Part shown: positions 1 through 64,000 of the stretch, piece after piece
Layout: each line of letters starts with the position of its first letter
Position numbering within the stretch: position 1 is the stretch's first letter
Assembly: GCA_964345045.1 (NCBI GenBank)
Contig: CAYFPM010000001.1
Location: 108,215-172,214, forward strand
DNA from: an uncultured Gammaproteobacteria bacterium
GTDB taxonomy: Bacteria; Patescibacteriota; Patescibacteriia; Magasanikbacterales; UBA922
Reading direction: 5' to 3'
DNA: 64,000 bases
The notes under the pieces: model-generated
What the model was told of the DNA's origin: nothing
The model's input: only the letters and a program-made list of their open reading frames with translations
Databases searched by the model: none
Made by a program: the position numbers and the translations under genes

Positions 1-885
1 TCGGAAAACGAAGTTAATATCCACAAAGAAGTTTGCAAGGCTCTTGGTCTAAAGGGAAGAATTTTGATGAATGAAGATGGAATAAACGGAACCGTTGGTG
101 GTAGAAAAGAAGCTATAGAAATGTATAAAAGCTACATGGACAATCATAAGATTTTTAAAAATATTGATTGGAAAGAAAGTACTAGTGAAATTGAGCCATT
201 TCCAAAATTGAGAGTACGCTATAGAAAAGAAATTATTACCACAGACGCCAAAGAAGATATAGATATTTGTGCCAGAGGCAACCATGTAGATAGAGACACT
301 TTTCATGGGTGGTTGAAAAATAACGAAGACATGGTGATACTCGATATGCGCAATGATTATGAATGGGAAATTGGCAGATTTGTAAATTCAGTTCGTCCAC
401 CAATGAAATATTTTCGTGATCTAAAGGACAACATGGATTTTTATGATCAATTCAAAGATAAAAAAATTGTAATGTTTTGTACAGGAGGAATTCGTTGTGA
501 ACCGGCTAGTGCTTATTTTATTGCCAAAGGTTTTGATCCCAAAAATCTTTATCAACTAGAAGGTGGAATTGTAAAGTACGCCGAGAAGTATGGTAACGAA
601 GGTTATTACGAAGGTAAATGTTTTGTGTTTGACGAACGTTTGGCTGTGCCGGTAGACACTAGTGAAAACGCCAAGATTATTGGGAACTGTTTACACTGCA
701 ATAATTCTTGCGATGTGTATCGCAATTGTGCCAACCGTAATTGCAACCAGCTTTTTATTGGTTGCAACGAGTGTACAATTGAATTTGAAAATACTTGTTC
801 GGCAGAATGCCAAGCTGTAATAAAAAATCCAGCCGAGATAAGACCTCCTAGAGTTGGGGCAAAAGTGTTGCATAGGAATAAATAA
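1..885 (+). CDS. trhO: tRNA uridine(34) hydroxylase TrhO (rhodanese domain; 5' end truncated by window edge)
   Basis: Frame 1 reads through from base 1 (..KEVCKALGLKGRILMNEDGINGTV..). Rhodanese active-site loop CTGGIRCE and a C-terminal Cys-rich tail typical of YceA/TrhO are present. Confidence 0.7.
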   Translation, partial: SENEVNIHKEVCKALGLKGRILMNEDGINGTVGGRKEAIEMYKSYMDNHKIFKNIDWKESTSEIEPFPKLRVRYRKEIITTDAKEDIDICARGNHVDRDTFHGWLKNNEDMVILDMRNDYEWEIGRFVNSVRPPMKYFRDLKDNMDFYDQFKDKKIVMFCTGGIRCEPASAYFIAKGFDPKNLYQLEGGIVKYAEKYGNEGYYEGKCFVFDERLAVPVDTSENAKIIGNCLHCNNSCDVYRNCANRNCNQLFIGCNECTIEFENTCSAECQAVIKNPAEIRPPRVGAKVLHRNK

Positions 886-890
886 TATTT

Positions 891-989
891 CTCCCCCTAT
901 TAGGGGGAGCTCGCCTGCCCCGATCGAAGCATCGGGGAGGGGGTCTGGAATAAGATTTGACCCCACCTAACCTCCCCTGATAGGGGAGG
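891..989. repeat. Composite GC-rich hairpin repeat (CTCCCCCTATTAGGGGGAG ... CCTCCCCTGATAGGGGAGG); 77-nt core has an inverted copy at 50324-50400
   Basis: Reverse complement of 50324-50400 aligns to 891-967 with few mismatches. The small palindromes are visible directly. Confidence 0.8.
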
Positions 990-1018
990 AAAAAAAAATC
1001 CGCTTTACGGATTTTTTT
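990..1018. terminator. Bidirectional intrinsic terminator between trhO (+) and rpmB (-)
   Basis: AAAAATCCG-CTTTAC-GGATTTTTTT hairpin flanked by A-run and T-run. Confidence 0.6.
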
Positions 1019-1049
1019 GTTACATGCTGCGTGTTACAGGCTACATGCT

Positions 1050-1214
1050 TTAGGCGGCTTGTTTGGCCAAGGTGCGGATGCATTTGGTGCATACAAGCAT
1101 ATTGCCCATTTTTTGTACGTTTACATTTTGGCGACGTAAGGTTTTGTTTTTGGCGTGGCTGCGGTTGGCAGCTTTTTGAGAACCTTTGTCGCATCTTTCA
1201 CATTTTTTGGCCAT
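1050..1214 (-). CDS. rpmB: 50S ribosomal protein L28
   Basis: Internal start MAKKCERCDKGSQKAANRSHAKNKTLRRQNVNVQK matches the L28 family. The longer 69-aa ORF has a non-conserved N-terminus. TATAAT lies 3 nt upstream of the ATG on the minus strand. Confidence 0.75.
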   Translation of the reverse strand: MAKKCERCDKGSQKAANRSHAKNKTLRRQNVNVQKMGNMLVCTKCIRTLAKQAA

Positions 1215-1405
1215 AGGATTATAGAGGCTAGAAAGGCTGGAGAGGCTATATATGCCCAAACAGCTTATTTACACTTTGATATAAATTATGAATGCATATA
1301 TAATATGCAAATACAGTGAAGCGATTATATATTGTAAACGCTGACTTGTCAAGTGTAAGCCTCTCAAGCCTCTTTGGCTGCTTTAGCTTCTTAAGCCTTT
1401 TTCTC

Positions 1406-2026
1406 ATGTCTTTCTTACCCCTTATATTCTTCTTTATTGTTATTATCCCCTCGGCGATCCTGCACGAGTATATGCATGGTTGGGTAGCCGACCAGCTAGG
1501 AGACCCTACGGCTAGGTATGCTGGCCGCCTTACTCTAGATCCTAGATCTCATATAGATCCTATGGGTACTTTTATTATGCCAATTGCTTTGTTTTTGCTT
1601 AGTGGTGGTAGTTTTATGTTTGCCTATGCCAAGCCGGTTCCCTACAATCCATTCAATTTGCGTGCTGGCAGATGGGGGCCACTATACGTGGCTGTTGCCG
1701 GTCCATTATCCAATTTTTTATTAGCTTTTGTATTTGGGCTTATTATTCAATTTGTACCGGTTTCTGCCAGTTTGGCTTCTGTACTTTCTATTATTGTGTA
1801 TGCCAATGTTTTGCTCGGCGTGTTTAACTTGGTTCCAATTCCACCGCTCGACGGCTCCAAAGTTTTATTTGCCTTACTCCCAGACTCAGCTTATCGTATC
1901 AAAGCTGGGCTAGAGCGTTATGGTTTTGTAATTCTTATTTTCTTTGTTTTCTTTTTCTTTCGTATTATTAGTCCAATTATAAATTATCTTTTTTATCTTT
2001 TTACCGGTGGAGTAGGAGGATTCTGA
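1406..2026 (+). CDS. Zinc metalloprotease, peptidase M50 (site-2 protease) family; possible longer form from GTG 1316
   Basis: HEYMHGW (HExxH) lies in the first TM segment and an LDG motif (PPLDGSKV) is present downstream. The protein is polytopic and hydrophobic. Confidence 0.6.
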   Translation: MSFLPLIFFFIVIIPSAILHEYMHGWVADQLGDPTARYAGRLTLDPRSHIDPMGTFIMPIALFLLSGGSFMFAYAKPVPYNPFNLRAGRWGPLYVAVAGPLSNFLLAFVFGLIIQFVPVSASLASVLSIIVYANVLLGVFNLVPIPPLDGSKVLFALLPDSAYRIKAGLERYGFVILIFFVFFFFRIISPIINYLFYLFTGGVGGF

Positions 2027-2065
2027 TTTTGACGCATGACACTTGAAACTTGACACAATTTTGTC

Positions 2066-2110
2066 TAATCAAAAAAAGCCTACTTATGTAAGCTTTTTTT
2101 GATTGATTTC
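2066..2110. repeat. AT-rich hairpin repeat/terminator copy 1 (AATCAAAAAAAGCCTACTTATGTAAGCTTTTTTTGATTG)
   Basis: Near-identical copies at 2494-2540 and 3089-3135. Stem is AAAAAAAGC/GCTTTTTTT. Confidence 0.8.
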
Positions 2111-2132
2111 GATGGGGCATGCTTGCTTATCT

Positions 2133-2441
2133 CTAGAGCTCTGTGAGGCGCCTTTGGATCTCTTCTAGTAGCAAGCGTGCTTTGCTGAAGTTGTAGCCGT
2201 GTGTTCTGGCAGCCTTTCGCGCCTTGTCGCTATTTGGATCACCTGCTATTGCGGCTTCGTAGCTAACTCCGGCAACCAGCGATGTTGTAGCTAGCTCACT
2301 AACCATGGCAGACAAGCTCATGGTTGAAAGTTGCCCTGGCACTTCTTGCTGGGCAGCTGCTGTGCCTGTGGTGTAGAAGTCACCTCTTAGGTATTCCAGA
2401 TCAGTTGAGTCTTGTTCAAAATCATCGGGCAATAGTCCCAT
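2133..2441 (-). CDS. Hypothetical protein (about 50% GC, strong AAGGAG RBS); island gene
   Basis: ORF with AAGGAG 7 nt upstream of the ATG. GC is far above the native background. No recognisable domain. Confidence 0.45.
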   Translation of the reverse strand: MGLLPDDFEQDSTDLEYLRGDFYTTGTAAAQQEVPGQLSTMSLSAMVSELATTSLVAGVSYEAAIAGDPNSDKARKAARTHGYNFSKARLLLEEIQRRLTEL

Positions 2442-2493
2442 CGAAAGATCTCCTTGTTTTTAAACTAGTTTTTTTGTACTTTTTTGTCAAATA

Positions 2494-2540
2494 TCAAAAA
2501 ACAAAAAAAGCCTACTTATGTAAGCTTTTTTTGATTGGGG
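2494..2540. repeat. AT-rich hairpin repeat/terminator copy 2
   Basis: Same 36-nt core as 2070-2105. Confidence 0.8.
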
Positions 2541-2569
2541 TCGATTGTCGAGTTTGTTATTCAGGCGAG

Positions 2570-3046
2570 TCATCGACCATCTCCTTCTACTCCTTTATCT
2601 GTTTCAAACAGATTCCAGTACCTATCAATAAGAGCGGTTCTGTCGGCTACCCCCAATTCACGGCAAAGTTTTCTGACATGATACTTGATAGTTCTAGTTT
2701 TCACGTTAGGGACAAGTTGCTCAGCTATCTCTCTGTTTGAGAGTCCTTCTGCTAGTAGAGTCCAGACTTCCATCTGTCTTTTTGATATGGATTCTGGTTT
2801 GGGGTTTTTTGGTTTTTGATCCGAGCATCTTTTGTGTCTGGCAATCAAATCGTAGGATGTAGAGCAGCCCTTCACTTTTTTTAGGATATTTTGGATATGA
2901 AATTTGACTGTTCTTGGGTTGAGACCCAGTTGATCAGCTATTTCTTGGTTGGTGGGCTTTTTGCTTGGAGAAGTGAGTAGGTCGTAGACCTGCCTCTGCA
3001 TACGAGTGAGACCAAGAGGGTCTTTTTTTGTATGTATGTTTGCCAT
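2570..3046 (-). CDS. Transcriptional regulator with two tandem LuxR/GerE-type HTH domains
   Basis: Two repeats of the L(T/S)xRExEVxxLLAxGxSNxEIAxQLxxSxxTVKxHxxNIxxKL pattern (residues about 15-65 and 90-145). Confidence 0.6.
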   Translation of the reverse strand: MANIHTKKDPLGLTRMQRQVYDLLTSPSKKPTNQEIADQLGLNPRTVKFHIQNILKKVKGCSTSYDLIARHKRCSDQKPKNPKPESISKRQMEVWTLLAEGLSNREIAEQLVPNVKTRTIKYHVRKLCRELGVADRTALIDRYWNLFETDKGVEGDGR

Positions 3047-3088
3047 TACACAAATATAAAAGCATATTTTTTTATTTAAATCAAGCTT

Positions 3089-3135
3089 TGAGAATCAAAA
3101 AAAGCCTACGTATGTAAGCTTTTTTTGATTGGGGC
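3089..3135. repeat. AT-rich hairpin repeat/terminator copy 3
   Basis: Same core with one substitution (CTACGTATG). Confidence 0.8.
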
Positions 3136-3214
3136 CGAGTTGTGTGTTCTGTCACTTCTCGGCAGAGGTTCTCCTTTCTTTGCGTCGGTTCTGAGCGGGG
3201 GCGTCAGCTTCCGA

Positions 3215-3934
3215 TCAGCCCTCGACGTCGAGGTAGCTGGGTTCGTCCTGCCCGGGGCGCGAGCGCGAGAAGAGCCAATCGATGCAGGGCTTGATGGCGC
3301 CCACCATCTTGGCTTCATCGAGCTGTCCCATGAAGCTGGGAATGCGGAACGAATACCCCGGCATAGGCAGACGAGAATCCGTAGTATTGTAGTTCCGTTC
3401 TTGCGTGGTGTTCAAGAGACCTGCCGTCCGAAATGAGTTCGCTCCTGGAGCAGACGCGAGCCCAATACGACCAAGGGGGCTACGGTGGGCCGTCTTTTTG
3501 ATCGCTTTGTGCTCCCATTTGAATTTGGCGACGAAGCGAATGTCTCGTTCGTCAATGGCGGAGTGTTGGATCGAGAGATCCACATTGTCCCAGTCGATGA
3601 GATCTCCAGCCGACTGGAGAGAGTCTGCTCCTTGATCGGCGGGGGTGCTTTCGGTTCCCACGGTGTAGAGGACTTTTCGACCATCCTCCATGAGCGAGAC
3701 CCTCACCCCCTTCTTGAGGGGGATCTGGGTTGTTGCCGAGAGGTGGTATTTCGGAGTCTCCTTGGTCGCGGTGACCAAGATCGCGCGGCCGTTATCGGCC
3801 GGGGACACCTGGATGTTTCCTTCCGGGATGTCCGCGAAGACGGTGATTTTCTCTCGGCACTGGTCGGCCGCCATCGAGGTGGTCGGGCTGAAGATGAATA
3901 GGCTCAAAAGAGCCAAAATCAGGCTACGATACAT
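3215..3934 (-). CDS. Secreted hypothetical protein (signal peptide; about 60% GC; AAGGAG RBS)
   Basis: N-terminal MYRSLILALLSLFIFSPTTSMA signal peptide. Strong SD is present. GC is far above the flanking DNA. Confidence 0.55.
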   Translation of the reverse strand: MYRSLILALLSLFIFSPTTSMAADQCREKITVFADIPEGNIQVSPADNGRAILVTATKETPKYHLSATTQIPLKKGVRVSLMEDGRKVLYTVGTESTPADQGADSLQSAGDLIDWDNVDLSIQHSAIDERDIRFVAKFKWEHKAIKKTAHRSPLGRIGLASAPGANSFRTAGLLNTTQERNYNTTDSRLPMPGYSFRIPSFMGQLDEAKMVGAIKPCIDWLFSRSRPGQDEPSYLDVEG

Positions 3935-4032
3935 CGTGTACTCCTTGCGGCCAAAGCCGCTTTGTTGCTTGCTTACTCCCCATCAAATAATGGCAGCTCG
4001 CAGCTAAAAAATATATCAGTAAAATAAGTTTT

Positions 4033-4077
4033 TGTCAACCTCTATTGACAAAAAAAAGTATATATAGTAGAGTGTAG
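4033..4077. promoter_or_regulatory. Divergent sigma70-like promoters with back-to-back -35 boxes (TTGTCAACCTCTATTGACAA); plus-strand TTGACA-N18-TAGAGT
   Basis: Palindromic paired TTGACA hexamers. A TATATT -10 lies on the minus strand about 17 nt from its -35. Confidence 0.45.
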
Positions 4078-4215
4078 CCAATCTATTGGGGTTGCTTTGC
4101 AAGCCCTAGAACGGAGTATCCAATCTGTATCATTAAAAAATGCTATAGAATTGGAGAAGTGCCTCGGGTCAGTCCTGGGAGACACGTTCGAGAATTCTTC
4201 TACAAAAAAGATTTT

Positions 4216-4245
4216 CGAGCCTCCGTACCAACGGAGATTTTTATT
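4216..4245 (+). terminator. Intrinsic terminator/attenuator hairpin (CTCCGTACCAACGGAG + ATTTTTATTT) in the rpsL upstream region
   Basis: 6-bp GC stem with a 4-nt loop followed by a T-rich tract. Confidence 0.45.
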
Positions 4246-4249
4246 TATT

Positions 4250-4337
4250 AAAGAAGCTGTAGAAGCCAGAAAGGCCAGAGAGGCTAGAATGCCTCTTAAG
4301 CCTCTTAAGCTTCTTAAGCCTCCCAAGCTTTTAATAT
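4250..4337 (+). promoter_or_regulatory. 95-bp periodic (9-nt) leader element abutting the rpsL start codon; copy 1
   Basis: AAGAAGCTGTAGAAGCCAGAAAG GCCAGAGAG GCTAGAATG CCTCTTAAG CCTCTTAAG CTTCTTAAG CCTCCCAAG CTTTTAATAT-ATG. About 90% identical to 4748-4843. Confidence 0.7.
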
Positions 4338-4757
4338 ATGCCAACAATGAATCAGGTGTTGCGCAAGGGCAGAAAGAAAAAGACTACCAAGTCAAAATCT
4401 CCTGCCATGCAATTCACCTACGACAGTTTGCACCGCAAGAAAACAGACTTGCGTAGAGGTGCTCCATTCAAAAGAGGTGTTTGTATCAAGGTAACAACCA
4501 AAACACCAAAAAAACCTAACTCTGCGTTGCGTAAGGTAGCTCGTGTCAGACTATCTAACGGAACCGAAGTTTGGGCTTATATCCCAGGTGAAGGACATGG
4601 ATTGCAAGAACACTCTGTAGTTCTAATCCGTGGAGGAAAAGTAAAAGACCTTCCAGGTGTAAAATATCATGTGGTTCGCGGTGTGTACGACACAACCGGA
4701 GTCGAGAATCGCAAACGTAGCCGTTCACTATACGGAACTAAGAAACCTAAATCATAA
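4338..4757 (+). CDS. rpsL: 30S ribosomal protein S12
   Basis: [14 protein letters not shown]...[11 protein letters not shown]...[25 protein letters not shown]. Canonical S12. Confidence 0.95.
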
Positions 4758-4843
4758 AGAAGCTGTAGAAGCCAGAAAGGCTAGAGAGGCTAAAAAGCCT
4801 CCTAAGCTTCTCAGGCCTCTTAAGCCTCTCAAGCTTTTAAAGT
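4748..4843 (+). promoter_or_regulatory. 95-bp periodic leader element abutting the rpsG start codon; copy 2
   Basis: Direct repeat of 4250-4337, ending AAGCTTTTAAAGT-ATGCCAAG. Confidence 0.7.
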
Positions 4844-5329
4844 ATGCCAAGAGGAAAAAGAATTCCGAAACGTGTAGTTTCTCCAGATTCAAGATACAAC
4901 AGTGTGCTTGTTTCCAAGTTCATTAATTTTGTAATGGAAAGAGGTAAAAAAACTGTAGCCGAAAAAATAGTGTACGGTGCTTTTGAAAAACTTGCCGAAA
5001 AGAAAAAAGGCGACGCTATTAAACTATTTGAACAAGTATTAGACATAATTAGACCACAAGTAGAGGTACGCTCTCGTAGAGTTGGTGGTGCCAACTACCA
5101 AGTACCTATGCCAGTAGCCAGTCATCGCCAAAACGCTTTGGCTTTTCGTTGGCTAGTAGGTGCTGCCAAAGCCAGAAGTGGCAAAACCATGCAAGACAAA
5201 CTAGCTATGGAAATGATGGATGTACTAGAAGGAACCGGTGGAGCTGTAAAGAAAAAAGAAGACGTCATTCGTATGGCCGAGGCCAACAAAGCCTTTGCCC
5301 ACTTCGCCAGATTTGGTGGCAGAAGATAA
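4844..5329 (+). CDS. rpsG: 30S ribosomal protein S7
   Basis: MPRGKRIPKRVV...VEVRSRRVGGANYQVP...AFAHF. Canonical S7. Confidence 0.95.
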   Translation: MPRGKRIPKRVVSPDSRYNSVLVSKFINFVMERGKKTVAEKIVYGAFEKLAEKKKGDAIKLFEQVLDIIRPQVEVRSRRVGGANYQVPMPVASHRQNALAFRWLVGAAKARSGKTMQDKLAMEMMDVLEGTGGAVKKKEDVIRMAEANKAFAHFARFGGRR

Positions 5330-5335
5330 TTAATA

Positions 5336-5427
5336 ATTAGTTCATCGCCAATAGCCAATAGTTAATAGTTATTAGATATAACTAAAACAAACGATTGGCT
5401 ATGAACGATGAACGATGAACTATTTAT
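5336..5427. repeat. Palindromic 90-nt intergenic element (AGTTCATCGCCAATAGCCAATAG ... ATTGGCTATGAACGATGAACT), family copy 1 of 4
   Basis: Long imperfect inverted repeat. Related copies at 24352-24458, 27318-27415 and 28912-28984. Confidence 0.75.
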
Positions 5428-7503
5428 ATGGCTAGAGAATATACCCTAGAAAAAACCCGCAACATCGGGATCATGGCGCATATCGACGCCGGAAAAACTA
5501 CTACCACCGAACGTGTCTTGTTTTATACTGGTAAAAAACACAAAATCGGTGAAACTCATGACGGTGAATCCGACATGGACTGGATGGAACAAGAAAAAGA
5601 GCGTGGTATTACTATTACTTCTGCTGCTACCACTTGTTTCTGGCAAAATAATCGTATCAACATTATCGATACTCCAGGTCACGTAGACTTTACTGTAGAA
5701 GTAGAGCGTTCACTACGTGTACTAGATGGTGCTTGTGCTGTTTTTGATGGTTCACAAGGTGTAGAACCACAAAGTGAAACCGTATGGCGCCAAGCCGACA
5801 AATACAAAGTACCTCGTATTTGTTTTGTAAACAAAATGGACAAAATGGGTGCAGATTTTTATATGAGTCTTAACTCAATTTTGGAACGTTTATCAGACAA
5901 AGCTGTTGCTATCCAACTTCCAATCGGAGCGGAAGGCGAATTTAGCGGTGTAATCGATCTTATCGAAAGAAAAGCTTCTAAATTTGAAGGCAACATGGGG
6001 ATCAATGTAGTAGAAATGGAAATCCCTGCCGACATGAAAGACCAAGTAGAAGAGTACCGTGCCAAAATGCTGGAAAAAGTAGCCGAAGCCGATGAAGAAA
6101 CCATGAATGCTTACCTAGAAAACGGTGACCTAACTACAGAACAAATCAAAGCTGCTATTAGAAAAATGGTAATTGCCGATGAACTTTATCCAGTATTATC
6201 TGGTTCTGCACTTGCCAACATTGGTGTACAAAAGATGCTAGATGCTGTTATCGATTACTTGCCATCTCCATTGGAAGTACCACCGCTAGAAGCAACTGAT
6301 GTAAATGACGAAAACAAAAAAGTAGAAATCAAACCAAGTGATGATGAAGCTTTTACTGCCTTGGCTTTCAAAATTGCTACTGATCCATACGTAGGAAAAT
6401 TGGCTTTTTTCCGTGTTTATTCTGGTTCTGTAAAAGCTGGTACCTATGTAGTAAACACTTCAACCGGTGCCAAAGAACGTATTGGTCGTATTGTTCGTCT
6501 ACATGCCAACAGCCGCGAAGAAGTAGACGAAGTATATGCTGGTGAGATTGCTGCTGCTATTGGTTTGAAATCTACCACTACCGGTAACACTCTTTGTGCC
6601 GAAAATCGTCAAGTAGTTTTGGAAAATATTAGTTTTCCAGAACCGGTTATCCATATTGCTATTGAACCAAACACCAAGCAAGATGCCGAAAAAATGAGTT
6701 TGGCTCTACAAAAATTGGCAGAAGAAGACCCAACCTTCAAGGTTCATACCGACGAAGAAACCATGCAAACTATTATTTCTGGAATGGGGGAACTTCACCT
6801 AGACATTATTGTAGATCGCATGAAACGTGAGTTTGGTGTAGAGGCCAATGTTGGTGCTCCGCAAGTAGCTTACAAAGAAACTATCCGTTCCGGTGCAGAA
6901 GGAGAAGGTAAATATGTAAAACAATCTGGTGGTCGTGGTCAATACGGTCACTGTTGGATCAAATTGGAACCAATGGAAGAAGGTGCAGACTTTGAATTCA
7001 TTGACGAAATCAAAGGTGGTACAATTCCAAAAGAATTTATTGGTCCTATCCAAAAAGGTATTAAAGAAGCTATGAGCAAAGGTATTGTAGCTGGTTACCA
7101 AATGGTAGATATCAAAGCTACAGTATACGATGGTAGTTACCATGATGTAGACTCTAGTGAAGTTGCCTTTAAAATGGCCGGATCTATGGCTTTTCAAGCT
7201 GCTGCCAAAAAAGCAGAACCTGTACTACTAGAACCGATCATGAAAGTAGAAGTAACTACTCCAGAAGAAAACATGGGAGACGTAATTGGAGACTTGTCTT
7301 CCAAACGTGGTCAAGTTCAAGAAATGACAGACCGTGGACAAAGCAAGGTAGTTCGTGCCGAAGTACCTTTGTCAGAAATGTTTGGTTATGTAACCAACCT
7401 ACGTAGTATGACCCAAGGTCGTGCCAGCTCCAACATGGAATTTTCTCACTACGCCGAATGTCCTAAAAACGTTGAGGCGCAGGTAGTAGAAGGTAAAAAG
7501 TAG
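5428..7503 (+). CDS. fusA: Elongation factor G
   Basis: [28 protein letters not shown]-motifs and a full-length EF-G architecture. Confidence 0.95.
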
Positions 7504-7535
7504 AATAAGCAGAGTAAGTAGTAAGCAGAGTAAGT

Positions 7536-7567
7536 AAACCCAGCTCAGAGAGGAGCTGGGTTTTTGG
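7536..7567 (+). terminator. Intrinsic terminator after fusA
   Basis: ACCCAGCTC-AGAGAGG-AGCTGGGT followed by TTTTT. Confidence 0.7.
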
Positions 7568-7674
7568 TTATGTAGTTTGTAAGATTGTGTTTTATTGAAT
7601 TAACTGATATATTGCTTAAGCTGCAATTTTATGTTATGATTTTTTAAATATATAAATTTTAATTATAAACATCT

Positions 7675-10600
7675 ATGTTTTCCAAACGTCTGGCTATCTT
7701 GGCCATTATAGGGGGTTTGGGGGGAGCGTTGCTAGGTTTTCAAGAATTAGCAAATGGTTTCACATTGGATTCTGGCAATACAGATCAAGTGAATCTTAAT
7801 ACCTTAAAATTTGATTCTGGCAAAAGTTCGGATATAACTGTTAACAGTCTTTTTTTGTTGGATAATTCGGAAAATGAAAAAGAAGATGAAAAATCTACTT
7901 TTGATACCAAAACAGAAGAAAAAGATGTAAGTAATTTTAGTATATTAAATTTTAATCAAAAATCTACAGAAACAGTTACTGCCACAGTAGATGTAAGTGA
8001 AAATTTTGCAAAAACAGAAGTGACAGATATTAATATTTTGGAACAAAAAAAAGAAGATGAAAAACAAGATCAAGATGAGGGTAGAGAGGATAGTTTGCTT
8101 ATAAAAACTACTCCAATTACTATTACCCCAATAAAGGTGGAGCCGGTGGAGCCTATAAAAAATATTGATGAGGATACCAAACAAAATGAACTACCAAAAA
8201 AAGAAGATCCAAAGGTAATTTCTGAACAGATTGAGACTAAGATTTCTGAGGAGGAAAAACCTGCCGATGCCACAGGCTCTGGCGCTGTGAAAGAAGAGAA
8301 AAAAAGTATTTTTAATATTTTTTCTCCAAAGGTAGACAAGGTTGATATTGAAGTAGAGTCCAAAAAAGATGCTAAAAAAGTAGAAGTAAAAACTTTGCCA
8401 GAAATAAAAGATACTCGTTTGCAAGTTGATTTTGAAATAGAAAAAAAAGAAGATGGATCTGTAAAAGTGGAAGGCTCTAAAGTAAGAACAAATTTGGAAA
8501 TTGCTATTGATAGTAAAGTAAAAGAATCTAACAAAGAAGATGCCCCAAAAGAAGAACAAGTTAAACCAAAAATACTTTCTCCAATCAAACCAACTCTTAT
8601 CAAAACCAAACAAGATCTTGGAACATATGCTGGAGATATTGCTGCTCGTGACACAGATGTAGAATCTGTAGAAATTGAAGAAGACACAGTAGAAGTGTCT
8701 TACAAAAAACCGGCCCGACTCTTTGGTATTTTCCCAACCAAAATAAAGGAAGACGTGGTTGTAAAAACAGATTCATTGGGTCGACCTGATGTAGAAGTAA
8801 AACGTCCTTGGTGGGCTATTTTCACTAGTGAAAAAGATAGTAAAGAAGAAGTAGCCGAAGATATAGAAAAGAGAGTTGGTTACACAGGTACAGGTGCTAG
8901 CAGCCAAGAATCTTCTGTAAGACTAGCTGGAATTCTTGGAGCCATTGATCGTACTATGAAGATTGGTAGTGACAAAGCTACTGGAATTGATGTGGTCTCT
9001 AGTGTAGAAGAAGGTTTGCCAGATAGAGATGACGTGCCAGAAGAAGGTGTACTTGTAAGTGATTTAGATGTCATGATGCGTCAAGCTTTCTTGGGGGACT
9101 TGTTTAATCGTCCTGGTTCTGGAAGCTCGGCTCATATTTTTATCGATCTGGCTATAGAAGGAACTTTTGGTAATTTTGCTTCGCAACAATTAAGTATTGC
9201 CAGCCGCACAGCCGGGGACAGTGGCGAATTTATTGTCGCTGGTATTGGCAGAGTATTGACCATGTTCAACGAAAGAGGACTTAGCCACCAGCATGATGCC
9301 TTCTTGCGTTCAGCTCTAGTACTAGAAGTCGCTAGAGCTATGAATGGAGACGCAGCTGCCGCAGCCTTTGTAAATCAGTATGCTAGTCAAATGAATAATT
9401 TATTGGCAAACAGTGGTGTGCCACTGACAACTTCTGCCAATGGAAATAGAACTTTGGTAAATTTTGCTGTTTGTTCTGGTGCCAATAGAGCTGGTTGTGT
9501 CGATGTCGCTACTCTACTTAGTTCACTTGGTGATCCTCGCTCACTTTCCAATTTGTGTGATCCAGGTAACATGGTGTTGAACGGAATTATGAATTTGGCT
9601 GGAGACGAAAGATATGGATGTGCTCCACCAACCGGAATGTGTGCTACTACCTTGGAAGGTGGTATTAACAATGGAGAAAACGTAGCTCCAGGATTACCAG
9701 GAATACAGCAACCAGAAAATGCCTTGGGACAATCGGATGTTCCAAATGGGGCACAAGGATTTTTGGAAGACCAAGGTATTACCGGTCAAGATTTGGAAAC
9801 CATCTGTGGAGCTCATGCTGCCGGAGCGCTGGGACTAGGCGGTGGAACACAAGAGTGTATAGAAAATGCAATTTCACAAATGGCCAGACAAGATCTGCTT
9901 GGTGCTGCTGGTATGGCTGGTTGTATGGCCGGAGCCCTAGGTCTAGAGCTAGGAGATGACCCAGCCATCGATAGAGTGATTGATGATGCCCTTAACAGTC
10001 GTGGTTGTGGAGACCTAGCCGCCGATGGAGAAAAGAAAGAAACTCCTCCAAAGGAAGAGAAAAAACCAGATCCTTCGAAAGAAACTGAGGAAAAAACTCC
10101 ACCACCAAAAGATAAAGAAGAACCAAAGAAAGAAGAAAAAGGATTTTTTGGTAAATTGTGGGATGCTGTTTTTGGTGGAGGTAATGATAAAAAACCAGGA
10201 GTAGAATTCCAATATGACAAAGAAGGAAAGTTAATTGGTGCAGAATCTGGAAATACAATAGTAAGACTTAATGAAGACGGTGAAGCAATAGTGGAAATAG
10301 GTGGTCAAAATGTAACTGTCGAAGGAAGCCAAAATGAATTGGAAGCTATATTAGACGCCATCGGAGGTGTTTATGATGGAGAAGGTGTAGGAAACATTGT
10401 AGATTATGATTCTACTGGAGAAATATACATTGGAGCACAAAGAGCCCTATTGAAGTTTAAAAATATTAGAGGTTCTTCGTTAGAGCCAAGCTCTGGTTGT
10501 AGCGAAGCTTTGCAAGCTCTAGAAGCAGCCTACACCCAATGTTCTGGCGACATTATAAACAATGCTGCTGCCGGAGCTGGTGTCCCAGGAGGTTCTCCTG

Positions 10601-11133
10601 CCGAAAGAATCGGACGAACTGCTCCAGGATCTAATCCTTTTGGTGGTAGACCAGGCGAGTATGGTGGCACTGCCGGAGCTACAGATCCAATCACTGCGTG
10701 TATGGAAGCCAATAGTTCTAGAACTCATGGTTCTGGTAACTGGGCCTCCAATGGAGGAGCTTGTGGCTTTATGGTTTGTGCCGATGGTACAGATAGTTGT
10801 TGTCAGGGAGCTGGTTTTGGCAATCAAGCAGCCGGAGAATTGCTTCGTGATTTACGAGATTGTACCGAAGTAATGTGTGTCCCAGGTGAGCCATGTCTTT
10901 GTGCTGGTGAACAAAGTACCGGAGAGTTACCAGAGATACCTATTTTTGGAGATGACGGTGGAGTAAATCCTGTAGCCAACGACAGTATTGCCCCAAACGA
11001 AGGTAGTTCGGCCAGAGGATTTTCTGAAACAGTTGGTAACACCAACTTTACAGGTTCTGTAGGAACTGGCTTTGGTGTGGGTTCTGGATCAAATCCAAGC
11101 CAGGAGCTAGACGGTGATGTAAATAGTAGATAA
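7675..11133 (+). CDS. Very large (1152 aa) predicted surface protein: N-terminal TM/signal, long K/E-rich low-complexity region, Gly/Cys-rich C-terminal region
   Basis: MFSKRLAILAIIGGLGGALLGF hydrophobic N-terminus. About 300 aa of KE-rich repeats. C-terminal half is rich in G, C, A and N with many CxxG/C patterns. Confidence 0.6.
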   Translation: MFSKRLAILAIIGGLGGALLGFQELANGFTLDSGNTDQVNLNTLKFDSGKSSDITVNSLFLLDNSENEKEDEKSTFDTKTEEKDVSNFSILNFNQKSTETVTATVDVSENFAKTEVTDINILEQKKEDEKQDQDEGREDSLLIKTTPITITPIKVEPVEPIKNIDEDTKQNELPKKEDPKVISEQIETKISEEEKPADATGSGAVKEEKKSIFNIFSPKVDKVDIEVESKKDAKKVEVKTLPEIKDTRLQVDFEIEKKEDGSVKVEGSKVRTNLEIAIDSKVKESNKEDAPKEEQVKPKILSPIKPTLIKTKQDLGTYAGDIAARDTDVESVEIEEDTVEVSYKKPARLFGIFPTKIKEDVVVKTDSLGRPDVEVKRPWWAIFTSEKDSKEEVAEDIEKRVGYTGTGASSQESSVRLAGILGAIDRTMKIGSDKATGIDVVSSVEEGLPDRDDVPEEGVLVSDLDVMMRQAFLGDLFNRPGSGSSAHIFIDLAIEGTFGNFASQQLSIASRTAGDSGEFIVAGIGRVLTMFNERGLSHQHDAFLRSALVLEVARAMNGDAAAAAFVNQYASQMNNLLANSGVPLTTSANGNRTLVNFAVCSGANRAGCVDVATLLSSLGDPRSLSNLCDPGNMVLNGIMNLAGDERYGCAPPTGMCATTLEGGINNGENVAPGLPGIQQPENALGQSDVPNGAQGFLEDQGITGQDLETICGAHAAGALGLGGGTQECIENAISQMARQDLLGAAGMAGCMAGALGLELGDDPAIDRVIDDALNSRGCGDLAADGEKKETPPKEEKKPDPSKETEEKTPPPKDKEEPKKEEKGFFGKLWDAVFGGGNDKKPGVEFQYDKEGKLIGAESGNTIVRLNEDGEAIVEIGGQNVTVEGSQNELEAILDAIGGVYDGEGVGNIVDYDSTGEIYIGAQRALLKFKNIRGSSLEPSSGCSEALQALEAAYTQCSGDIINNAAAGAGVPGGSPAERIGRTAPGSNPFGGRPGEYGGTAGATDPITACMEANSSRTHGSGNWASNGGACGFMVCADGTDSCCQGAGFGNQAAGELLRDLRDCTEVMCVPGEPCLCAGEQSTGELPEIPIFGDDGGVNPVANDSIAPNEGSSARGFSETVGNTNFTGSVGTGFGVGSGSNPSQELDGDVNSR

Positions 11134-11155
11134 TTAAATATTAAAGTTTAAGTAT

Positions 11156-11710
11156 ATGGAACATCCAAAAATTATACAGAAAATAAGTAAGCGCAATCTT
11201 TCACTAGCTGGTATTATTGCTGTAGTTGGTTTAGCCTCCCTTATTTTTGGTTTGCAATCCAGCATTGAATTGACCTTTGCCAGGTTCACTGTACCTCCAA
11301 TTTTGTTTGTGATTTTAGGTCTTGTTATTATCTTGGTAGCTATTGTTTGGGGTTTAATTGGTTTGAAATCAGAACATTGCGCAGAATGTAAATCAGAATT
11401 AACCTCTGAACAAGCTAGATTTGAATTTGAGGCTCAAAAAACTGTATTGGAAGCGATAAGTAAAAAGGAAGTCACTCTTCTTACCAGTTTGTCAATGGCC
11501 GAAGACCCGGGGAATGAAATTGAAATTGATTTTAACTATTGTAAAAAGTGTCATAACATTGGACAGGTAGAAGTAAATCGTCGCGAAGAATGGAATCCAG
11601 ACAATTTATTGCCAGAAGAAAATGTAGATAACAAAGATTTTATAAAATCTTTGGGAAAAATTACAGAAGAACAAGAAAAATTAAGAGAAGAAATGGAAGA
11701 TGATGAATAG
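11156..11710 (+). CDS. Membrane protein with two TM helices and a CxxC...CxxC zinc-ribbon-like segment
   Basis: Hydrophobic helices at about 15-70. Motifs CAECK and CKKCH. Acidic C-terminus. Confidence 0.45.
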   Translation: MEHPKIIQKISKRNLSLAGIIAVVGLASLIFGLQSSIELTFARFTVPPILFVILGLVIILVAIVWGLIGLKSEHCAECKSELTSEQARFEFEAQKTVLEAISKKEVTLLTSLSMAEDPGNEIEIDFNYCKKCHNIGQVEVNRREEWNPDNLLPEENVDNKDFIKSLGKITEEQEKLREEMEDDE

Positions 11711-11752
11711 AAAAAATATTAATTTATTTATTTACTTTAATTAATGTAATTT

Positions 11753-12223
11753 ATGAAGAAAATAATTGGAGTTGCTTTGGTAACACTTAGTATGGTTCTT
11801 TTTTTGAGTGGCTGTGCTGTAGGAGAAACAGGTAAACATAATACTTTGGTGGACAAATTAGATGCTGTAGTATCTGCAGACCAGGTATTTTATGGAGAAT
11901 TAGAAAATTATGAACTAGGAGGAGACACTAGTGCTTTAAGAACATCTTTTGATTCTTTCAAAGTTGCTACTGTTGAGTTGGATACTTTTTTTTCAGAGAC
12001 AAAACTTGATAAAGCCCAAGAATCTTTTCAGATAGAGTATGACGTTATTTACAAAAAAGCAGTGGATAGTTATCTATCCAAAGCAGAAGAAGTTGTAGAG
12101 GCTATAGAATCTGGAGTAAATGAGGAAGAGCTTAATGTTTTGTTTGAAGAGATTGTAGAACCAGCTAATGATTTTATAGAAGCAGATAATTCTATGACAG
12201 AGGCTATAAATAAGCAGGCTTAA
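11753..12223 (+). CDS. Putative lipoprotein
   Basis: Signal peptide with lipobox LFLSGC. Confidence 0.5.
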   Translation: MKKIIGVALVTLSMVLFLSGCAVGETGKHNTLVDKLDAVVSADQVFYGELENYELGGDTSALRTSFDSFKVATVELDTFFSETKLDKAQESFQIEYDVIYKKAVDSYLSKAEEVVEAIESGVNEEELNVLFEEIVEPANDFIEADNSMTEAINKQA

Positions 12224-12233
12224 TATACTAAGT

Positions 12234-12266
12234 TAAAAAAAGAACCTTCAAAAGGTTCTTTTTTGT
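12234..12266 (+). terminator. Intrinsic terminator
   Basis: AAAAAAAGAACCTTC-AAAA-GGTTCTTTTTTG. Confidence 0.7.
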
Positions 12267-12330
12267 TTTTTTACAGTTTTTTGTATAAATGCTATTATTA
12301 TACTAATAATTTTTTAAACATCATGAATAT

Positions 12331-15048
12331 ATGATTCAGCTTTTGCGTAAATATACGATTGGTTTTTTGGTTATGGGGGGATTATTTGCTTCATTGTATT
12401 TTTCAACTCAGGTGCAAACAGCATCTTGTTTTGGATTAGAATCTGGCAAACCTTATAAACATCCATTCCATAGTGGTGTTTATTATATTTCAGAAGACTG
12501 TACCAAACGTCCAATAAAAAATTCTAACATATACTTTTCCTATTTCAACAGTTGGAACGATGTGGACACGGTTAGTCAATCATTATTAGATAGTATCCCA
12601 GACAATGAGTTAGGATTTTTACCATGGGGACCAAAAAGAGATTTCAAAAATGGATCACTCTTAAAAACTGTAACTGATCCAAAAGTATATTTGATTCTAA
12701 ATGATAAACGTTATCCAATCGGTAGTGAAACAGCTTTTAGAAATTTGGGTTATTCATTTGCTTGGATAGAAGATGTTGATCAAAGAGTATTAAATAAATA
12801 TTTGGTTGGCCGAGATATTTCGTCGACAAGTGATTATCCAAAAACTTTGGTATTTAAATATGAGGGTAGTCCAAAGGTCTATATATTGGACGATCATAAT
12901 GATAAAGACTTGGGCAAACGTCATGTTATTTCTTATAAAGATTTGTCTCGTGATTACCGGGTAGATAGAATTGCAGTATTACCATCATCTGTAGTTATAA
13001 ATGATTCCCCAGATGGAGAAATTTTAGAAGGAACCAGTTTGAAAGATACAAATAAACAGGTAGAAGAATGTGAAAACTATGCACATGATGGCAGTTGTGA
13101 AAAGGATGAAAAAGAAAGTGAAAATAAAAGTAAAGCGATTTGTGGAAATGGTATAAAAGAAACAGGAGAGTACTGTGATGACGGTAGACTTAATGGTCAA
13201 GCAGGTGAGTGTAATGCACAGTGTAGTGCGTATTTGCCACTTTCTTCAGAACCAAGCGAAGATAGTGATAGTGGATCTATTTGTGGTAACAATATACGAG
13301 AATCAGGAGAAGTATGTGATAGTGGAAGCAACAATGGTAAAGTTGGGTATTGTAATAAAAGTTGTTCAGGCACTATTCCTTCTTCTTCAGTTGTTCTTCC
13401 AACTTTACCACCAGTAGGAACGCCAACCGTCCAATGGACCAAGTTTACCCCGGCGGCCAACACCAATATCATTTATGTAAGTAGCAATGGAAATGACAAG
13501 ACGGGGAAAGTATACTCAGCCGCTGAGGTAGGCAATGACCCATTTAATCCATCTGTTTCTATCCAATCGTTTGCTACTTTGGCAGCTGCCATGAATCAAG
13601 CGCGCAATGATATGCCAGACTGGGTGCTCTTGAAACGTGGTGATACTTTTTATACAGACACTTTGGTTCGTCCACGTAGTGGTCAATCAGCATCGGCAAT
13701 GTCACTCATCGGGAGTTATGGTAGTGGACCGCGTCCTGTTATTATCCCCACTGTAACAGATGTTTCAGTTATCACTGCGCCACCTGGCTTATCCCATGCA
13801 GCCATTACAGACCTCGACATCTATGGTGAACAACACGACCCAACCTCACCAAGCTTTGCTGGTTATGGCACAATGGCTGGAGGCATGCTCATGTTGGCTA
13901 GTACAGGTAATACCAACACAAATATTTTGATTGAAAACAACCGTTTTAGATATCTCGGTGGGGCATTCAATTTTCAAGCCTTTGGTGGCACTTTTACCAA
14001 TGTCACGATCCGTGGCAATGCTATATTGCATTCTTATGGACATACTGGTCATTCGGGGGGTGCATACTTTCAAGAAATCAATGGACTTCTTTTTGAAGGG
14101 AATATTTTTGATCATAATGGTTGGCTTAAGCAAAGCATTCAAGGGAATAATGCGAAGGAAGAGGGACAAGCAACCATTTTTAATCACAATTTATATTTGA
14201 ACGCAGTTCATAATACTACATTGCGTAATAACGCTTTCTTACGGGCTTCGTCAATTGGAGCAAAAGTCCTTTCTGAAAGTGCTACCCAATCAAGTAATGT
14301 TGTGTTTGAAGATAATCTATTTGTAGAAGGAGAAGTGGGGATTAGTTTTGGTGGAAACGACAAAACTGCGCTTCAAAAATATGACACTGTTTCTGTACGG
14401 GATAATGTTTTTATGCATATTGGACGTGCTCGTCCGACCAATCGACATTTGTCTTGGGCGATTACATTAGAGGCTCTCTTTGGTGGGCCAAATGTGATTG
14501 ACGGGAATATTTTTATGCTCCAAGAGGAGTCAAACCTTAGTGGTAATGCCTTTGCCATTCAAGCAACGTTGGCCAATGAACAAACAAGCATAACTAATAA
14601 TATCGTCTACGATTACTATTCAGACAGTGGAACGATGACATTGTACAACAATGCCGGGAACTCTCAGATTACGTTTGCAAATAATGAAGTTCAATCTCCT
14701 GGATATAGCTCTGTACTAATGAACTACGAAGCCGGGCCATATACATACTCTGGCAATAAATACTACTCTACAGCACCAACTAGCGGATGGTTTGTTGATA
14801 AAAGCAAGGGGAATGGGGTGGATCAATCGATGTGGTCTACTCTCTCAGGGGAGTCTAATCCACAGTTCTCGCAAGCATCCTACCCAAATCCAAATGTCCG
14901 TTTAGAATCGTATGTTAGTAGTCAAGGCAAGGGCAGCACATATTCCGATTTTATTAATGTTATGCGTGCTCAAGAACGTGCTAGCTGGAATGCCAATTTT
15001 GAACCATCAGTAATTAATGATTACATTCGAGCTGGATTTGGAAGATAA
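12331..15048 (+). CDS. Secreted 905-aa protein with Cys-rich CGNGI..GExCDDG repeats and a C-terminal parallel beta-helix (pectate-lyase-like) region
   Basis: Signal peptide. CGNGIKETGEYCDDGRLNGQAGECNAQCS and CGNNIRESGEVCDSGSNNGKVGYCNKSCS repeats. Repetitive N-rich I/V-x-N motifs typical of right-handed beta-helix. The 3' half is about 45% GC versus about 35% in the 5' half. Confidence 0.6.
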   Translation: MIQLLRKYTIGFLVMGGLFASLYFSTQVQTASCFGLESGKPYKHPFHSGVYYISEDCTKRPIKNSNIYFSYFNSWNDVDTVSQSLLDSIPDNELGFLPWGPKRDFKNGSLLKTVTDPKVYLILNDKRYPIGSETAFRNLGYSFAWIEDVDQRVLNKYLVGRDISSTSDYPKTLVFKYEGSPKVYILDDHNDKDLGKRHVISYKDLSRDYRVDRIAVLPSSVVINDSPDGEILEGTSLKDTNKQVEECENYAHDGSCEKDEKESENKSKAICGNGIKETGEYCDDGRLNGQAGECNAQCSAYLPLSSEPSEDSDSGSICGNNIRESGEVCDSGSNNGKVGYCNKSCSGTIPSSSVVLPTLPPVGTPTVQWTKFTPAANTNIIYVSSNGNDKTGKVYSAAEVGNDPFNPSVSIQSFATLAAAMNQARNDMPDWVLLKRGDTFYTDTLVRPRSGQSASAMSLIGSYGSGPRPVIIPTVTDVSVITAPPGLSHAAITDLDIYGEQHDPTSPSFAGYGTMAGGMLMLASTGNTNTNILIENNRFRYLGGAFNFQAFGGTFTNVTIRGNAILHSYGHTGHSGGAYFQEINGLLFEGNIFDHNGWLKQSIQGNNAKEEGQATIFNHNLYLNAVHNTTLRNNAFLRASSIGAKVLSESATQSSNVVFEDNLFVEGEVGISFGGNDKTALQKYDTVSVRDNVFMHIGRARPTNRHLSWAITLEALFGGPNVIDGNIFMLQEESNLSGNAFAIQATLANEQTSITNNIVYDYYSDSGTMTLYNNAGNSQITFANNEVQSPGYSSVLMNYEAGPYTYSGNKYYSTAPTSGWFVDKSKGNGVDQSMWSTLSGESNPQFSQASYPNPNVRLESYVSSQGKGSTYSDFINVMRAQERASWNANFEPSVINDYIRAGFGR

Positions 15049-15105
15049 TAGATTTAGCTAGGTTCTAGGTGGTTAGGTAATTAGGGAGGTAAGATAGTTT
15101 AGTCC

Positions 15106-15137
15106 AAAAACATCCGGTAGTTTATCGGATGTTTTTT
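15106..15137 (+). terminator. Intrinsic terminator
   Basis: AAAAACATCCGGTAG-TTTA-TCGGATGTTTTTT. Confidence 0.65.
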
Positions 15138-15188
15138 ATTGACAAAATACATTTTTTGCTATTTACTATTCACTATCTTAACAAGATT

Positions 15189-15935
15189 ATGAAATTCAAT
15201 ATCATCACAATTTTTCCAGATATAATTTCCAATTACGCCGGTGAAACTATTCTTGGTCGTGCTCAAAAAAATAATTTGATAAAAGTAAATCCAATTAACT
15301 TGCGTGACTTTACAGAAGACGCTAGGAAGACAGTTGACGATACTCCCTATGGTGGGGGAGCCGGCATGGTAATGAAATCAGAACCTATTTATAAGGCACT
15401 CAAATCAATCGATGCCATTCCCTTTGCCAAAGTAGATGGACTTTCCAAAGTCAAAAAAGTTTTTGATGGTAGTTTAAAAAAGAAAAAAAAGACTGTCTTA
15501 CTTTCTCCACGTGGCAAACAATTTGACCAACGTATGGCCGAGAAATTTAGTCAGTTAGACGAGTTAACTTTTGTTTGTGGTAGATACGAAGGGGTAGATG
15601 CTCGAGTTTCTCATTATATGGTAGACGAAGAAGTGTCTATAGGGCCATATGTATTGGCTGGTGGAGAACTGGGTGCTTTGGTAATGATAGAGGCTGTGTC
15701 TAGATTAGTTCCAGGAGTTTTGGGTAATAAAGAATCTTTGGCTGAAGAAACATTCATTGCCAATGGTTCATCGCCAATGGTATCCGATGAACCATTGGCT
15801 ACTGGCCATGAACTATTTGTAGAGTACGATCAGTATACAAAACCAGTCGATTTCAAGGGGTGGAAAGTGCCAGATGTACTCCTTTCTGGAGATCACAAAA
15901 AGATAGAAGAATGGAGGAAGGGCAAGGACATATAG
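15189..15935 (+). CDS. trmD: tRNA (guanine37-N1)-methyltransferase
   Basis: MKFNIITIFPD...LGRAQ...DDTPYGGGAGMVMK..., the TrmD SPOUT signature. The start was chosen at the conserved MKF rather than the upstream ORF start. Confidence 0.85.
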   Translation: MKFNIITIFPDIISNYAGETILGRAQKNNLIKVNPINLRDFTEDARKTVDDTPYGGGAGMVMKSEPIYKALKSIDAIPFAKVDGLSKVKKVFDGSLKKKKKTVLLSPRGKQFDQRMAEKFSQLDELTFVCGRYEGVDARVSHYMVDEEVSIGPYVLAGGELGALVMIEAVSRLVPGVLGNKESLAEETFIANGSSPMVSDEPLATGHELFVEYDQYTKPVDFKGWKVPDVLLSGDHKKIEEWRKGKDI

Positions 15936-15966
15936 TTTATCCCCATATCTGTGCAAAACTAGGCAC

Positions 15967-15995
15967 TTGACAACCTTTTGGGGTTCATATATAAT
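15967..15995 (+). promoter_or_regulatory. Consensus sigma70 promoter (TTGACA-N17-TATAAT) driving the 16S rRNA gene
   Basis: TTGACAACCTTTTGGGGTTCATATATAAT. Confidence 0.65.
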
Positions 15996-16328
15996 GGCCA
16001 AGCGTTAAAGAAACATTCCACAATTAAATATTCTGCTAGGCTCTTACAAGAGAGAACCGGTTGAAGAAAGAGTAACCTTGCTTTTTTTGAAAAGTTTCAA
16101 AGAAAGTGTATAAGGTTCCTCTTTTTTCTTTAGAAAAAAGTGGTAGCTCATGACAATCAAATACAAACAACATTCATACTAAGAATGTGACAAAGACAAC
16201 TAGGTGCCAATTTGGCACCAGGTGATAAAAGTCTATTTCTACAAAAAAGAATAAAAATCCTTTTACATTGAGTAAACGGAATAAATTCTCATCGTCGTTG
16301 AGACGATACTAATGTACTTCGGTACATT

Positions 16329-17822
16329 TTCATTGAGAGTTTGATCCTGGCTCAGGATGAACGTTGGCGGCGTGTCTAAGGCATGCAAGTCGAGCGACGG
16401 ACCCACTTCGGTGGGGGACCGAGCGGCAAACGGGTGAGTAACACATTGGTAACCTACCTCCGAGACGAGAATAGCTCATCGAAAGATGAATTAATACTCG
16501 ATAGTCATGAGGGGACGAAAGTCATTCTCATGTAAACCTCCGGGGCTCGGAGAGGGGCCTATGTCTGATTAGCTTGTTGGTAGGGTAAAAGCCTACCAAG
16601 GCGATGATCAGTAGCAGGCGTGAGAGCGTGACCTGCCTCACTGGGACTGAGACACTGCCCAGACTCCTACGGGAGGCTGCAGTCAAGAATATTCCGCAAT
16701 GGACGAAAGTCTGACGGAGCGACGCCGCGTGCAGGAAGACGCCCTTCGGGGTGTAAACTGCTTTTATTAGGGAAGAATTTGTGACGGTACCTAATGAATA
16801 AGAGGTTGCTAACTCTGTGCCAGCAGCAGCGGTAATACAGAGACCTCAAACGTTATCCGGATTTATTGGGCGTAAAGCGTCCGCAGGTTGTTTGGGAAGT
16901 CAGCGGTCAAATCTTCGGGCTTAACTCGAAGACTGCTACTGATACTCCCAGACTAGAGGCTGGAAGAGGCAAGCGGAATTTTCGGTGTAGTCGTAATAAG
17001 CGCTGATATCGAAAAGAACACCAAAGGCGAAGGCAGCTTGCTGGTACATGCCTGACACTCATGGACGAAAGCGTGGGTAGCGAATGGGATTAGATACCCC
17101 AGTAGTCCACGCCCTAAACGATGTCTACTAGGTATTGGAAGTATCGACCCTTTCAGTGCCGTTTAAAAAAGCTAACGCGTTAAGTAGACCGCCTGTGTAG
17201 TACGGCCGCAAGGCTAAAACATAAAGGAATAGACGGGGACCCGCACAAGCGGTGGATCATGCGGTTTAATTCGATGATACGCGGCGAACCTCACCCAGAC
17301 TTGACATGTAACTGCAAGCTCCTAGAAATAGGAGCCGCCTTCGAGGGTGTTACACAGGTGCTGCATGGTTGCCGTCAGCTCGTGCCGTGAGGTGTACCCT
17401 TAAGTGGGGTAACGAGCGCAACCCTCGTCTTGTGTTACATTGTACACAAGAGACTGCCCGGGCAACCGGGAGGAAGGTGAGGACGACGTCAAATCAGCAT
17501 GGCTCTTACGCCTTGGGCGACACACATGATACAATGGCCAGTACAACAGGTTGCCAACCCGCGAGGGGGAGCTAATCCTATAAAGCTGGTCTCAGTTCGG
17601 ATTGCAGGCTGCAACTCGCCTGCATGAAGTTGGAATCGCTAGTAAACGCGCATCAGCCACGGCGCGTTGAATACGTTCTCGGGTCTTGTACTCACCGCCC
17701 GTCACACCACGAAAGCTGGGGGCACCCGAAGGCTCTTTACGGGGACGAAGGTGAAACCAGTGATCAGGGTGAAGTCGTAACAAGGCATCCGTAGCGGAAG
17801 CTGTGGATGGATCACCTCCTTT
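16329..17822 (+). rRNA. rrs: 16S ribosomal RNA (complete, solitary)
   Basis: 5' AGAGTTTGATCCTGGCTCAG. Internal universal blocks GTGCCAGCAGCAGCGGTAATAC and GGATTAGATACCC. 3' end GGATCACCTCCTTT. No 23S follows. Confidence 0.95.
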
Positions 17823-17936
17823 CTGGAGTATATTTGCCGGAAGGCAAATCACAGATTTCGAACTTATGGTTCGGGATTAAATTATCAGAGTAGACCTAAA
17901 TCATCAGTTTCTTTGTCACATTTGTGGTATGAATAA

Positions 17937-17969
17937 AAAACACCAAGCTAAGGTGTTTTTTTGTTATTG
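17937..17969 (+). terminator. Intrinsic terminator about 115 nt after the 16S 3' end
   Basis: AAAAAACACC-AAGCTA-AGGTGTTTTTTTG. Confidence 0.6.
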
Positions 17970-18053
17970 GATTTTATTTAACATCTAACGTTTTCAAGCT
18001 TTTTTGCAGATGTACAATTTGTTTTTGTTATAAAATAGAATAATAACCAGTTG

Positions 18054-18566
18054 TTAATGTGTGATAGTAGTTTTACTTTTTTTTATCGTAGGATTGTCTA
18101 GTACATCGTGGATATAATTAACCAAGCAAACAGTTGTATACAATATAAAAATAATTAGAAGAACAAAAATCAAAGAGAGTGAAAAACCTGCAATGTTTTC
18201 TGTAGAAAAATTGGCAAGACGCTCTGTTGAGAAGAATAACTGAAGAACCTGAAAAAATATTTTAGGAATACTCTGTGCCAAGGATGTCCCCAAAAAAACA
18301 ATCAAAGGGGATATAACTATTATTTTAAATTTATAAGAAGAGAAATGATTTTTTCTAAGATAAAAACTTAAAATGAGAGCAACTGCAATGTAGAATGCAA
18401 TATTTACAGACCATCCCACGAGTCTAAACCAAGATGCTGGTTGAGTGTTGTAACGAAAATAGTTTGTAACTAATGTTATAAGTAAAAAAGATTTACTTAG
18501 ATAAATTAATATATATAATGCGGTTGCTACTAGTTTCTTTTTTGTTATTTTAAAAAAGGATGACAT
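18054..18566 (-). CDS. Hypothetical polytopic membrane protein
   Basis: 170-aa ORF with 4-5 hydrophobic helices. No known motif. Confidence 0.45.
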   Translation of the reverse strand: MSSFFKITKKKLVATALYILIYLSKSFLLITLVTNYFRYNTQPASWFRLVGWSVNIAFYIAVALILSFYLRKNHFSSYKFKIIVISPLIVFLGTSLAQSIPKIFFQVLQLFFSTERLANFSTENIAGFSLSLIFVLLIIFILYTTVCLVNYIHDVLDNPTIKKSKTTITH

Positions 18567-18744
18567 ATATAACGAAACTATGTCGAAAAATACAATAACG
18601 GATGTGTAAAAGTATAATGAAGGGGGTAATTTACGTCAAAAAGGCAGCTGTTTTATAGAGTTTATTAAAGAAATGTTTAAATTATAGCCTATAAAAAAGG
18701 GCATTAGCCCTAGATAAGAAGAAAAAATTTAAATAAAAAAACTC

Positions 18745-18772
18745 TTGACTATTTTTAACCTTCATTTATAAT
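18745..18772 (+). promoter_or_regulatory. sigma70-like promoter (TTGACT-N16-TATAAT)
   Basis: CTTGACTATTTTTAACCTTCATTTATAAT. Same CTTGACTATTT -35 context as the tuf promoter. Confidence 0.5.
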
Positions 18773-18804
18773 TCCTAATCATAAATATTTAATTATTTTT
18801 TGTT

Positions 18805-19335
18805 ATGTCATTAGATCGACTTATCAGATTGTCACAAAAGACAGGGGACAAATTAATCGTACACGATCCAATAGAGGGGAATGACGTAGTTATAATGTCT
18901 GTAGATGCTTACGAATATCTGCTAGATATAGATACCTATGGCGAATTAGATGACAATTTTTCCCCTTGGGACGAAGATTTTATAGAAGATATTAATTTTT
19001 ACGATGGCAAAGAGGCTCGTTCTGATTGGCATAGTACTGCCGATGTTTTAGAAGAAAAAGCCTCTGATTTTAAAGAAGATTCAGATTGGATGGATCTTGC
19101 CGATGATCTGCCAGAAGAAGATTTTTTTGCAAAAGAAGATAACCTTGCCCCTGGTAGTTTGAACTGGGATATAGATACTTGGCAAGAAGATTCTCCAAAT
19201 GAAATGGAAATAAATACAGAAGGCCTGTCCATGGAAAAAGTATCAGAAGATGAAATTGATATAACTAGTTTGGAAAATACTTGGGAAGAGCAAAAACTTT
19301 CTGATGAACCAGTATTTTACGAGGAACCAGTTTAA
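18805..19335 (+). CDS. Highly acidic protein with a Phd/YefM-like N-terminal fold and a 130-aa D/E/W-rich tail
   Basis: N-terminal LIVHDPIEGNDVVIMSVDAYEYLLD resembles antitoxin Phd/YefM. The remainder is D/E-rich with repeated W/F. Confidence 0.45.
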   Translation: MSLDRLIRLSQKTGDKLIVHDPIEGNDVVIMSVDAYEYLLDIDTYGELDDNFSPWDEDFIEDINFYDGKEARSDWHSTADVLEEKASDFKEDSDWMDLADDLPEEDFFAKEDNLAPGSLNWDIDTWQEDSPNEMEINTEGLSMEKVSEDEIDITSLENTWEEQKLSDEPVFYEEPV

Positions 19336-19361
19336 AGTCTTAGATGCTTAATTTATCAAAT

Positions 19362-19390
19362 AAAAAATCTCGACAAAGTCGAGATTTTTT
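19362..19390 (+). terminator. Intrinsic terminator
   Basis: AAAAAATCTCGAC-AAA-GTCGAGATTTTTT. Confidence 0.7.
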
Positions 19391-19461
19391 GTATTTTTAG
19401 CTTAAAAAAGATGTTTTTTAGCTAACCACATTCTATCCCCAATTTATTAATTATGTAGCAC

Positions 19462-19490
19462 TTGACTATTTCCTGTGGATAAGATATAAT
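19462..19490 (+). promoter_or_regulatory. sigma70 promoter for tuf (TTGACT-N17-TATAAT) with a 125-nt structured leader
   Basis: CTTGACTATTTCCTGTGGATAAGATATAAT. The leader contains CCCGC...GCGGG and CCGACCACTCGGGG stems. Confidence 0.55.
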
Positions 19491-19617
19491 CGTGACCACG
19501 TAATAGGTAATAGTTTTTTACCTTAAATTAGTTATTTTATAAATATATTATATTCCCGCTGGATACAAATCTATTCCGACCACTCGGGGTAGTGCGGGCA
19601 ACATTATTCTAAGCCGT

Positions 19618-20808
19618 ATGGCCGATTTTGATCGTTCCAAGGCTCACGTTAATGTGGGTACTATTGGTCACGTAGACCATGGAAAAACAACTACAACAGC
19701 TGCTATCTTGAAGGTAGCTGCCGCTGCTGGTTTGACTGCTCAAACCAAAGACGTAGACGCTATCGACTCTGCTCCAGAAGAGAAGCAACGTGGTATTACC
19801 ATTGCTACTGCTCATGTAGAGTACGAAACTGCCAACAGACACTACGCTCACGTAGACTGTCCTGGTCACGCCGATTATGTAAAAAACATGATCACTGGTG
19901 CTGCCCAAATGGATGGTTCTATCCTTGTAGTATCTGCTGCTGATGGTCCTATGCCTCAGACTCGTGAGCACATTTTGCTTGCTCGTCAAGTAGGTGTACC
20001 TTACATCATCGTATTTTTGAACAAAGTTGATCAAGTATCTGATCCAGAACTTATCGACCTAGTAGAAGAAGAAATTCGTGATCTATTGAAGAAATACGAA
20101 TTCCCAGGAGACGAAACTCCAATTATCCGTGGTTCAGCTCTAAAAGCCTTGGAAAACCCAAGTGACGAAGCTGCTGCTAAACCAATTTTGGACCTATTGA
20201 ACACTTTGGATGAATACATCCCAACCCCAGAACGTGATCTAGACAAAGACTTCCTAATGCCTATCGAAGACGTATTTTCTATCGAAGGTCGTGGTACTGT
20301 AGTAACCGGTCGTGTAGAACGTGGTTCTGTAAAAGTTGGTGAAGAAATCGAAATGGTAGGTATGCAAACCGAAACCATGAAAACCACTGTTACAGGTGTA
20401 GAGATGTTTAACAAATCTCTAGATCAAGCTCAAGCTGGTGACAATGCTGGTGTTCTTCTTCGTGGTACTAAGAAAGAAGAAGTACAACGTGGTATGGTGC
20501 TTTCCAAACCAGGTACTATTACTCCACATACCGAATTCGAAGCTGAAATTTACGCTCTTACCAAAGAAGAAGGTGGACGTCACAAACCATTCTTTACTGG
20601 TTACAAACCTCAGTTTTACATCCGTACAACTGACGTAACTGGTGATGTGACTTTGCCAGAAGGTACAGAGATGGTAATGCCAGGAGACACTGTAAACGGT
20701 AAAGTTAAACTTATCGTTCCAGTAGCTATGGAAGAAAAAATGCGTTTCGCTATCCGTGAAGGTGGACGTACAGTAGGAGCTGGTGTTGTAACTAAAATTA
20801 TAAACTAA
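19618..20808 (+). CDS. tuf: Elongation factor Tu
   Basis: [37 protein letters not shown]. Full length, 396 aa. Confidence 0.95.
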
Positions 20809-20817
20809 ATATTGTGA

Positions 20818-20858
20818 TCCTGCCCCGACCTAGTGTTGGGGCAGGGTTGTTCTTTTTT
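20818..20858 (+). terminator. Intrinsic terminator after tuf
   Basis: CCTGCCCCGACC-TAGTG-TTGGGGCAGG followed by a T-run. Confidence 0.7.
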
Positions 20859-20865
20859 CCAAGTT

Positions 20866-21210
20866 ATGGCTACAAAAACAGATGAAAAAACCAAACAAGA
20901 AGTAGGTCAAAAGATTAGAATCAAAATCTCTGCTTACGATAACAAGATTATCGATAGTGCTACCAAGACCATTATAGAAACCGCAGAGCGTAATAACGCC
21001 AAGGTTGTTGGTCCTGTGCCACTTCCAACCGCTAAGAACAAATTTAGTATCAACCGTTCTACTTTTGTTAGTAAAACTTCTCAAGAACAATACGAGATGC
21101 GTACTCACAAAAGATTGGTGGACATTCTAAATCCATCACCAAGAGCCATTGATGCTCTTATGAACCTAAATTTGCCTAGTGGGGTAGACGTAGAGATCAA
21201 GATGCAATAA
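20866..21210 (+). CDS. rpsJ: 30S ribosomal protein S10
   Basis: [41 protein letters not shown]. The start was set at MATKTD downstream of the terminator hairpin. Confidence 0.9.
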
Positions 21211-21270
21211 GCATTATTGTGGATCAACTCCACGTCCGGTTTCTAAAAATTTTAGTAACAGGATGTGGGG

Positions 21271-21299
21271 TTGACAGGGGATAAGTAATAGGCTATAAT
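21271..21299 (+). promoter_or_regulatory. Consensus sigma70 promoter (TTGACA-N17-TATAAT) internal to the S10 operon, upstream of rplC
   Basis: TTGACAGGGGATAAGTAATAGGCTATAAT. Confidence 0.6.
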
Positions 21300-21557
21300 T
21301 GTGCCACCCTATATTAAATAAAAAAGCCAATAGAGAAATCTATTGCAAAGATCATTGTTTTGCAAGCTAAAAAAGATTCTCCTTTTAGAGAAAAACCTTT
21401 AGTGAGTAAAAAATGAGACGAGGTATTTAAATTGAATATATTAACCGCCATACAAACCATAAAGGTTTTTGGCTAGAAGTTTGGACATTTGCACTTTAGA
21501 ATACGAAATTGCAGGTGTTTGGACTTCTAGTTTTTGTTATGATCCGGATCGGATCCA
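21300..21557 (+). promoter_or_regulatory. About 260-nt untranslated leader with an attenuator-like hairpin + T-run (21474-21540) preceding rplC
   Basis: No ORF. CTAGAAGT...ACTTCTAG stem followed by TTTTTGTT. Additional small hairpins. Confidence 0.4.
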
Positions 21558-22394
21558 ATGCGTGATACTATGAAATACATATTAGGAAAAAAATTAGGCA
21601 TGACTCAAGTTTTTAAGGACGACGGTACTGTTGTTCCTGTAACCAGAGTTCAAGCCGGACCATGTGTTGTAACACAGGTAAAAACAAAAGAAAAAGACGG
21701 AGTAAATTCTGTACAGTTAGGTTTTGGTGTACAAAAATCTTTTAGATTGAACAAGCCACAACAAGGACATTTGAAAGGTCTTACTTCTGTAAAAATCATG
21801 AGAGAAGTTCGTATGAATGATGATCATGGTTTGAAAAGAGGCGATACTTTTACTGCCGAAACTTTTAAAGCCGGTGAAAAAGTTCAAGTTGTTGGTTGGT
21901 CAAAAGGTAGAGGATTCCAAGGTGTAGTAAAACGTCATGGCTTTGGTGGTTCTCCTGCCAGTCATGGTCACAAAGACCAATTGCGTATGCCTGGTTCTAT
22001 TGGTGCTACCGACGCAGCCAGAGTTTTCAAAGGTACTCGCATGGGTGGTCACATGGGTGACAACAGAGTAACTGTAAAGAATTTGGAAATTGTAGAAATA
22101 AATCCAGCAGAAAACGAAATTCTTATCAAAGGTGCTGTTCCTGGAGCTAGAGGTGGTTTCCTTATTGTAGCTAATTCCGAAGGTAATATTGAAATCGTAG
22201 AAGATAAGAAAACAGAAGAAAAAGTAGAAGAGGTTAAAAATGAAGAAGTTGTAGAAACTAAAACAGAAAATACAGAAGAAAAAAAACCCGTCGACGCCGA
22301 AGGCTCTGACGTGGTGAAAGAAGAGGCTCCTGCAGAAACCAAAGAAGAATCTGTAGAAGCAGCTGAAGATAAAAAAGATGAAGAATCTAAATAA
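21558..22394 (+). CDS. rplC: 50S ribosomal protein L3 with about 70-aa K/E-rich C-terminal extension (alternative start 21570)
   Basis: KYILGKKLGMTQVF...VVGWSKGRGFQGVVKRHGF. The extension ends ...KKPVDAEGSDVVKEEAPAETKEE... Confidence 0.9.
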   Translation: MRDTMKYILGKKLGMTQVFKDDGTVVPVTRVQAGPCVVTQVKTKEKDGVNSVQLGFGVQKSFRLNKPQQGHLKGLTSVKIMREVRMNDDHGLKRGDTFTAETFKAGEKVQVVGWSKGRGFQGVVKRHGFGGSPASHGHKDQLRMPGSIGATDAARVFKGTRMGGHMGDNRVTVKNLEIVEINPAENEILIKGAVPGARGGFLIVANSEGNIEIVEDKKTEEKVEEVKNEEVVETKTENTEEKKPVDAEGSDVVKEEAPAETKEESVEAAEDKKDEESK

Positions 22395-22396
22395 AT

Positions 22397-23026
22397 ATGG
22401 CCAAAGTTGATTTGTACAATTTGGAAGGTAAAGTAAGTGGTAGCATTGATTTGAATGATGCAATATTTGCTGTACCTGTAAAAGAAGATGTAGTACACCA
22501 AGTATACTTGGCTCAAATGGCTAATGCCAGACAACCATGGGCTCACAGCAAAGACAAAAGTGAAGTTCGTGGTGGTGGTAAAAAACCATGGAGACAAAAA
22601 GGTACTGGTCGTGCTCGTCATGGTTCTATCCGCTCTCCACTTTGGAAAGGCGGTGGTGTGACTTTTGGTCCTTTGAATACCAGAAATTACAAACAAAAAA
22701 TTAACAAAAAAGCTAATAAAAACGCTGTACGCATGTGTTTGTCAGCCAAAGCTGCCGATGGTAAATTGATTATTTTAGATAGTTTGACTACCGATGGTAA
22801 AACAAAAGGAATGGCCAAATTGCGTGCTATGTTGCCAGGTTTTGGTAAAACAACCATTATGCTTTCTGGCAAAGCAGACGAATCATTGAACAGAGCTACC
22901 AGAAATATACCAAGATTAGATTTGCAAAGAGCTCTAGATGTAAACGTGGTAGACTTACTTCATCACCAATACATAATTATTTCCAAAGAAGGGATAGAAG
23001 TATTGGAAAAAAGATTGAATAAATAA
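22397..23026 (+). CDS. rplD: 50S ribosomal protein L4
   Basis: SKDKSEVRGGGKKPWRQKGTGRARHGSIRSPLWKGGGVTFGP. Confidence 0.9.
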   Translation: MAKVDLYNLEGKVSGSIDLNDAIFAVPVKEDVVHQVYLAQMANARQPWAHSKDKSEVRGGGKKPWRQKGTGRARHGSIRSPLWKGGGVTFGPLNTRNYKQKINKKANKNAVRMCLSAKAADGKLIILDSLTTDGKTKGMAKLRAMLPGFGKTTIMLSGKADESLNRATRNIPRLDLQRALDVNVVDLLHHQYIIISKEGIEVLEKRLNK

Positions 23027-23027
23027 T

Positions 23028-23489
23028 ATGGGAATATTGGATAAACTAAAAAAGAAAGATGAAGAAAATGTAGAAGAAGCAAAAACTGCTACTGTTAAGG
23101 CTGCTCCAAAAAAGAACGCTACATCCTCCGACGCAAAAAGCTCTGGCGTGACAAAAGAAAAGAAAGTAGAAGAGAGTAAAGAAGTTAAATCTGTAGCGAC
23201 AAAAGTAATAACTGATACTGTTTTGGTTAAACCATTCATTAGTGAAAAAGCTGTAATGCAAGAAGCCAAAGGAATTTATACTTTTGTAGTAAAAAATAAG
23301 GCAACAAAAGTAGATGTAAAAAAGGCAGTAAAAGCAGTTTATGGAGTAATCCCAGCTAAAGTAAGAATGTTGAACATGGAAGGTAAAAGAACCTCTTTTG
23401 GTATCCGCAGAGGCAAGAGATCTGATTGGAAAAAAGCAGTTGTAACTTTGCCAAAAGGTAAGACTATAAGTATTCACGAAGGCGTATAA
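23028..23489 (+). CDS. rplW: 50S ribosomal protein L23 with about 55-aa K/E-rich N-terminal extension
   Basis: The core [11 protein letters not shown]...[14 protein letters not shown] matches L23. The N-terminal extension contains ...[16 protein letters not shown]... Confidence 0.9.
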
Positions 23490-23499
23490 TTATAAAGGT

Positions 23500-24348
23500 A
23501 TGGCAGTAAAAGTATACAAACCAACCACACCAGGAAGACGCAAAGCTAGTGTCCAAGATTTTTCTAATATCACAAAAACCAAACCAGAAAAATCTTTGAC
23601 AAAAAGACTAAACAGAAAATCTGGTAGAAATAACCAAGGTAAAATTACTGTTCGTCACAGAGGTGGTGGAGCCAAAAAATTATACAGAATGGTTGATTTC
23701 AAAAGAACTGTAAACAAAGATGTTGTTGCCGAAGTTTTGGCTATTGAATACGATCCAAATCGTGGTCCTAGGGTGGCTCTTATCAAATACGAAAATGGTA
23801 CCAAGTCTTATGTCTTGGCTCCAGAAGGTTTGAAAGTAGGAGACAAAGTAATGTCTTCTAGCAAAAAGGTAGAAGCCAAGATAGGAAACCGCATGCCACT
23901 ACAACATATCCCAGTAGGTTTGTTTGTATATAATATCGAACTAAATCCTGGAGACGGTGGTAAAATGGCCAGAGGTGCTGGTAATGGGGCTCAGCTTCAA
24001 GTAATTGAAGGTGGTATCGCTCAATTAAAATTACCTTCTGGTGAAGTAAGACAAGTAAAAAAAGAATGTGCTGCTACTGTTGGTAAGGTAGGTAATGCTG
24101 ATTATCAATTGGTAAGACTTGGTAAGGCTGGTAGAAAAAGACATATGGGATGGAAGCCAACTGTAAAAGGTAAGAACATGAACCCAGTTGATCACCCTCA
24201 TGGGGGTGGTGAAGGTCACTCTCCAATTGGTTTGAAGAAAGGACCTAAGACCAAATGGGGTAAATTGGCTATGGGTGTTAAAACTCGTGAAAAAGGTAAA
24301 TGGAGTGATAAATTTATAGTTCAAAGAAGAAAAAAGAAAAAAAGATAA
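23500..24348 (+). CDS. rplB: 50S ribosomal protein L2
   Basis: ...[22 protein letters not shown]...[24 protein letters not shown]. Confidence 0.95.
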
Positions 24349-24351
24349 ATT

Positions 24352-24458
24352 ACTAGTTCATAGCCAATAGTTCTTAGTTCATAAGTTGTAAGTATCTAGA
24401 AGATAAACAAATATGAAATAAAGACTATTGGCCGTGAACCAAGAACGATTAACTAAAA
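24352..24458. repeat. Palindromic intergenic element, family copy 2 (AGTTCATAGCCAATAGTTCTTAGTTCAT ... ATTGGCCGTGAACCAAGAACGATTAACT)
   Basis: Inverted-repeat arms. Same family as 5336-5427. Confidence 0.75.
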
Positions 24459-24460
24459 TT

Positions 24461-24748
24461 ATGTCAAGAAGTCTTAAAAAAGGGCCTTATATAGACCCAA
24501 AACTAGCCAAGAAAGTACAAAAGGCTAAAGATGCCAACGACAAGAAGCCTATTAAAACTTGGGCTCGTGCATCTACTATTACACCGGAAATGGTGGGAAT
24601 GACTTTTTTGGTACACAATGGTAGAGATTTCTTGAGTGTGTTTGTAGATGAGAACATGGTTGGCCACAAGCTGGGAGAATTTTCTCCAACTAGAAAATTT
24701 GTTCGCCATGGTGGTAAGATGCAAAAAGAACAAGAAAAAGGTAAATAA
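24461..24748 (+). CDS. rpsS: 30S ribosomal protein S19
   Basis: [15 protein letters not shown]...[11 protein letters not shown]...[13 protein letters not shown]. The start was chosen after the palindromic element. Confidence 0.9.
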
Positions 24749-24750
24749 AT

Positions 24751-25296
24751 ATGAATAAAACATTAGATACAACTGCACACCTAAGAAAACTAAGAATGAG
24801 CCCAAGAAAGGTACGCTTGATTGTTGATCTTGTTCGTGGTATGAATGCCAAAGAAGCTGTATTGCAACTTCAGTTTTCTAAAAAACATGCGGCTAGACCA
24901 GTAAAAAAATTGATCGAATCTGCTATTGCCAATGCTAAACACAATCATAATGTTTTGGAAAATACCTTGGTAGTAAAAACAGCTTTTGTAAATGAAGGAC
25001 AAACTTTAAAACGTTGGATGCCAAGAGCTATGGGTAGAGCCACTCCACTTCGCAAAAGAATGTCTCATGTAACTATAGTATTGTCTGGAGAAGTAGATGA
25101 AAAAGCAGCCAAGCAAGAAAATAATGAACCAAAAAAGCAAGAAAGTAAAACAGAAAAAGTAGAAACTAAAGATTCTGAAAAAAAAGAAACTAAAAAAACA
25201 ACAGCAAAAAAAACAACTAAAAAAGTAGAGAAATCAAAGAAACCCGCCTCCGCTAAAAGCTCCGGCGTGGTGAAAGAAAGTAAGAAAAAAGCATAG
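24751..25296 (+). CDS. rplV: 50S ribosomal protein L22 with about 65-aa K/E-rich C-terminal extension
   Basis: The AHLRKLRMSPRKVRLIVDLVRGM core matches L22. The tail ends ...KPASAKSSGVVKESKKKA. Confidence 0.9.
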   Translation: MNKTLDTTAHLRKLRMSPRKVRLIVDLVRGMNAKEAVLQLQFSKKHAARPVKKLIESAIANAKHNHNVLENTLVVKTAFVNEGQTLKRWMPRAMGRATPLRKRMSHVTIVLSGEVDEKAAKQENNEPKKQESKTEKVETKDSEKKETKKTTAKKTTKKVEKSKKPASAKSSGVVKESKKKA

Positions 25297-25329
25297 AAAT
25301 TATTTATTAGAAATTAGGAATTAATATAT

Positions 25330-26025
25330 ATGGGTCATAAAGTCCATCCAAAAATTCATCGCACTCAGGTAATTTATACTTGGGATTCTCGCTGGTTCAA
25401 AAAAAGAAACTACGCCGAGTATGCTGAACAGGATATCAAAATCCGTGAATTTTTGATGAAAAAATTTAAAGACGCCCATATTGATGCTATTGGTATAGAA
25501 CGTGGTCCAAAAAATATGACCATTACTATAATGGCTGCCAAACCAGGATTTATCATTGGTCGTGGCGGTGAAGGACTAGATTCTTTGAGAAAACACGTTG
25601 AAAGAAAATTTTTGAAAATGAAACTAAAAGTAAAATTAAATATCAAAGAGGTTCGTTCTCCTGCTTTGTCTGCTGCTGTTGTAGCTCAAACTATGGCCTC
25701 TGATATTGAAAGACGTATCCCGTTTAGAAGAGTAATGAAACAATCTATTGAACGTGTAAGGAAAGCTGGGGCTCAAGGTGTAAAAGTATCTATGGCAGGA
25801 CGCCTAAACGGAGTTGATATTGCTAGAACCGAAACTTTGTCAGCTGGAAAAGTTCCATTGATTACTTTGAGAAGTGATGTAGATTTTTACAAACATTACG
25901 CTATCACTACTTATGGTAAGATAGGTATTAAAGTTTGGATTTACAAAGGTGAAGTATTTGGTAGAAAAGAAACTGTCTCCGAAATTGCTGATGCTGAACC
26001 AAAATCTAAACAAAAAAGAAAATAA
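25330..26025 (+). CDS. rpsC: 30S ribosomal protein S3
   Basis: MGHKVHPKIHRTQVIY... with KH and S3-C domains. Confidence 0.95.
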   Translation: MGHKVHPKIHRTQVIYTWDSRWFKKRNYAEYAEQDIKIREFLMKKFKDAHIDAIGIERGPKNMTITIMAAKPGFIIGRGGEGLDSLRKHVERKFLKMKLKVKLNIKEVRSPALSAAVVAQTMASDIERRIPFRRVMKQSIERVRKAGAQGVKVSMAGRLNGVDIARTETLSAGKVPLITLRSDVDFYKHYAITTYGKIGIKVWIYKGEVFGRKETVSEIADAEPKSKQKRK

Positions 26026-26031
26026 CTTTGT

Positions 26032-26445
26032 ATGTTGTTGCCAAAAAAAGTAAAACACAGAAAGTGGCATAAGCCACGTAGAGCCAACAAAGGTGTAGCT
26101 ACCCGCATAAACACTGTAGCTTTTGGTACTTATGGTCTAAAATCTACTACTCATGCTTGGGTTAGCTCTCGTCAAATTGAAGCTGCTCGTCGTGTGCTTA
26201 CCAGATATGTAAAACGTGGTGGTAAAATTTGGATTAGACTTTTCCCAGATAGACCTGTAACTAAAAAAGGTAATGAATTGCCTATGGGGGGAGGAAAAGG
26301 TTCTCCAGAATTCTACGTATGTACTGTAAAACCAGGAACTGTAATGTTTGAGATGGAAGGTATTCCAGAAGAAAAAGCTATGGAAGCTTTGAAATTGGCT
26401 AGCTACAAATTGCCACTTAAGACAAAGATTGTTACCAAAAAATAA
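26032..26445 (+). CDS. rplP: 50S ribosomal protein L16
   Basis: [16 protein letters not shown]...[11 protein letters not shown]. Confidence 0.95.
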
Positions 26446-26448
26446 TAT

Positions 26449-26649
26449 ATGGATTTTACTGAAATTAAAAACAAATCAGAAAAAGAACTTCATGACTTGC
26501 TAAATGAAAAACGATCAGAGTTGAGAGAACTTGAATTTAAAGTTAGTGAAAGACAGCTAAAAAATGTCCGTTCTATAAGAGACACCAAAAAGGTGATAGC
26601 ACGTATTTTGACTGCTATTAAAGCAATAACCAATAAACAAAACCAATAA
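26449..26649 (+). CDS. rpmC: 50S ribosomal protein L29
   Basis: 66-aa helical protein in the conserved position. KSEKELHDLLNEKRSELRELEFK. Confidence 0.85.
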   Translation: MDFTEIKNKSEKELHDLLNEKRSELRELEFKVSERQLKNVRSIRDTKKVIARILTAIKAITNKQNQ

Positions 26650-26654
26650 TTAGT

Positions 26655-26933
26655 ATGGCAGAAAAAACTGTAGAAAATTCAAAAAAAGTTATTAACCGTG
26701 AATTTGATGGTGTGGTTGTTGGTGCCAAAGCAGACAAAACTATTAGTGTTTTGGTAAAAACTGTAAAAGTGCATTCTAAATACAAAAAACAATATACTGT
26801 TAGTAAAAAGTACGCTGTACACGATGAAAAAGGACAAGCCAAAGTAGGAGATATTGTAAAGTTTGCAGAATGTCGTCCAATTAGCAAAACCAAAAAATGG
26901 AGATTGGTTAGTGTAGTAAAAACTAGCGCTTAA
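26655..26933 (+). CDS. rpsQ: 30S ribosomal protein S17
   Basis: GVVVGAKADKTISVLV...YKKQYTVSKKYAVHDE...GDIVKFAECRPISKTKKW. Confidence 0.9.
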   Translation: MAEKTVENSKKVINREFDGVVVGAKADKTISVLVKTVKVHSKYKKQYTVSKKYAVHDEKGQAKVGDIVKFAECRPISKTKKWRLVSVVKTSA

Positions 26934-26945
26934 TTATCGTTTTGT

Positions 26946-27317
26946 ATGATTCAACATAGAACAATCTTGAAAGTAGCAGACAATACAGGTGCCAAGAAGC
27001 TTATGTGTATTCGTGTTCTTGGTGGTTACAAAAAACGATATGCTCAAATTGGAGATGTTATTACTTGTACTGTAAAAGAAGCTGCTCCTCGTGGTATGGT
27101 AAAAAAGAGTGAGATCGTACACGCTGTGATTGTAAGACAACGTAAGGAAAAACGTCGTAAAGATGGAACTTATATCCGTTTTGATGAGAATTCTGCTGTA
27201 GTAATTGATAAAAAAACCAAAGAACCAAAAGGTACTCGTATCTTTGGCCCCATTGCCAGAGAACTACGTGGTAAAGGTTATCAAAAAATTGTATCATTAG
27301 CCCCAGAAGTTCTGTAG
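26946..27317 (+). CDS. rplN: 50S ribosomal protein L14
   Basis: [27 protein letters not shown]. Confidence 0.95.
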
Positions 27318-27415
27318 TAGTTCATAGCCAATAGTTCTTAGTTCATAGTGTGTAAGTAAAATATCTATGAAACAAAGACTATTGGCTACGAACCAAGAAC
27401 GATGAACTAATTATA
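27318..27415. repeat. Palindromic intergenic element, family copy 3
   Basis: TAGTTCATAGCCAATAGTTCTTAGTTCATAG...GACTATTGGCTACGAACCAAGAACGATGAACT. Confidence 0.75.
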
Positions 27416-27417
27416 TT

Positions 27418-27738
27418 ATGAAAATTAAAACTGGTGACAATGTAAAAGTTATATCTGGAAAAGACCGTGGTAAAACTGGTAAAGTTATTCAGGTATTAAC
27501 AGATAAAAAAACAAAACAAACTTTTGTGGTAGTTGAAGGTGTAAATATGAGAAAAAAACACCTAAGAACTAATCAAGCAGATCAAAAAGGTCAAATTATA
27601 GAATTGTCTGCTCCGATGAACGCCAGTAATGTAATGCTAATTGATCCAAAATCAAAAAAGTCTACTAGAGTTGGTTTTAAAATAGAAGGTAAGGATAAAA
27701 AAAGAGTCGCCAAAAAAAGTGGTGAATACATAGAATAA
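27418..27738 (+). CDS. rplX: 50S ribosomal protein L24
   Basis: MKIKTGDNVKVISGKDRGKTGKV (KOW motif). Confidence 0.9.
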   Translation: MKIKTGDNVKVISGKDRGKTGKVIQVLTDKKTKQTFVVVEGVNMRKKHLRTNQADQKGQIIELSAPMNASNVMLIDPKSKKSTRVGFKIEGKDKKRVAKKSGEYIE

Positions 27739-27740
27739 TT

Positions 27741-28286
27741 ATGGAACCTGTACTATACACACAATATAAAAAAGAAGTTGTTCCTGCTCTAAAGGAAGAG
27801 TTTGGATACAAAAACATAATGCAAGTCCCTAAAATCAAAAAGGTGATTGTTAATGTTGGTTATGGAAGACATGTAAAAGATAAATCTTATATAGATAAAG
27901 TAGAAAATACTTTGGCTACTATTACTGGGCAAAAACCTGTTCATAACAAAGCTCGTAAATCTATCTCTAACTTTAAGATTAGAGCCGGTATGCCAATTGG
28001 AGCCTCTGTTACCTTGCGTGGTAAGTCAATGTATGATTTCCTATATAGATTAAATCACTTGGCATTGCCTCGTGTAAGAGATTTTCGTGGTATTAGTAAA
28101 AAAGGTTTTGATAAACAAGGTAACTATACTTTGGGTCTAAAAGAACAAATTGCTTTCCCAGAGTTGGGTGCAGAAACGGCTGACTTTGTACATGGTATGG
28201 AAATTACTGTAGTAACTAGCGCAAATAGCAAAAAAGAAGGTGAATCTTTATTGAGTAAGTTAGGTTTTCCGTTTAAAGCAAAATAA
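27741..28286 (+). CDS. rplE: 50S ribosomal protein L5
   Basis: ...VPKIKKVIVNVG...RGMPIGASVTLRG...YDFLYRL. Confidence 0.95.
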   Translation: MEPVLYTQYKKEVVPALKEEFGYKNIMQVPKIKKVIVNVGYGRHVKDKSYIDKVENTLATITGQKPVHNKARKSISNFKIRAGMPIGASVTLRGKSMYDFLYRLNHLALPRVRDFRGISKKGFDKQGNYTLGLKEQIAFPELGAETADFVHGMEITVVTSANSKKEGESLLSKLGFPFKAK

Positions 28287-28292
28287 GTATAT

Positions 28293-28478
28293 ATGGCAAC
28301 AAAAGCACAAATAGCAAAATCAAATAAAAAACCAAAGTTTAGCACTAGAACTGTTAGACGTTGTTGGAAGTGTGGTCGTAAACGTGGTTTTATGAGAAAA
28401 TTTGGTTTGTGCAGAATTTGTTTTAGAGAATTGGCAAACGATGGAAAATTGCCAGGTGTACGTAAATCAAGTTGGTAA
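28293..28478 (+). CDS. rpsZ: 30S ribosomal protein S14 type Z (zinc-binding)
   Basis: 61 aa with [20 protein letters not shown]. Confidence 0.9.
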
Positions 28479-28521
28479 ATTTATAAAATAAATATAAGAA
28501 TATTTTCATCAAGTTAAGATT

Positions 28522-28911
28522 ATGATGACAGATCCAATAGCAGACATGTTAACTCGCATCAGAAATGCCCAGCAAATAAGAAAAGCTGAGGTTGATGTAC
28601 CATACTCAAAACTAAAACTAAAATTATTAGAAATTCTTAGTGCTGAAAGTTATATTTCTGGTTTTGAAAAAGTTGGTGACAATCACCCATTATTGCGTGT
28701 TAAACTAAAATACGAAGGCAAAGAATCTGCCATTCGCTCTATTAAACGTGAAAGTAAACCAGGTCATAGAGTGTATTGTAAAGCAGGTGAGATGCCAAGA
28801 ATTTTGAATGATTACGGTATTGCTGTTGTTTCTACTTCTAAAGGTCTTATGACTAATAAAGAAGCTAGAAAGCAAGGCATAGGTGGAGAAATTATTTGTT
28901 CAATATATTAA
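28522..28911 (+). CDS. rpsH: 30S ribosomal protein S8
   Basis: TDPIADMLTRIRNA... Confidence 0.95.
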   Translation: MMTDPIADMLTRIRNAQQIRKAEVDVPYSKLKLKLLEILSAESYISGFEKVGDNHPLLRVKLKYEGKESAIRSIKRESKPGHRVYCKAGEMPRILNDYGIAVVSTSKGLMTNKEARKQGIGGEIICSIY

Positions 28912-28984
28912 TGGTTCATGGCCAATCGTCCATTGCCATTAATATTTGACGATTGGCGATTGGCTATGAACTAAGAACTACTTT
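28912..28984. repeat. Palindromic intergenic element, family copy 4 (shorter variant)
   Basis: GGTTCATGGCCAATCGTCCATTGCC...ACGATTGGCGATTGGCTATGAACTAAGAACT. Confidence 0.65.
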
Positions 28985-28986
28985 TT

Positions 28987-29532
28987 ATGTCAAGAATAGG
29001 TAAACAAATTATAGAAATCCCAAATGGAGTCACTGTAACAGTAGCAGATGGCAAAGTTGTGGTACGCGGATCAAAGGGAGAATTATCTAGACCAATACAC
29101 AGTTTAGTATCTGTAACTGTAGCCGACAATCAAGTTACTGTAGATGTAAAGAATAAAGAAGTAAAAGAAGAAAGATCTTTGTGGGGAACTTTTTCATCTC
29201 ACATAAAGAATATGGTAGTAGGTGTAACTGAAGGATTCAAAAAACAATTAGAAGTAAACGGAGTAGGTTACCGTGTAAGCATGCAAGGTACTGACCTTAA
29301 ATTAGAAGTAGGATATTCTCATCCGGTAATTTACAAAGTAGCTCCAGAAGTAAAAGCTTCTGTAGAAAAAAATGTAATTACTTTGGAAAGTGCTGACAAA
29401 GAACTTTTGGGTAGAGTAGCTTCTGAAGTAAGAGCTGTACGTAAACCAGAACCGTATAAAGGTAAAGGTATCAAGTATATGGACGAAGTAATTCGTCGCA
29501 AGGCTGGTAAATCTGCCAAAGCCGCTGCTTAA
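28987..29532 (+). CDS. rplF: 50S ribosomal protein L6
   Basis: MSRIGKQIIEIPNGVTV... two-domain L6. Confidence 0.95.
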   Translation: MSRIGKQIIEIPNGVTVTVADGKVVVRGSKGELSRPIHSLVSVTVADNQVTVDVKNKEVKEERSLWGTFSSHIKNMVVGVTEGFKKQLEVNGVGYRVSMQGTDLKLEVGYSHPVIYKVAPEVKASVEKNVITLESADKELLGRVASEVRAVRKPEPYKGKGIKYMDEVIRRKAGKSAKAAA

Positions 29533-29541
29533 TAAAAAAAT

Positions 29542-29910
29542 ATGAAGAAATTAAGTAAATTACAACAAAGACAACGAAGACACAATAGAGTTCGTGCTGT
29601 TGTTTCTGGTACAGCGGATCGCCCTAGATTGCACGTACACCGTAGTTTGACTGGTATGTATGTACAGCTTATTGACGATGCTTCTAGCAAAACTTTGCTT
29701 AGTGTAAATAGCAAAAAAGATGCCACCAAAGGTGATGCGGGAGAAAGAAAAGGTAAAGTTGCTGTAGCTTATATATTAGGAAAAATTTTGGCAGAAAAGG
29801 CTAAAGAACAAAATATTACCAAAGTAGTTTTTGATAGATCTGGACACAGATACATGGGACGTGTACAAGCTGTAGCCGATGGTGCTCGTGATGGTGGTTT
29901 GCAGTTTTAA
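29542..29910 (+). CDS. rplR: 50S ribosomal protein L18
   Basis: ...RPRLHVHRSLTGMYVQLIDD... Confidence 0.9.
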   Translation: MKKLSKLQQRQRRHNRVRAVVSGTADRPRLHVHRSLTGMYVQLIDDASSKTLLSVNSKKDATKGDAGERKGKVAVAYILGKILAEKAKEQNITKVVFDRSGHRYMGRVQAVADGARDGGLQF

Positions 29911-29950
29911 TTAAATAATATATAGTTTAGAATCAAACGTATAAATACAT

Positions 29951-30547
29951 ATGGCACAAAAACCCGGTAGAGGCAGAGGCAAGCCTAGACAAAAAAGAGA
30001 AAAACCAGAATTTGACCAACAAATTATTGATTTGGCTCGTGTAACTCGTGTTACCAAAGGTGGTAAACAAATGAGTTTTAGAGCTACTGTTGTAATTGGT
30101 GATAGAAAAGGTAGAGTTGGTCATGGTACAGAAAAAGGAAAAGATGTACAGATCGCTGTAGAAAAAGCCGTAAACCAAGCCAAGAAAAATCTTATCAGAG
30201 TGCCAATTGTAAAAGAAACTATTCCACATAGAATTGAGAAAAAATACAAAGCTGGTAGAGTAATGATTAAACCAGCTCCAAAAGGTTCTGGTATTATTGC
30301 TGGTAGTGCTTTGCGTGTAGTTCTAGAATTAGCAGGTGTCCCAAATGCTTCTGGAAAAGTTATGGGCAAGACCAATAACAAAGTAACTAACGTAAAAGCA
30401 GCAGTAGAAGCTTTGAAAACTTTTAAATCTGTAAAGAAAACAGATAAAAATAAACCGGTTCCTACCAAAAAGAAAGTAGCTACCAAAGCTAAAGCAAAAA
30501 CCGCCTCTGTCAAAAAAGACTCCGGCGTAGTGAAAGAAGAAAAATAA
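29951..30547 (+). CDS. rpsE: 30S ribosomal protein S5 with K-rich C-terminal extension
   Basis: ...RVTRVTKGGKQMSFRATVVIGD.... The tail ends ...KTASVKKDSGVVKEEK. Confidence 0.95.
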   Translation: MAQKPGRGRGKPRQKREKPEFDQQIIDLARVTRVTKGGKQMSFRATVVIGDRKGRVGHGTEKGKDVQIAVEKAVNQAKKNLIRVPIVKETIPHRIEKKYKAGRVMIKPAPKGSGIIAGSALRVVLELAGVPNASGKVMGKTNNKVTNVKAAVEALKTFKSVKKTDKNKPVPTKKKVATKAKAKTASVKKDSGVVKEEK

Positions 30548-30548
30548 T

Positions 30549-30992
30549 ATGTCTTTAAACGCTAGCACAATTAAACCAAACAAAGGTGCCAAGAAAACTT
30601 CTAAAAGAGTTGGTCGTGGTAACGCTTCTGGAAAAGGAACAACTGCTGCCAGAGGTATGAAAGGACAAAAAGCTCGTTCTGGTGGTAAAAGTGGTACAGC
30701 TAGAAGAGGTTTTAAACAATCTTTGCAAAAGGTACCAAAACTTCGTGGTTTTAAAAGTCATGTTCCAAAAAAAGAAACAGTGACACTTAGACTTTTGGAA
30801 AAAATTACCAAAGATGGTGACACCGTAACACCGTACTTCCTAAAAGAAAAAGGGGCTATCTCTAGACCAAAAAATGGAGTAAAGATTGTAGCCACTGGAG
30901 AATTAAAAAAGAAATTAAAAGTAGAGGGTTGCTTGGCTTCTAAAAAAGCGGTAGAAGCAATAGAAAAAGCCGGAGGCAACTTAACTTTTTAA
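30549..30992 (+). CDS. rplO: 50S ribosomal protein L15 (follows rpsE directly; no rpmD/L30 gene)
   Basis: MSLNASTIKPNKGAKK...GRGNASGKGTTAARGMKGQKARSGG. Confidence 0.9.
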   Translation: MSLNASTIKPNKGAKKTSKRVGRGNASGKGTTAARGMKGQKARSGGKSGTARRGFKQSLQKVPKLRGFKSHVPKKETVTLRLLEKITKDGDTVTPYFLKEKGAISRPKNGVKIVATGELKKKLKVEGCLASKKAVEAIEKAGGNLTF

Positions 30993-31049
30993 GCAAAAAG
31001 ATATAAGATACAAGCAACAATTTGTATCTTATTATTTATATCTTGTATT

Positions 31050-32330
31050 TTGTTTAGTATGTTGGAAAAATTAAAAAGAATTTGGAAAATAAAAGAATTA
31101 CGAGGCAGCATCTTGTTTGTTCTTGGAATGCTTGTTATCTTCCGTTTGGTAGCTCATATCCCTGTGCCGGGGGTAGATGTAGACAATCTAAGAGCTTTTT
31201 TGGCAGGCAACCAAGTGCTTGGATTACTTAATGTATTTTCTGGTGGGACTATAGAAAATTTTTCTGTAGTCATGCTTGGGATTGCTCCGTATATTACTTC
31301 TTCTATTATTTTTCAGTTGCTTACCATGGTTGTCCCACAGTTAGAAGAGCTAAGTAAAGAAGGTGAGTCTGGTCAGCAAAAAATAAATATGTATACCAGA
31401 TTGGCTACCGTGCCATTGGCTTTGTTACAAGCTTATGCATTTTTGCAACTGTTAAATAATTCTAACGCAGCTATCTTTGGCGGAGTTTCTACTTGGCAGT
31501 TTATTTCCATGGTATTGGTTGTCACTGCCGGTACTGTCTTCCTAATGTGGATTGGAGAGCTTATCACCGAAAGAAAAATTGGTAATGGTATTTCATTGCT
31601 TATCTTTGCTGGTATTATTTCTGCTTTGCCAAGCGCACTTCGTAATGCCATTGTAAACTATAATCCATCGGATCTTTATACTTATATTTTGTTTTTGGTG
31701 ATTGCAATTGCCACTGTAGTAGGTGTTGTAATTATTAGTGAAGGACAAAGAAATATTCCAGTTAGTTATGCCAAACAAGTTCGTGGTGGTAGAGTGCTTG
31801 GTGGCGCTACTACTCATTTGCCACTTCGTGTAAACATGGCTGGAGTTATCCCGATTATCTTTGCGATTTCAATTGTGCTTTTCCCATCTATGGTAGCTCA
31901 ATTTTTTGTAAATGGAACTGGATTTTTGGCTAGGGCTTCTGAGGCGACTATTAATTTGTTTAACAATCAATTGTTTTACGGAGCTACTTATTTTTTGTTA
32001 GTATTTGGTTTTACATATTTCTACACAGCTGTAATTTTCAAACCGGAAAAAATGGCTGAAAATTTGCAACGACAGGGTGGTTTTATTCCAGGTATTAGAC
32101 CAGGCAAAGAAACCGAAGAATACTTGTCTAGAACTATGACCAGATTGGTTTTTGTTGGAGCTTTGTTTTTGGCTATTATTGCTATTTTGCCTCTCTTAAT
32201 GCAGCTTATTACCAATTCTCAAACTTTGGTAGTTGGTGGTACTGGTCTGCTTATCGTGGTGTCTGTGGCTATAGAAACTGCCAAGCAAATTCAAGCACAG
32301 TTGACTGTGCACGAGTACGATAAGATCTAG
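31050..32330 (+). CDS. secY: Preprotein translocase subunit SecY
   Basis: 10-TM topology and conserved ...LGIAPYITSSIIFQLL... block. Confidence 0.95.
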   Translation: MFSMLEKLKRIWKIKELRGSILFVLGMLVIFRLVAHIPVPGVDVDNLRAFLAGNQVLGLLNVFSGGTIENFSVVMLGIAPYITSSIIFQLLTMVVPQLEELSKEGESGQQKINMYTRLATVPLALLQAYAFLQLLNNSNAAIFGGVSTWQFISMVLVVTAGTVFLMWIGELITERKIGNGISLLIFAGIISALPSALRNAIVNYNPSDLYTYILFLVIAIATVVGVVIISEGQRNIPVSYAKQVRGGRVLGGATTHLPLRVNMAGVIPIIFAISIVLFPSMVAQFFVNGTGFLARASEATINLFNNQLFYGATYFLLVFGFTYFYTAVIFKPEKMAENLQRQGGFIPGIRPGKETEEYLSRTMTRLVFVGALFLAIIAILPLLMQLITNSQTLVVGGTGLLIVVSVAIETAKQIQAQLTVHEYDKI

Positions 32331-32364
32331 TCATGAAAACAAAAAAGCAATAAGGTATAAAAAA

Positions 32365-32399
32365 TACCCCGCACCATTTTGGTGCGGGGTTCTTTTTTG
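32365..32399 (+). terminator. Intrinsic terminator after secY
   Basis: ACCCCGCACC-ATTTT-GGTGCGGGGT followed by TCTTTTTTG. Confidence 0.7.
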
Positions 32400-32484
32400 T
32401 CTTCATTTTTATAAAAACAAAAGAGATGGGGGAGTAGGTGAAATACACTTGGGTAAGGCTCTCAGCTACTCAGGTGTGGGCATT

Positions 32485-33456
32485 CTAAGCGCCACGGAAA
32501 GGACATTCTTCCAAACGTAGTTCCTTGATCACAGACTCTGGGGGGCAATATCGAAGTGGCTGGTTGAACCAGCGCTTCTCTTGGCTTCCTTCTTCTAGAC
32601 AGAAACCGCCGCATTCAGAGGTTTCCTCCTCGAAGTATTCAATGGCTCGTTCCACTACGCTACCTTTGTCACCAATAATCTGCTTGAGATCTTCAGCGAG
32701 GCCGACAGCGGCCTTGGTTCGCTTCTCTTGGTTTTGGGCTAGGCGCCGGTTGGCTTCTTCCACGTCCAGGCTTTCCGGAACCTCTAGCTGCTCAACTTGG
32801 CTTAGCCTGAGCGAAAACCACATTCGACCTAGCTGGACGATATCCAGTTGATCATTACTCTGACGTAGTGCATCTTCGATAACCGGGATCGCTCCGCGGA
32901 TACCCAGGATCATCAGAGCAATTCGTGCTTGGTTCTTTGTGGCTAGATCGATTCGGTTGTTGATGAGAGCGTCGTGGACGACGCGGCGAGCCACAACTTG
33001 CCAGGCAAGTCCGCAAAATACGGCGTCATACTCCTTGAATTCATCGAATCCATGCAGGTTGAGCGCTTCCGATGCCTCTACAAGCATGGAGTAAGCATGC
33101 TGTCGCTGTCCGATCTGGTTGGCGGCGAGCAGGTTGGCCGCGGCGCAGGCCAGCGAGGCTCCCTGCCCGGTTGCGAAGCCGGTCCAGGTGCTGGGCCACT
33201 TGGTGCAGACACGGGGTTCAACCTGGAGACCCCTGATCTTGTTGTCGGTGTTGATGGGGTCGTCTTTGGCTAGAAGAGACGGGGTGATGTGTAGTGCACA
33301 TCTGTTTTCGTGTCGTGGGGTCATCGTGTCCGCGATGGGATTCTGCAGAAGAGGTTCCTTTTGGACGGGGGTGTTGGTAGATGTTTCGTGACACCCACTA
33401 GTTATGGTAGCGAACAGGACGAGGATGTTGACGATTGCCGAGTTGCTTTTCAGCAT
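32485..33456 (-). CDS. GC-rich (about 58%) putative lipoprotein inserted between secY and adk
   Basis: Signal peptide with lipobox (ITSGC). GAAAGGA RBS. Codon usage and GC clearly differ from neighbours. C-terminal Cys-containing tail. Confidence 0.55.
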   Translation of the reverse strand: MLKSNSAIVNILVLFATITSGCHETSTNTPVQKEPLLQNPIADTMTPRHENRCALHITPSLLAKDDPINTDNKIRGLQVEPRVCTKWPSTWTGFATGQGASLACAAANLLAANQIGQRQHAYSMLVEASEALNLHGFDEFKEYDAVFCGLAWQVVARRVVHDALINNRIDLATKNQARIALMILGIRGAIPVIEDALRQSNDQLDIVQLGRMWFSLRLSQVEQLEVPESLDVEEANRRLAQNQEKRTKAAVGLAEDLKQIIGDKGSVVERAIEYFEEETSECGGFCLEEGSQEKRWFNQPLRYCPPESVIKELRLEECPFRGA

Positions 33457-33586
33457 GGATCGTTCCTTTCTTGCTTGTTGGTGTGCCTAGCCAAGTATAT
33501 ACAGCTTGGGCACAGTTGTAAAAAGAGCAATATGTAAATCTATCAAAAATTTGTATATTTGTCAATATTTAAATAATTAATTATTC

Positions 33587-33615
33587 TTGTCAACCTAGCA
33601 AAATTTTGTTATAGT
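33587..33615 (+). promoter_or_regulatory. sigma70-like promoter (TTGTCA-N17-TATAGT)
   Basis: CTTGTCAACCTAGCAAAATTTTGTTATAGT. Confidence 0.45.
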
Positions 33616-33640
33616 AGGCTGGCTTAAATTTGCTAAAAAT

Positions 33641-33937
33641 ATGGGAATTTTAGGGGACATTTTTGGTTTTTCTGCTAGCAATCTTTCTACAGAGGAAAAA
33701 TCCGTTAGCCGAGCAGTTATAGATAATTTGGTCTCTTCTAGCCGGGTGCAAAGTTTGTCACAAAAAGAAGCTATAGAAATAAGACAAGAACTAGACAAGC
33801 GTCGTCGGGGAGATGGAAAAATATCTTTGGCTCAAGTACACGAAGTTTTACTAAGATTGAGAAACCAAAATAAAATAAGTGAAGTAGATAAAAAAGGTGT
33901 AGAAAGACAGTTTAAAAATTATTTTGAAAATAGCTAA
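33641..33937 (+). CDS. Hypothetical 98-aa protein translationally coupled to adk
   Basis: Its stop codon lies 1 nt before the adk ATG. Native-like composition. Confidence 0.45.
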   Translation: MGILGDIFGFSASNLSTEEKSVSRAVIDNLVSSSRVQSLSQKEAIEIRQELDKRRRGDGKISLAQVHEVLLRLRNQNKISEVDKKGVERQFKNYFENS

Positions 33938-33938
33938 C

Positions 33939-34532
33939 ATGAAAAAAGTTATTATACTTATGGGGGTTCCTGGTAGTGGCAAGGGAACCCAAGCCAAAAA
34001 AATTGTTGAAAAATATAATTATGGTCATATTTCGACCGGAGATTTATTGCGTGCTTTGGAAAGTGATGCGAATGCCGACCCAGAAGATTTGCAAAAATTG
34101 GCCGACATGAAGGCCGGCAAATTAGTCTCTGATGATTTGATTTACAAACTAGCTTTTCGAGAAATTGAAAAATATCTAGACAATGGTCAAGGAGTGGTTC
34201 TTGATGGAGCTATAAGAAATGCAGACCAAGCCAAAAAGTATCAACAATTTTTTGAAGAAAAAAACCTGGGAGACGATATGGTAGTAATAGAAGTGCATAT
34301 TTCCGACGAGACAATTATGAGAAGATTAGAAATAAGATTGGAAACATTTGGTAAAACCAGATCGGACGATGACCCGGAAATAATGAAAAAAAGAATTAAA
34401 GAACAAGGTAACGAAGCTATTAAACCAATTCTAGATTATTATAAAGAATTAAATATTTTAGAAGTAATAGATGGGGAACCTCCAATTGATGAAGTTGAAA
34501 AAAGTGTGGAGGAAGTTTTATCAAAAAATTAA
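33939..34532 (+). CDS. adk: Adenylate kinase
   Basis: MKKVIILMGVPGSGKGTQAKKIVEKYNYGHISTGDLLR. Confidence 0.9.
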   Translation: MKKVIILMGVPGSGKGTQAKKIVEKYNYGHISTGDLLRALESDANADPEDLQKLADMKAGKLVSDDLIYKLAFREIEKYLDNGQGVVLDGAIRNADQAKKYQQFFEEKNLGDDMVVIEVHISDETIMRRLEIRLETFGKTRSDDDPEIMKKRIKEQGNEAIKPILDYYKELNILEVIDGEPPIDEVEKSVEEVLSKN

Positions 34533-34539
34533 CTTTGAG

Positions 34540-34720
34540 CTGTCATTACGAGGAGTATGAAATAACGACGTAGTAATCTCTGGATAGAAAGTATTAGAGA
34601 TTGCTACGTCGCTGCGCTCTACGACGCAAGGTACGGTCCGATGTTTCAATACGGACTCCGTACCTTGCGTCGGAGAGTCCTTATCGCAAGCATCGGACCT
34701 TGCAATGACAGATATTGTAT
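34540..34720. repeat. MITE-like structured element with TGTCATTRCGAGG terminal inverted repeats and nested hairpins
   Basis: Ends are GCTGTCATTACGAGG ... CCTTGCAATGACAG. Internal inverted repeats CGACGTAGTAATCTCT/AGAGATTGCTACGTCG and GACGCAAGGTACGG/CCGTACCTTGCGTC. A related element with the same termini is at 45545-45700. Confidence 0.65.
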
Positions 34721-35521
34721 ATGTCTTACGTAAAAAAATTAGAAGAAACAAAAAAAATTGAAGAGGGAGGAAAATTGATAGGAGAAATACTGGAAAAAAT
34801 ATCAAAAATGGTAAAGCCAGGTATTTCTACTTGGGAAATTGATCAAGAAGCAGAAAGATTGATAAAAGAAATTGGCGGTAGACCGGCTTTTAAAAATTAT
34901 AAACCAAGGATAACAGATACTCCATTTCCTGGAACTATTTGTGCCTCTATCAATAATGAATTGGTGCATGGTATCCCCAGTAAAGAAAGAATTCTTAAAG
35001 AGGGGGATATCTTTAGTATGGATATTGGAATGGAATATCCTTTGGGTAAAGAACAAGGATATTATACAGATACAGCTTTGACAGTGCCGGTTGGTAAACT
35101 TAATAAAAAAACTTACGAACTTTTGAATGTAACTTCGGAGGCTCTGGAAGAGGGGATTGTCATGTGTAAACCGGGCAATACTATAGCCGATATTGGTAGA
35201 GCTATAGAGGATTATGTAAAATCTCAAGGTAAATATGGTATTGTTCGTGATTTGGTAGGACATGGAGTGGGTCACAAACCTCATGAAGAACCGGCTGTCC
35301 CAAATTTTTATGCCAAAGAATTAGAATCTTGGGTTTTGGAGCCGGGAGTCGTTATTGCAATTGAACCGATGATAACGCTAGGAACGCACGAGGTAGAAAC
35401 AGCCGAAGATAGATGGACTATTCTTACCGCCGACAATAGCTTGAATGCTCACTTTGAGCATACCGTTATAATTACCGAAGATGAGCCAATTGTGGCTACC
35501 AGAAGACCAAGTGAAAAATAA
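34715..35521 (+). CDS. map: Methionine aminopeptidase type I
   Basis: ...HGIP...DIGMEY...GHGVGHKPHEEP...EHTVIIT metal-binding residues. Confidence 0.9.
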   Translation: MYMSYVKKLEETKKIEEGGKLIGEILEKISKMVKPGISTWEIDQEAERLIKEIGGRPAFKNYKPRITDTPFPGTICASINNELVHGIPSKERILKEGDIFSMDIGMEYPLGKEQGYYTDTALTVPVGKLNKKTYELLNVTSEALEEGIVMCKPGNTIADIGRAIEDYVKSQGKYGIVRDLVGHGVGHKPHEEPAVPNFYAKELESWVLEPGVVIAIEPMITLGTHEVETAEDRWTILTADNSLNAHFEHTVIITEDEPIVATRRPSEK

Positions 35522-35522
35522 T

Positions 35523-35903
35523 ATGAACATACTAGCCATAGACTATGGTGAAAAAAAAATTGGTTTGGCTTGGATGCAAACTGGCATTGATGTGGTTTTG
35601 CCATACGGAAAAATAGAGAATATTGATTTGGCATTGGCTATAGGTCAAGTGGTAGAATTGATAGAAGATGAAAATGTAGACAAAGTGGTAGTAGGCTTAC
35701 CCATTGGTCTAGATGGAGAAGAAAATGAAAATACCAAAAGAGTGAGAGATTTTGCTAGAGAATTAAAAAGTAAAATTGATATTAAGATAGATTTTGTAGA
35801 CGAGCGTTTTAGTTCTCGCCAAGCAGACAGCACTCCGGGAGACGTAAGCCGAGATGAAAAAGCGGCTATGATTATTTTGCAAAGTTATATTGATAGTAAT
35901 TGA
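35523..35903 (+). CDS. ruvX: Holliday-junction resolvase-like YqgF/RuvX
   Basis: MNILAIDYGEKKIGLA...VVVGLPIGLDG. Confidence 0.8.
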   Translation: MNILAIDYGEKKIGLAWMQTGIDVVLPYGKIENIDLALAIGQVVELIEDENVDKVVVGLPIGLDGEENENTKRVRDFARELKSKIDIKIDFVDERFSSRQADSTPGDVSRDEKAAMIILQSYIDSN

Positions 35904-35904
35904 T

Positions 35905-35985
35905 GTGCGAATTACGAATATTGCGAATTTACGAATTATGTTGTTTTTAAATTCGTATATTCGTACAATTCGTAATTCGTACATA
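35905..35985. repeat. Palindromic CGAATTACGAAT-type intergenic element
   Basis: GCGAATTACGAATATTGCGAATTTACGAATT...AATTCGTATATTCGTACAATTCGTAATTCGTAC. A related fragment is at 56785-56815. Confidence 0.6.
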
Positions 35986-35988
35986 TTT

Positions 35989-36774
35989 ATGCAAGCAATT
36001 GTTTTATCCCGTCGAGATTTTCGAGAGAACGACCAGATTGTAAGTTTTTATACCAAGGAAAAAGGAAAGATTGAACTCTTGGCTCGAGGAGTAAAAAAAA
36101 TTACTAGTAAAAATGCGGCTCATCTGGAGCCGTTTTCTTTGGTTTGGATAGAGATGGTTTCTGGCAAAGAGTTAAATCATCTAACCAAAGTTGTACCTGT
36201 TAATTTTTTTACAAATATTAGACAAAATTTTTTAGGGAGTAGGAGGGCAGGTTTTGTAGTTTCTTTTTTGGATAAGATGTTGGAAGTAGGAGAGCCAGAC
36301 AAAAAAATTTGGGATATCTCTTTGTCGTATCTTAAGTTTATTGATCAAAATTTGAATAATCAATCTAATTCAATAAATCTGCTAACTTTGGTAGATGCTT
36401 ATATTGTTAAGTTATTAAATTATTTGGGTTTGTCACCCATTTTGGATAGGTGTGTGGTTTGTGAAAAAAGTTTTCAAGAAATTGCCAAAGAGCAAATTGT
36501 TACCAATAAAAAAGCCGGTATGTATTTTGCCGGTGGAGGTTTGATCTGTCCAACCTGTTTACCAGAAAAGCAAAAAATTGGAGAAGAAATTTCGATTTGT
36601 GGTTTGAAAGAGATTGGAGACATGGAAATTTTGAGCAAAGGAGAGTGGTTGGCAATTAATAAATTTGAGATGACTAGTACAGAGAGACCCAGGTTACACA
36701 AGCTTATTTATGATTATTTGACTTTTCATAGTGAGAAAAAAATAGTTGATTGGAACAAAGTTTTGCAAATATAA
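35989..36774 (+). CDS. recO: DNA repair protein RecO
   Basis: MQAIVLSRRDFRENDQIVSFYTKEKGKIELLARGVKK... plus a C-terminal Cys cluster (CVVCEK...CPTC). Confidence 0.75.
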   Translation: MQAIVLSRRDFRENDQIVSFYTKEKGKIELLARGVKKITSKNAAHLEPFSLVWIEMVSGKELNHLTKVVPVNFFTNIRQNFLGSRRAGFVVSFLDKMLEVGEPDKKIWDISLSYLKFIDQNLNNQSNSINLLTLVDAYIVKLLNYLGLSPILDRCVVCEKSFQEIAKEQIVTNKKAGMYFAGGGLICPTCLPEKQKIGEEISICGLKEIGDMEILSKGEWLAINKFEMTSTERPRLHKLIYDYLTFHSEKKIVDWNKVLQI

Positions 36775-36799
36775 AAAATCCTGTTCAACAGGATTTTTT
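36775..36799 (+). terminator. Intrinsic terminator after recO
   Basis: AAAAATCCTGTTCAACAGGATTTTT. Confidence 0.7.
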
Positions 36800-36891
36800 A
36801 CTTCTCAATAGTCTCGATGATTCAAGATGATTGGGAATTGGGGGAAGGCGGGGGCTGTAGTCTGAATTAACTCAGCGCGTTCCCGAAGGAG

Positions 36892-37911
36892 CTATTTGTG
36901 GAATACCACACCCTCTGAGCCGAGGGAGAAGACGATTCCTCGTCCACTCTCTACCATGGCCATATAGCATCTCTGATTGGCCTTGAGCTTGTCGCTGCAA
37001 TAACTCGCGGTCACTTGACCTAGGTGGTAGAGCTGCTCCTCGCCAAAGGCGCGCAGAGGCTGGTGGTTGTAGGTCGCGTAGGCCAGGTTCCGGCGCTCGC
37101 CGTTGACCGGACGGATGTAGAACCCAAGCTGTACGGTAGGGTCTGCCATCATTTGACCCAAGAGCTTGCGTTCACTACGGTTCAGCCTAGCGGCTCGAGA
37201 CCTCAGGACTAGTTCTGTTGCGATCTTTTCCAGCAGATCCCAGCGAGCGTGGGCCATCTTCTCGAGTGCCTCCAAGGCCTTTTGTGATCCATCCTTGTAG
37301 GGGGTCTCTACCTTGAAGGTGATGACTCGGAGATCTCCGTTGAACATCCTGTTGAAGTAGGCCAATAGGACCTCGACCTGGGGCTCGGTGCGAGTCGCCC
37401 TGTACACTGGAGCCAGGAGACCTGTTCTCTCCATGGGGCCAGCGATAGTGACTTCGAATTGGTTTAACCCGACATGCCGGATGCCCTGAACGTGCCACTG
37501 GTGCAGCTTGGGTTTGCCTGCATCTCGTGCAGCTGCCAGGCGTTGCATCTCAGCTTGGGCGTGCTGAAAGTGGTGGCGCCAGGCCTGCTCAGCATCCTCC
37601 ATCTTTGCAAAGGGTGCCTTGAAGGTGATGCCCTGGAGATCTTCGAACCTATCGACACCGTGAAACGGCATGATCGTGAGGTTGAAGTAGCTCCTACAGA
37701 TCAGAGCAGGCGCTCTTGGGTCGGTGACTGGCTTGATCAAGAGACATTGGCTAAGCCGTGCCCCTCTGTAGTTCGGGGTGTAGCTGGTGGTGTGGATCAC
37801 CTTCCAGGTGTGAAGCTTGGGCGGCTTTTTGGCCTCGGCTTCTGGGGTGGTCAGCAGGTTGAAGACAGCCGCCACAACCAGAATCAAAAGAGCGGTTAGA
37901 GTTCGACGCAT
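36892..37911 (-). CDS. GC-rich secreted hypothetical protein with internal tandem duplication
   Basis: The start was chosen at MRRTL.. (signal peptide) with GGGAGG RBS. Two homologous halves (KPPKLHTWKV...FKAPFAKMEDAEQAWRHHFQ and KPKLHQWHVQ...FKVETPYKDGSQKALEALEK). About 58% GC. Confidence 0.6.
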   Translation of the reverse strand: MRRTLTALLILVVAAVFNLLTTPEAEAKKPPKLHTWKVIHTTSYTPNYRGARLSQCLLIKPVTDPRAPALICRSYFNLTIMPFHGVDRFEDLQGITFKAPFAKMEDAEQAWRHHFQHAQAEMQRLAAARDAGKPKLHQWHVQGIRHVGLNQFEVTIAGPMERTGLLAPVYRATRTEPQVEVLLAYFNRMFNGDLRVITFKVETPYKDGSQKALEALEKMAHARWDLLEKIATELVLRSRAARLNRSERKLLGQMMADPTVQLGFYIRPVNGERRNLAYATYNHQPLRAFGEEQLYHLGQVTASYCSDKLKANQRCYMAMVESGRGIVFSLGSEGVVFHK

Positions 37912-38261
37912 GATTGATTCCTCCCTCATGCTGGATATGCATCTTGGCGATAAAACCTTGACGCGTTTTGGCGTGACTAGAAGACCCTCGTATAGTCCGA
38001 AGACAGAGGGGAAACAGCAGACCAAGATTGACCCACTATTTTCCAGCTGTTTTGGCTAAAAATAGGCAGATATTTGACTTGGCAGAATACCACATTGTTA
38101 CTAGCTTGTCAATATGACGTTCTCTCTCATTTCAAAGCACTTGACATAGTTTTTTGAGTCTGATAACTTAAAATTAATATGATTAAATTTGTTCAAACAA
38201 TTCAAAATCGTCGTAACAACTTCCTCTTTCGAGAGTAGGTTGTGTTGATATTTAAAATAAA

Positions 38262-38298
38262 TATAACCCCCTCTCGAAAGAGAGGGGGTTTTGTTTTG
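38262..38298. terminator. Strong GC hairpin (AACCCCCTCTCGAAAGAGAGGGGGTT) flanked by T-runs
   Basis: 11-bp perfect stem; possibly a bidirectional terminator. Confidence 0.5.
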
Positions 38299-38348
38299 CT
38301 GTGGGAGCAAAATTTGTACCTAACAAGATTAAAAAGGAGAATCGAAGG

Positions 38349-38705
38349 ATGAATGGAAACAAGTACGGATTTACCGTAGCTCTTGGCCGTTGCTGGAGCA
38401 ATCGTTTACCGGTAAAAGGTTGGAACCTAAGGTGCTCTGACTATGGAGAAATAGTTCATCATCATCTAAAAGTAAGGCGTGGTGAAGATGAAAGGCTGTT
38501 TGGTTTCTCCATAGAATCACAAGAATTCTTGATGGCTGTGCTACAAAAACTTCTCGAAAGGGATATTGCTGACGAGCAAGATGTGGCTCGGTTTGAAAAA
38601 AACGGTCTCGATTTGAAAAATCTTACAGAGAGGGAGAGAGTTCTTCTAAAAAACAGAAAGGAATTCGAGGCGTTGATTGAATTTATTGTTGGCATTAGCA
38701 AATAG
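38349..38705 (+). CDS. Hypothetical protein (AAAGGAG RBS; intermediate GC), adjacent to a GC-rich island
   Basis: Start at MNGNKYG with a strong SD. No known domain. Confidence 0.45.
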   Translation: MNGNKYGFTVALGRCWSNRLPVKGWNLRCSDYGEIVHHHLKVRRGEDERLFGFSIESQEFLMAVLQKLLERDIADEQDVARFEKNGLDLKNLTERERVLLKNRKEFEALIEFIVGISK

Positions 38706-38836
38706 TTGTTTTTCCCCCTTCACAAGTTAAGATCGGTCAGATTGTATTTGATATCTGACCGATCTCGCCTTCAATCTACTAGGCTTGCACAAGAGGCAAA
38801 AATTCTATAGTATAAAGACTAATCTTAGCTAAAAAT

Positions 38837-40135
38837 ATGACAAAAATACACATAAAGGATATAGCAAAATTTGTAGATGAGGAGGTTATCATTTCGGCTT
38901 GGCTCCATAATCATCGTTCTAGCGGTTCGATTGCTTTTTTGGAATTACGTGATGGATCTGGTTTTGTACAGGCGGTTGTGGCCAAGGATTCTGTTGGTGC
39001 AGAAGTTTGGGCTAATATAGAAAAATTAACCCAAGAAAGTTCTGTCAAAGTAACCGGAAAAGTTTCCAAACATCCCAAAAAAGAAGGAGTTTATGAATTG
39101 CAAGTTAGTGATTTGAACATAATTCATATAGCCGCCGAATATCCAATTGGGAACAAAGAGCATGGACCAGAATTTTTGCTAGACCAAAGACACTTGTGGC
39201 TTCGTGGCAAAAAGCAGTGGGCCATACTCCGTATTCGCGATACAGTTGAAACCGCTATCCATGATTACCTGCACCAAGAAGGCTTTATCCGTACCGATTC
39301 GCCAATTTTTACCCCAAATGCTTGCGAGGGGACTACCACACTTTTTCCTGTAGAATATTTTGACGAAGGTACAGCTTACTTGGCTCAAACTGGACAGCTT
39401 TATTTAGAAGCTGCTATCGCCAGCGTAGGACGTTGCTACGATTTTGGTCCGGTTTTCCGAAACGAAAAATCCAAAACCAAAAGACACTTGGCCGAGTTTT
39501 GGATGATGGATGCCGAAGCTGCTTTTGTAGAGCACAAAGAAAATTTAGATATTCAAGAAGGTTTAGTTAAATTTATTGTCAAAAGATGTTTGGAAAGATG
39601 CGAAGAAGAATTTAAGCTTTTGGGAAGAGACTTGGAAAAATTAAAACCAATTGTAGACGAGCCTTTTACTCGCTACAGCTACGAAGAGGCTATAAAAAAA
39701 TTAAAGGAACTTGGTTCAGATATTAAACATGGTGAAGATCTGGGGAATGATGACGAAGGCATGCTAACCAAAGATTCCAAAGTACCTATCTTTATCGATC
39801 GTTGGCCAAAAGAAATCAAACCTTTTTATATGAAACGTGATTCGGAAAATGAAAGTTTGGTATTAAACGCAGACCTAATTGCTACCGAAGGAGCTGGGGA
39901 AATTATTGGTGGCAGCCAGCGCGAAGAAGATTTGCAAATTTTGCAAGCAAGAATAAAAGAAGAAGGTTTACCAGAAGAAGATTATAATTGGTATTTGGAC
40001 ACTAGACGTTTTGGTACTGTCCCTCATTCTGGTTTTGGGATTGGTCTAGAGCGTATGGTGCGTTGGATGGCGGGTGTAGAACACATTCGCGAAACTATTC
40101 CATTTCCAAGACTTATCAACCGCATGAGACCATAG
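38837..40135 (+). CDS. asnS: Asparaginyl-tRNA synthetase
   Basis: Class II aaRS. FRNEKSKTKRHLAEFWMMDAEAAF motif 2 of AsnRS, GGSQRE, GFGIGLERMV. Confidence 0.85.
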   Translation: MTKIHIKDIAKFVDEEVIISAWLHNHRSSGSIAFLELRDGSGFVQAVVAKDSVGAEVWANIEKLTQESSVKVTGKVSKHPKKEGVYELQVSDLNIIHIAAEYPIGNKEHGPEFLLDQRHLWLRGKKQWAILRIRDTVETAIHDYLHQEGFIRTDSPIFTPNACEGTTTLFPVEYFDEGTAYLAQTGQLYLEAAIASVGRCYDFGPVFRNEKSKTKRHLAEFWMMDAEAAFVEHKENLDIQEGLVKFIVKRCLERCEEEFKLLGRDLEKLKPIVDEPFTRYSYEEAIKKLKELGSDIKHGEDLGNDDEGMLTKDSKVPIFIDRWPKEIKPFYMKRDSENESLVLNADLIATEGAGEIIGGSQREEDLQILQARIKEEGLPEEDYNWYLDTRRFGTVPHSGFGIGLERMVRWMAGVEHIRETIPFPRLINRMRP

Positions 40136-40136
40136 A

Positions 40137-41213
40137 ATGAAAAAAAAGAAAAAACAAATAAGAGAATTACCAGAAATGTTTTTAGAAAGACTCACAGATA
40201 TGGTGGGTCCTTCTTTGTTTCGACAAGTAAAAGAAACTTTTGTAGAACGGCCAACTACTTTTCGAGTTAATACATTGAAACATTCAAACATACAAACATT
40301 AAAACATGGCTTAGAAAGTCAAGGTTTTAAAATTAGACAAATACCTTGGTACAAGTCAGCGTTTGTTTTATTGAACAAAAGTAAACGAGATCTAACCAAA
40401 ACAGAAGAATACAAAGAAGGTAAGATTTATATTCAGAGTCTGGCGAGTATGGTGCCGCCTATAATTCTTGATCCAAAACCAGGAGATACTGTTTTAGATT
40501 TGACGGCGGCTCCTGGTAGCAAAACTAGCCAGATAGCCGCTCTTATGAATAAAGAAGGTGAATTGGTGGCCAATGATATTAACAAAGTACGTTTTTTTAA
40601 GCTAAAGGCGAATATGGAGAATTTGGGTGTGTCTGACAACTTCTCACCCTATCAGGGGGAGTTAGAGGGGGTCGATCAAAAAAATGAAAGTATTTCTGGG
40701 GATGGACCCCACCCGGCCTCCCCTAATAGGGGAGGAGATTGGGAGTTTACCCTGCGGATGGAGGATGGGGTGAAGCTGTGCAAAGAATATAGTGAGCCTT
40801 ATTTTGATAAAATTTTGTTAGATGCGGTGTGTAGTTCGGAAGCCAGATTTGTAGAGGGTAATCCAAAAACATATGGTTATTGGAAACCGCAAAAAGTAAA
40901 ACAAATGGCTTACATGCAACAAAAATTGTTACTAGCTGCTTGGAATGTGCTAAAGCCTGATGGAGAATTAGTTTATTCTACCTGTACCTGGGCACCAGAA
41001 GAAAATGAATCTAGGATTTCCAAACTTTTGGAAATTCATAGTGATGCCAAAGTAGAAAAAGTTGAAATTAAAGAATTAAAAAAATTACCAGCTGTAATGA
41101 AATGGAAAGATAGAAAGTTTGATAAGTCTGTAAAAGATACTTTAAGAATAATGCCAACCAAAGAAATAGAAGGATTTTTTGTAGCAAAAATTAAAAAGAA
41201 ACGTCTTGATTAA
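40137..41213 (+). CDS. RsmB/RsmF-family (NOL1/NOP2/Sun) RNA m5C methyltransferase carrying an in-frame CCCCT-hairpin repeat insertion (40688-40745)
   Basis: DLTAAPGSKTSQIA (SAM-binding), FDKILLDAVCSSEARF and STCTW catalytic Cys motifs. The inserted segment GDGPHPASPNRGGDWEF is encoded by CCTCCCCTAATAGGGGAGG. Confidence 0.75.
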   Translation: MKKKKKQIRELPEMFLERLTDMVGPSLFRQVKETFVERPTTFRVNTLKHSNIQTLKHGLESQGFKIRQIPWYKSAFVLLNKSKRDLTKTEEYKEGKIYIQSLASMVPPIILDPKPGDTVLDLTAAPGSKTSQIAALMNKEGELVANDINKVRFFKLKANMENLGVSDNFSPYQGELEGVDQKNESISGDGPHPASPNRGGDWEFTLRMEDGVKLCKEYSEPYFDKILLDAVCSSEARFVEGNPKTYGYWKPQKVKQMAYMQQKLLLAAWNVLKPDGELVYSTCTWAPEENESRISKLLEIHSDAKVEKVEIKELKKLPAVMKWKDRKFDKSVKDTLRIMPTKEIEGFFVAKIKKKRLD

Positions 41214-41237
41214 TAGAAGACTATTGTTATACTATAG

Positions 41238-41756
41238 TTGCCAAAAGAAAATACTATGAAACAAGCAGATTTTAAAAGAGCCGAAAAAATGGCCGAAGAA
41301 CTTTTGAAAAAGTACAGTATAGAAGATCCTGTTACTCCTGTTTTTGATATAGCCGAAAGTGAAGGACTGAAAGTAAAGGTAATAAAAATGCCAGAAAATC
41401 TTAAAGATTTGTCTGGATTTATAGATCCAGACAAAGGAGTGATATATGTAAACGCCGATGACTCTTCTAAAAGACAATTGTTTACAGTAGCACACGAGCT
41501 AGGCCACTACGCCCTAAAGCACGAACCAAACGACTACGGAGTTTTGCCAAGAAATACTACCGAACCTACTACTCCAGCCGAAAAAGAAGCCAATTGTTTT
41601 GCTGCCAATATTTTGGTTCCGTCAGTTCAGTTAAAAAGGTTTATGAAACAATACCGAGTTAGGAAAGGGGCTTTGTCTTCTTTGGATGTAGAGCTTTTGG
41701 CAGATATTTTTGGAGTATCCAATCAAATGATGCGTCATCGTTTAAATAAAATCTAA
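41238..41756 (+). CDS. ImmA/IrrE-family zinc metallopeptidase (COG2856-like)
   Basis: HELGHYALKHE (HExxH) with a conserved upstream block VTPVFDIAESEGLKV...YVNADDS. Confidence 0.65.
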   Translation: MPKENTMKQADFKRAEKMAEELLKKYSIEDPVTPVFDIAESEGLKVKVIKMPENLKDLSGFIDPDKGVIYVNADDSSKRQLFTVAHELGHYALKHEPNDYGVLPRNTTEPTTPAEKEANCFAANILVPSVQLKRFMKQYRVRKGALSSLDVELLADIFGVSNQMMRHRLNKI

Positions 41757-41761
41757 GGCTT

Positions 41762-42124
41762 ATGGAAAATAATCGTGTAAAGAGAGAAGCCTTGGAAACT
41801 GTAAGAAATTATAATTTTGAAGATGAGATTGAACAAAAAAAGGCTTATCAAGAATTAAAAAACAATAGTATAGAATCGCAAATAAAAGCGGATGAAAAAG
41901 TTGATCTTATTTTTATGCGTCGGATTTGGTCGAAGTATATTCTTATTTCGATTGTGGGTTTGATTATTTTTGATGTTTTTGTGGTTTTGGCGCTGGGGCT
42001 GCATTGGATATCTTTTGAGGCCAATTATTTGGTACCAGTTTTTATTGGGGAGAGTATGTTCAAAATGTTTGGTTTGGCGTGGATAGTGGTAAAGTTTTTA
42101 TTTCACAAAGATTCTTTGGTTTAG
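41762..42124 (+). CDS. Small membrane protein (2-3 TM), gene immediately 3' of the ImmA-like peptidase
   Basis: Soluble N-terminal about 60 aa, then hydrophobic helices. 6-nt intergenic gap. Confidence 0.45.
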   Translation: MENNRVKREALETVRNYNFEDEIEQKKAYQELKNNSIESQIKADEKVDLIFMRRIWSKYILISIVGLIIFDVFVVLALGLHWISFEANYLVPVFIGESMFKMFGLAWIVVKFLFHKDSLV

Positions 42125-42228
42125 TTTAAGTATTTTTTCAAAAGTTATTTTCTATCAAGTTTAATACTTGATTTTTTTTTAATCTTGTGCTTATATAGGT
42201 GGGCTTAGCTGTAAAAAGGAGGAAGCAG

Positions 42229-42690
42229 ATGAGCCAGCCGAGTATCAATCTTGGAGCTTTTGGAGGAGGAAGAGAGCAAGATCTAGCCAGGATATTGGTA
42301 AAGATGGAGCCCAGCTATGATTTGTTGATGGCCTTGGCACACGAATTGGATGTGACCAGGCCGGAGGCTACTCGTAGGTGGCAGCAGCTCTTGTACTATC
42401 TGGTGACTTTGTTTTACATGCGGTATGTAATCGATCGTATCGACTATACCGAAAAGTTCACGCAGCTGCCCAGCACTTTCGCGCCCATGTGGAAACTTTT
42501 TTGTGATGCGAGTAGTGAAGGGGTTCGCCTTTTCGAGGGCAATTATTTCCCCGGCTGGAACTGGCAGTGGCGTGAGTCGGGAGAGTACGAACCTTGTGAG
42601 AGGATCGATGCTGAGTTCGTAGCCATAGTTGTAGATGTGGCAGAGGATTTACTAGGTATCCCCGTCGACAGAGAGCTCTGGCAGCTATAG
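42229..42690 (+). CDS. Hypothetical protein (about 50% GC, AAAGGAGGAAG RBS); island gene
   Basis: The start was chosen at MSQPS with a strong SD. W-rich, no known domain. Confidence 0.45.
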   Translation: MSQPSINLGAFGGGREQDLARILVKMEPSYDLLMALAHELDVTRPEATRRWQQLLYYLVTLFYMRYVIDRIDYTEKFTQLPSTFAPMWKLFCDASSEGVRLFEGNYFPGWNWQWRESGEYEPCERIDAEFVAIVVDVAEDLLGIPVDRELWQL

Positions 42691-42794
42691 CCAGCCCAAC
42701 AACCGATCTCGACTGAGAAGCGAAAGTACTAGCATTTCGCGATCGGACAATTCAAATTTTAGAGGCACCTGTTGGTTTTGGATTATAAACATAC

Positions 42795-42875
42795 CAGGTA
42801 GTCCTACTTTATTGCTGTGGAATGAAGCTCTCTTCGCTCTCGCAAACGTCCTCGCGGCGAAAGTAGGACTACCTG
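42795..42875. repeat. Long hairpin: perfect 16-bp stem (CAGGTAGTCCTACTTT/AAAGTAGGACTACCTG) enclosing a 50-nt GC-rich loop
   Basis: The inverted repeat is read directly from the sequence. Confidence 0.7.
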
Positions 42876-42996
42876 TGTTATAACTTACTTAATCCAAAGT
42901 CTGTTAGCAGGTGTTTTTTATTTTACTAATCCTTAGAAATTATGCTATAATTTACAAACTTCAATAATCAAAAAAATAGCTAAAATTAGCCAAAAT

Positions 42997-44763
42997 ATGT
43001 ACAGAACACATACCTGTGGACAACTAACCGAAAAAGAAGAAGGGAAAGAAGTAACCCTGTCTGGCTGGGTACACAAACGCCGTGATTTGGGTGGTCTTAT
43101 TTTTGCCGATTTGCGCGATAGATATGGCATAACCCAAGTCGTATTCCACCCAGATACTACCAGCAATTTTGCTATAGCAGAAAGTTTAAAATACGAACAC
43201 ATAATCAGAGTCACTGGCGAAGTAGTAAAAAGAGATGAAAAGTCTGTAAACAAAGATTTAAAAACAGGGCAGATAGAATTGAAAGTGAAAGAAGTAGAGA
43301 TCCTCAGTGAAACCAAACCCATGCCGTTTGAAATTTTTGATGCTAGAAAAGAGGAAGAAGACGAGGAGCTTAGATTAAAATATAGATTTTTGGAATTACG
43401 CCGTGAGAAATTGAAAAATAATATTTTGTTTCGCGCCAAAGTAGTCAAATATATTCGAGAGTACATGGACAGTCGCGATTTTGTTCATATTGATACGCCA
43501 ATTTTAACAGTATCTTCGCCAGAAGGAGCTCGCGATTTTTTAGTGCCAAGTCGGCTTCATCCTGGCAAGTTTTACGCTCTGCCCCAAGCCCCACAACAGT
43601 ACAAACAACTTCTTATGGTTGCCGGTTTTGACCGCTACTACCAAATTGCTCCGTGCAATCGCGACGAAGACCCCAGAGCCGACCGCGCCCCGGGTGAGTT
43701 TTACCAACTAGATTGCGAAACTAGTTTTATGACCTCGGCAGAATTTTTTGATCTCATGGAACCGCTTTTTGTAGAACTAACCGAAAAAGTAGCTAATAAA
43801 AAAGTAAAACAAAAACCATTTCCAAGAATTCCTTTTCGAGAATGTATGGAAACCTATGGTAGCGACAGACCAGACTTACGTTTTGAATTACCAATAAAAG
43901 AAATTACAAACTGGGCCAAGACCACAGATTTTAAAGTATTTGCCGAAGCCGAGTATGTACGAGCTTTGGTAGTACCTGGTGGATCTGAGTTTAGCCGCAA
44001 AGATATAGACGGAGAATTTACCGATGCAGCCAAACGAGCTCATGCCAAAGGATTAGCTTGGATGAAATACGTAGATGGCGCTTACGAAGGTGGTGTGAGT
44101 AAATTTTTTAACGAAGCCCAATTGGAAGAGTTGGGAAAAATTCTCAAACCAAAGTCTGGCAGTATTATATTTTTTGGAGCAGACAACTGGGAAATTTCTG
44201 CCAAAGCTTTGGGAGCCGTGCGTCAATTAGCTGGAGAAAAATTGGATTTAGCTGACCCCAATGAAATCGCTTGGGCTTGGATAGTAGATTTCCCAATGTT
44301 TGAATGGGATGAAAAAAACAACAAAGTAGATTTTGGCCACAATCCTTTTTCTATGCCACAAGGTGGATTGGACGCTTTGGAAAATCAAGATCCATTAGAA
44401 ATTTTGGCAGACCAATACGATATTATTGCCAATGGTTTTGAACTTTCTTCTGGAGCAGTAAGAAACAAAGATCCAAAAGTGATGTACAAGGCTTTTGAAA
44501 TTGCTGGCTACACCAAAGAAGATGTCGACAAAAAGTTTGGCCATATGATAAAGGCGTTTGAATTTGGTGCTCCTCCTCACTGCGGTTTTGCGCCTGGGAT
44601 TGAACGTTTGGTTATGGTACTTTTGGGAGAGAAGAATATTCGTACCGTGGTACCATTTCCAAAAAACCAAAAAGCCGAAGAGCCAATGATGGGTAGCCCA
44701 GCCGAAGTAAGTGCAGAGCAATTGAAAGAATTAGGGATAAAGTTGGATATACAAAAATCATAA
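42997..44763 (+). CDS. aspS: Aspartyl-tRNA synthetase
   Basis: Anticodon-binding OB N-terminus. APCNRDEDPRADRAPGEFYQLDCE motif 2. GAPPHCGFAPGIERLVM motif 3. Confidence 0.9.
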   Translation: MYRTHTCGQLTEKEEGKEVTLSGWVHKRRDLGGLIFADLRDRYGITQVVFHPDTTSNFAIAESLKYEHIIRVTGEVVKRDEKSVNKDLKTGQIELKVKEVEILSETKPMPFEIFDARKEEEDEELRLKYRFLELRREKLKNNILFRAKVVKYIREYMDSRDFVHIDTPILTVSSPEGARDFLVPSRLHPGKFYALPQAPQQYKQLLMVAGFDRYYQIAPCNRDEDPRADRAPGEFYQLDCETSFMTSAEFFDLMEPLFVELTEKVANKKVKQKPFPRIPFRECMETYGSDRPDLRFELPIKEITNWAKTTDFKVFAEAEYVRALVVPGGSEFSRKDIDGEFTDAAKRAHAKGLAWMKYVDGAYEGGVSKFFNEAQLEELGKILKPKSGSIIFFGADNWEISAKALGAVRQLAGEKLDLADPNEIAWAWIVDFPMFEWDEKNNKVDFGHNPFSMPQGGLDALENQDPLEILADQYDIIANGFELSSGAVRNKDPKVMYKAFEIAGYTKEDVDKKFGHMIKAFEFGAPPHCGFAPGIERLVMVLLGEKNIRTVVPFPKNQKAEEPMMGSPAEVSAEQLKELGIKLDIQKS

Positions 44764-44767
44764 AATA

Positions 44768-44822
44768 TATAACACGTAACAAGTAACATTTGTTATATGT
44801 TTTATGTTACAGGTTACATGCT
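44768..44822. repeat. Palindromic GTTACAGGTTACATG-type element (related copy at 1015-1050)
   Basis: ACACGTAACAAGTAACAT...ATGTTACAGGTTACATG. TGTTACAGGCTACATGCT occurs at 1033-1050. Confidence 0.55.
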
Positions 44823-45539
44823 ATGAAATTAGAATTAGAAAAATTTTCCGGGCCTTTGGAGTTATTATTAGAATTACTGCAGGGGCAAAAATTAACGATT
44901 ACAGAATTAAATCTAAGTGAAGTAACTGAGCAATTTTTGAATTTTTTAGATAAATTGGAAGATGATCCCTTAGATCATAGCCAAGATGGTCAAAATAGGG
45001 CAGACAAATTGGCTGATTTTTTGGTAGTTGGTTCTCGATTGCTTCTCTTAAAATCAAAAGCCTTGCTCCCACAGTTTGCACCAGAAGAAGACGAAGGCCC
45101 GAGTTTAGAGGATCAGCTAAGGCTTTATAAAAAATTTGTAGAGGCAAGCAAAGAGCTAAATAAAAAATGGCTAAAAGAGAATAGAAGCTATTTTAGAATA
45201 GAACCTCCGAGAAAAATGACCGAGTTTACTGCTCCGGGTAATTTGAACAAAGACGCAATTTGCACCAGTATGGTACAATTGGTAAACCGCTTGAAACCGG
45301 TAAAAGAATTACCTACCACCAAAATAGACAAAACCATTTCTATAAAACAAAAGATAGATAACATTAGAAATTTTTTGAAGAAAAGAGAAAAAATGAGTTT
45401 TTTGGAAGTGGTAGAAAGTTCTAAAAATAAGACAGATGTGATTACAAGTTTTTTGGCGGTTTTAGAACTTGTAAAACAGAGAACCGTTTATTTACAGCAA
45501 GAAGATAATTTTAGTGATATATTGATTGAGAGAGCATAA
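44823..45539 (+). CDS. scpA: Segregation and condensation protein A
   Basis: LELEKFSGPLELLLELLQGQKLTITELNLSEVTEQFL. Confidence 0.75.
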   Translation: MKLELEKFSGPLELLLELLQGQKLTITELNLSEVTEQFLNFLDKLEDDPLDHSQDGQNRADKLADFLVVGSRLLLLKSKALLPQFAPEEDEGPSLEDQLRLYKKFVEASKELNKKWLKENRSYFRIEPPRKMTEFTAPGNLNKDAICTSMVQLVNRLKPVKELPTTKIDKTISIKQKIDNIRNFLKKREKMSFLEVVESSKNKTDVITSFLAVLELVKQRTVYLQQEDNFSDILIERA

Positions 45540-45544
45540 AATTT

Positions 45545-45700
45545 GGAAAACAGTAATCCATACCTTAAAATCTAATACTGTCATTGCGAATTTGGCGATA
45601 GCCAGATGAAGCAATCTCACACTTAACTTAATTACTGTGGTGTGAGATTGCCACCCTTCGATTTCGCTCAGGGCAAGCTCGGGCACAACGCTCCTCGCAA
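45545..45700. repeat. MITE-like structured element, second copy of the TGTCATTGCGA...TCGCAATGACAG family
   Basis: ACTGTCATTGCGAATTTGG ... CTCCTCGCAATGACAGTTG termini. Internal GTGTGAGATTG/CAATCTCACAC inverted repeat. Confidence 0.65.
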
Positions 45701-45727
45701 TGACAGTTGTGGTTAATTTATTTAAAT

Positions 45728-46270
45728 ATGAGTTTGAATTCTAAAATTGAATCAATTTTATTTGTAGCTTCTAAACCTTTGGCTATTGGAAAAATTGCCA
45801 AAGCACTTGTCAAAAACGAGGCTGAAGTAGAAGAAGCGATTGAAAATTTGATTTTGAAATATAATGGAGACAATTCGGGTATTCATATTTTGAAAGAAGG
45901 CAAAGAAGTGCAAATGACTACAAATGCAAACAATGCCGAAATTGTAGAAGGCTTTGTAAAAAGTGAAGTGTCTGGAGAATTGACCAAAGCACAACTAGAA
46001 ACATTGACTGTGATTGCTTATAGGGCACCTATTACTAGACCAGAATTAGAACAAATTCGTGGAGTAAATTGTTCACTTATAATTAGAAATTTGTTGGTCA
46101 GAGGGTTGATTACCGAGACAGAAGATGCTGATAAATTTGGTATGGTTTATAGTTTGTCTATGAATGCTTTGGCTCATCTAGGCATTACAGACAAAAATGA
46201 ATTACCAAACTTTGAAGAATTAAGTAAACATGAACACATAGAAAATACTATTAACGAAGGAGTGGAGTAA
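45728..46270 (+). CDS. scpB: Segregation and condensation protein B
   Basis: IESILFVASKPL...LTVIAYRAPITRPELEQIRGVNCSLIIRNLLVRGLI (winged helix). Confidence 0.8.
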   Translation: MSLNSKIESILFVASKPLAIGKIAKALVKNEAEVEEAIENLILKYNGDNSGIHILKEGKEVQMTTNANNAEIVEGFVKSEVSGELTKAQLETLTVIAYRAPITRPELEQIRGVNCSLIIRNLLVRGLITETEDADKFGMVYSLSMNALAHLGITDKNELPNFEELSKHEHIENTINEGVE

Positions 46271-46275
46271 AAATT

Positions 46276-47313
46276 ATGAAAAATTATTTTGGTCCACAAA
46301 AACCGGTTGATGATTCTTCCAATCTATGGCGTGCGATTGTTGCAGGAACGAGTATTTTTGTAGGTTTGGTAATTTTGGGAGTACTTTATTACAACAAAAT
46401 TCCAGGCAACCTTAGCACTGTTTCGGTAGCTGTAAAAACCCTTACTTCTGTAGCCAATCCCGAAAAAGCTTCGGCTGGAGGAGACGTAACAGTAGCTCCA
46501 CCAGAAATAGAAAAACCAAAATTACCAGAATTAATGGGAGAAATGATTAATCAAGATGACTTTTCGGCCAAGGCAATAATTGTAAAAGACAAAGAAACCG
46601 GTACAATTTTGTTTGCAAAAAATGAATACCAAAAAAGACCGATTGCTAGTATTACCAAGCTTATGAGCGCTTTGGTAGTATTGGAAAAAAATCCAGATTG
46701 GGATTCAACTTTTGTTGTTATCCCAGACGATATTATAGATACGCATATGTATGCTGGCGATACTTATACTCTAGATGATTTATGGTATTCGGCTTTGATA
46801 GCTTCTTCCAACAAGGCTATTTATACCTTGGCCGATGCCGTGGGTTGGCCTAGAGCTGCTTTTGTAGAACGTATGAATCAAAAAGCTCAAGAACTAGGGA
46901 TGGTGTCTACCAAGTTTGTAGAACCAACCGGCCTGTCGGCCGACAATGTTTCTACTGCTTCGGATCTTTCTATACTTTTGGAAGAAGCCTTGCGTCAAGA
47001 AAAAGTTAAAAAAGCTTTGCTCAAACCAGAATACAATCTTTATTCTGCCGAAAGAAAAAAATCTCACCATATGTGGAATACTAATTGGCTTTTGCTTGGT
47101 TGGATCCCAAATGAGTTTGCAGAAATTGTAGGGGGCAAAACAGGTTATATCCCAGAATCTGGTTATAATTTTTCGGTTCAGTTAAAGAATGAAGCAGAAA
47201 ACGTTTTGAATGTAATTGTACTGGGTGCGGGTGTACACGAAGCCAGATTTACCGAAGCACGGGACATCGCTAATTGGACTTTCGCAAATTATAAATGGCC
47301 AAACAATAATTAG
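46276..47313 (+). CDS. D-alanyl-D-alanine carboxypeptidase (peptidase S11, PBP5/6-like), membrane anchored
   Basis: SITK (SxxK), SSN (SxN) and KTGY motifs in the correct order and spacing. N-terminal TM. Confidence 0.8.
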   Translation: MKNYFGPQKPVDDSSNLWRAIVAGTSIFVGLVILGVLYYNKIPGNLSTVSVAVKTLTSVANPEKASAGGDVTVAPPEIEKPKLPELMGEMINQDDFSAKAIIVKDKETGTILFAKNEYQKRPIASITKLMSALVVLEKNPDWDSTFVVIPDDIIDTHMYAGDTYTLDDLWYSALIASSNKAIYTLADAVGWPRAAFVERMNQKAQELGMVSTKFVEPTGLSADNVSTASDLSILLEEALRQEKVKKALLKPEYNLYSAERKKSHHMWNTNWLLLGWIPNEFAEIVGGKTGYIPESGYNFSVQLKNEAENVLNVIVLGAGVHEARFTEARDIANWTFANYKWPNNN

Positions 47314-47322
47314 TAAAATAAT

Positions 47323-47706
47323 ATGCCAAGGAGATCTACTACAGCTAAAAGAGATAACCCAAAACTTTGGGAAAGATGCAAAAAATTAGCTATAGAAAAA
47401 ATGGGCGGTAAGTTTTCTGCTAGGGCTATGCAGTACGCTGTAAAACTCTACAAAGAAAAAGGCGGACGCTATATTGGCTCAAAAGATAAAAATAATAGTT
47501 TGGTAAAATGGACAAAAGAGGATTGGGGATACGTAGGAGAAGAAAAACATAGTCGTTATTTGCCAAAAAAAGCCAGAGAAAAATTGACTCCGGCAGAAAA
47601 GAGTGCCACCAGTCGCGCCAAAAACAAAGGTACAGCAAAAGGGGAGCAGTGGGTGAAGCAGCCGAAAAAGATTGCCAAAAAGATAGCTAAATATAGAAAA
47701 AAATAA
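47323..47706 (+). CDS. Small basic conserved hypothetical protein
   Basis: K/R-rich 127-aa ORF with KLWERCKKLAIEKMGGKFSARAMQYAVKLYKEKGG block. Followed by a terminator. Confidence 0.5.
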   Translation: MPRRSTTAKRDNPKLWERCKKLAIEKMGGKFSARAMQYAVKLYKEKGGRYIGSKDKNNSLVKWTKEDWGYVGEEKHSRYLPKKAREKLTPAEKSATSRAKNKGTAKGEQWVKQPKKIAKKIAKYRKK

Positions 47707-47709
47707 ACA

Positions 47710-47740
47710 AAAAACCTCTCGGATAATCGGGAGGTTTTTT
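47710..47740 (+). terminator. Intrinsic terminator
   Basis: AAAAACCTCTCGG-ATAA-TCGGGAGGTTTTTT. Confidence 0.65.
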
Positions 47741-47806
47741 AATCTAAAAAATTAGGAATGGTTGAGGTGCGATTGAAATTGTCGTTTCTCTTGCTACGAG
47801 GCAGAG

Positions 47807-48058
47807 TCAGTAGAATGCTATCATGCCGCCACCGTTGCAGATGGCTGTGGCAGAGATACCTTCTGCGCGTAGTGCAGCCGCTTGTGCTTCGAAGTCTTGC
47901 TCTGGCCACTCGCGAGTCTGAGACATCTCCCTCGCTTCTTCGACGCCTCTTTGTCGGCGAGCGTGATCTTTTGCCTCGCTGATTCTCAAGCTGAGTTCTA
48001 ACACTATTGCCAGAATCGAAAGGGCTACATTGAGCCATAGACCAACAATAAGTATCAT
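47807..48058 (-). CDS. GC-rich small membrane protein (83 aa) with GGAGGTG RBS; island gene next to tRNA-Leu
   Basis: N-terminal TM (MILIVGLWLNVALSILAIVL). Strong SD. About 55% GC. Confidence 0.5.
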   Translation of the reverse strand: MILIVGLWLNVALSILAIVLELSLRISEAKDHARRQRGVEEAREMSQTREWPEQDFEAQAAALRAEGISATAICNGGGMIAFY

Positions 48059-48131
48059 CGCACCTCCGTTTAGTTATTTTAGATAATATTTTAGAAAAAG
48101 GCAATTGATAGTATTTAAGAGAGGTTATGTT

Positions 48132-48160
48132 TTTGTAAAATAAAAATCCTACTTAAAAGT
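48132..48160. terminator. Bidirectional terminator hairpin
   Basis: AAAAATCCTACTT-AAAAG-TAGGATTTTT. Confidence 0.6.
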
Positions 48161-48168
48161 AGGATTTT

Positions 48169-48187
48169 TGGTGCCCGAGGAGAGAAT
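48169..48187 (-). repeat. Partial duplicate of the tRNA-Leu 3' end (GATTCTCTCCTCGGGCAC), att-site-like scar
   Basis: 19-nt identity with 48259-48277. Confidence 0.7.
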
Positions 48188-48259
48188 CCCAGCCTGCGGC
48201 TGATGACTCGTAGGGTCAGAACTCTTTAATTATTCTATTTTGGATTACGTTTTTTATAG

Positions 48260-48341
48260 TGCCCGAGGAGAGAATCGAACTCTCACTCCCGAAGGAACAC
48301 GATTTTGAGTCGTGCGCGTCTACCAGTTCCGCCACTCGGGC
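48260..48341 (-). tRNA. tRNA-Leu (anticodon CAA), type II with long variable arm; CCA not encoded
   Basis: Minus-strand GCCCGAGTGGCGGAACTGGTAGACGCGCACGACTCAAAATCGTGTTCCTTCGGGAGTGAGAGTTCGATTCTCTCCTCGGGCACT folds into a cloverleaf with a GTTCGATTC T-loop. Confidence 0.8.
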
Positions 48342-48351
48342 TTTATTGTTT

Positions 48352-48436
48352 ATTAAAGTAATTTTTTTGCTTAAACCCTTGTGGTCTTTGGTACCAGTGG
48401 AGTCTATCCCGACGTATGTCGGGACCACTCGGGCTT
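48352..48436 (-). other. Degenerate tRNA-like segment sharing the tRNA-Leu 5' end (AAAGCCCGAGTGG) but lacking a complete cloverleaf
   Basis: 13-nt identity to the tRNA-Leu 5' terminus. Contains TCCCGACATACGTCGGGA hairpin. No T-arm. Confidence 0.4.
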
Positions 48437-48551
48437 TTTATTAGCTACATAATTATAGCTATACTTGGGGATTTTGTCAATCTCTAGTATAATATAGCCA
48501 GTACAGCCACAGGTTGTTACTAACTTTGTATAGAAATATTTTATAGTAAAC

Positions 48552-49319
48552 ATGAGTAGAATAATCGCCATTGTAAATCAAAAAGGTGGAGTAGGCAAAA
48601 CTACCACAGCCATGAATTTGGCTGCTTTTTTGGCCGAAATGGGCAAATTTGTTTTGCTGGTAGATATGGATCCACAGGGCAATGCTACCAGCGGTTTGGG
48701 ATTGGCAAAAGAAGAATTAAACCATGGGATCTACGAAGCTTTGTCCAAACAAAAGAGATTTCATGATATTGTAAACAACACTCTACACGAAGGTTTGCGA
48801 ATTGCGCCAGCTACAACAAATTTGGCAGGTGCCAATGTAGAATTGGTAGATATGGAAAGAAGAGAACATCAGTTACACGATCTTTTGCAAGAAGCCAAAC
48901 ATGCTTATGATTATATTATTATAGATTGTCCCCCATCTCTTGGGTTGCTTACAATAAATAGTTTGGTTGCAGCAGACGATATCTTGATTCCGGTGCAAGC
49001 AGAATATTATGCTCTAGAAGGGATTAGCCAACTTTTAAATACCATCAACTTGATTCAAGAACATATCAAACCAGATCTAAATGTGATTGGAGCTGTAATT
49101 ACCATGTTTGATAAACGCACCAAGCTTTCGGAAGATATTATGAACGAGCTTTACAAATATTTTCCAGATACAATTTTTCGCAGTGTAATTCCTAGAACTG
49201 TTCGTTTGGCCGAAGCTCCTAGTTTTGGTCAATCAATTTTGCATTATGATCCAAAAGGCAAAGGAGCTAGAGCTTATGAGCGCTTGGCCAAAGAACTTTT
49301 GGAAAAATATGAATATTAA
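48552..49319 (+). CDS. parA: Chromosome partitioning ATPase ParA/Soj
   Basis: MSRIIAIVNQKGGVGKTTTAMNLAAFLA (deviant Walker A). Confidence 0.9.
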   Translation: MSRIIAIVNQKGGVGKTTTAMNLAAFLAEMGKFVLLVDMDPQGNATSGLGLAKEELNHGIYEALSKQKRFHDIVNNTLHEGLRIAPATTNLAGANVELVDMERREHQLHDLLQEAKHAYDYIIIDCPPSLGLLTINSLVAADDILIPVQAEYYALEGISQLLNTINLIQEHIKPDLNVIGAVITMFDKRTKLSEDIMNELYKYFPDTIFRSVIPRTVRLAEAPSFGQSILHYDPKGKGARAYERLAKELLEKYEY

Positions 49320-49378
49320 CCCCGAACATTTGACCATTGACCTCTGACAATTTGTTTTTGTTAAAGGTTAATTGTTAA

Positions 49379-50251
49379 ATGTCAAAAGTTAAAGCTATGG
49401 CACTTGGAAAAGGTTTAAATTCTCTAATACCACAAAACAAACCAAGAAAAAGTATTCGCAAAGAAACAGGCGGAGATTTTTCTAGTCATGACAAAATTTG
49501 GCAAATTCCTATTTCGGAAATAGTTCCAAATCAAGAGCAGCCTAGAAAATATTTTGATCATGCTGAATTAGAAAATTTGGTTAGCTCTATTAAAAAACAC
49601 GGTGTAATGCAACCAATAACCGTGACCGAAAAAACAGATGGTGGTTATGAACTTATTGCCGGAGAAAGACGTTTGCGATCTTCGCAAATTGCCGGGCTTA
49701 CAACTATCCCTGCTATAGTGCGTAGCGCCACCCAACAAGAAAAATTAGAATTAGCTATAATCGAAAATGTCCAAAGACAAAATCTTGATCCAATTGAAGA
49801 AGCTTTTGCTTATGAAAGATTAATGCAAGAATTTGGCCTAACTCAAGAAGAAGTCGCCGAACAAGTTGGTAAAAGTCGTTCTACAGTGGCCAATATGATT
49901 CGTTTGTTGGATCTGCCAGAAAAAATACAAAAAGCCCTGGTCGACAAAAAAATAAGTGTGGGCAAAGCCAAAGCTTTGCTTAGTTTGCGTGATGAAAAAG
50001 AACAAATGAAAGTTTTTTCCAGTATGATAGGGGAGTCGGCCACTGTAAGAGATGTAGAAAAAGTAGTTTCGCAATCTGGTTCTCGCAAAGGTTCTACCAG
50101 ACGAGATCCAAATATAATGGCTCAAGAAGATTTGGTAGAAGATCGGTTGGGAGCCAAGGTGGAGATAAAACAAAAAGGAGAAAAAGGTACGATTACAATT
50201 TATTATAGTTCTCGCGAGGAATTAAAAAGGTTGTTGGAAGAATTGAGTTAG
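49379..50251 (+). CDS. parB: Chromosome partitioning protein ParB/Spo0J
   Basis: ParB N-domain GERRLRS plus an HTH segment. Confidence 0.85.
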   Translation: MSKVKAMALGKGLNSLIPQNKPRKSIRKETGGDFSSHDKIWQIPISEIVPNQEQPRKYFDHAELENLVSSIKKHGVMQPITVTEKTDGGYELIAGERRLRSSQIAGLTTIPAIVRSATQQEKLELAIIENVQRQNLDPIEEAFAYERLMQEFGLTQEEVAEQVGKSRSTVANMIRLLDLPEKIQKALVDKKISVGKAKALLSLRDEKEQMKVFSSMIGESATVRDVEKVVSQSGSRKGSTRRDPNIMAQEDLVEDRLGAKVEIKQKGEKGTITIYYSSREELKRLLEELS

Positions 50252-50261
50252 GTGTTGATAA

Positions 50262-50405
50262 AATTCCTCCCCTATGAAGGGAGGTTAGCCCGCCTGCATT
50301 GCTTTGCGAAGCATTGCGGGCAGGGTGGGGTCAAATTTTATACCAGACCCTCTCCCCGATGCTTCGATCGGGGCAGGCCAGCTCCCCCTGATAGGGGGAG
50401 AGTTT
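50262..50405. repeat. Composite GC-rich hairpin repeat; 50324-50400 is the inverted copy of 891-967
   Basis: TCCTCCCCTATGAAGGGAGG ... CTCCCCCTGATAGGGGGAG. Reverse-complement identity with 891-967. Confidence 0.8.
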
Positions 50406-50437
50406 TTTAATAAAGCGAAGATTGCCTTGGGGAGGGG

Positions 50438-51922
50438 TTACTTCTTTGGCAAAACAGATTGTAACCAACCGGTAATTTTGGTTTTTTGGGTAGCCTTGAT
50501 GTGGTATTTGGCTGTATGAGTTTTTACAAAATTTAGCCAATCTTGATTTGGGCCTTTTCTATTTTTGTCTACAATTATATCCACTACATCACCACTTTTT
50601 AGAGGGCTATCTAGTCTTACCATTTTGTCGTTTACTATAGCGCCGTTACATTTGTTGCCAATATCTGTATGGATATGATAAGCAAAATCAACCGGAGTAG
50701 CATTTTCTGGCAAATCTATCACATCTCCCTTTGGAGTAAAGACAAAAATTCTAGTTTGCAAAAAATCTACTTTTATTTCTTCTAAGTCAGATAATTTTGT
50801 TAGCATGTCTTTTTGGATTTCGGCTAGTTCTTTTACCCACCGAATTTGTCTACCAGGTAATCTGGATCCACTTTCGTCGTAGTGCCAATGAGCCGCCACA
50901 CCGTATTCGGCTTCTTCATGCATTTCTTCGGTTCTAATTTGAAATTCTATTAATTCTCCATGGTCATCAAAAATAGTGGTATGGAGTGATTGATAGCCAT
51001 TTGGTTTGGGTTGAGAAATATAATCTTTTATTCTACCTTTTACTGGGCGCCAAGTTTTGTGAAGTATCCCCAAAGCAGCATAACAGTCGGCTACGTTTGG
51101 GAGAATAACACGAATTGCTACCAAATCATAAATTTTGGCGATATCATTTTCTTTTCGCAAAAGTTTTCTATAAAAACTGTATAATCTTTTGTTTCTACCA
51201 TATACAGACAAAGTTTTTATTCCGGCGGCTTTTAATTCTTTTTTTGCTTTTTCTACTGCTTCTTGAACATAAACTTCTTTGCCTTTTATTTTTTCATCCA
51301 TCAATTTGGTAACTCTTTTGTATTCTTTGGGATAAACGTATTTAAAAGATAAGTCTTCTAATTCTCCTTTCATTTCGGCCATCCCCAATCTATTGGCAAT
51401 AGGAGCATATATTTCCAAGCTCTCTAAAGCAATACGGTATCTTTTGGGGGCTGGCAATGATTCCAGAGTTTGTAAATTGTGGATACGATCGGCAAATTTA
51501 ATAATCATGACACGAATATCTTCGGCCATGGCTACAAACATTTTTCTTAGATTTTCTATGTATCGTTCAACACCTCTATATTTTAACTTACCTAGTTTGG
51601 TAATTCCTTCTACCAAGTTGGCTATTTCACTACCAAAATTTTGTTCTACTTCTTCCAAAGTTACTTCTGTATCTTCGGGTACATCGTGGAGTAGGGTAGC
51701 GGTGACAATAATTGGGTCGATATGCATCTTGGCCAATATGTGGGCAGCAGCCAAAGGATGGATTATATAAGGTTCCCCAGATTTTCTAAATTGCCCTTCG
51801 TGAGCATCTTTGGCAAAATCATAAGCTAGGCGGATAATATCTGTATCTGCTTTTGGGGCATACTCTTTTACAATTTTTATCAGAGTATCTATGGTTTGTT
51901 TTTCTTCTTTTTTGGGGGTCAT
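50438..51922 (-). CDS. rel: Short bifunctional (p)ppGpp synthetase/hydrolase Rel (HD + synthetase + TGS; no ACT domain)
   Basis: HD motif LLHDVPEDT, synthetase RIKDYISQPKPNGYQSLHTTI, TGS FVFTPKGDVIDLPENATPVDFAYHIH. Only 494 aa. Confidence 0.85.
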   Translation of the reverse strand: MTPKKEEKQTIDTLIKIVKEYAPKADTDIIRLAYDFAKDAHEGQFRKSGEPYIIHPLAAAHILAKMHIDPIIVTATLLHDVPEDTEVTLEEVEQNFGSEIANLVEGITKLGKLKYRGVERYIENLRKMFVAMAEDIRVMIIKFADRIHNLQTLESLPAPKRYRIALESLEIYAPIANRLGMAEMKGELEDLSFKYVYPKEYKRVTKLMDEKIKGKEVYVQEAVEKAKKELKAAGIKTLSVYGRNKRLYSFYRKLLRKENDIAKIYDLVAIRVILPNVADCYAALGILHKTWRPVKGRIKDYISQPKPNGYQSLHTTIFDDHGELIEFQIRTEEMHEEAEYGVAAHWHYDESGSRLPGRQIRWVKELAEIQKDMLTKLSDLEEIKVDFLQTRIFVFTPKGDVIDLPENATPVDFAYHIHTDIGNKCNGAIVNDKMVRLDSPLKSGDVVDIIVDKNRKGPNQDWLNFVKTHTAKYHIKATQKTKITGWLQSVLPKK

Positions 51923-51983
51923 AGCTAAGGTTACTTTAACACTTTCGCGCTACCATTGACAAGTAAGAAAAAAGAGCTTTTAT

Positions 51984-54542
51984 TTAGCTCTTTTTCTTTG
52001 ATTTTTTTTCTTTTATTAGCTCCAAGGCTTTTTCTAGAGTTACATCTTCGGGTTTTAGATCTTTTGGTAGGGAGGCAAAAGTTCTTGTGCCGTTCGATAT
52101 ATAGGGGCCATAGCGTCCATCCAAGACTTCTACAGGTTTATCTGTTTTTGGATCTTTGCCAACTGCTTTGAGTACTTTTTTTGTTCTTCTTCCTCGGCCT
52201 TTTTTTTCTTGGGCAAAGAGTTCTTTGGCTTCGTCAATAGTAATTTTTAAGACGTCCATTTCTTTGGGGACTGATCTAAAATCATCTACCCTTTTTACAT
52301 ATGGTCCAAATCTTCCTACACTGGTTACTACTTTTTCTCCATCTATTTCTCCTAGTTCTTTTGGCAGGGCAACTACAGCTTTGGCATCTGTTTTTGATAA
52401 GTTTTCTATATCAATTGATTGGCTAATTGGAGTTCTTTTTGGTCCATAGGTAAGAGCAACTTTTTTGGCTTTTTTGGGTTTACCATTGGCAAAAGTTTCA
52501 TCGCCGTCTTCGCCAACTTGTAGATAAGGACCATAACGACCAGTTCGATAAGTGATAATCTTTCCTTCTTCTGTTTCTCCCAAAACTTCTGGTCCTTTGG
52601 CAGCATCTTCTATCATTTTTAGCGCTTTTTCTATATCTAATTCTGCTGGAGCCAAAGTGTCTGGTATAGAAGCTGTATTGCCTTCGCCTCCTTCACTTCT
52701 TTGGACATAAGGTCCATATTTACCACTTTTTACTATTACTTTATTATCATCTTTATCTTGGCCCAATTCGATAATAGGGTATTCTTCGGATTGGCTGGCT
52801 TTTTCTACTTCGGGGTGAAATCCTTTACCTTTTTCTCCATTATAAAAAGATTTTATATATGGTGACCAGGCTTCTTTGCCTTCGGCAATTAAGTCTAGAT
52901 CATCTTCCATTTTGGAAGTGAATTTTACATCTACTAGTTTGCCAAAATGTTCTTGCAAATAATTGTCTACAATCATGGCAGTATAAGTTGGTACTAAAGC
53001 TTTGCCATCTTTTACAACATAATCGCGAGCTACAATTGTATCCATAATGCTGGCGTACGTAGAAGGTCTCCCTACGCCTTCGGCTTCCATTTTTTTGATT
53101 AAACTGGCTTCGGTATATCTGGCGGGTGGTTGGGTTTCGTGACTTTCGGCAGTTACGGATTTTGGATCTACTTTTTCGCCTTGGTCTAATTCTGGCAAAG
53201 TGATTTCTTGGTCATCTAGTTGGGCTTCTGGATCATCGCTGCCTTCTACATAAGCGCGCAAATAACCGGCAAATTCTATTCTTTTGCCTTTGGCTTCAAA
53301 AATACATTCATCAACTTTTATTTTCAAAGAAACACTAACCATTTGGGCGCTTTTCATTTGGCTGGCCACAGTTCTTTTCCAAATCAATTCGTATAGTTTG
53401 GCTTCGTGTGATTCTACTTCTTTTTTAACTTGGTTTGGATGTTTGAATTCTGCTCCGGATGGACGGATAGCTTCGTGAGCTTCTTGGGCTAGTTTTGATT
53501 TGCCAGAATATTGTTTTGGTTTTTCTGATAAATATTCATCACCAAATTCTTTGGCAGCCGCTCTGGCAGCGTTAATTGCTTGTTTTGACAGGTTTACCGA
53601 ATCGGTACGCATATAGGTAATATAACCTTTTTCGTACAAAGATTGGGCTGTACGCATAGTTTCTTTGGCACTCCAACTTAGTTTGCGGTGTCCTTCTTGT
53701 TGCAGAGTAGAAGTAATAAATGGAGCATAAGGATGAGTTTTGTATGGTTTTTCGGTTACTTCGCTAACTTGCCAATCTTTTGTATCTTTTAGTTGGTCTG
53801 CCAGTTTTTCTGCTTCTGTTTTGCTTAAGAAAGCAAAATTTTCTGGTTTTTTAAGTTTGCCGGTAGTACTATCAAAATCTTTTCCAGTTGGAATTGGTTT
53901 TTCTTTGTAAGAAATTAGAGTGGCTTCGAAATCTTCTTTTTTGGCGTTTAGGACAGCCAATAGATCAAAATAATTTGCTCTTACAAAAACAGCTCTTTCT
54001 TTTTCTCTTTCTACAATCAAATGGACAGCTACAGATTGCACTCTACCGGCAGAAAGTCCATATCTAACTTTTTTCCAAAGTAGGGGAGATAGTTCGTAAC
54101 CAACCAAGCGGTCTAGCACTCTTCTGGCTTGTTGGGCATAAGACAAATTCATGTCTAGAGGTCTAGGATTTTGAGTAGCATTTGTTATGGCATCTTTGGT
54201 GATTTCGTGAAAAACCAAGCGTTTTACAGATTCTGGTTTTATTTTCAAAAGTTCGGCCAAATGCCAAGAGATGGCTTCTCCTTCGCGGTCTTCATCTGTA
54301 GCAAATAGTATTTCGTCGGCAGCCTTGGCTAATTTCCTTAATTCGGCTACTTTTTTCTTCTTTTTGGTTGGTATTTCATAATCCGGTTCAAATGTGCCAC
54401 CTTCTATATCTATACCCATTTTACTCTTTGGCAGATCACGGACATGGCCCATACTGGATTCAACCTTAAAATCACTACCTAGAAATTTGGAGATAGTTTT
54501 GGCTTTGGTGGGACTTTCCACTATTACTAATGTTTTACTCAT
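51984..54542 (-). CDS. topA: DNA topoisomerase I
   Basis: MSKTLVIVESPTKAKTISKFLG (TOPRIM). Active-site Tyr region. K-rich C-terminus. Confidence 0.9.
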   Translation of the reverse strand: MSKTLVIVESPTKAKTISKFLGSDFKVESSMGHVRDLPKSKMGIDIEGGTFEPDYEIPTKKKKKVAELRKLAKAADEILFATDEDREGEAISWHLAELLKIKPESVKRLVFHEITKDAITNATQNPRPLDMNLSYAQQARRVLDRLVGYELSPLLWKKVRYGLSAGRVQSVAVHLIVEREKERAVFVRANYFDLLAVLNAKKEDFEATLISYKEKPIPTGKDFDSTTGKLKKPENFAFLSKTEAEKLADQLKDTKDWQVSEVTEKPYKTHPYAPFITSTLQQEGHRKLSWSAKETMRTAQSLYEKGYITYMRTDSVNLSKQAINAARAAAKEFGDEYLSEKPKQYSGKSKLAQEAHEAIRPSGAEFKHPNQVKKEVESHEAKLYELIWKRTVASQMKSAQMVSVSLKIKVDECIFEAKGKRIEFAGYLRAYVEGSDDPEAQLDDQEITLPELDQGEKVDPKSVTAESHETQPPARYTEASLIKKMEAEGVGRPSTYASIMDTIVARDYVVKDGKALVPTYTAMIVDNYLQEHFGKLVDVKFTSKMEDDLDLIAEGKEAWSPYIKSFYNGEKGKGFHPEVEKASQSEEYPIIELGQDKDDNKVIVKSGKYGPYVQRSEGGEGNTASIPDTLAPAELDIEKALKMIEDAAKGPEVLGETEEGKIITYRTGRYGPYLQVGEDGDETFANGKPKKAKKVALTYGPKRTPISQSIDIENLSKTDAKAVVALPKELGEIDGEKVVTSVGRFGPYVKRVDDFRSVPKEMDVLKITIDEAKELFAQEKKGRGRRTKKVLKAVGKDPKTDKPVEVLDGRYGPYISNGTRTFASLPKDLKPEDVTLEKALELIKEKKSKKKS

Positions 54543-54606
54543 AGTTTCGTGACTCTAGCTCAATGTGGTTTTTTTGTCAACCAGGCTATAAGTTAAGGAC
54601 TATTTT

Positions 54607-55995
54607 CTATAGTTGTTTATTTTTTTTGCTAGATAAAATATACTTGCGAATTTCTCCACTAAAGAAAATTGAACCTGTAACCAAAAGTATATCATTTTTT
54701 TTGATTTTGGTCTTGGCTTCCGCCAAAGCTTCTCTTGGATCCAAAAAAACGCTAGTTTCAACACCTTTTTCTTTGAAAAGTTTGGCTACTTTGGCAGGAT
54801 TGGCTACTTTTCGAAAAATATTCATAGTGTTGCGACTACAAGTTACATGGCTGGGTTTTAACTCTGCTAGAAGATCTACTAAGTTATTTATTTCTTTGTC
54901 GGCAGAAAAGCCTACCAGAAGGTGAATTGACCCCCTCAGCTCGCCGCGGCGAGGCAGCTCCCCCTCGTAGGGGGAGCAATTACTTTCTGTTTTCAAATTT
55001 TTATCCAGTAATGCCTTTACGGTAGTTTTCATTTTTTCTAGATTGTGAGCGCCATCCAATATTATGGTGGGGTCTTTGGAAATTATTTCCAGACGTAGAG
55101 GTTGTTTTACTTTTTTGAGGCCTTTTTTAATAGCTTTATCTTTTATGCCCAAGCTCTTGGCAACTTCTATTACCAAAGCAGAATTTTTGGCTTGGTGTAT
55201 CCCTGGGGTGGGTACGAAATAGACTTTTTCTTTATAAGTGAATTTTGTTCCTTCTAAATTAGATTCTATATTAGATATTGGATATTCAATATTATTGAAA
55301 GTGGCTTTTACTTTTTGACTTTGTTTTTTAATTATCTCAAGTAAAGGTTTACTTTTTTCCATGGTAAAAACTTGGCAGGGGGCAGTAATAATACCGGCTT
55401 TTTCTGTAGTAATATTTTTTTTGGTTGGACCGATCAAATTTTTGTGGTCCCAACCAATGTTGGTAATTATAGCTGCATCTTTTTTTTCTATTACATTGCT
55501 AGAACAAAATCTTCCTCCCATGCCAACTTCCAAAATTCCCCATTTTACTTTTTTTTGAGCGAAATAATAAAAACCAATTATGTCGGTTATCTCATGAAAA
55601 GAGACCATGTCATGTGGACTATTTTTTAAATACTTGTCCATAATTGGTTTGAACTTTTTTACAATCTCTACAAATTCTTTTTGGCTCATTTGTTTACCAT
55701 TTACTTGCCAACGCTCTATAATGGAGGAAGCATGAGGAGAAGTAAGCAAACCTGTCGTGTGGCCAGCTTGTCTAAAAATAGATTCTAATAAAGTGGCTAC
55801 AGAACCTTTGCCACTGGTGCCGGTAATATGAATATAATGTGGTACCTTTTTTTCTGGACTGCCAAGAAGCTTGAGAAAAAATTTGGTACGTTCAAGATAA
55901 ACCCCACATTTTCTAGGATCTTTCATGTATTCTTGTCTGGGTAAATTAGACAAAGAAAGTAAATAATTTTCTGCTTCGTTAAAAGTCATAGTCAA
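54607..55995 (-). CDS. folC: Folylpolyglutamate synthase/dihydrofolate synthase-like Mur-ligase family protein with an in-frame hairpin-repeat insertion (54928-54990)
   Basis: N-terminal EAENYLLSL...LERTKFFLKLLGSPEKKVPHYIHITGTSGKGS (FolC P-loop context). Mur ligase middle and C domains. Confidence 0.7.
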   Translation of the reverse strand: MTMTFNEAENYLLSLSNLPRQEYMKDPRKCGVYLERTKFFLKLLGSPEKKVPHYIHITGTSGKGSVATLLESIFRQAGHTTGLLTSPHASSIIERWQVNGKQMSQKEFVEIVKKFKPIMDKYLKNSPHDMVSFHEITDIIGFYYFAQKKVKWGILEVGMGGRFCSSNVIEKKDAAIITNIGWDHKNLIGPTKKNITTEKAGIITAPCQVFTMEKSKPLLEIIKKQSQKVKATFNNIEYPISNIESNLEGTKFTYKEKVYFVPTPGIHQAKNSALVIEVAKSLGIKDKAIKKGLKKVKQPLRLEIISKDPTIILDGAHNLEKMKTTVKALLDKNLKTESNCSPYEGELPRRGELRGSIHLLVGFSADKEINNLVDLLAELKPSHVTCSRNTMNIFRKVANPAKVAKLFKEKGVETSVFLDPREALAEAKTKIKKNDILLVTGSIFFSGEIRKYILSSKKNKQL

Positions 55996-55997
55996 AT

Positions 55998-56045
55998 TTA
56001 GAAGATCGAGAATAAATAAAATTTCCTCCCCGAGTAGAAGATGGG
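55998..56045. repeat. CCCCT-hairpin family member acting as terminator for the downstream minus-strand gene
   Basis: TTCCTCCCCGAGTAGAAGATGGGGAGGAAAAA. Confidence 0.6.
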
Positions 56046-56075
56046 GAGGAAAAATTATTTAGTCGAGAGCCCCTA

Positions 56076-56753
56076 CTAAGCACTGTGCTTAATAGTGTAT
56101 TTTGGATTTAACTTTACAAAAGGAATTTCTACTTTGTTTTTTAAGGCGCTCATTAGGTAGTTAAAGAGAATATATGTAAGTGAAATTCCAATAGCCATTA
56201 GCATTCTTTCTTTCCAAACAATTGGAATTAAACTAATCCATAGTTCTGCTTTCATCCCAAAAGCCCAGATCCAGAGTGCTCCGCCAACGCTATGAGCAGT
56301 AAATGTACTACCCAAAGCTCTTGCAAACAAAAATTTGTTGTGGAAGAAATAAGCTAATATAGGAACAGTCCAATAAAGGGCGTAGTACCAAGCGGCTCTT
56401 CCTTCTGGGTGAGCCCAAAAAGCTAGCATAGCTGCAATTGGTACAAGCAAAGTCCATTTGCTTTGTTTGGCAAAATAAAGAACTGCAAAAAGCATTGGTA
56501 GTAATCTAATTAATTGAGCAGTTTCTGTAGAAAAACCACCGATGGCCCAACCAAAAACTTGCATAACAGCTACAGTGATTAGACCCAAACCAGAACCAAC
56601 AAAAGCTCCGGCAATAGGACCATAGAAATCGAATAAGCTAAAGCGAACGTTTTCTGCTCCAACTAATTGACTAAAAGGAACTTGCATAGCTAGTAGCCCC
56701 AACAAGGCGAATACAGCTACAAATAAGGTTTTCTTTTGAGTTTGTTTCTTCAT
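56076..56753 (-). CDS. Polytopic membrane protein (possible vitamin/precursor uptake S-component-like transporter)
   Basis: 6 predicted TM helices, about 225 aa. No definitive motif. Confidence 0.4.
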   Translation of the reverse strand: MKKQTQKKTLFVAVFALLGLLAMQVPFSQLVGAENVRFSLFDFYGPIAGAFVGSGLGLITVAVMQVFGWAIGGFSTETAQLIRLLPMLFAVLYFAKQSKWTLLVPIAAMLAFWAHPEGRAAWYYALYWTVPILAYFFHNKFLFARALGSTFTAHSVGGALWIWAFGMKAELWISLIPIVWKERMLMAIGISLTYILFNYLMSALKNKVEIPFVKLNPKYTIKHSA

Positions 56754-56852
56754 AAATGATAGTAAATAGTAATTAGTAAACGGTAAATTGAGTTATGTAC
56801 GAATTACGAATTGACGAATGATTTTTTTGTTACAACATAGCTTTTAATTTAT

Positions 56853-57932
56853 TTATCTGGCTAGTACATACATCATATTGCCTAGGTTTCTGACTTTGCC
56901 TTTCATTTCCATTATAGTCAGCGTACTGTTTACTATTGCCCCAGGCAAGGAACTTTTTTTGCTAATTTCGTCTACATGTTTTGGTTCTCTAGAAAGATGC
57001 TCTATGAGCAAATTTTCTTCCTTTGTATCGCCGACAATGGCTCTATTTGTAACATATTGAGTAGCGTCCTGCAAGTTTAGAGCGTCCAAAATATCTTCTG
57101 GATCAGTAACTACTTTGGCTCCCATTTTTAGCAGATTATTCGAACCGGCAGCCGTAGGAGAGGTAATATTTTGGGGTACTGTGAATACATCTCTACCACC
57201 TTCCAACGCGCATTCGGCTGTAATCAACGAGCCAGAACCTTGGCTAGCTTCTATTACAAGTGTCCCCAGACTCATACCGGCAATAATTCTGTTTCTCCTG
57301 GGGAAGGTATATTTGTTTGGGACGGTTCCAGGAGGGTATTCTGTAATTACGGCTCCACCGGTTTCAATTATCTTGTTTGCCATGCGGCGATGGATCCCTG
57401 GTTGTACATGAGCTTCGTTGTTGCCAGAGCCTAGGACGGCAATAGTCTTGCCGCCTTGGTCTAGTGTAGATTGATGAGCTATGCCATCTATTCCCAGTGC
57501 CAAACCACTAACTATGGTTATATTCTTTCTAGCTAGTTCAGATATTAATTCTTGGGTGACTTGTTCTCCGTATTGACTGAATTTTCTTGGGCCTACTACT
57601 GCCAGAGGAAAATGTAAATTTTTCAAAGATCCTCGTACAAACAAGCAAATTGGAGGATCATAAATTTGTTGCAAAAGTTCTGGATAATCTGGGTCTTCTT
57701 TTGTAATACAATTTATTTTTTCTTTTTCTAATATTTTTGTTATTTTTTCTACATCTAAATTATCTCGCCAATTTACAAATTCATCTACAAATTCTTCTTT
57801 CCATCCCAGATTTTTCAATTCTTTTTTCCCAGACACCCAAGCTTTGTCCAAGTTGCCAAAATATTTAATTAAATCTTGATAACGTTTGTGAGTTAGCTTT
57901 GGGAAATGAGCTAATAGTACCTCCTTTTTCAT
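56853..57932 (-). CDS. dprA: DNA processing protein DprA
   Basis: Rossmann-like block IVSGLALGIDGIAHQSTLDQGGKTIAVLGSG. Confidence 0.85.
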   Translation of the reverse strand: MKKEVLLAHFPKLTHKRYQDLIKYFGNLDKAWVSGKKELKNLGWKEEFVDEFVNWRDNLDVEKITKILEKEKINCITKEDPDYPELLQQIYDPPICLFVRGSLKNLHFPLAVVGPRKFSQYGEQVTQELISELARKNITIVSGLALGIDGIAHQSTLDQGGKTIAVLGSGNNEAHVQPGIHRRMANKIIETGGAVITEYPPGTVPNKYTFPRRNRIIAGMSLGTLVIEASQGSGSLITAECALEGGRDVFTVPQNITSPTAAGSNNLLKMGAKVVTDPEDILDALNLQDATQYVTNRAIVGDTKEENLLIEHLSREPKHVDEISKKSSLPGAIVNSTLTIMEMKGKVRNLGNMMYVLAR

Positions 57933-57935
57933 ATT

Positions 57936-58484
57936 TTATATTTCTATTATCTTGTTAATTTCTGTTACAGATCTTTGGATTGCTTTGTCTAATTTCTTTT
58001 TTTCAAGAATACCAAACTTGTTCAAAACAAATTTTGGAATGTCTTGCATTTTTTTTTCATTTTCACTGGCAATTCCAATTCTTACCCGATCAAATTTTTG
58101 GGTGCCGATATGCTCTATGGCAGAGCGTACCCCGTTGTGCCCGGCGTGGCCTCGGTCAGATTGTACCTTTACATTGCCAAGCAATATATCTTTGTCGTCG
58201 TGAACCAAGATAATATCCCTTGGAGCGATTTTGTAATAATGGGCGATTAGACCAATTGATTCCCCAGAGTTATTCATAAAGGTCATTGGTTTGGCCAAAA
58301 TTATTTTGTCACCACCAATCTGACAACCACTAATCTCGGCGTTGAATTTTTTACTTAATTGCCAATCTCCAATATCGTTATTTAGCAAATTTTTGTGCAA
58401 AGCATCTAATACCATAAAACCAACGTTGTGTCTGGTACGTTCATATTTTTTGCCTGGATTGCCTAGACCAATGATTAGTTTCAT
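57936..58484 (-). CDS. pth: Peptidyl-tRNA hydrolase
   Basis: MKLIIGLGNPGKKYERTRHNVGF. Confidence 0.9.
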   Translation of the reverse strand: MKLIIGLGNPGKKYERTRHNVGFMVLDALHKNLLNNDIGDWQLSKKFNAEISGCQIGGDKIILAKPMTFMNNSGESIGLIAHYYKIAPRDIILVHDDKDILLGNVKVQSDRGHAGHNGVRSAIEHIGTQKFDRVRIGIASENEKKMQDIPKFVLNKFGILEKKKLDKAIQRSVTEINKIIEI

Positions 58485-58591
58485 ATTTCTTAAAAAGCTT
58501 ACAATGCCTACAAAGCTCGCAAGGCTATTTTGGGCGGTTATGTATGATTATCATTTAGCTTAGTAAGCCTTGCAGGCCTGGTAAGCTTTTT

Positions 58592-59974
58592 TTATCTTTT
58601 AATTTTGCTCATTCTTATAATAATAGGACTGGCAAAAAAATCAAATCTTTCTCTTAGTCTTCTTTCTACAAAGTTTACATAAGAGCTGTGCAAAGAAGTT
58701 TTGCTTTTGATAAGAAGTTCAAAAACCGGTGGATTACTATCTAATTGACGCATACCCAAAATTTTTGGTCTTCGAGTACCTTTGCCTTTGCCTGGTTTGT
58801 GTTCGGCAATACAATCTTCCAAAAATTTTTCCAAAACTTCACCAGGGATAAGGGTTTTTCTAGATTCGGCGGCTCTAATTAGAAGAGGAAATATTTTGTG
58901 AATGCCGTAACTTGTTTTGCCACTTACAAATTCAATTGGGGCAAATTTGACATGAGGAAAATGAGCATAGATCATTTTTTTGACTTCTTGACGGTTGGCA
59001 TCACTATTGTCTTCGGCCAAGTCCCATTTGTTCAAGATTATCACTACGCTTTTGCCACGTCTTTCTACTAGTCCGCCTAGTTGCATGTCTTGTTGAGAAA
59101 TAGGCTCAGAACCGTCTAGTACAAATAATACCAGATCTGACTCTTCGATAGAATTGATACTTTTTTGGATTCCAGCTCTTTCTAATTCTCCTTTTACTTT
59201 GGTTTTGCGACGAATCCCAGCCGTATCTACAAAAGTAATTTGATGTTTTCTTTTGCCCTCTGTATATTCTATTTCTGTGTCATGAGGTTCACGAGTAGTA
59301 TGTGGTTTGTCACTAACAATTACTTTTTCTTCACCGATTAGTTTGTTGAATATAGAAGATTTACCCGCGTTTGGTTTGCCGATTAGGCTAACTCTTAGAG
59401 TATTACTTTTTTCAGTGTATTTTTTTGGTCTTTTGCTACCTTTTTGCAAGGTTGTATAAATATGATCTAGCAAATCTCCAACCCTGCGGCCGCTGGCAGC
59501 CGAGATAGGATACACATCACCCAAGCCAAGTTTATAAAATTCGCTATTGGTGATATTTTCTTCAATACTTTTTTTATCGGCTTTGTTGGCCACTACTAAG
59601 ACAGGCTTGGTTATTATTCTTCTCATGCGTTTGGCCAATTCTTTTTCTTGGGGCATTAGGCCTTCGGCTGCATCTACCACAAACAATATTAAATCGGCTA
59701 CTTTCATAGCAGCTTCACTTTGTTTCAAAATATCGTGTTCAAAATCAATCTCATCTTCAAAAGTAAGGCCTCCTGTGTCTATTACTTTTATTTCTTTTCC
59801 TTTCCAAAGGATAAGACCTTCGTTACTGGTTCTGGTAGTGCCTGGTGTATCGGAGACTATAGCTTTTCTATCTTCGATTAGTTTGTTAAACAAGGTTGAT
59901 TTGCCAACATTAACTCTACCAACCAAAGCAATGGTGGGTAGTTTGTTTTCTGTTTGGATAACTTTTTTACTCAT
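58592..59974 (-). CDS. der: GTPase Der (EngA), tandem GTPase domains + KH-like
   Basis: Two G1 boxes: GRVNVGKSTLFN and GKPNAGKSSIFN. Confidence 0.9.
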   Translation of the reverse strand: MSKKVIQTENKLPTIALVGRVNVGKSTLFNKLIEDRKAIVSDTPGTTRTSNEGLILWKGKEIKVIDTGGLTFEDEIDFEHDILKQSEAAMKVADLILFVVDAAEGLMPQEKELAKRMRRIITKPVLVVANKADKKSIEENITNSEFYKLGLGDVYPISAASGRRVGDLLDHIYTTLQKGSKRPKKYTEKSNTLRVSLIGKPNAGKSSIFNKLIGEEKVIVSDKPHTTREPHDTEIEYTEGKRKHQITFVDTAGIRRKTKVKGELERAGIQKSINSIEESDLVLFVLDGSEPISQQDMQLGGLVERRGKSVVIILNKWDLAEDNSDANRQEVKKMIYAHFPHVKFAPIEFVSGKTSYGIHKIFPLLIRAAESRKTLIPGEVLEKFLEDCIAEHKPGKGKGTRRPKILGMRQLDSNPPVFELLIKSKTSLHSSYVNFVERRLRERFDFFASPIIIRMSKIKR

Positions 59975-59977
59975 AAA

Positions 59978-61486
59978 TTATTCTTCAAAATTTTCTCCCA
60001 ATATTATTAATATATCGGTTGTGCTGGTGGCAGCTTCTCCCTCTGGGATAGTTTGTTTTACAGGTATGCCCAAAGAATTTTTTAAAATTTCTAATACATC
60101 TGGAGCAGAAATATCCGACACTACATAGATTCCACTTTGGGAGATGGGTCTTTCATTTGTATTCCCAATGTTAGAAACAGTTACTTCTTTGTTGATTAAT
60201 CTTTGTCTAATTCTAGCGGCCATACCAGCTTGCCAGGTTCCATTTAAAACTTCAACTTTGGCCGGAGTTAGAGCTGGGATATCTTGATTTGGGGTAGTGT
60301 CTGGAGTTTCTTCTACAATTACAAAAACTTCGTCAATCATTTTGTTTATGTCGTCAAAGTTACCGGTTTTTGGTTTTAGGATAAAGGCACCTTCTTTGGT
60401 AAAACCGCTATTCAAAAATCCATCTTGGCTACTGTCTATAACTGTACTTGAAAGTTTTATCATTTCCATGTCTTTGGCCAATCGGATAAAAGATATAATA
60501 TCGGAAAAAGATAAATTGGTTTGCATGTGACTACCTAAGGATTTTATAATGCCACTAAGCTTGATGGGATTGGCCAAAGTTTGAAAAGAAGTTAATTTTT
60601 CTTTTAGGGCCAAGATTACTTTTTGTTGTCTTTTGGCACGGGCAAAATCCGAACCTTCGTGGTTGTTGCCATGACGTGAACGAGCATATTGCAAAGCTCT
60701 GTCTCCATCCATAGTCTCGATCCCTTTTTGGAATCGAACAGTTTGGTAAGTGTCGTTTATGTCTGGATATTCTATATCTGTAAAAGATCTTTCTACATCT
60801 ATTTTTACGCCACCTACCACATCTACTATTTCGGCAAAAGCTTTGAAGTCGACTCGGATATAATAGGGAATTTCTACATCAAAAGTATCTTCTACTACTG
60901 TTACAGCTAGCTTAGCTCCATCTCCTGGGTTGTCGGCCTCGCCAAAGGCATTGGCATGATTAATTTTGTTCCAACCGTGACCAGGTATTTTTACTCCCAA
61001 GTCTCGGGGTATAGAAACCATGGCTACTTGGCTAGTAGAAGGTTTTATACTAGCGAGGATCATAGTATCTGTAAGAAATGGTCCATCGTGGCCTAGTCCG
61101 CCCATGCCTAAGAGAAGTATATTGATACGATCATCTTTTTGGCCATCTAACTTTGGTTCTGGTTTGAAAATGTGGGTAATTTTTTGGAAAAATCCTTCTG
61201 GTTTTTTGGTTTCCAAAGTAGTGGGATCGTAAATATTTGGGTCGTTTACATTTTGGTTGCCAAAAGCTCCTTTTAGTTGACCAAAGGCGACAAAGACAAA
61301 AAATAATAGGGCAAAAATAAAGACAACCCGGCTAATTTTTTTGCGGGTATTTTTTTGTTGCTTATCTTTTTCTAGAAAATTTACCGATTGCCTCTCGGCT
61401 ATAGTACCGAATTGTCTGGTTTTTCTTGGAGAGTTTGTATCGGGAATATTTCTATTTTGCGAATTGTTGGGAGTGTTTGGCTCCAT
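59978..61486 (-). CDS. LytR-CpsA-Psr (LCP) family cell-envelope phosphotransferase
   Basis: N-terminal TM. LCP core INILLLGMGG...TDTMILASI...VSIPRD. C-terminal LytR_C-like region. Confidence 0.8.
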   Translation of the reverse strand: MEPNTPNNSQNRNIPDTNSPRKTRQFGTIAERQSVNFLEKDKQQKNTRKKISRVVFIFALLFFVFVAFGQLKGAFGNQNVNDPNIYDPTTLETKKPEGFFQKITHIFKPEPKLDGQKDDRINILLLGMGGLGHDGPFLTDTMILASIKPSTSQVAMVSIPRDLGVKIPGHGWNKINHANAFGEADNPGDGAKLAVTVVEDTFDVEIPYYIRVDFKAFAEIVDVVGGVKIDVERSFTDIEYPDINDTYQTVRFQKGIETMDGDRALQYARSRHGNNHEGSDFARAKRQQKVILALKEKLTSFQTLANPIKLSGIIKSLGSHMQTNLSFSDIISFIRLAKDMEMIKLSSTVIDSSQDGFLNSGFTKEGAFILKPKTGNFDDINKMIDEVFVIVEETPDTTPNQDIPALTPAKVEVLNGTWQAGMAARIRQRLINKEVTVSNIGNTNERPISQSGIYVVSDISAPDVLEILKNSLGIPVKQTIPEGEAATSTTDILIILGENFEE

Positions 61487-61578
61487 ACTGGCCTTAGTAT
61501 AGCCAAAAATTGGCTTTTTGGCAATGGTTGTTGCTATGCAATTTTTTTGGTATAATTAGGTCGAATCATATTTTTGCT

Positions 61579-62082
61579 ATGCCAAAAAATATCGACAATC
61601 AAACTTTGATCGGGAGCCACTTGCATGAGTGGACTATTCCAGAGTACGAACAGCACAATAGAGGCATCTTGTGGTATGTACTTACCATAAGTGTTGGTAT
61701 TATTTTTGTACTATATGGACTTTTTAGTGATAATTTTATTTTTTCACTAATTATAATTTTGGCAGCTATTATTGTGTTTTTGCAATCTCATCAAGATCCT
61801 TTGCAAGTTAGTTTTAAGATTACGGAGCTTGGTTTGGTAGTGGGCAATAGATTTTATGATTATTCCGAGTTGGATGATTTTTATATTATTTACAATCCAC
61901 CAGAAGTAAAGACTTTGTTTTTTTCTACCAAAAGTATTGCCAGACCTACTATTAGAATTCCGCTTTTGGATCAAAATCCTCTGCAAGTTAGAGAGTCTTT
62001 GCAAAATTTTTTGGACGAAGATTTGGAAAAAGAAGAAGAACCAAAGAGTGATTTGCTAGCTAGAAGATGGAAAATTCACTAA
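61579..62082 (+). CDS. Hypothetical membrane protein (2 TM + C-terminal soluble domain)
   Basis: The start was moved to MPKNIDNQ because the longer ORF would abut the divergent LCP gene start. Confidence 0.4.
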   Translation: MPKNIDNQTLIGSHLHEWTIPEYEQHNRGILWYVLTISVGIIFVLYGLFSDNFIFSLIIILAAIIVFLQSHQDPLQVSFKITELGLVVGNRFYDYSELDDFYIIYNPPEVKTLFFSTKSIARPTIRIPLLDQNPLQVRESLQNFLDEDLEKEEEPKSDLLARRWKIH

Positions 62083-62188
62083 GTTTTGGATTTTATAATT
62101 ATAAATTAGCGCGCAGCGCTTTTTTGGTTGCATTGACATTTTTTTAATTTTGAGGTATATTCTCTTCACTTAATTGCAAATTTTATTT

Positions 62189-62260
62189 GCCCCTGTAGTT
62201 TAATGGATAAAACAACGGCTTGCGGAGCCGTCGATCTAGGTTCGATTCCTGGTGGGGGCA
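62189..62260 (+). tRNA. tRNA-Arg (anticodon reads GCG); CCA not encoded
   Basis: GCCCCTGTAGTTTAATGGATAAAACAACGGCTTGCGGAGCCGTCGATCTAGGTTCGATTCCTGGTGGGGGCA. Cloverleaf with a GTTCGATTC T-loop and a 5-bp anticodon stem ACGGC/GCCGT. Confidence 0.7.
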
Positions 62261-62269
62261 CAATGTAAA

Positions 62270-62451
62270 AATTATTTATCTAGGTTCTGCCCCTTTGGGG
62301 CATCCGCCTGAGGCGGAGATTCCTAGCGAGAGCACAGAAAAACGCCCATTGTGGCGTTTTTTGTTTTGTTAGAGATTCTCACCCTTCGGGTGATCCGCCG
62401 AAGGCGGGTTGGTGGGGGCACAAATTTAACCAGCCAATTTGGCTGGTTTTT
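62270..62451 (+). repeat. Degenerate tRNA-Arg-derived segment: CTAGGTTC and TGGTGGGGGCACA (62410-62422) repeats, two CCGCC...GGCGG hairpins and two terminator-like hairpins
   Basis: 13-nt identity with the tRNA-Arg 3' end. AAAAACGCCCATTGTGGCGTTTTTT and AACCAGCCAATTTGGCTGGTTTTT. Confidence 0.6.
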
Positions 62452-62561
62452 GGTAGCTAAAATTTATATATAATACTTGACCCTTAATAACAAAAATGAT
62501 ATACAAAATTTGTAGATAGTCTGTCTACAAATTTGTTCATTCTTACCCTAGGAGGGGAAAG

Positions 62562-63140
62562 ATGTTAGTCGTAGAAAAAAAATTTCCAGTGGTGTACAGT
62601 CTTCTCGATGGTAAAGTCACTGAGATTCACTCGGAATGGGTGCGGCTGGAAGAGCTGGCTGCCATGGTGGGTATGCCTCCTCGGAAGGTTTTCAAGGCCT
62701 TCCGTCTGCTTGCACATATCAGCCAAATAGCCGGTAAGGTCCCGGTTCTACACTGGGCGACAGAAGATGGATTTTGTTGCGACCTCGGTATGCAAGACGG
62801 TCACCCAGATCCGGAAGCACATCAGTTCAATGGGCTATACGTGCCCAGCAGCTGGGTTCACAAGGTGCTCGAGGCCGTGAAATACGAAGTCACCAAACTC
62901 AAAATAGTCGAAATGAAAGTAGATGGAGAACATGAAAATACCGGTGTAGGGTATCAAAGGTGGATTCCGCCTGGGGTTGCACGAGTGTTGGATTCTACCG
63001 TTGACTCGGGTAGTACCAATTGCCGGTTCGTCATGGCCTATACAGGCTCTAGAGGGCAAACACCATTGTCTCCGGATCGCTCTCATTTCATGAGAAAGGG
63101 GACTAGTTATCAGGTTCTACGAAACAACAAAGAGGTTTAG
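62562..63140 (+). CDS. GC-rich hypothetical protein (GGAGGGG RBS) downstream of the tRNA-Arg scar; island gene
   Basis: 192-aa ORF, about 53% GC, strong SD. No known domain. Confidence 0.5.
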   Translation: MLVVEKKFPVVYSLLDGKVTEIHSEWVRLEELAAMVGMPPRKVFKAFRLLAHISQIAGKVPVLHWATEDGFCCDLGMQDGHPDPEAHQFNGLYVPSSWVHKVLEAVKYEVTKLKIVEMKVDGEHENTGVGYQRWIPPGVARVLDSTVDSGSTNCRFVMAYTGSRGQTPLSPDRSHFMRKGTSYQVLRNNKEV

Positions 63141-63224
63141 TCTGGTTTTTTACTTTTTTGATTTGAAGGGGAGAATCCCATGTAGATCAATTTGTTCTAG
63201 TACAATCCAGACAATCACAAAAGT

Positions 63225-63250
63225 CCATCATTTAAAATGGTGGTTTTTTG
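63225..63250 (+). terminator. Intrinsic terminator
   Basis: CCATCATTTAAAATGGTGG followed by TTTTTTG. Confidence 0.55.
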
Positions 63251-63265
63251 TTTGTATTTTTTTAT

Positions 63266-63793
63266 TTATGCTTTGAGGTAGTTAAGCATAGTATCGACAT
63301 CGGAAATTTCGAATGGATCGGTTGGGCAGTTGTCTCCAAAACCTGGTTCAATAAAGGCTTGTTTGATTTGACCATCTTCTATATACAAACTATATCTCCA
63401 AGATCTTTTGCCAAAGCCTAGATTTTCTTTTTTTACCATCATGCCAAGAGCTTCGGTAAATTCACACGAACCATCTGGAATTAATTTTACTTTTTTTACA
63501 CCTTGGTCTTTGCCCCAAGCATTCATTACAAAAGCGTCGTTTACAGAGATACAATAAACTTCGTCAACACCAGCTTCTTTTAGTTCTTCGTATTTGGTTT
63601 CGTAGCCTGGCAAATGAGTAGAAGAACAAGTAGGAGTAAAGGCTCCTGGCAATCCAAATAGGACTACTTTTTTGCCAGCAAATAATTCGTCGGAAGTAGT
63701 ATCTTTCCAATCTATTGTGCCAGATTCGTCTTTGGTTCTCATTTTAAAAGTTACAGATGGGATTTGTTTCCCAACTAGATTTTTGCTTTCCAT
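63266..63793 (-). CDS. Peroxiredoxin, Prx5-like (AhpC/TSA family)
   Basis: Peroxidatic Cys context GLPGAFTPTCSSTHLPGY. Confidence 0.8.
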   Translation of the reverse strand: MESKNLVGKQIPSVTFKMRTKDESGTIDWKDTTSDELFAGKKVVLFGLPGAFTPTCSSTHLPGYETKYEELKEAGVDEVYCISVNDAFVMNAWGKDQGVKKVKLIPDGSCEFTEALGMMVKKENLGFGKRSWRYSLYIEDGQIKQAFIEPGFGDNCPTDPFEISDVDTMLNYLKA

Positions 63794-63929
63794 ATATTAT
63801 TTAGTTAATTACATTTAGTTGTGAGAGAGTGAATTATACCCTAAAAAATAAAAGAGACAAAACTGCTGGAATTTTCATATAAAATGTTATAAAATTAGTA
63901 CAACCAGTTGGCAGTATCCCTGTAGCAAC

Positions 63930-64000
63930 TGGAGGATCTTACGTTGGTTTCGACGTAGAAAGGCGAGCCATAATGTCTGAAATTCCTGAAGACCAAGATC
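63930..64000 (+). ncRNA. ssrA: Possible 5' end of tmRNA (ssrA), truncated by the window edge
   Basis: GGAGGATCTTACGTTGGTTTCGACGTAG resembles the tmRNA 5' acceptor/P2 region (GGGG..CGUUACGGAUUCGAC). Weak, partial. Confidence 0.25.

Follow-up and report, generated by a model that had tools for sequence, protein, structure and literature searches.

The window analysed here is a 64-kb stretch of a Candidatus Magasanikbacteria (Patescibacteria/CPR) chromosome. It contains secY (31050-32330, plus strand), which matches PF00344, has a host-like composition (GC.377, GC3.31) and is the last gene of a ribosomal-protein operon of the spc type. It is followed by a bidirectional intrinsic terminator (32366-32390, both strands), whose 11-bp stem includes 8 GC pairs and is flanked by an A-run on its left and a T-run on its right. 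Further downstream are orf98 (33641-33937, plus strand), a small conserved ORF without a Pfam family that is found in the secY/adk interval of many Magasanikbacteria, and adk (33924-34532, plus strand), which starts with TTG at 33924 in the ORF list, the called 190-aa product corresponding to the ATG at 33939. A host promoter, TTGTCA-17-TATAGT with an extended -10 TG (33587-33615, plus strand), serves orf98-adk-map and has equivalents in relatives.

Between secY and orf98/adk, on the opposite strand, a GC-rich island holds gc323, a gene of 323 codons with an ATG start (32485-33456, minus strand). A preliminary description had reported at this place an antisense lipoprotein-type ORF with a GAAAGGA ribosome-binding site, and both are present. 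The first 22 codons (33391-33456, minus strand) encode a signal peptide predicted from the sequence and a putative lipobox, MLKSNSAIVNILVLFATITSG followed by C22, while the Shine-Dalgarno (SD) site GAAAGGA (33464-33470, minus strand) lies 7 nt before the ATG and complements the 16S 3' end, CACCTCCTTTCT, with a duplex of -8.6 kcal/mol. The gene had also been credited with its own promoter and terminator. A sigma-70-like promoter, TTTACA-17-TATACT (33494-33522, minus strand), was indeed recognised at the right island edge by a consensus scan, but the terminator belongs to secY and the host. No strong inverted repeat other than the hairpin at 32366-32390 lies near gc323. This hairpin is predicted to end transcription of secY on the plus strand and of gc323 on the minus strand; it is shared, and not gc323's own, because it is bidirectional and serves secY, and it is a host feature because relatives without the insert carry equivalent hairpins after secY. 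Neither flanking direct repeats nor target-site duplications were found around the island, where the candidates were short matches at chance level, and no integrase or transposase (ORF list) or tRNA gene (scan of ~32-34 kb) was found near gc323.

Composition and coding capacity of the island

Maximum-likelihood change points delimit a GC-rich segment of 1065 bp (32428-33492, without strand) with a GC of 0.543, between flanks of 0.373 and 0.339. The step is sharp at both edges and the contrast is 17-20 points, below the more than 20 points first claimed. The value of ~58% GC given earlier for the gene is also slightly high, the measured one being 54% (0.544; GC1.63, GC2.41, GC3.60), and a GC of 0.60 is reached only in the 5' half. 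Codon and compositional analysis, which had been proposed as a check, sets the gene apart from the 52 host genes, whose mean GC is 0.373 (sd.027) and mean GC3 is 0.274 (sd.046), so that gc323 has z = 6.4 for GC and z = 7.1 for GC3. Its relative synonymous codon usage (RSCU) correlates with that of host genes at -0.32 to +0.06, against a host-host mean of.60. The amino-acid composition is shifted besides the silent sites, with a Lys/(Lys+Arg) ratio of.38 versus.67 in the host.

The stretch might be a non-coding RNA or repeat in which the long ORF is a by-product of few stop codons, which are scarce in GC-rich DNA, and ORFs of 75-108 aa do overlap gc323 on the other strand. This reading is hardly credible, as the stop-free stretch of the island spans 333 codons and 2000 shuffles of the island gave a maximum of 253 and a mean of 117, the order GC1 > GC3 > GC2 is typical of coding sequence, and the SD site and the signal peptide are correctly placed. 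Rfam detected no RNA family in the island or in the same-slot GC-rich inserts of six relatives. The protein homologues of gc323, with their common conserved Cys and motifs, already refute the non-coding reading.

Since the source is a metagenome-assembled genome and the composition changes abruptly at both edges, an assembly chimera or contamination, with reads of a GC-richer organism misjoined, was also considered. It is very unlikely, and is rejected on the strength of two independent assemblies, which were made from different runs with different assemblers. That of ERR2281802 from ENA (L001) and that of ERR2281803 from Logan (L002) each match the window at 100% across the two junctions, over an identical stretch of 3.7-4.0 kb. 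The protein collection has gc323 on a 621-kb NCBI contig, both sides of the island are host sequence, with the gene placed neatly between a terminator and a promoter, and the pattern recurs at six sites of the window and in other genomes.

Predicted product and the gc323 family

The N-terminus of gc323, MLKSNSAIVNILVLFATITSGC, has a lysine at position 3, a hydrophobic core and then I-T-S-G-C22. Like bacterial lipoproteins that use Sec and signal peptidase II, it combines a basic n-region, a hydrophobic h-region, small residues at -1 and -2 and Cys at +1, and a disordered tether precedes a folded domain. It differs from them by a Thr at -3 (...LFATITSG-C22) in the place of the classical Leu/Val/Ile, and therefore fails the strict lipobox [LVI][ASTVI][GAS]C; it presumably agrees with the relaxed PROSITE PS51257 rule. 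A classical lipobox, ...LFLSGC, is borne by a native-GC protein of the window (11753-12223), which suggests that the lipoprotein pathway may be in use in the host. The gc323 product is thus predicted from these signals to be a secreted lipoprotein, lipidated at Cys22. The public gene call (P0001, 279 aa) starts at Met45 and loses the signal peptide.

In the model, residues 23-76 form a disordered tether and residues ~77-323 an all-alpha, Cys-rich domain, which is probably extracytoplasmic. The AlphaFold2 model, of medium confidence (pTM.69, mean pLDDT 70), shows ~11 stacked alpha helices. Such an all-alpha stack recalls ARM/HEAT/TPR-type helical-repeat proteins, but in resemblance only. The best Foldseek neighbours, Hgh1 (6hb3), the LGN TPR and the CLASP TOG domains, are not significant (best E = 0.97 in PDB and 2.2 in BFVD; TM <=0.3), and E was 0.46 at best when PDB sequences were searched with a profile. 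No family match for gc323 was found in Pfam, NCBIfam, PHROGs or PADLOC, and a Pfam scan of every family member returned sub-threshold noise.

HMMER, run exhaustively against 1.84 billion representatives (~15 billion proteins), found only five homologues of gc323, at 26-42% identity, which lie at unrelated loci on Patescibacteria-like contigs. The closest, 42% identical, is on an unclassified contig, and the one of L084 belongs to an organism named 'Patescibacteria group bacterium' by NCBI. The members have in common conserved Cys and the motifs GQRQxAY and VFCG. The homologues also begin with signal peptides; P0004 has LLFSC, and some members, such as P0006, have an apparent signal peptidase I site, with cleavage between AQA and E, instead of a lipobox. 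Searches with gc323 by tblastn against phages and plasmids gave no match, and a search with a three-sequence alignment of the family found nothing in IMG/VR or JGI contigs. The six members found among ~15 billion proteins make up a new family of predicted secreted, all-alpha, Cys-rich proteins, which is a candidate for CPR-host surface interaction.

The genes of this family are GC-richer than their surroundings in 4/6 contexts and GC-poorer in none of the six. The L085 copy is a GC-rich islet (.49 versus.33-.38) in a low-GC, SD-poor genome. In L083 and L084 the SD site is retained even though the GC of the gene equals that of the genome.

The secY-adk interval in relatives and the other GC-rich genes

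The order rplO-secY ... adk-map of the spc/alpha junction of model bacteria (rplO-secY-adk-map) is kept here, but in this clade one operon ends and another begins at the junction, where a terminator, a promoter and the extra orf98 are present. No homologue of gc323 was found within 5-6 kb of secY in 160 related loci (80 GTDB species representatives and 80 JGI contigs), so that the orthologue at this position which was to disprove the acquisition did not turn up, and the nearest relative found has a SecY identity of 83%. In the closest informative relatives either the order is secY-orf98-adk, with a ~460-bp gap, or secY lies directly next to adk. In relatives without the insert a hairpin terminator follows secY and a promoter then precedes orf98, and gc323 occupies the space between these two pre-existing elements. 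The DNA of gc323 landed in an existing gap between two transcription units, after the secY terminator and before the orf98-adk-map promoter. The acquisition was therefore not into a core operon, as had been proposed: secY and adk are not continuous in this clade, where the conserved orf98 intervenes. The gene itself is no member of the spc/alpha operon, since it is antisense and set apart by the terminator and by divergent promoters.

Other relatives carry unrelated GC-rich ORFs in the same slot, and this cargo is not homologous between lineages. The secY-adk gap holds 8/18 GC3-excess ORFs, yet it represents 6.6% of the sequence. Two species, L030 and L107, whose core DNA is 84-87% identical, have a GC-rich islet of this slot in common, and therefore the GC contrast can outlast speciation. 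The insertion had been called recent, which is not established: it is undatable because the relatives found reach 83% SecY identity at most, and GC-rich islets persist across species. The contrast of 17-20 points is thus not readable as a recent acquisition.

The window contains at least six GC-rich, SD-led orphan genes, gc323 included, a point absent from the preliminary description. The product of gc339 (36892-37911, minus strand; 339 aa) has a signal peptide, and the gene has the SD site GGGAGGA, a GC3 of about.67-.69 and an island at 36833-38023; it is convergent with recO, whose terminator is common to both, a layout like that of gc323 and secY. A signal peptide is also present in the 239-aa product of gc239 (3215-3934, minus strand; SD AAGGAG, GC3.71). 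The other three orphans are gc102 (2133-2441, minus strand; 102 aa, GC.51, SD AAGGAG), gc153 (42229-42690, plus strand; 153 aa, GC.50, GC3 about.58, SD AAAGGAGGA) and gc192 (62562-63140, plus strand; 192 aa, GC.49, SD TAGGAGGGG). These islets are scattered, with one gene each, and carry an SD and a promoter-like site. The RSCU of gc323 correlates at.61 with gc239 and.69 with gc339. The six proteins have no match in Pfam or PHROGs, all-against-all BLASTP found no paralogy among them, and NCBIfam gave no match for gc323, gc239 and gc339. Each of these three matched only itself in a word-indexed search of 5.8 billion proteins, and neither gc339 nor gc239 has a match in IMG/VR.

A strong SD motif precedes 6/6 of the GC-rich genes of the window and no more than 6/44 host genes have so much as a weak match, in a host whose 16S rRNA retains the anti-SD sequence. 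Across the clade, the motif is present in 12 of 26 GC3-excess ORFs versus 27 of 1868 native ORFs (Fisher p = 7e-15), and an upstream window used as control scored 8-15%. Across 137 loci, antisense orientation goes together with GC excess and SD use.

Such a link could mean that gc323 is one of a class of native, vertically maintained genes, SD-dependent, GC-rich and mostly secreted, whose composition and translation signal are held by selection, for example as a separate translational regime. The SD sites that persist in L083 and L084, where GC has equilibrated, the islet that persists between L030 and L107, and a family that is never GC-poorer than its surroundings agree with this class. It is improbable, however, because no same-position orthologue exists among the 160 related loci, the cargo of the slot differs between lineages, the homologues are very rare (five in 1.84 billion representatives) and at unrelated loci, and the amino-acid composition of gc323 is shifted in addition to its silent sites. 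As a point against acquisition, the GC excess and SD sites kept in the family could reflect selection and not inheritance from a donor.

The islet could also be cargo or a remnant of a Patescibacteria phage, plasmid or other mobile element, and not directly acquired chromosomal DNA of a cell. Orphan genes often derive from mobile elements, the six proteins are orphans as described above, one-gene islets with their own SD and promoter-like sites are many and scattered, and the secY-adk gap is a recurrent slot. This origin is quite unlikely in view of the lack of any match in the PHROG, PADLOC, phage, plasmid and IMG/VR searches, the absence of an integrase, attachment-type repeats or adjacent phage genes, and the single gene per islet. 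The lack of mobility signatures, of a donor and of phage, plasmid or IMG/VR matches can likewise be held against acquisition. Integron cassettes are also single orphan genes of differing composition and often of unassigned function, but gc323 has its own promoter-like site and SD, and the islets are scattered and not arrayed. An integron cassette or isolated attC was rejected, as there is no intI and no attC core motif (RYYYAAC...GTTRRRY) was seen on reading the gc323 3' flank by eye.

Origin of gc323 and its meaning for Patescibacteria

The gene is probably a horizontally acquired single-gene islet of ~1.07 kb in the Magasanikbacteria chromosome. Its foreign origin, which was proposed from the start, is well supported: the gene departs from the host in GC, GC3, codon usage, Lys/Arg ratio and SD use and is absent in relatives, while its homologues are distributed off the species phylogeny and several copies are GC-rich islets in their own hosts. 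The islet brings its own SD site and a coding sequence with a composition unlike that of the host. As it sits in a natural inter-operon gap and is one of at least six foreign-looking single genes of the window, it counts as an ordinary acquisition, albeit one whose signature is unusually clear. A donor that uses SD sites and has ~55% GC is expected, and gc239 and gc339 may have come from it too. The homology search suggested for tracing it yielded the five distant homologues and no donor lineage; since Patescibacteria-like contigs carry the few homologues, other Patescibacteria with a higher GC are the foremost candidates.

Transcription of gc323 would start from the sigma-70-like promoter at the right edge of the island, antisense to the neighbours, and would end at the bidirectional hairpin of secY, so that it would neither interrupt nor read into the host operons. 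The product would be exported by Sec, lipidated at Cys22 and anchored at the surface by the ~55-residue disordered tether, displaying a 250-residue all-alpha, helical-repeat-like domain, which disulfides among eight further cysteines would probably stabilise. Judging by this topology and the medium-confidence model, gc323 most likely acts as a surface binding protein.

Up to 13% of the genome length of Patescibacteria is reported to stem from horizontal transfer, mostly between Patescibacteria (PMC12455944). The genomic islets described in that work resemble gc323 in their atypical composition, absence from relatives, patchy homologues and accessory or surface-related cargo. In contrast with them, gc323 has no integrase, tRNA gene or direct repeats, is GC-richer than its host, has an SD site although the native genes of the genome avoid this signal and lies in a terminator-promoter gap beside a ribosomal-protein operon. 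Foreign DNA is more often AT-richer than its host.

A broader proposal, speculative and on balance doubtful, is that Magasanikbacteria-type Patescibacteria, almost all of whose native genes are translated without an SD site, also share across the clade a distinct pool of orphan genes that depend on SD sites, are GC-rich and mostly encode secreted proteins or lipoproteins. These genes would insert singly and usually antisense in gaps between a terminator and a promoter, the secY-adk gap being a recurrent site, and would keep their GC-rich and SD character across speciation. If true, such a pool would imply either continual exchange from a shared pool of surface-protein cassettes or a selected, separate translation regime for cell-surface and host-interaction genes. 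As native genes avoid SD sites, the presence of one is an easy sign, whatever the composition, that a gene of this clade is accessory or foreign, and gene finders trained on the SD-free starts of the host may mis-annotate genes of the gc323 type. gc323 itself illustrates very cleanly how a CPR genome that is ultra-small and prone to symbiosis may gain a surface protein and leave its essential operons undamaged.

The gc323 gene and the secY/orf98 boundary

The gc323 ORF has 323 codons with an ATG start and is located at 32485-33456 on the reverse strand, between secY (31050-32330, +) and orf98 (33641-33937, +), a conserved ORF of 98 aa that is followed by adk and map. Its Shine-Dalgarno (SD) sequence, GAAAGGA, spans 33464-33470 (-), 7 nt upstream of the ATG, so the antisense ORF and the ribosome-binding site of the preliminary description are both present. 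The island has sharp boundaries, with change points at 32428 and 33492, and its GC content is 0.543, against 0.373 in the left flank and 0.339 in the right one; the earlier values of about 58% GC and a contrast above 20 points were slightly too high, the measured ones being 54% and 17-20 points. The ORF itself has a GC of 0.544 and a GC3 of 0.60, versus host means of 0.373 and 0.274 over 52 genes (z = 6.4 and 7.1). The stop-free stretch has 333 codons, while the longest in 2000 shuffles of the island has 253, and a spurious ORF is scarcely conceivable. An assembly chimera is highly improbable and was rejected, since the ENA assembly of ERR2281802 and the Logan assembly of ERR2281803 each match the window with 100% identity across both junctions.

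The window has a GC content of 38.9% and contains a ribosomal-protein gene cluster with rplO-secY at its end, a complete 16S rRNA gene (16329-17822, +) and other housekeeping genes. Its SecY is 61-83% identical to those of many Candidatus Magasanikbacteria and Patescibacteria MAGs, which places the host, a CPR bacterium, in that clade. No 23S rRNA, 5S rRNA or 16S-adjacent tRNA gene is found within the 64 kb, and the rRNA genes of the host appear to be unlinked. Upstream of the 16S gene, and adjoining fusA, there are two very large proteins of 1152 and 905 aa (7675-11133 and 12331-15048, both +), which have native GC and N-terminal hydrophobic segments and are probably surface proteins.

The insertion site, which had been taken for the inside of a core operon, is an operon boundary. 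A strong hairpin at 32366-32390, flanked by an A-run and, on the opposite side, a T-run, forms a bidirectional terminator, and two divergent sigma-70-like promoters lie between the island and orf98: TTTACA-17-TATACT (-) at the island edge, and TTGTCA-17-TATAGT with an extended -10 TG (+). In 13 insert-free relatives the secY-orf98 spacer has about 60-300 bp, and most of them carry a hairpin-plus-T-run terminator and then promoter-like sequence, so the boundary is ancestral; the clade order is secY, terminator, promoter and orf98-adk-map. gc323 was inserted between the ancestral secY terminator and the orf98-adk-map promoter, and its transcript would end in the host terminator. Of the flanking signals that had been ascribed to the gene itself, the promoter-like site at the island edge holds, while the terminator belongs to the host. 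Another GC-rich gene, gc339 (36892-37911, -), has the same layout relative to recO and the recO terminator. orf98, which starts with MG(I/F/L)(L/F), has conserved counterparts in the secY-adk interval of many Magasanikbacteria (33-51% identity) and matches no Pfam family.

The gc323 protein and its homologues

In a word-indexed search of 5.8 billion clusters, the gc323 protein matched only itself. Its public gene call, P0001 (NCBI, ENA and Logan), starts at Met45 and has 279 aa, so that both the signal peptide and the lipobox are missing from it. Three features speak for Met1, at 33456, as the likely true start: the SD site, the signal peptide, and the N-terminal sequences of the homologues. 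The N-terminus MLKSNSAIVNILVLFATITSG-C22 is a predicted signal peptide that ends in a lipobox-like sequence. Five homologues, with 26-42% identity, came out of an exhaustive HMMER comparison with 1.84 billion representatives, and all four full-length ones have an N-terminal signal peptide, the fifth being a C-terminal fragment of 100 aa. The family shares an RxC cysteine, GQRQxAYxML, VFCG and a C-terminal CxxxC...CPP...CP.

The AlphaFold2 model, from a 6-sequence alignment, has a mean pLDDT of 70 and a pTM of 0.69, with low confidence in residues 1-76, which span the signal peptide and a tether, and about 11 helices in residues 77-323. Foldseek gave nothing significant (best E 0.97 in PDB and 2.2 in BFVD), the weak neighbours being repeats of ARM/TPR/HEAT type, and a profile search of PDB sequences found no match. 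Eight cysteines follow Cys22 (53, 84, 104, 148, 282, 286, 304 and 318), which would fit an extracytoplasmic, disulfide-bonded domain, and the product is predicted to be a surface-tethered binding protein.

The homologues are found in unrelated genomic loci, one of them (P0004) in an NCBI 'Patescibacteria group bacterium'. In P0002 and P0004 the GC equals that of the respective genome, yet both homologues keep AAGGAG sites, which their neighbours lack. P0005 is itself a GC-rich islet (0.49) in an SD-poor genome of 31-34% GC, and its neighbours include further GC-rich, SD-led secreted orphans. Its contig, L085, is unrelated to the window and low in GC (about 0.31-0.34). At least four genes on it are GC-rich (0.49-0.61; 1500-5200, 10001-10687 and 12969-13568), P0005 among them, with signal peptides in two or three, SD sites in three and no match in Pfam.

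SD sites and the GC-rich genes

gc323 is not unique: if the 16S gene is set aside, six genes account for the GC-rich stretches of the window, the other five being gc102 (2133-2441, -), gc239 (3215-3934, -), gc339, gc153 (42229-42690, +) and gc192 (62562-63140, +). Their GC3 is 0.49-0.71 versus 0.17-0.38 in host genes. None of the six proteins matches Pfam, PHROGs or PADLOC, and gc323, gc239 and gc339, which all have signal peptides, find no match in NCBIfam. The codon usage of these three is mutually correlated (RSCU r = 0.52-0.69; host-host mean 0.60), the mean island-host correlation is -0.07, and a common source is plausible. A terminator-like module of 37 nt, CCAATCAAAAAAAGCTTACATAAGTAGGCTTTTTTTG, occurs three times with 0-1 mismatch (2070-2106, 2502-2538 and 3096-3132, -), once each after gc239, a LuxR-type gene and gc102; chance predicts none, and the window has no further copy. 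The LuxR-type gene (2570-3046, -) encodes a protein of 158 aa that consists of two LuxR/GerE-type helix-turn-helix domains in tandem, with neither a receiver nor a sensor domain; its GC is like that of the host, it lacks an SD site, and a GC-rich orphan gene flanks it on either side.

Within the window, SD use is confined to the GC-rich accessory genes. All six have strong sites 4-8 nt from the ATG (AAGGAG, AAGGAG, GAAAGGA, GGGAGGA, AAAGGAGGA and TAGGAGGGG), whereas host leaders are AT-rich, of the type TAAAAAT-ATG, and only 6 of 44 host genes have even a weak SD-like tetramer. The host 16S keeps the anti-SD CACCTCCTTTCT at its 3' end (about 17815-17826), so these sites should be usable. A clade survey covered the window and 136 related loci (137 sequences), with 1965 ORFs that are 100 aa or longer. 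Between -20 and -3, an SD duplex at least as strong as -7 kcal/mol was found in 27/1868 ORFs with native GC3, versus 12/26 of those whose GC3 excess is larger than 0.2 (Fisher p = 7e-15). The upstream control window, -48 to -30, gave such duplexes in 8-15%, and SD-like matches are rarer than this in native genes. GC-excess ORFs are also more often antisense to their neighbours (mean 0.57 vs 0.06) and have more N-terminal hydrophobic segments (31% vs 13%). The SD site is a mark of foreignness independent of composition. In many Parcubacteria the anti-SD motif is less often detected (PMC9297842); a narrowly targeted literature search found no description of the contrast between native and accessory genes.

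The secY-adk gap in relatives and the origin of the islet

The absence of gc323 from relatives stands, with no orthologue at this position and no homologue within 5-6 kb of secY in 160 related loci. secY directly adjoins adk in L091 (SecY 83%), and in L094 (78%) and L095 (77%) the order is secY-orf98-adk and the gaps measure about 460 bp. Among 63 relatives with secY and then adk, the gap is at most 650 bp in 44 and above 1 kb in 13; it makes up 6.6% of the sequence of these loci and holds 8 of their 18 GC3-excess ORFs. Its cargo, such as a lipoprotein of 141 aa (L107) and membrane proteins (L105, L030 and L107), is unrelated to gc323, so the slot is used recurrently. Two other relatives have GC-rich antisense genes, L069 8937-9524 (-) and L152 8649-9332 (-), with 49% mutual identity; in the former, an SD site and an evident N-terminal signal peptide are present, and the called start of the latter has neither, the matching MKLWTM segment lying about 35 residues in.

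L030 and L107, with 84-87% identity in core DNA, have a common GC-rich islet in the slot at 79-90%, so islets can outlast speciation and GC contrast alone is no proof of recency. Between these two Magasanikbacteria species the islet (L030 7192-9098 and L107 4277-6276) is rearranged and encodes a conserved membrane protein starting MS(G/D)ELKAAWWW...FIPFWANDWPLGK (74% aa identity). Of the proposed recent horizontal acquisition, the foreign origin is upheld by composition and by the absence in relatives, and "recent" is not established. Persistence across species, together with the SD sites kept in homologues with equilibrated GC, would also suit a class of SD-dependent genes that is native and under selection, but gc323 is absent in relatives, the slot cargo is non-homologous between lineages and the family is extremely rare, which makes such a class unlikely. 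Cargo or a remnant of an unidentified mobile element is a somewhat fainter prospect still; no integrase or flanking repeat is found at the islet, and the family has no member in IMG/VR, JGI contigs, or phage or plasmid collections.

The best explanation, and a probable one, is a single-gene islet encoding a surface lipoprotein, acquired by horizontal transfer into an inter-operon gap from an SD-using donor of about 55% GC. The donor could be another Patescibacterium, and the gap in which the islet would be fixed is a harmless one. Such an islet is of a known kind, and what is new is its orphan secreted protein family. The main interest lies in the clade-wide contrast of native genes, which are SD-free, with GC-rich accessory genes, which are SD-led, and in the secY-adk gap as a slot that is used recurrently.
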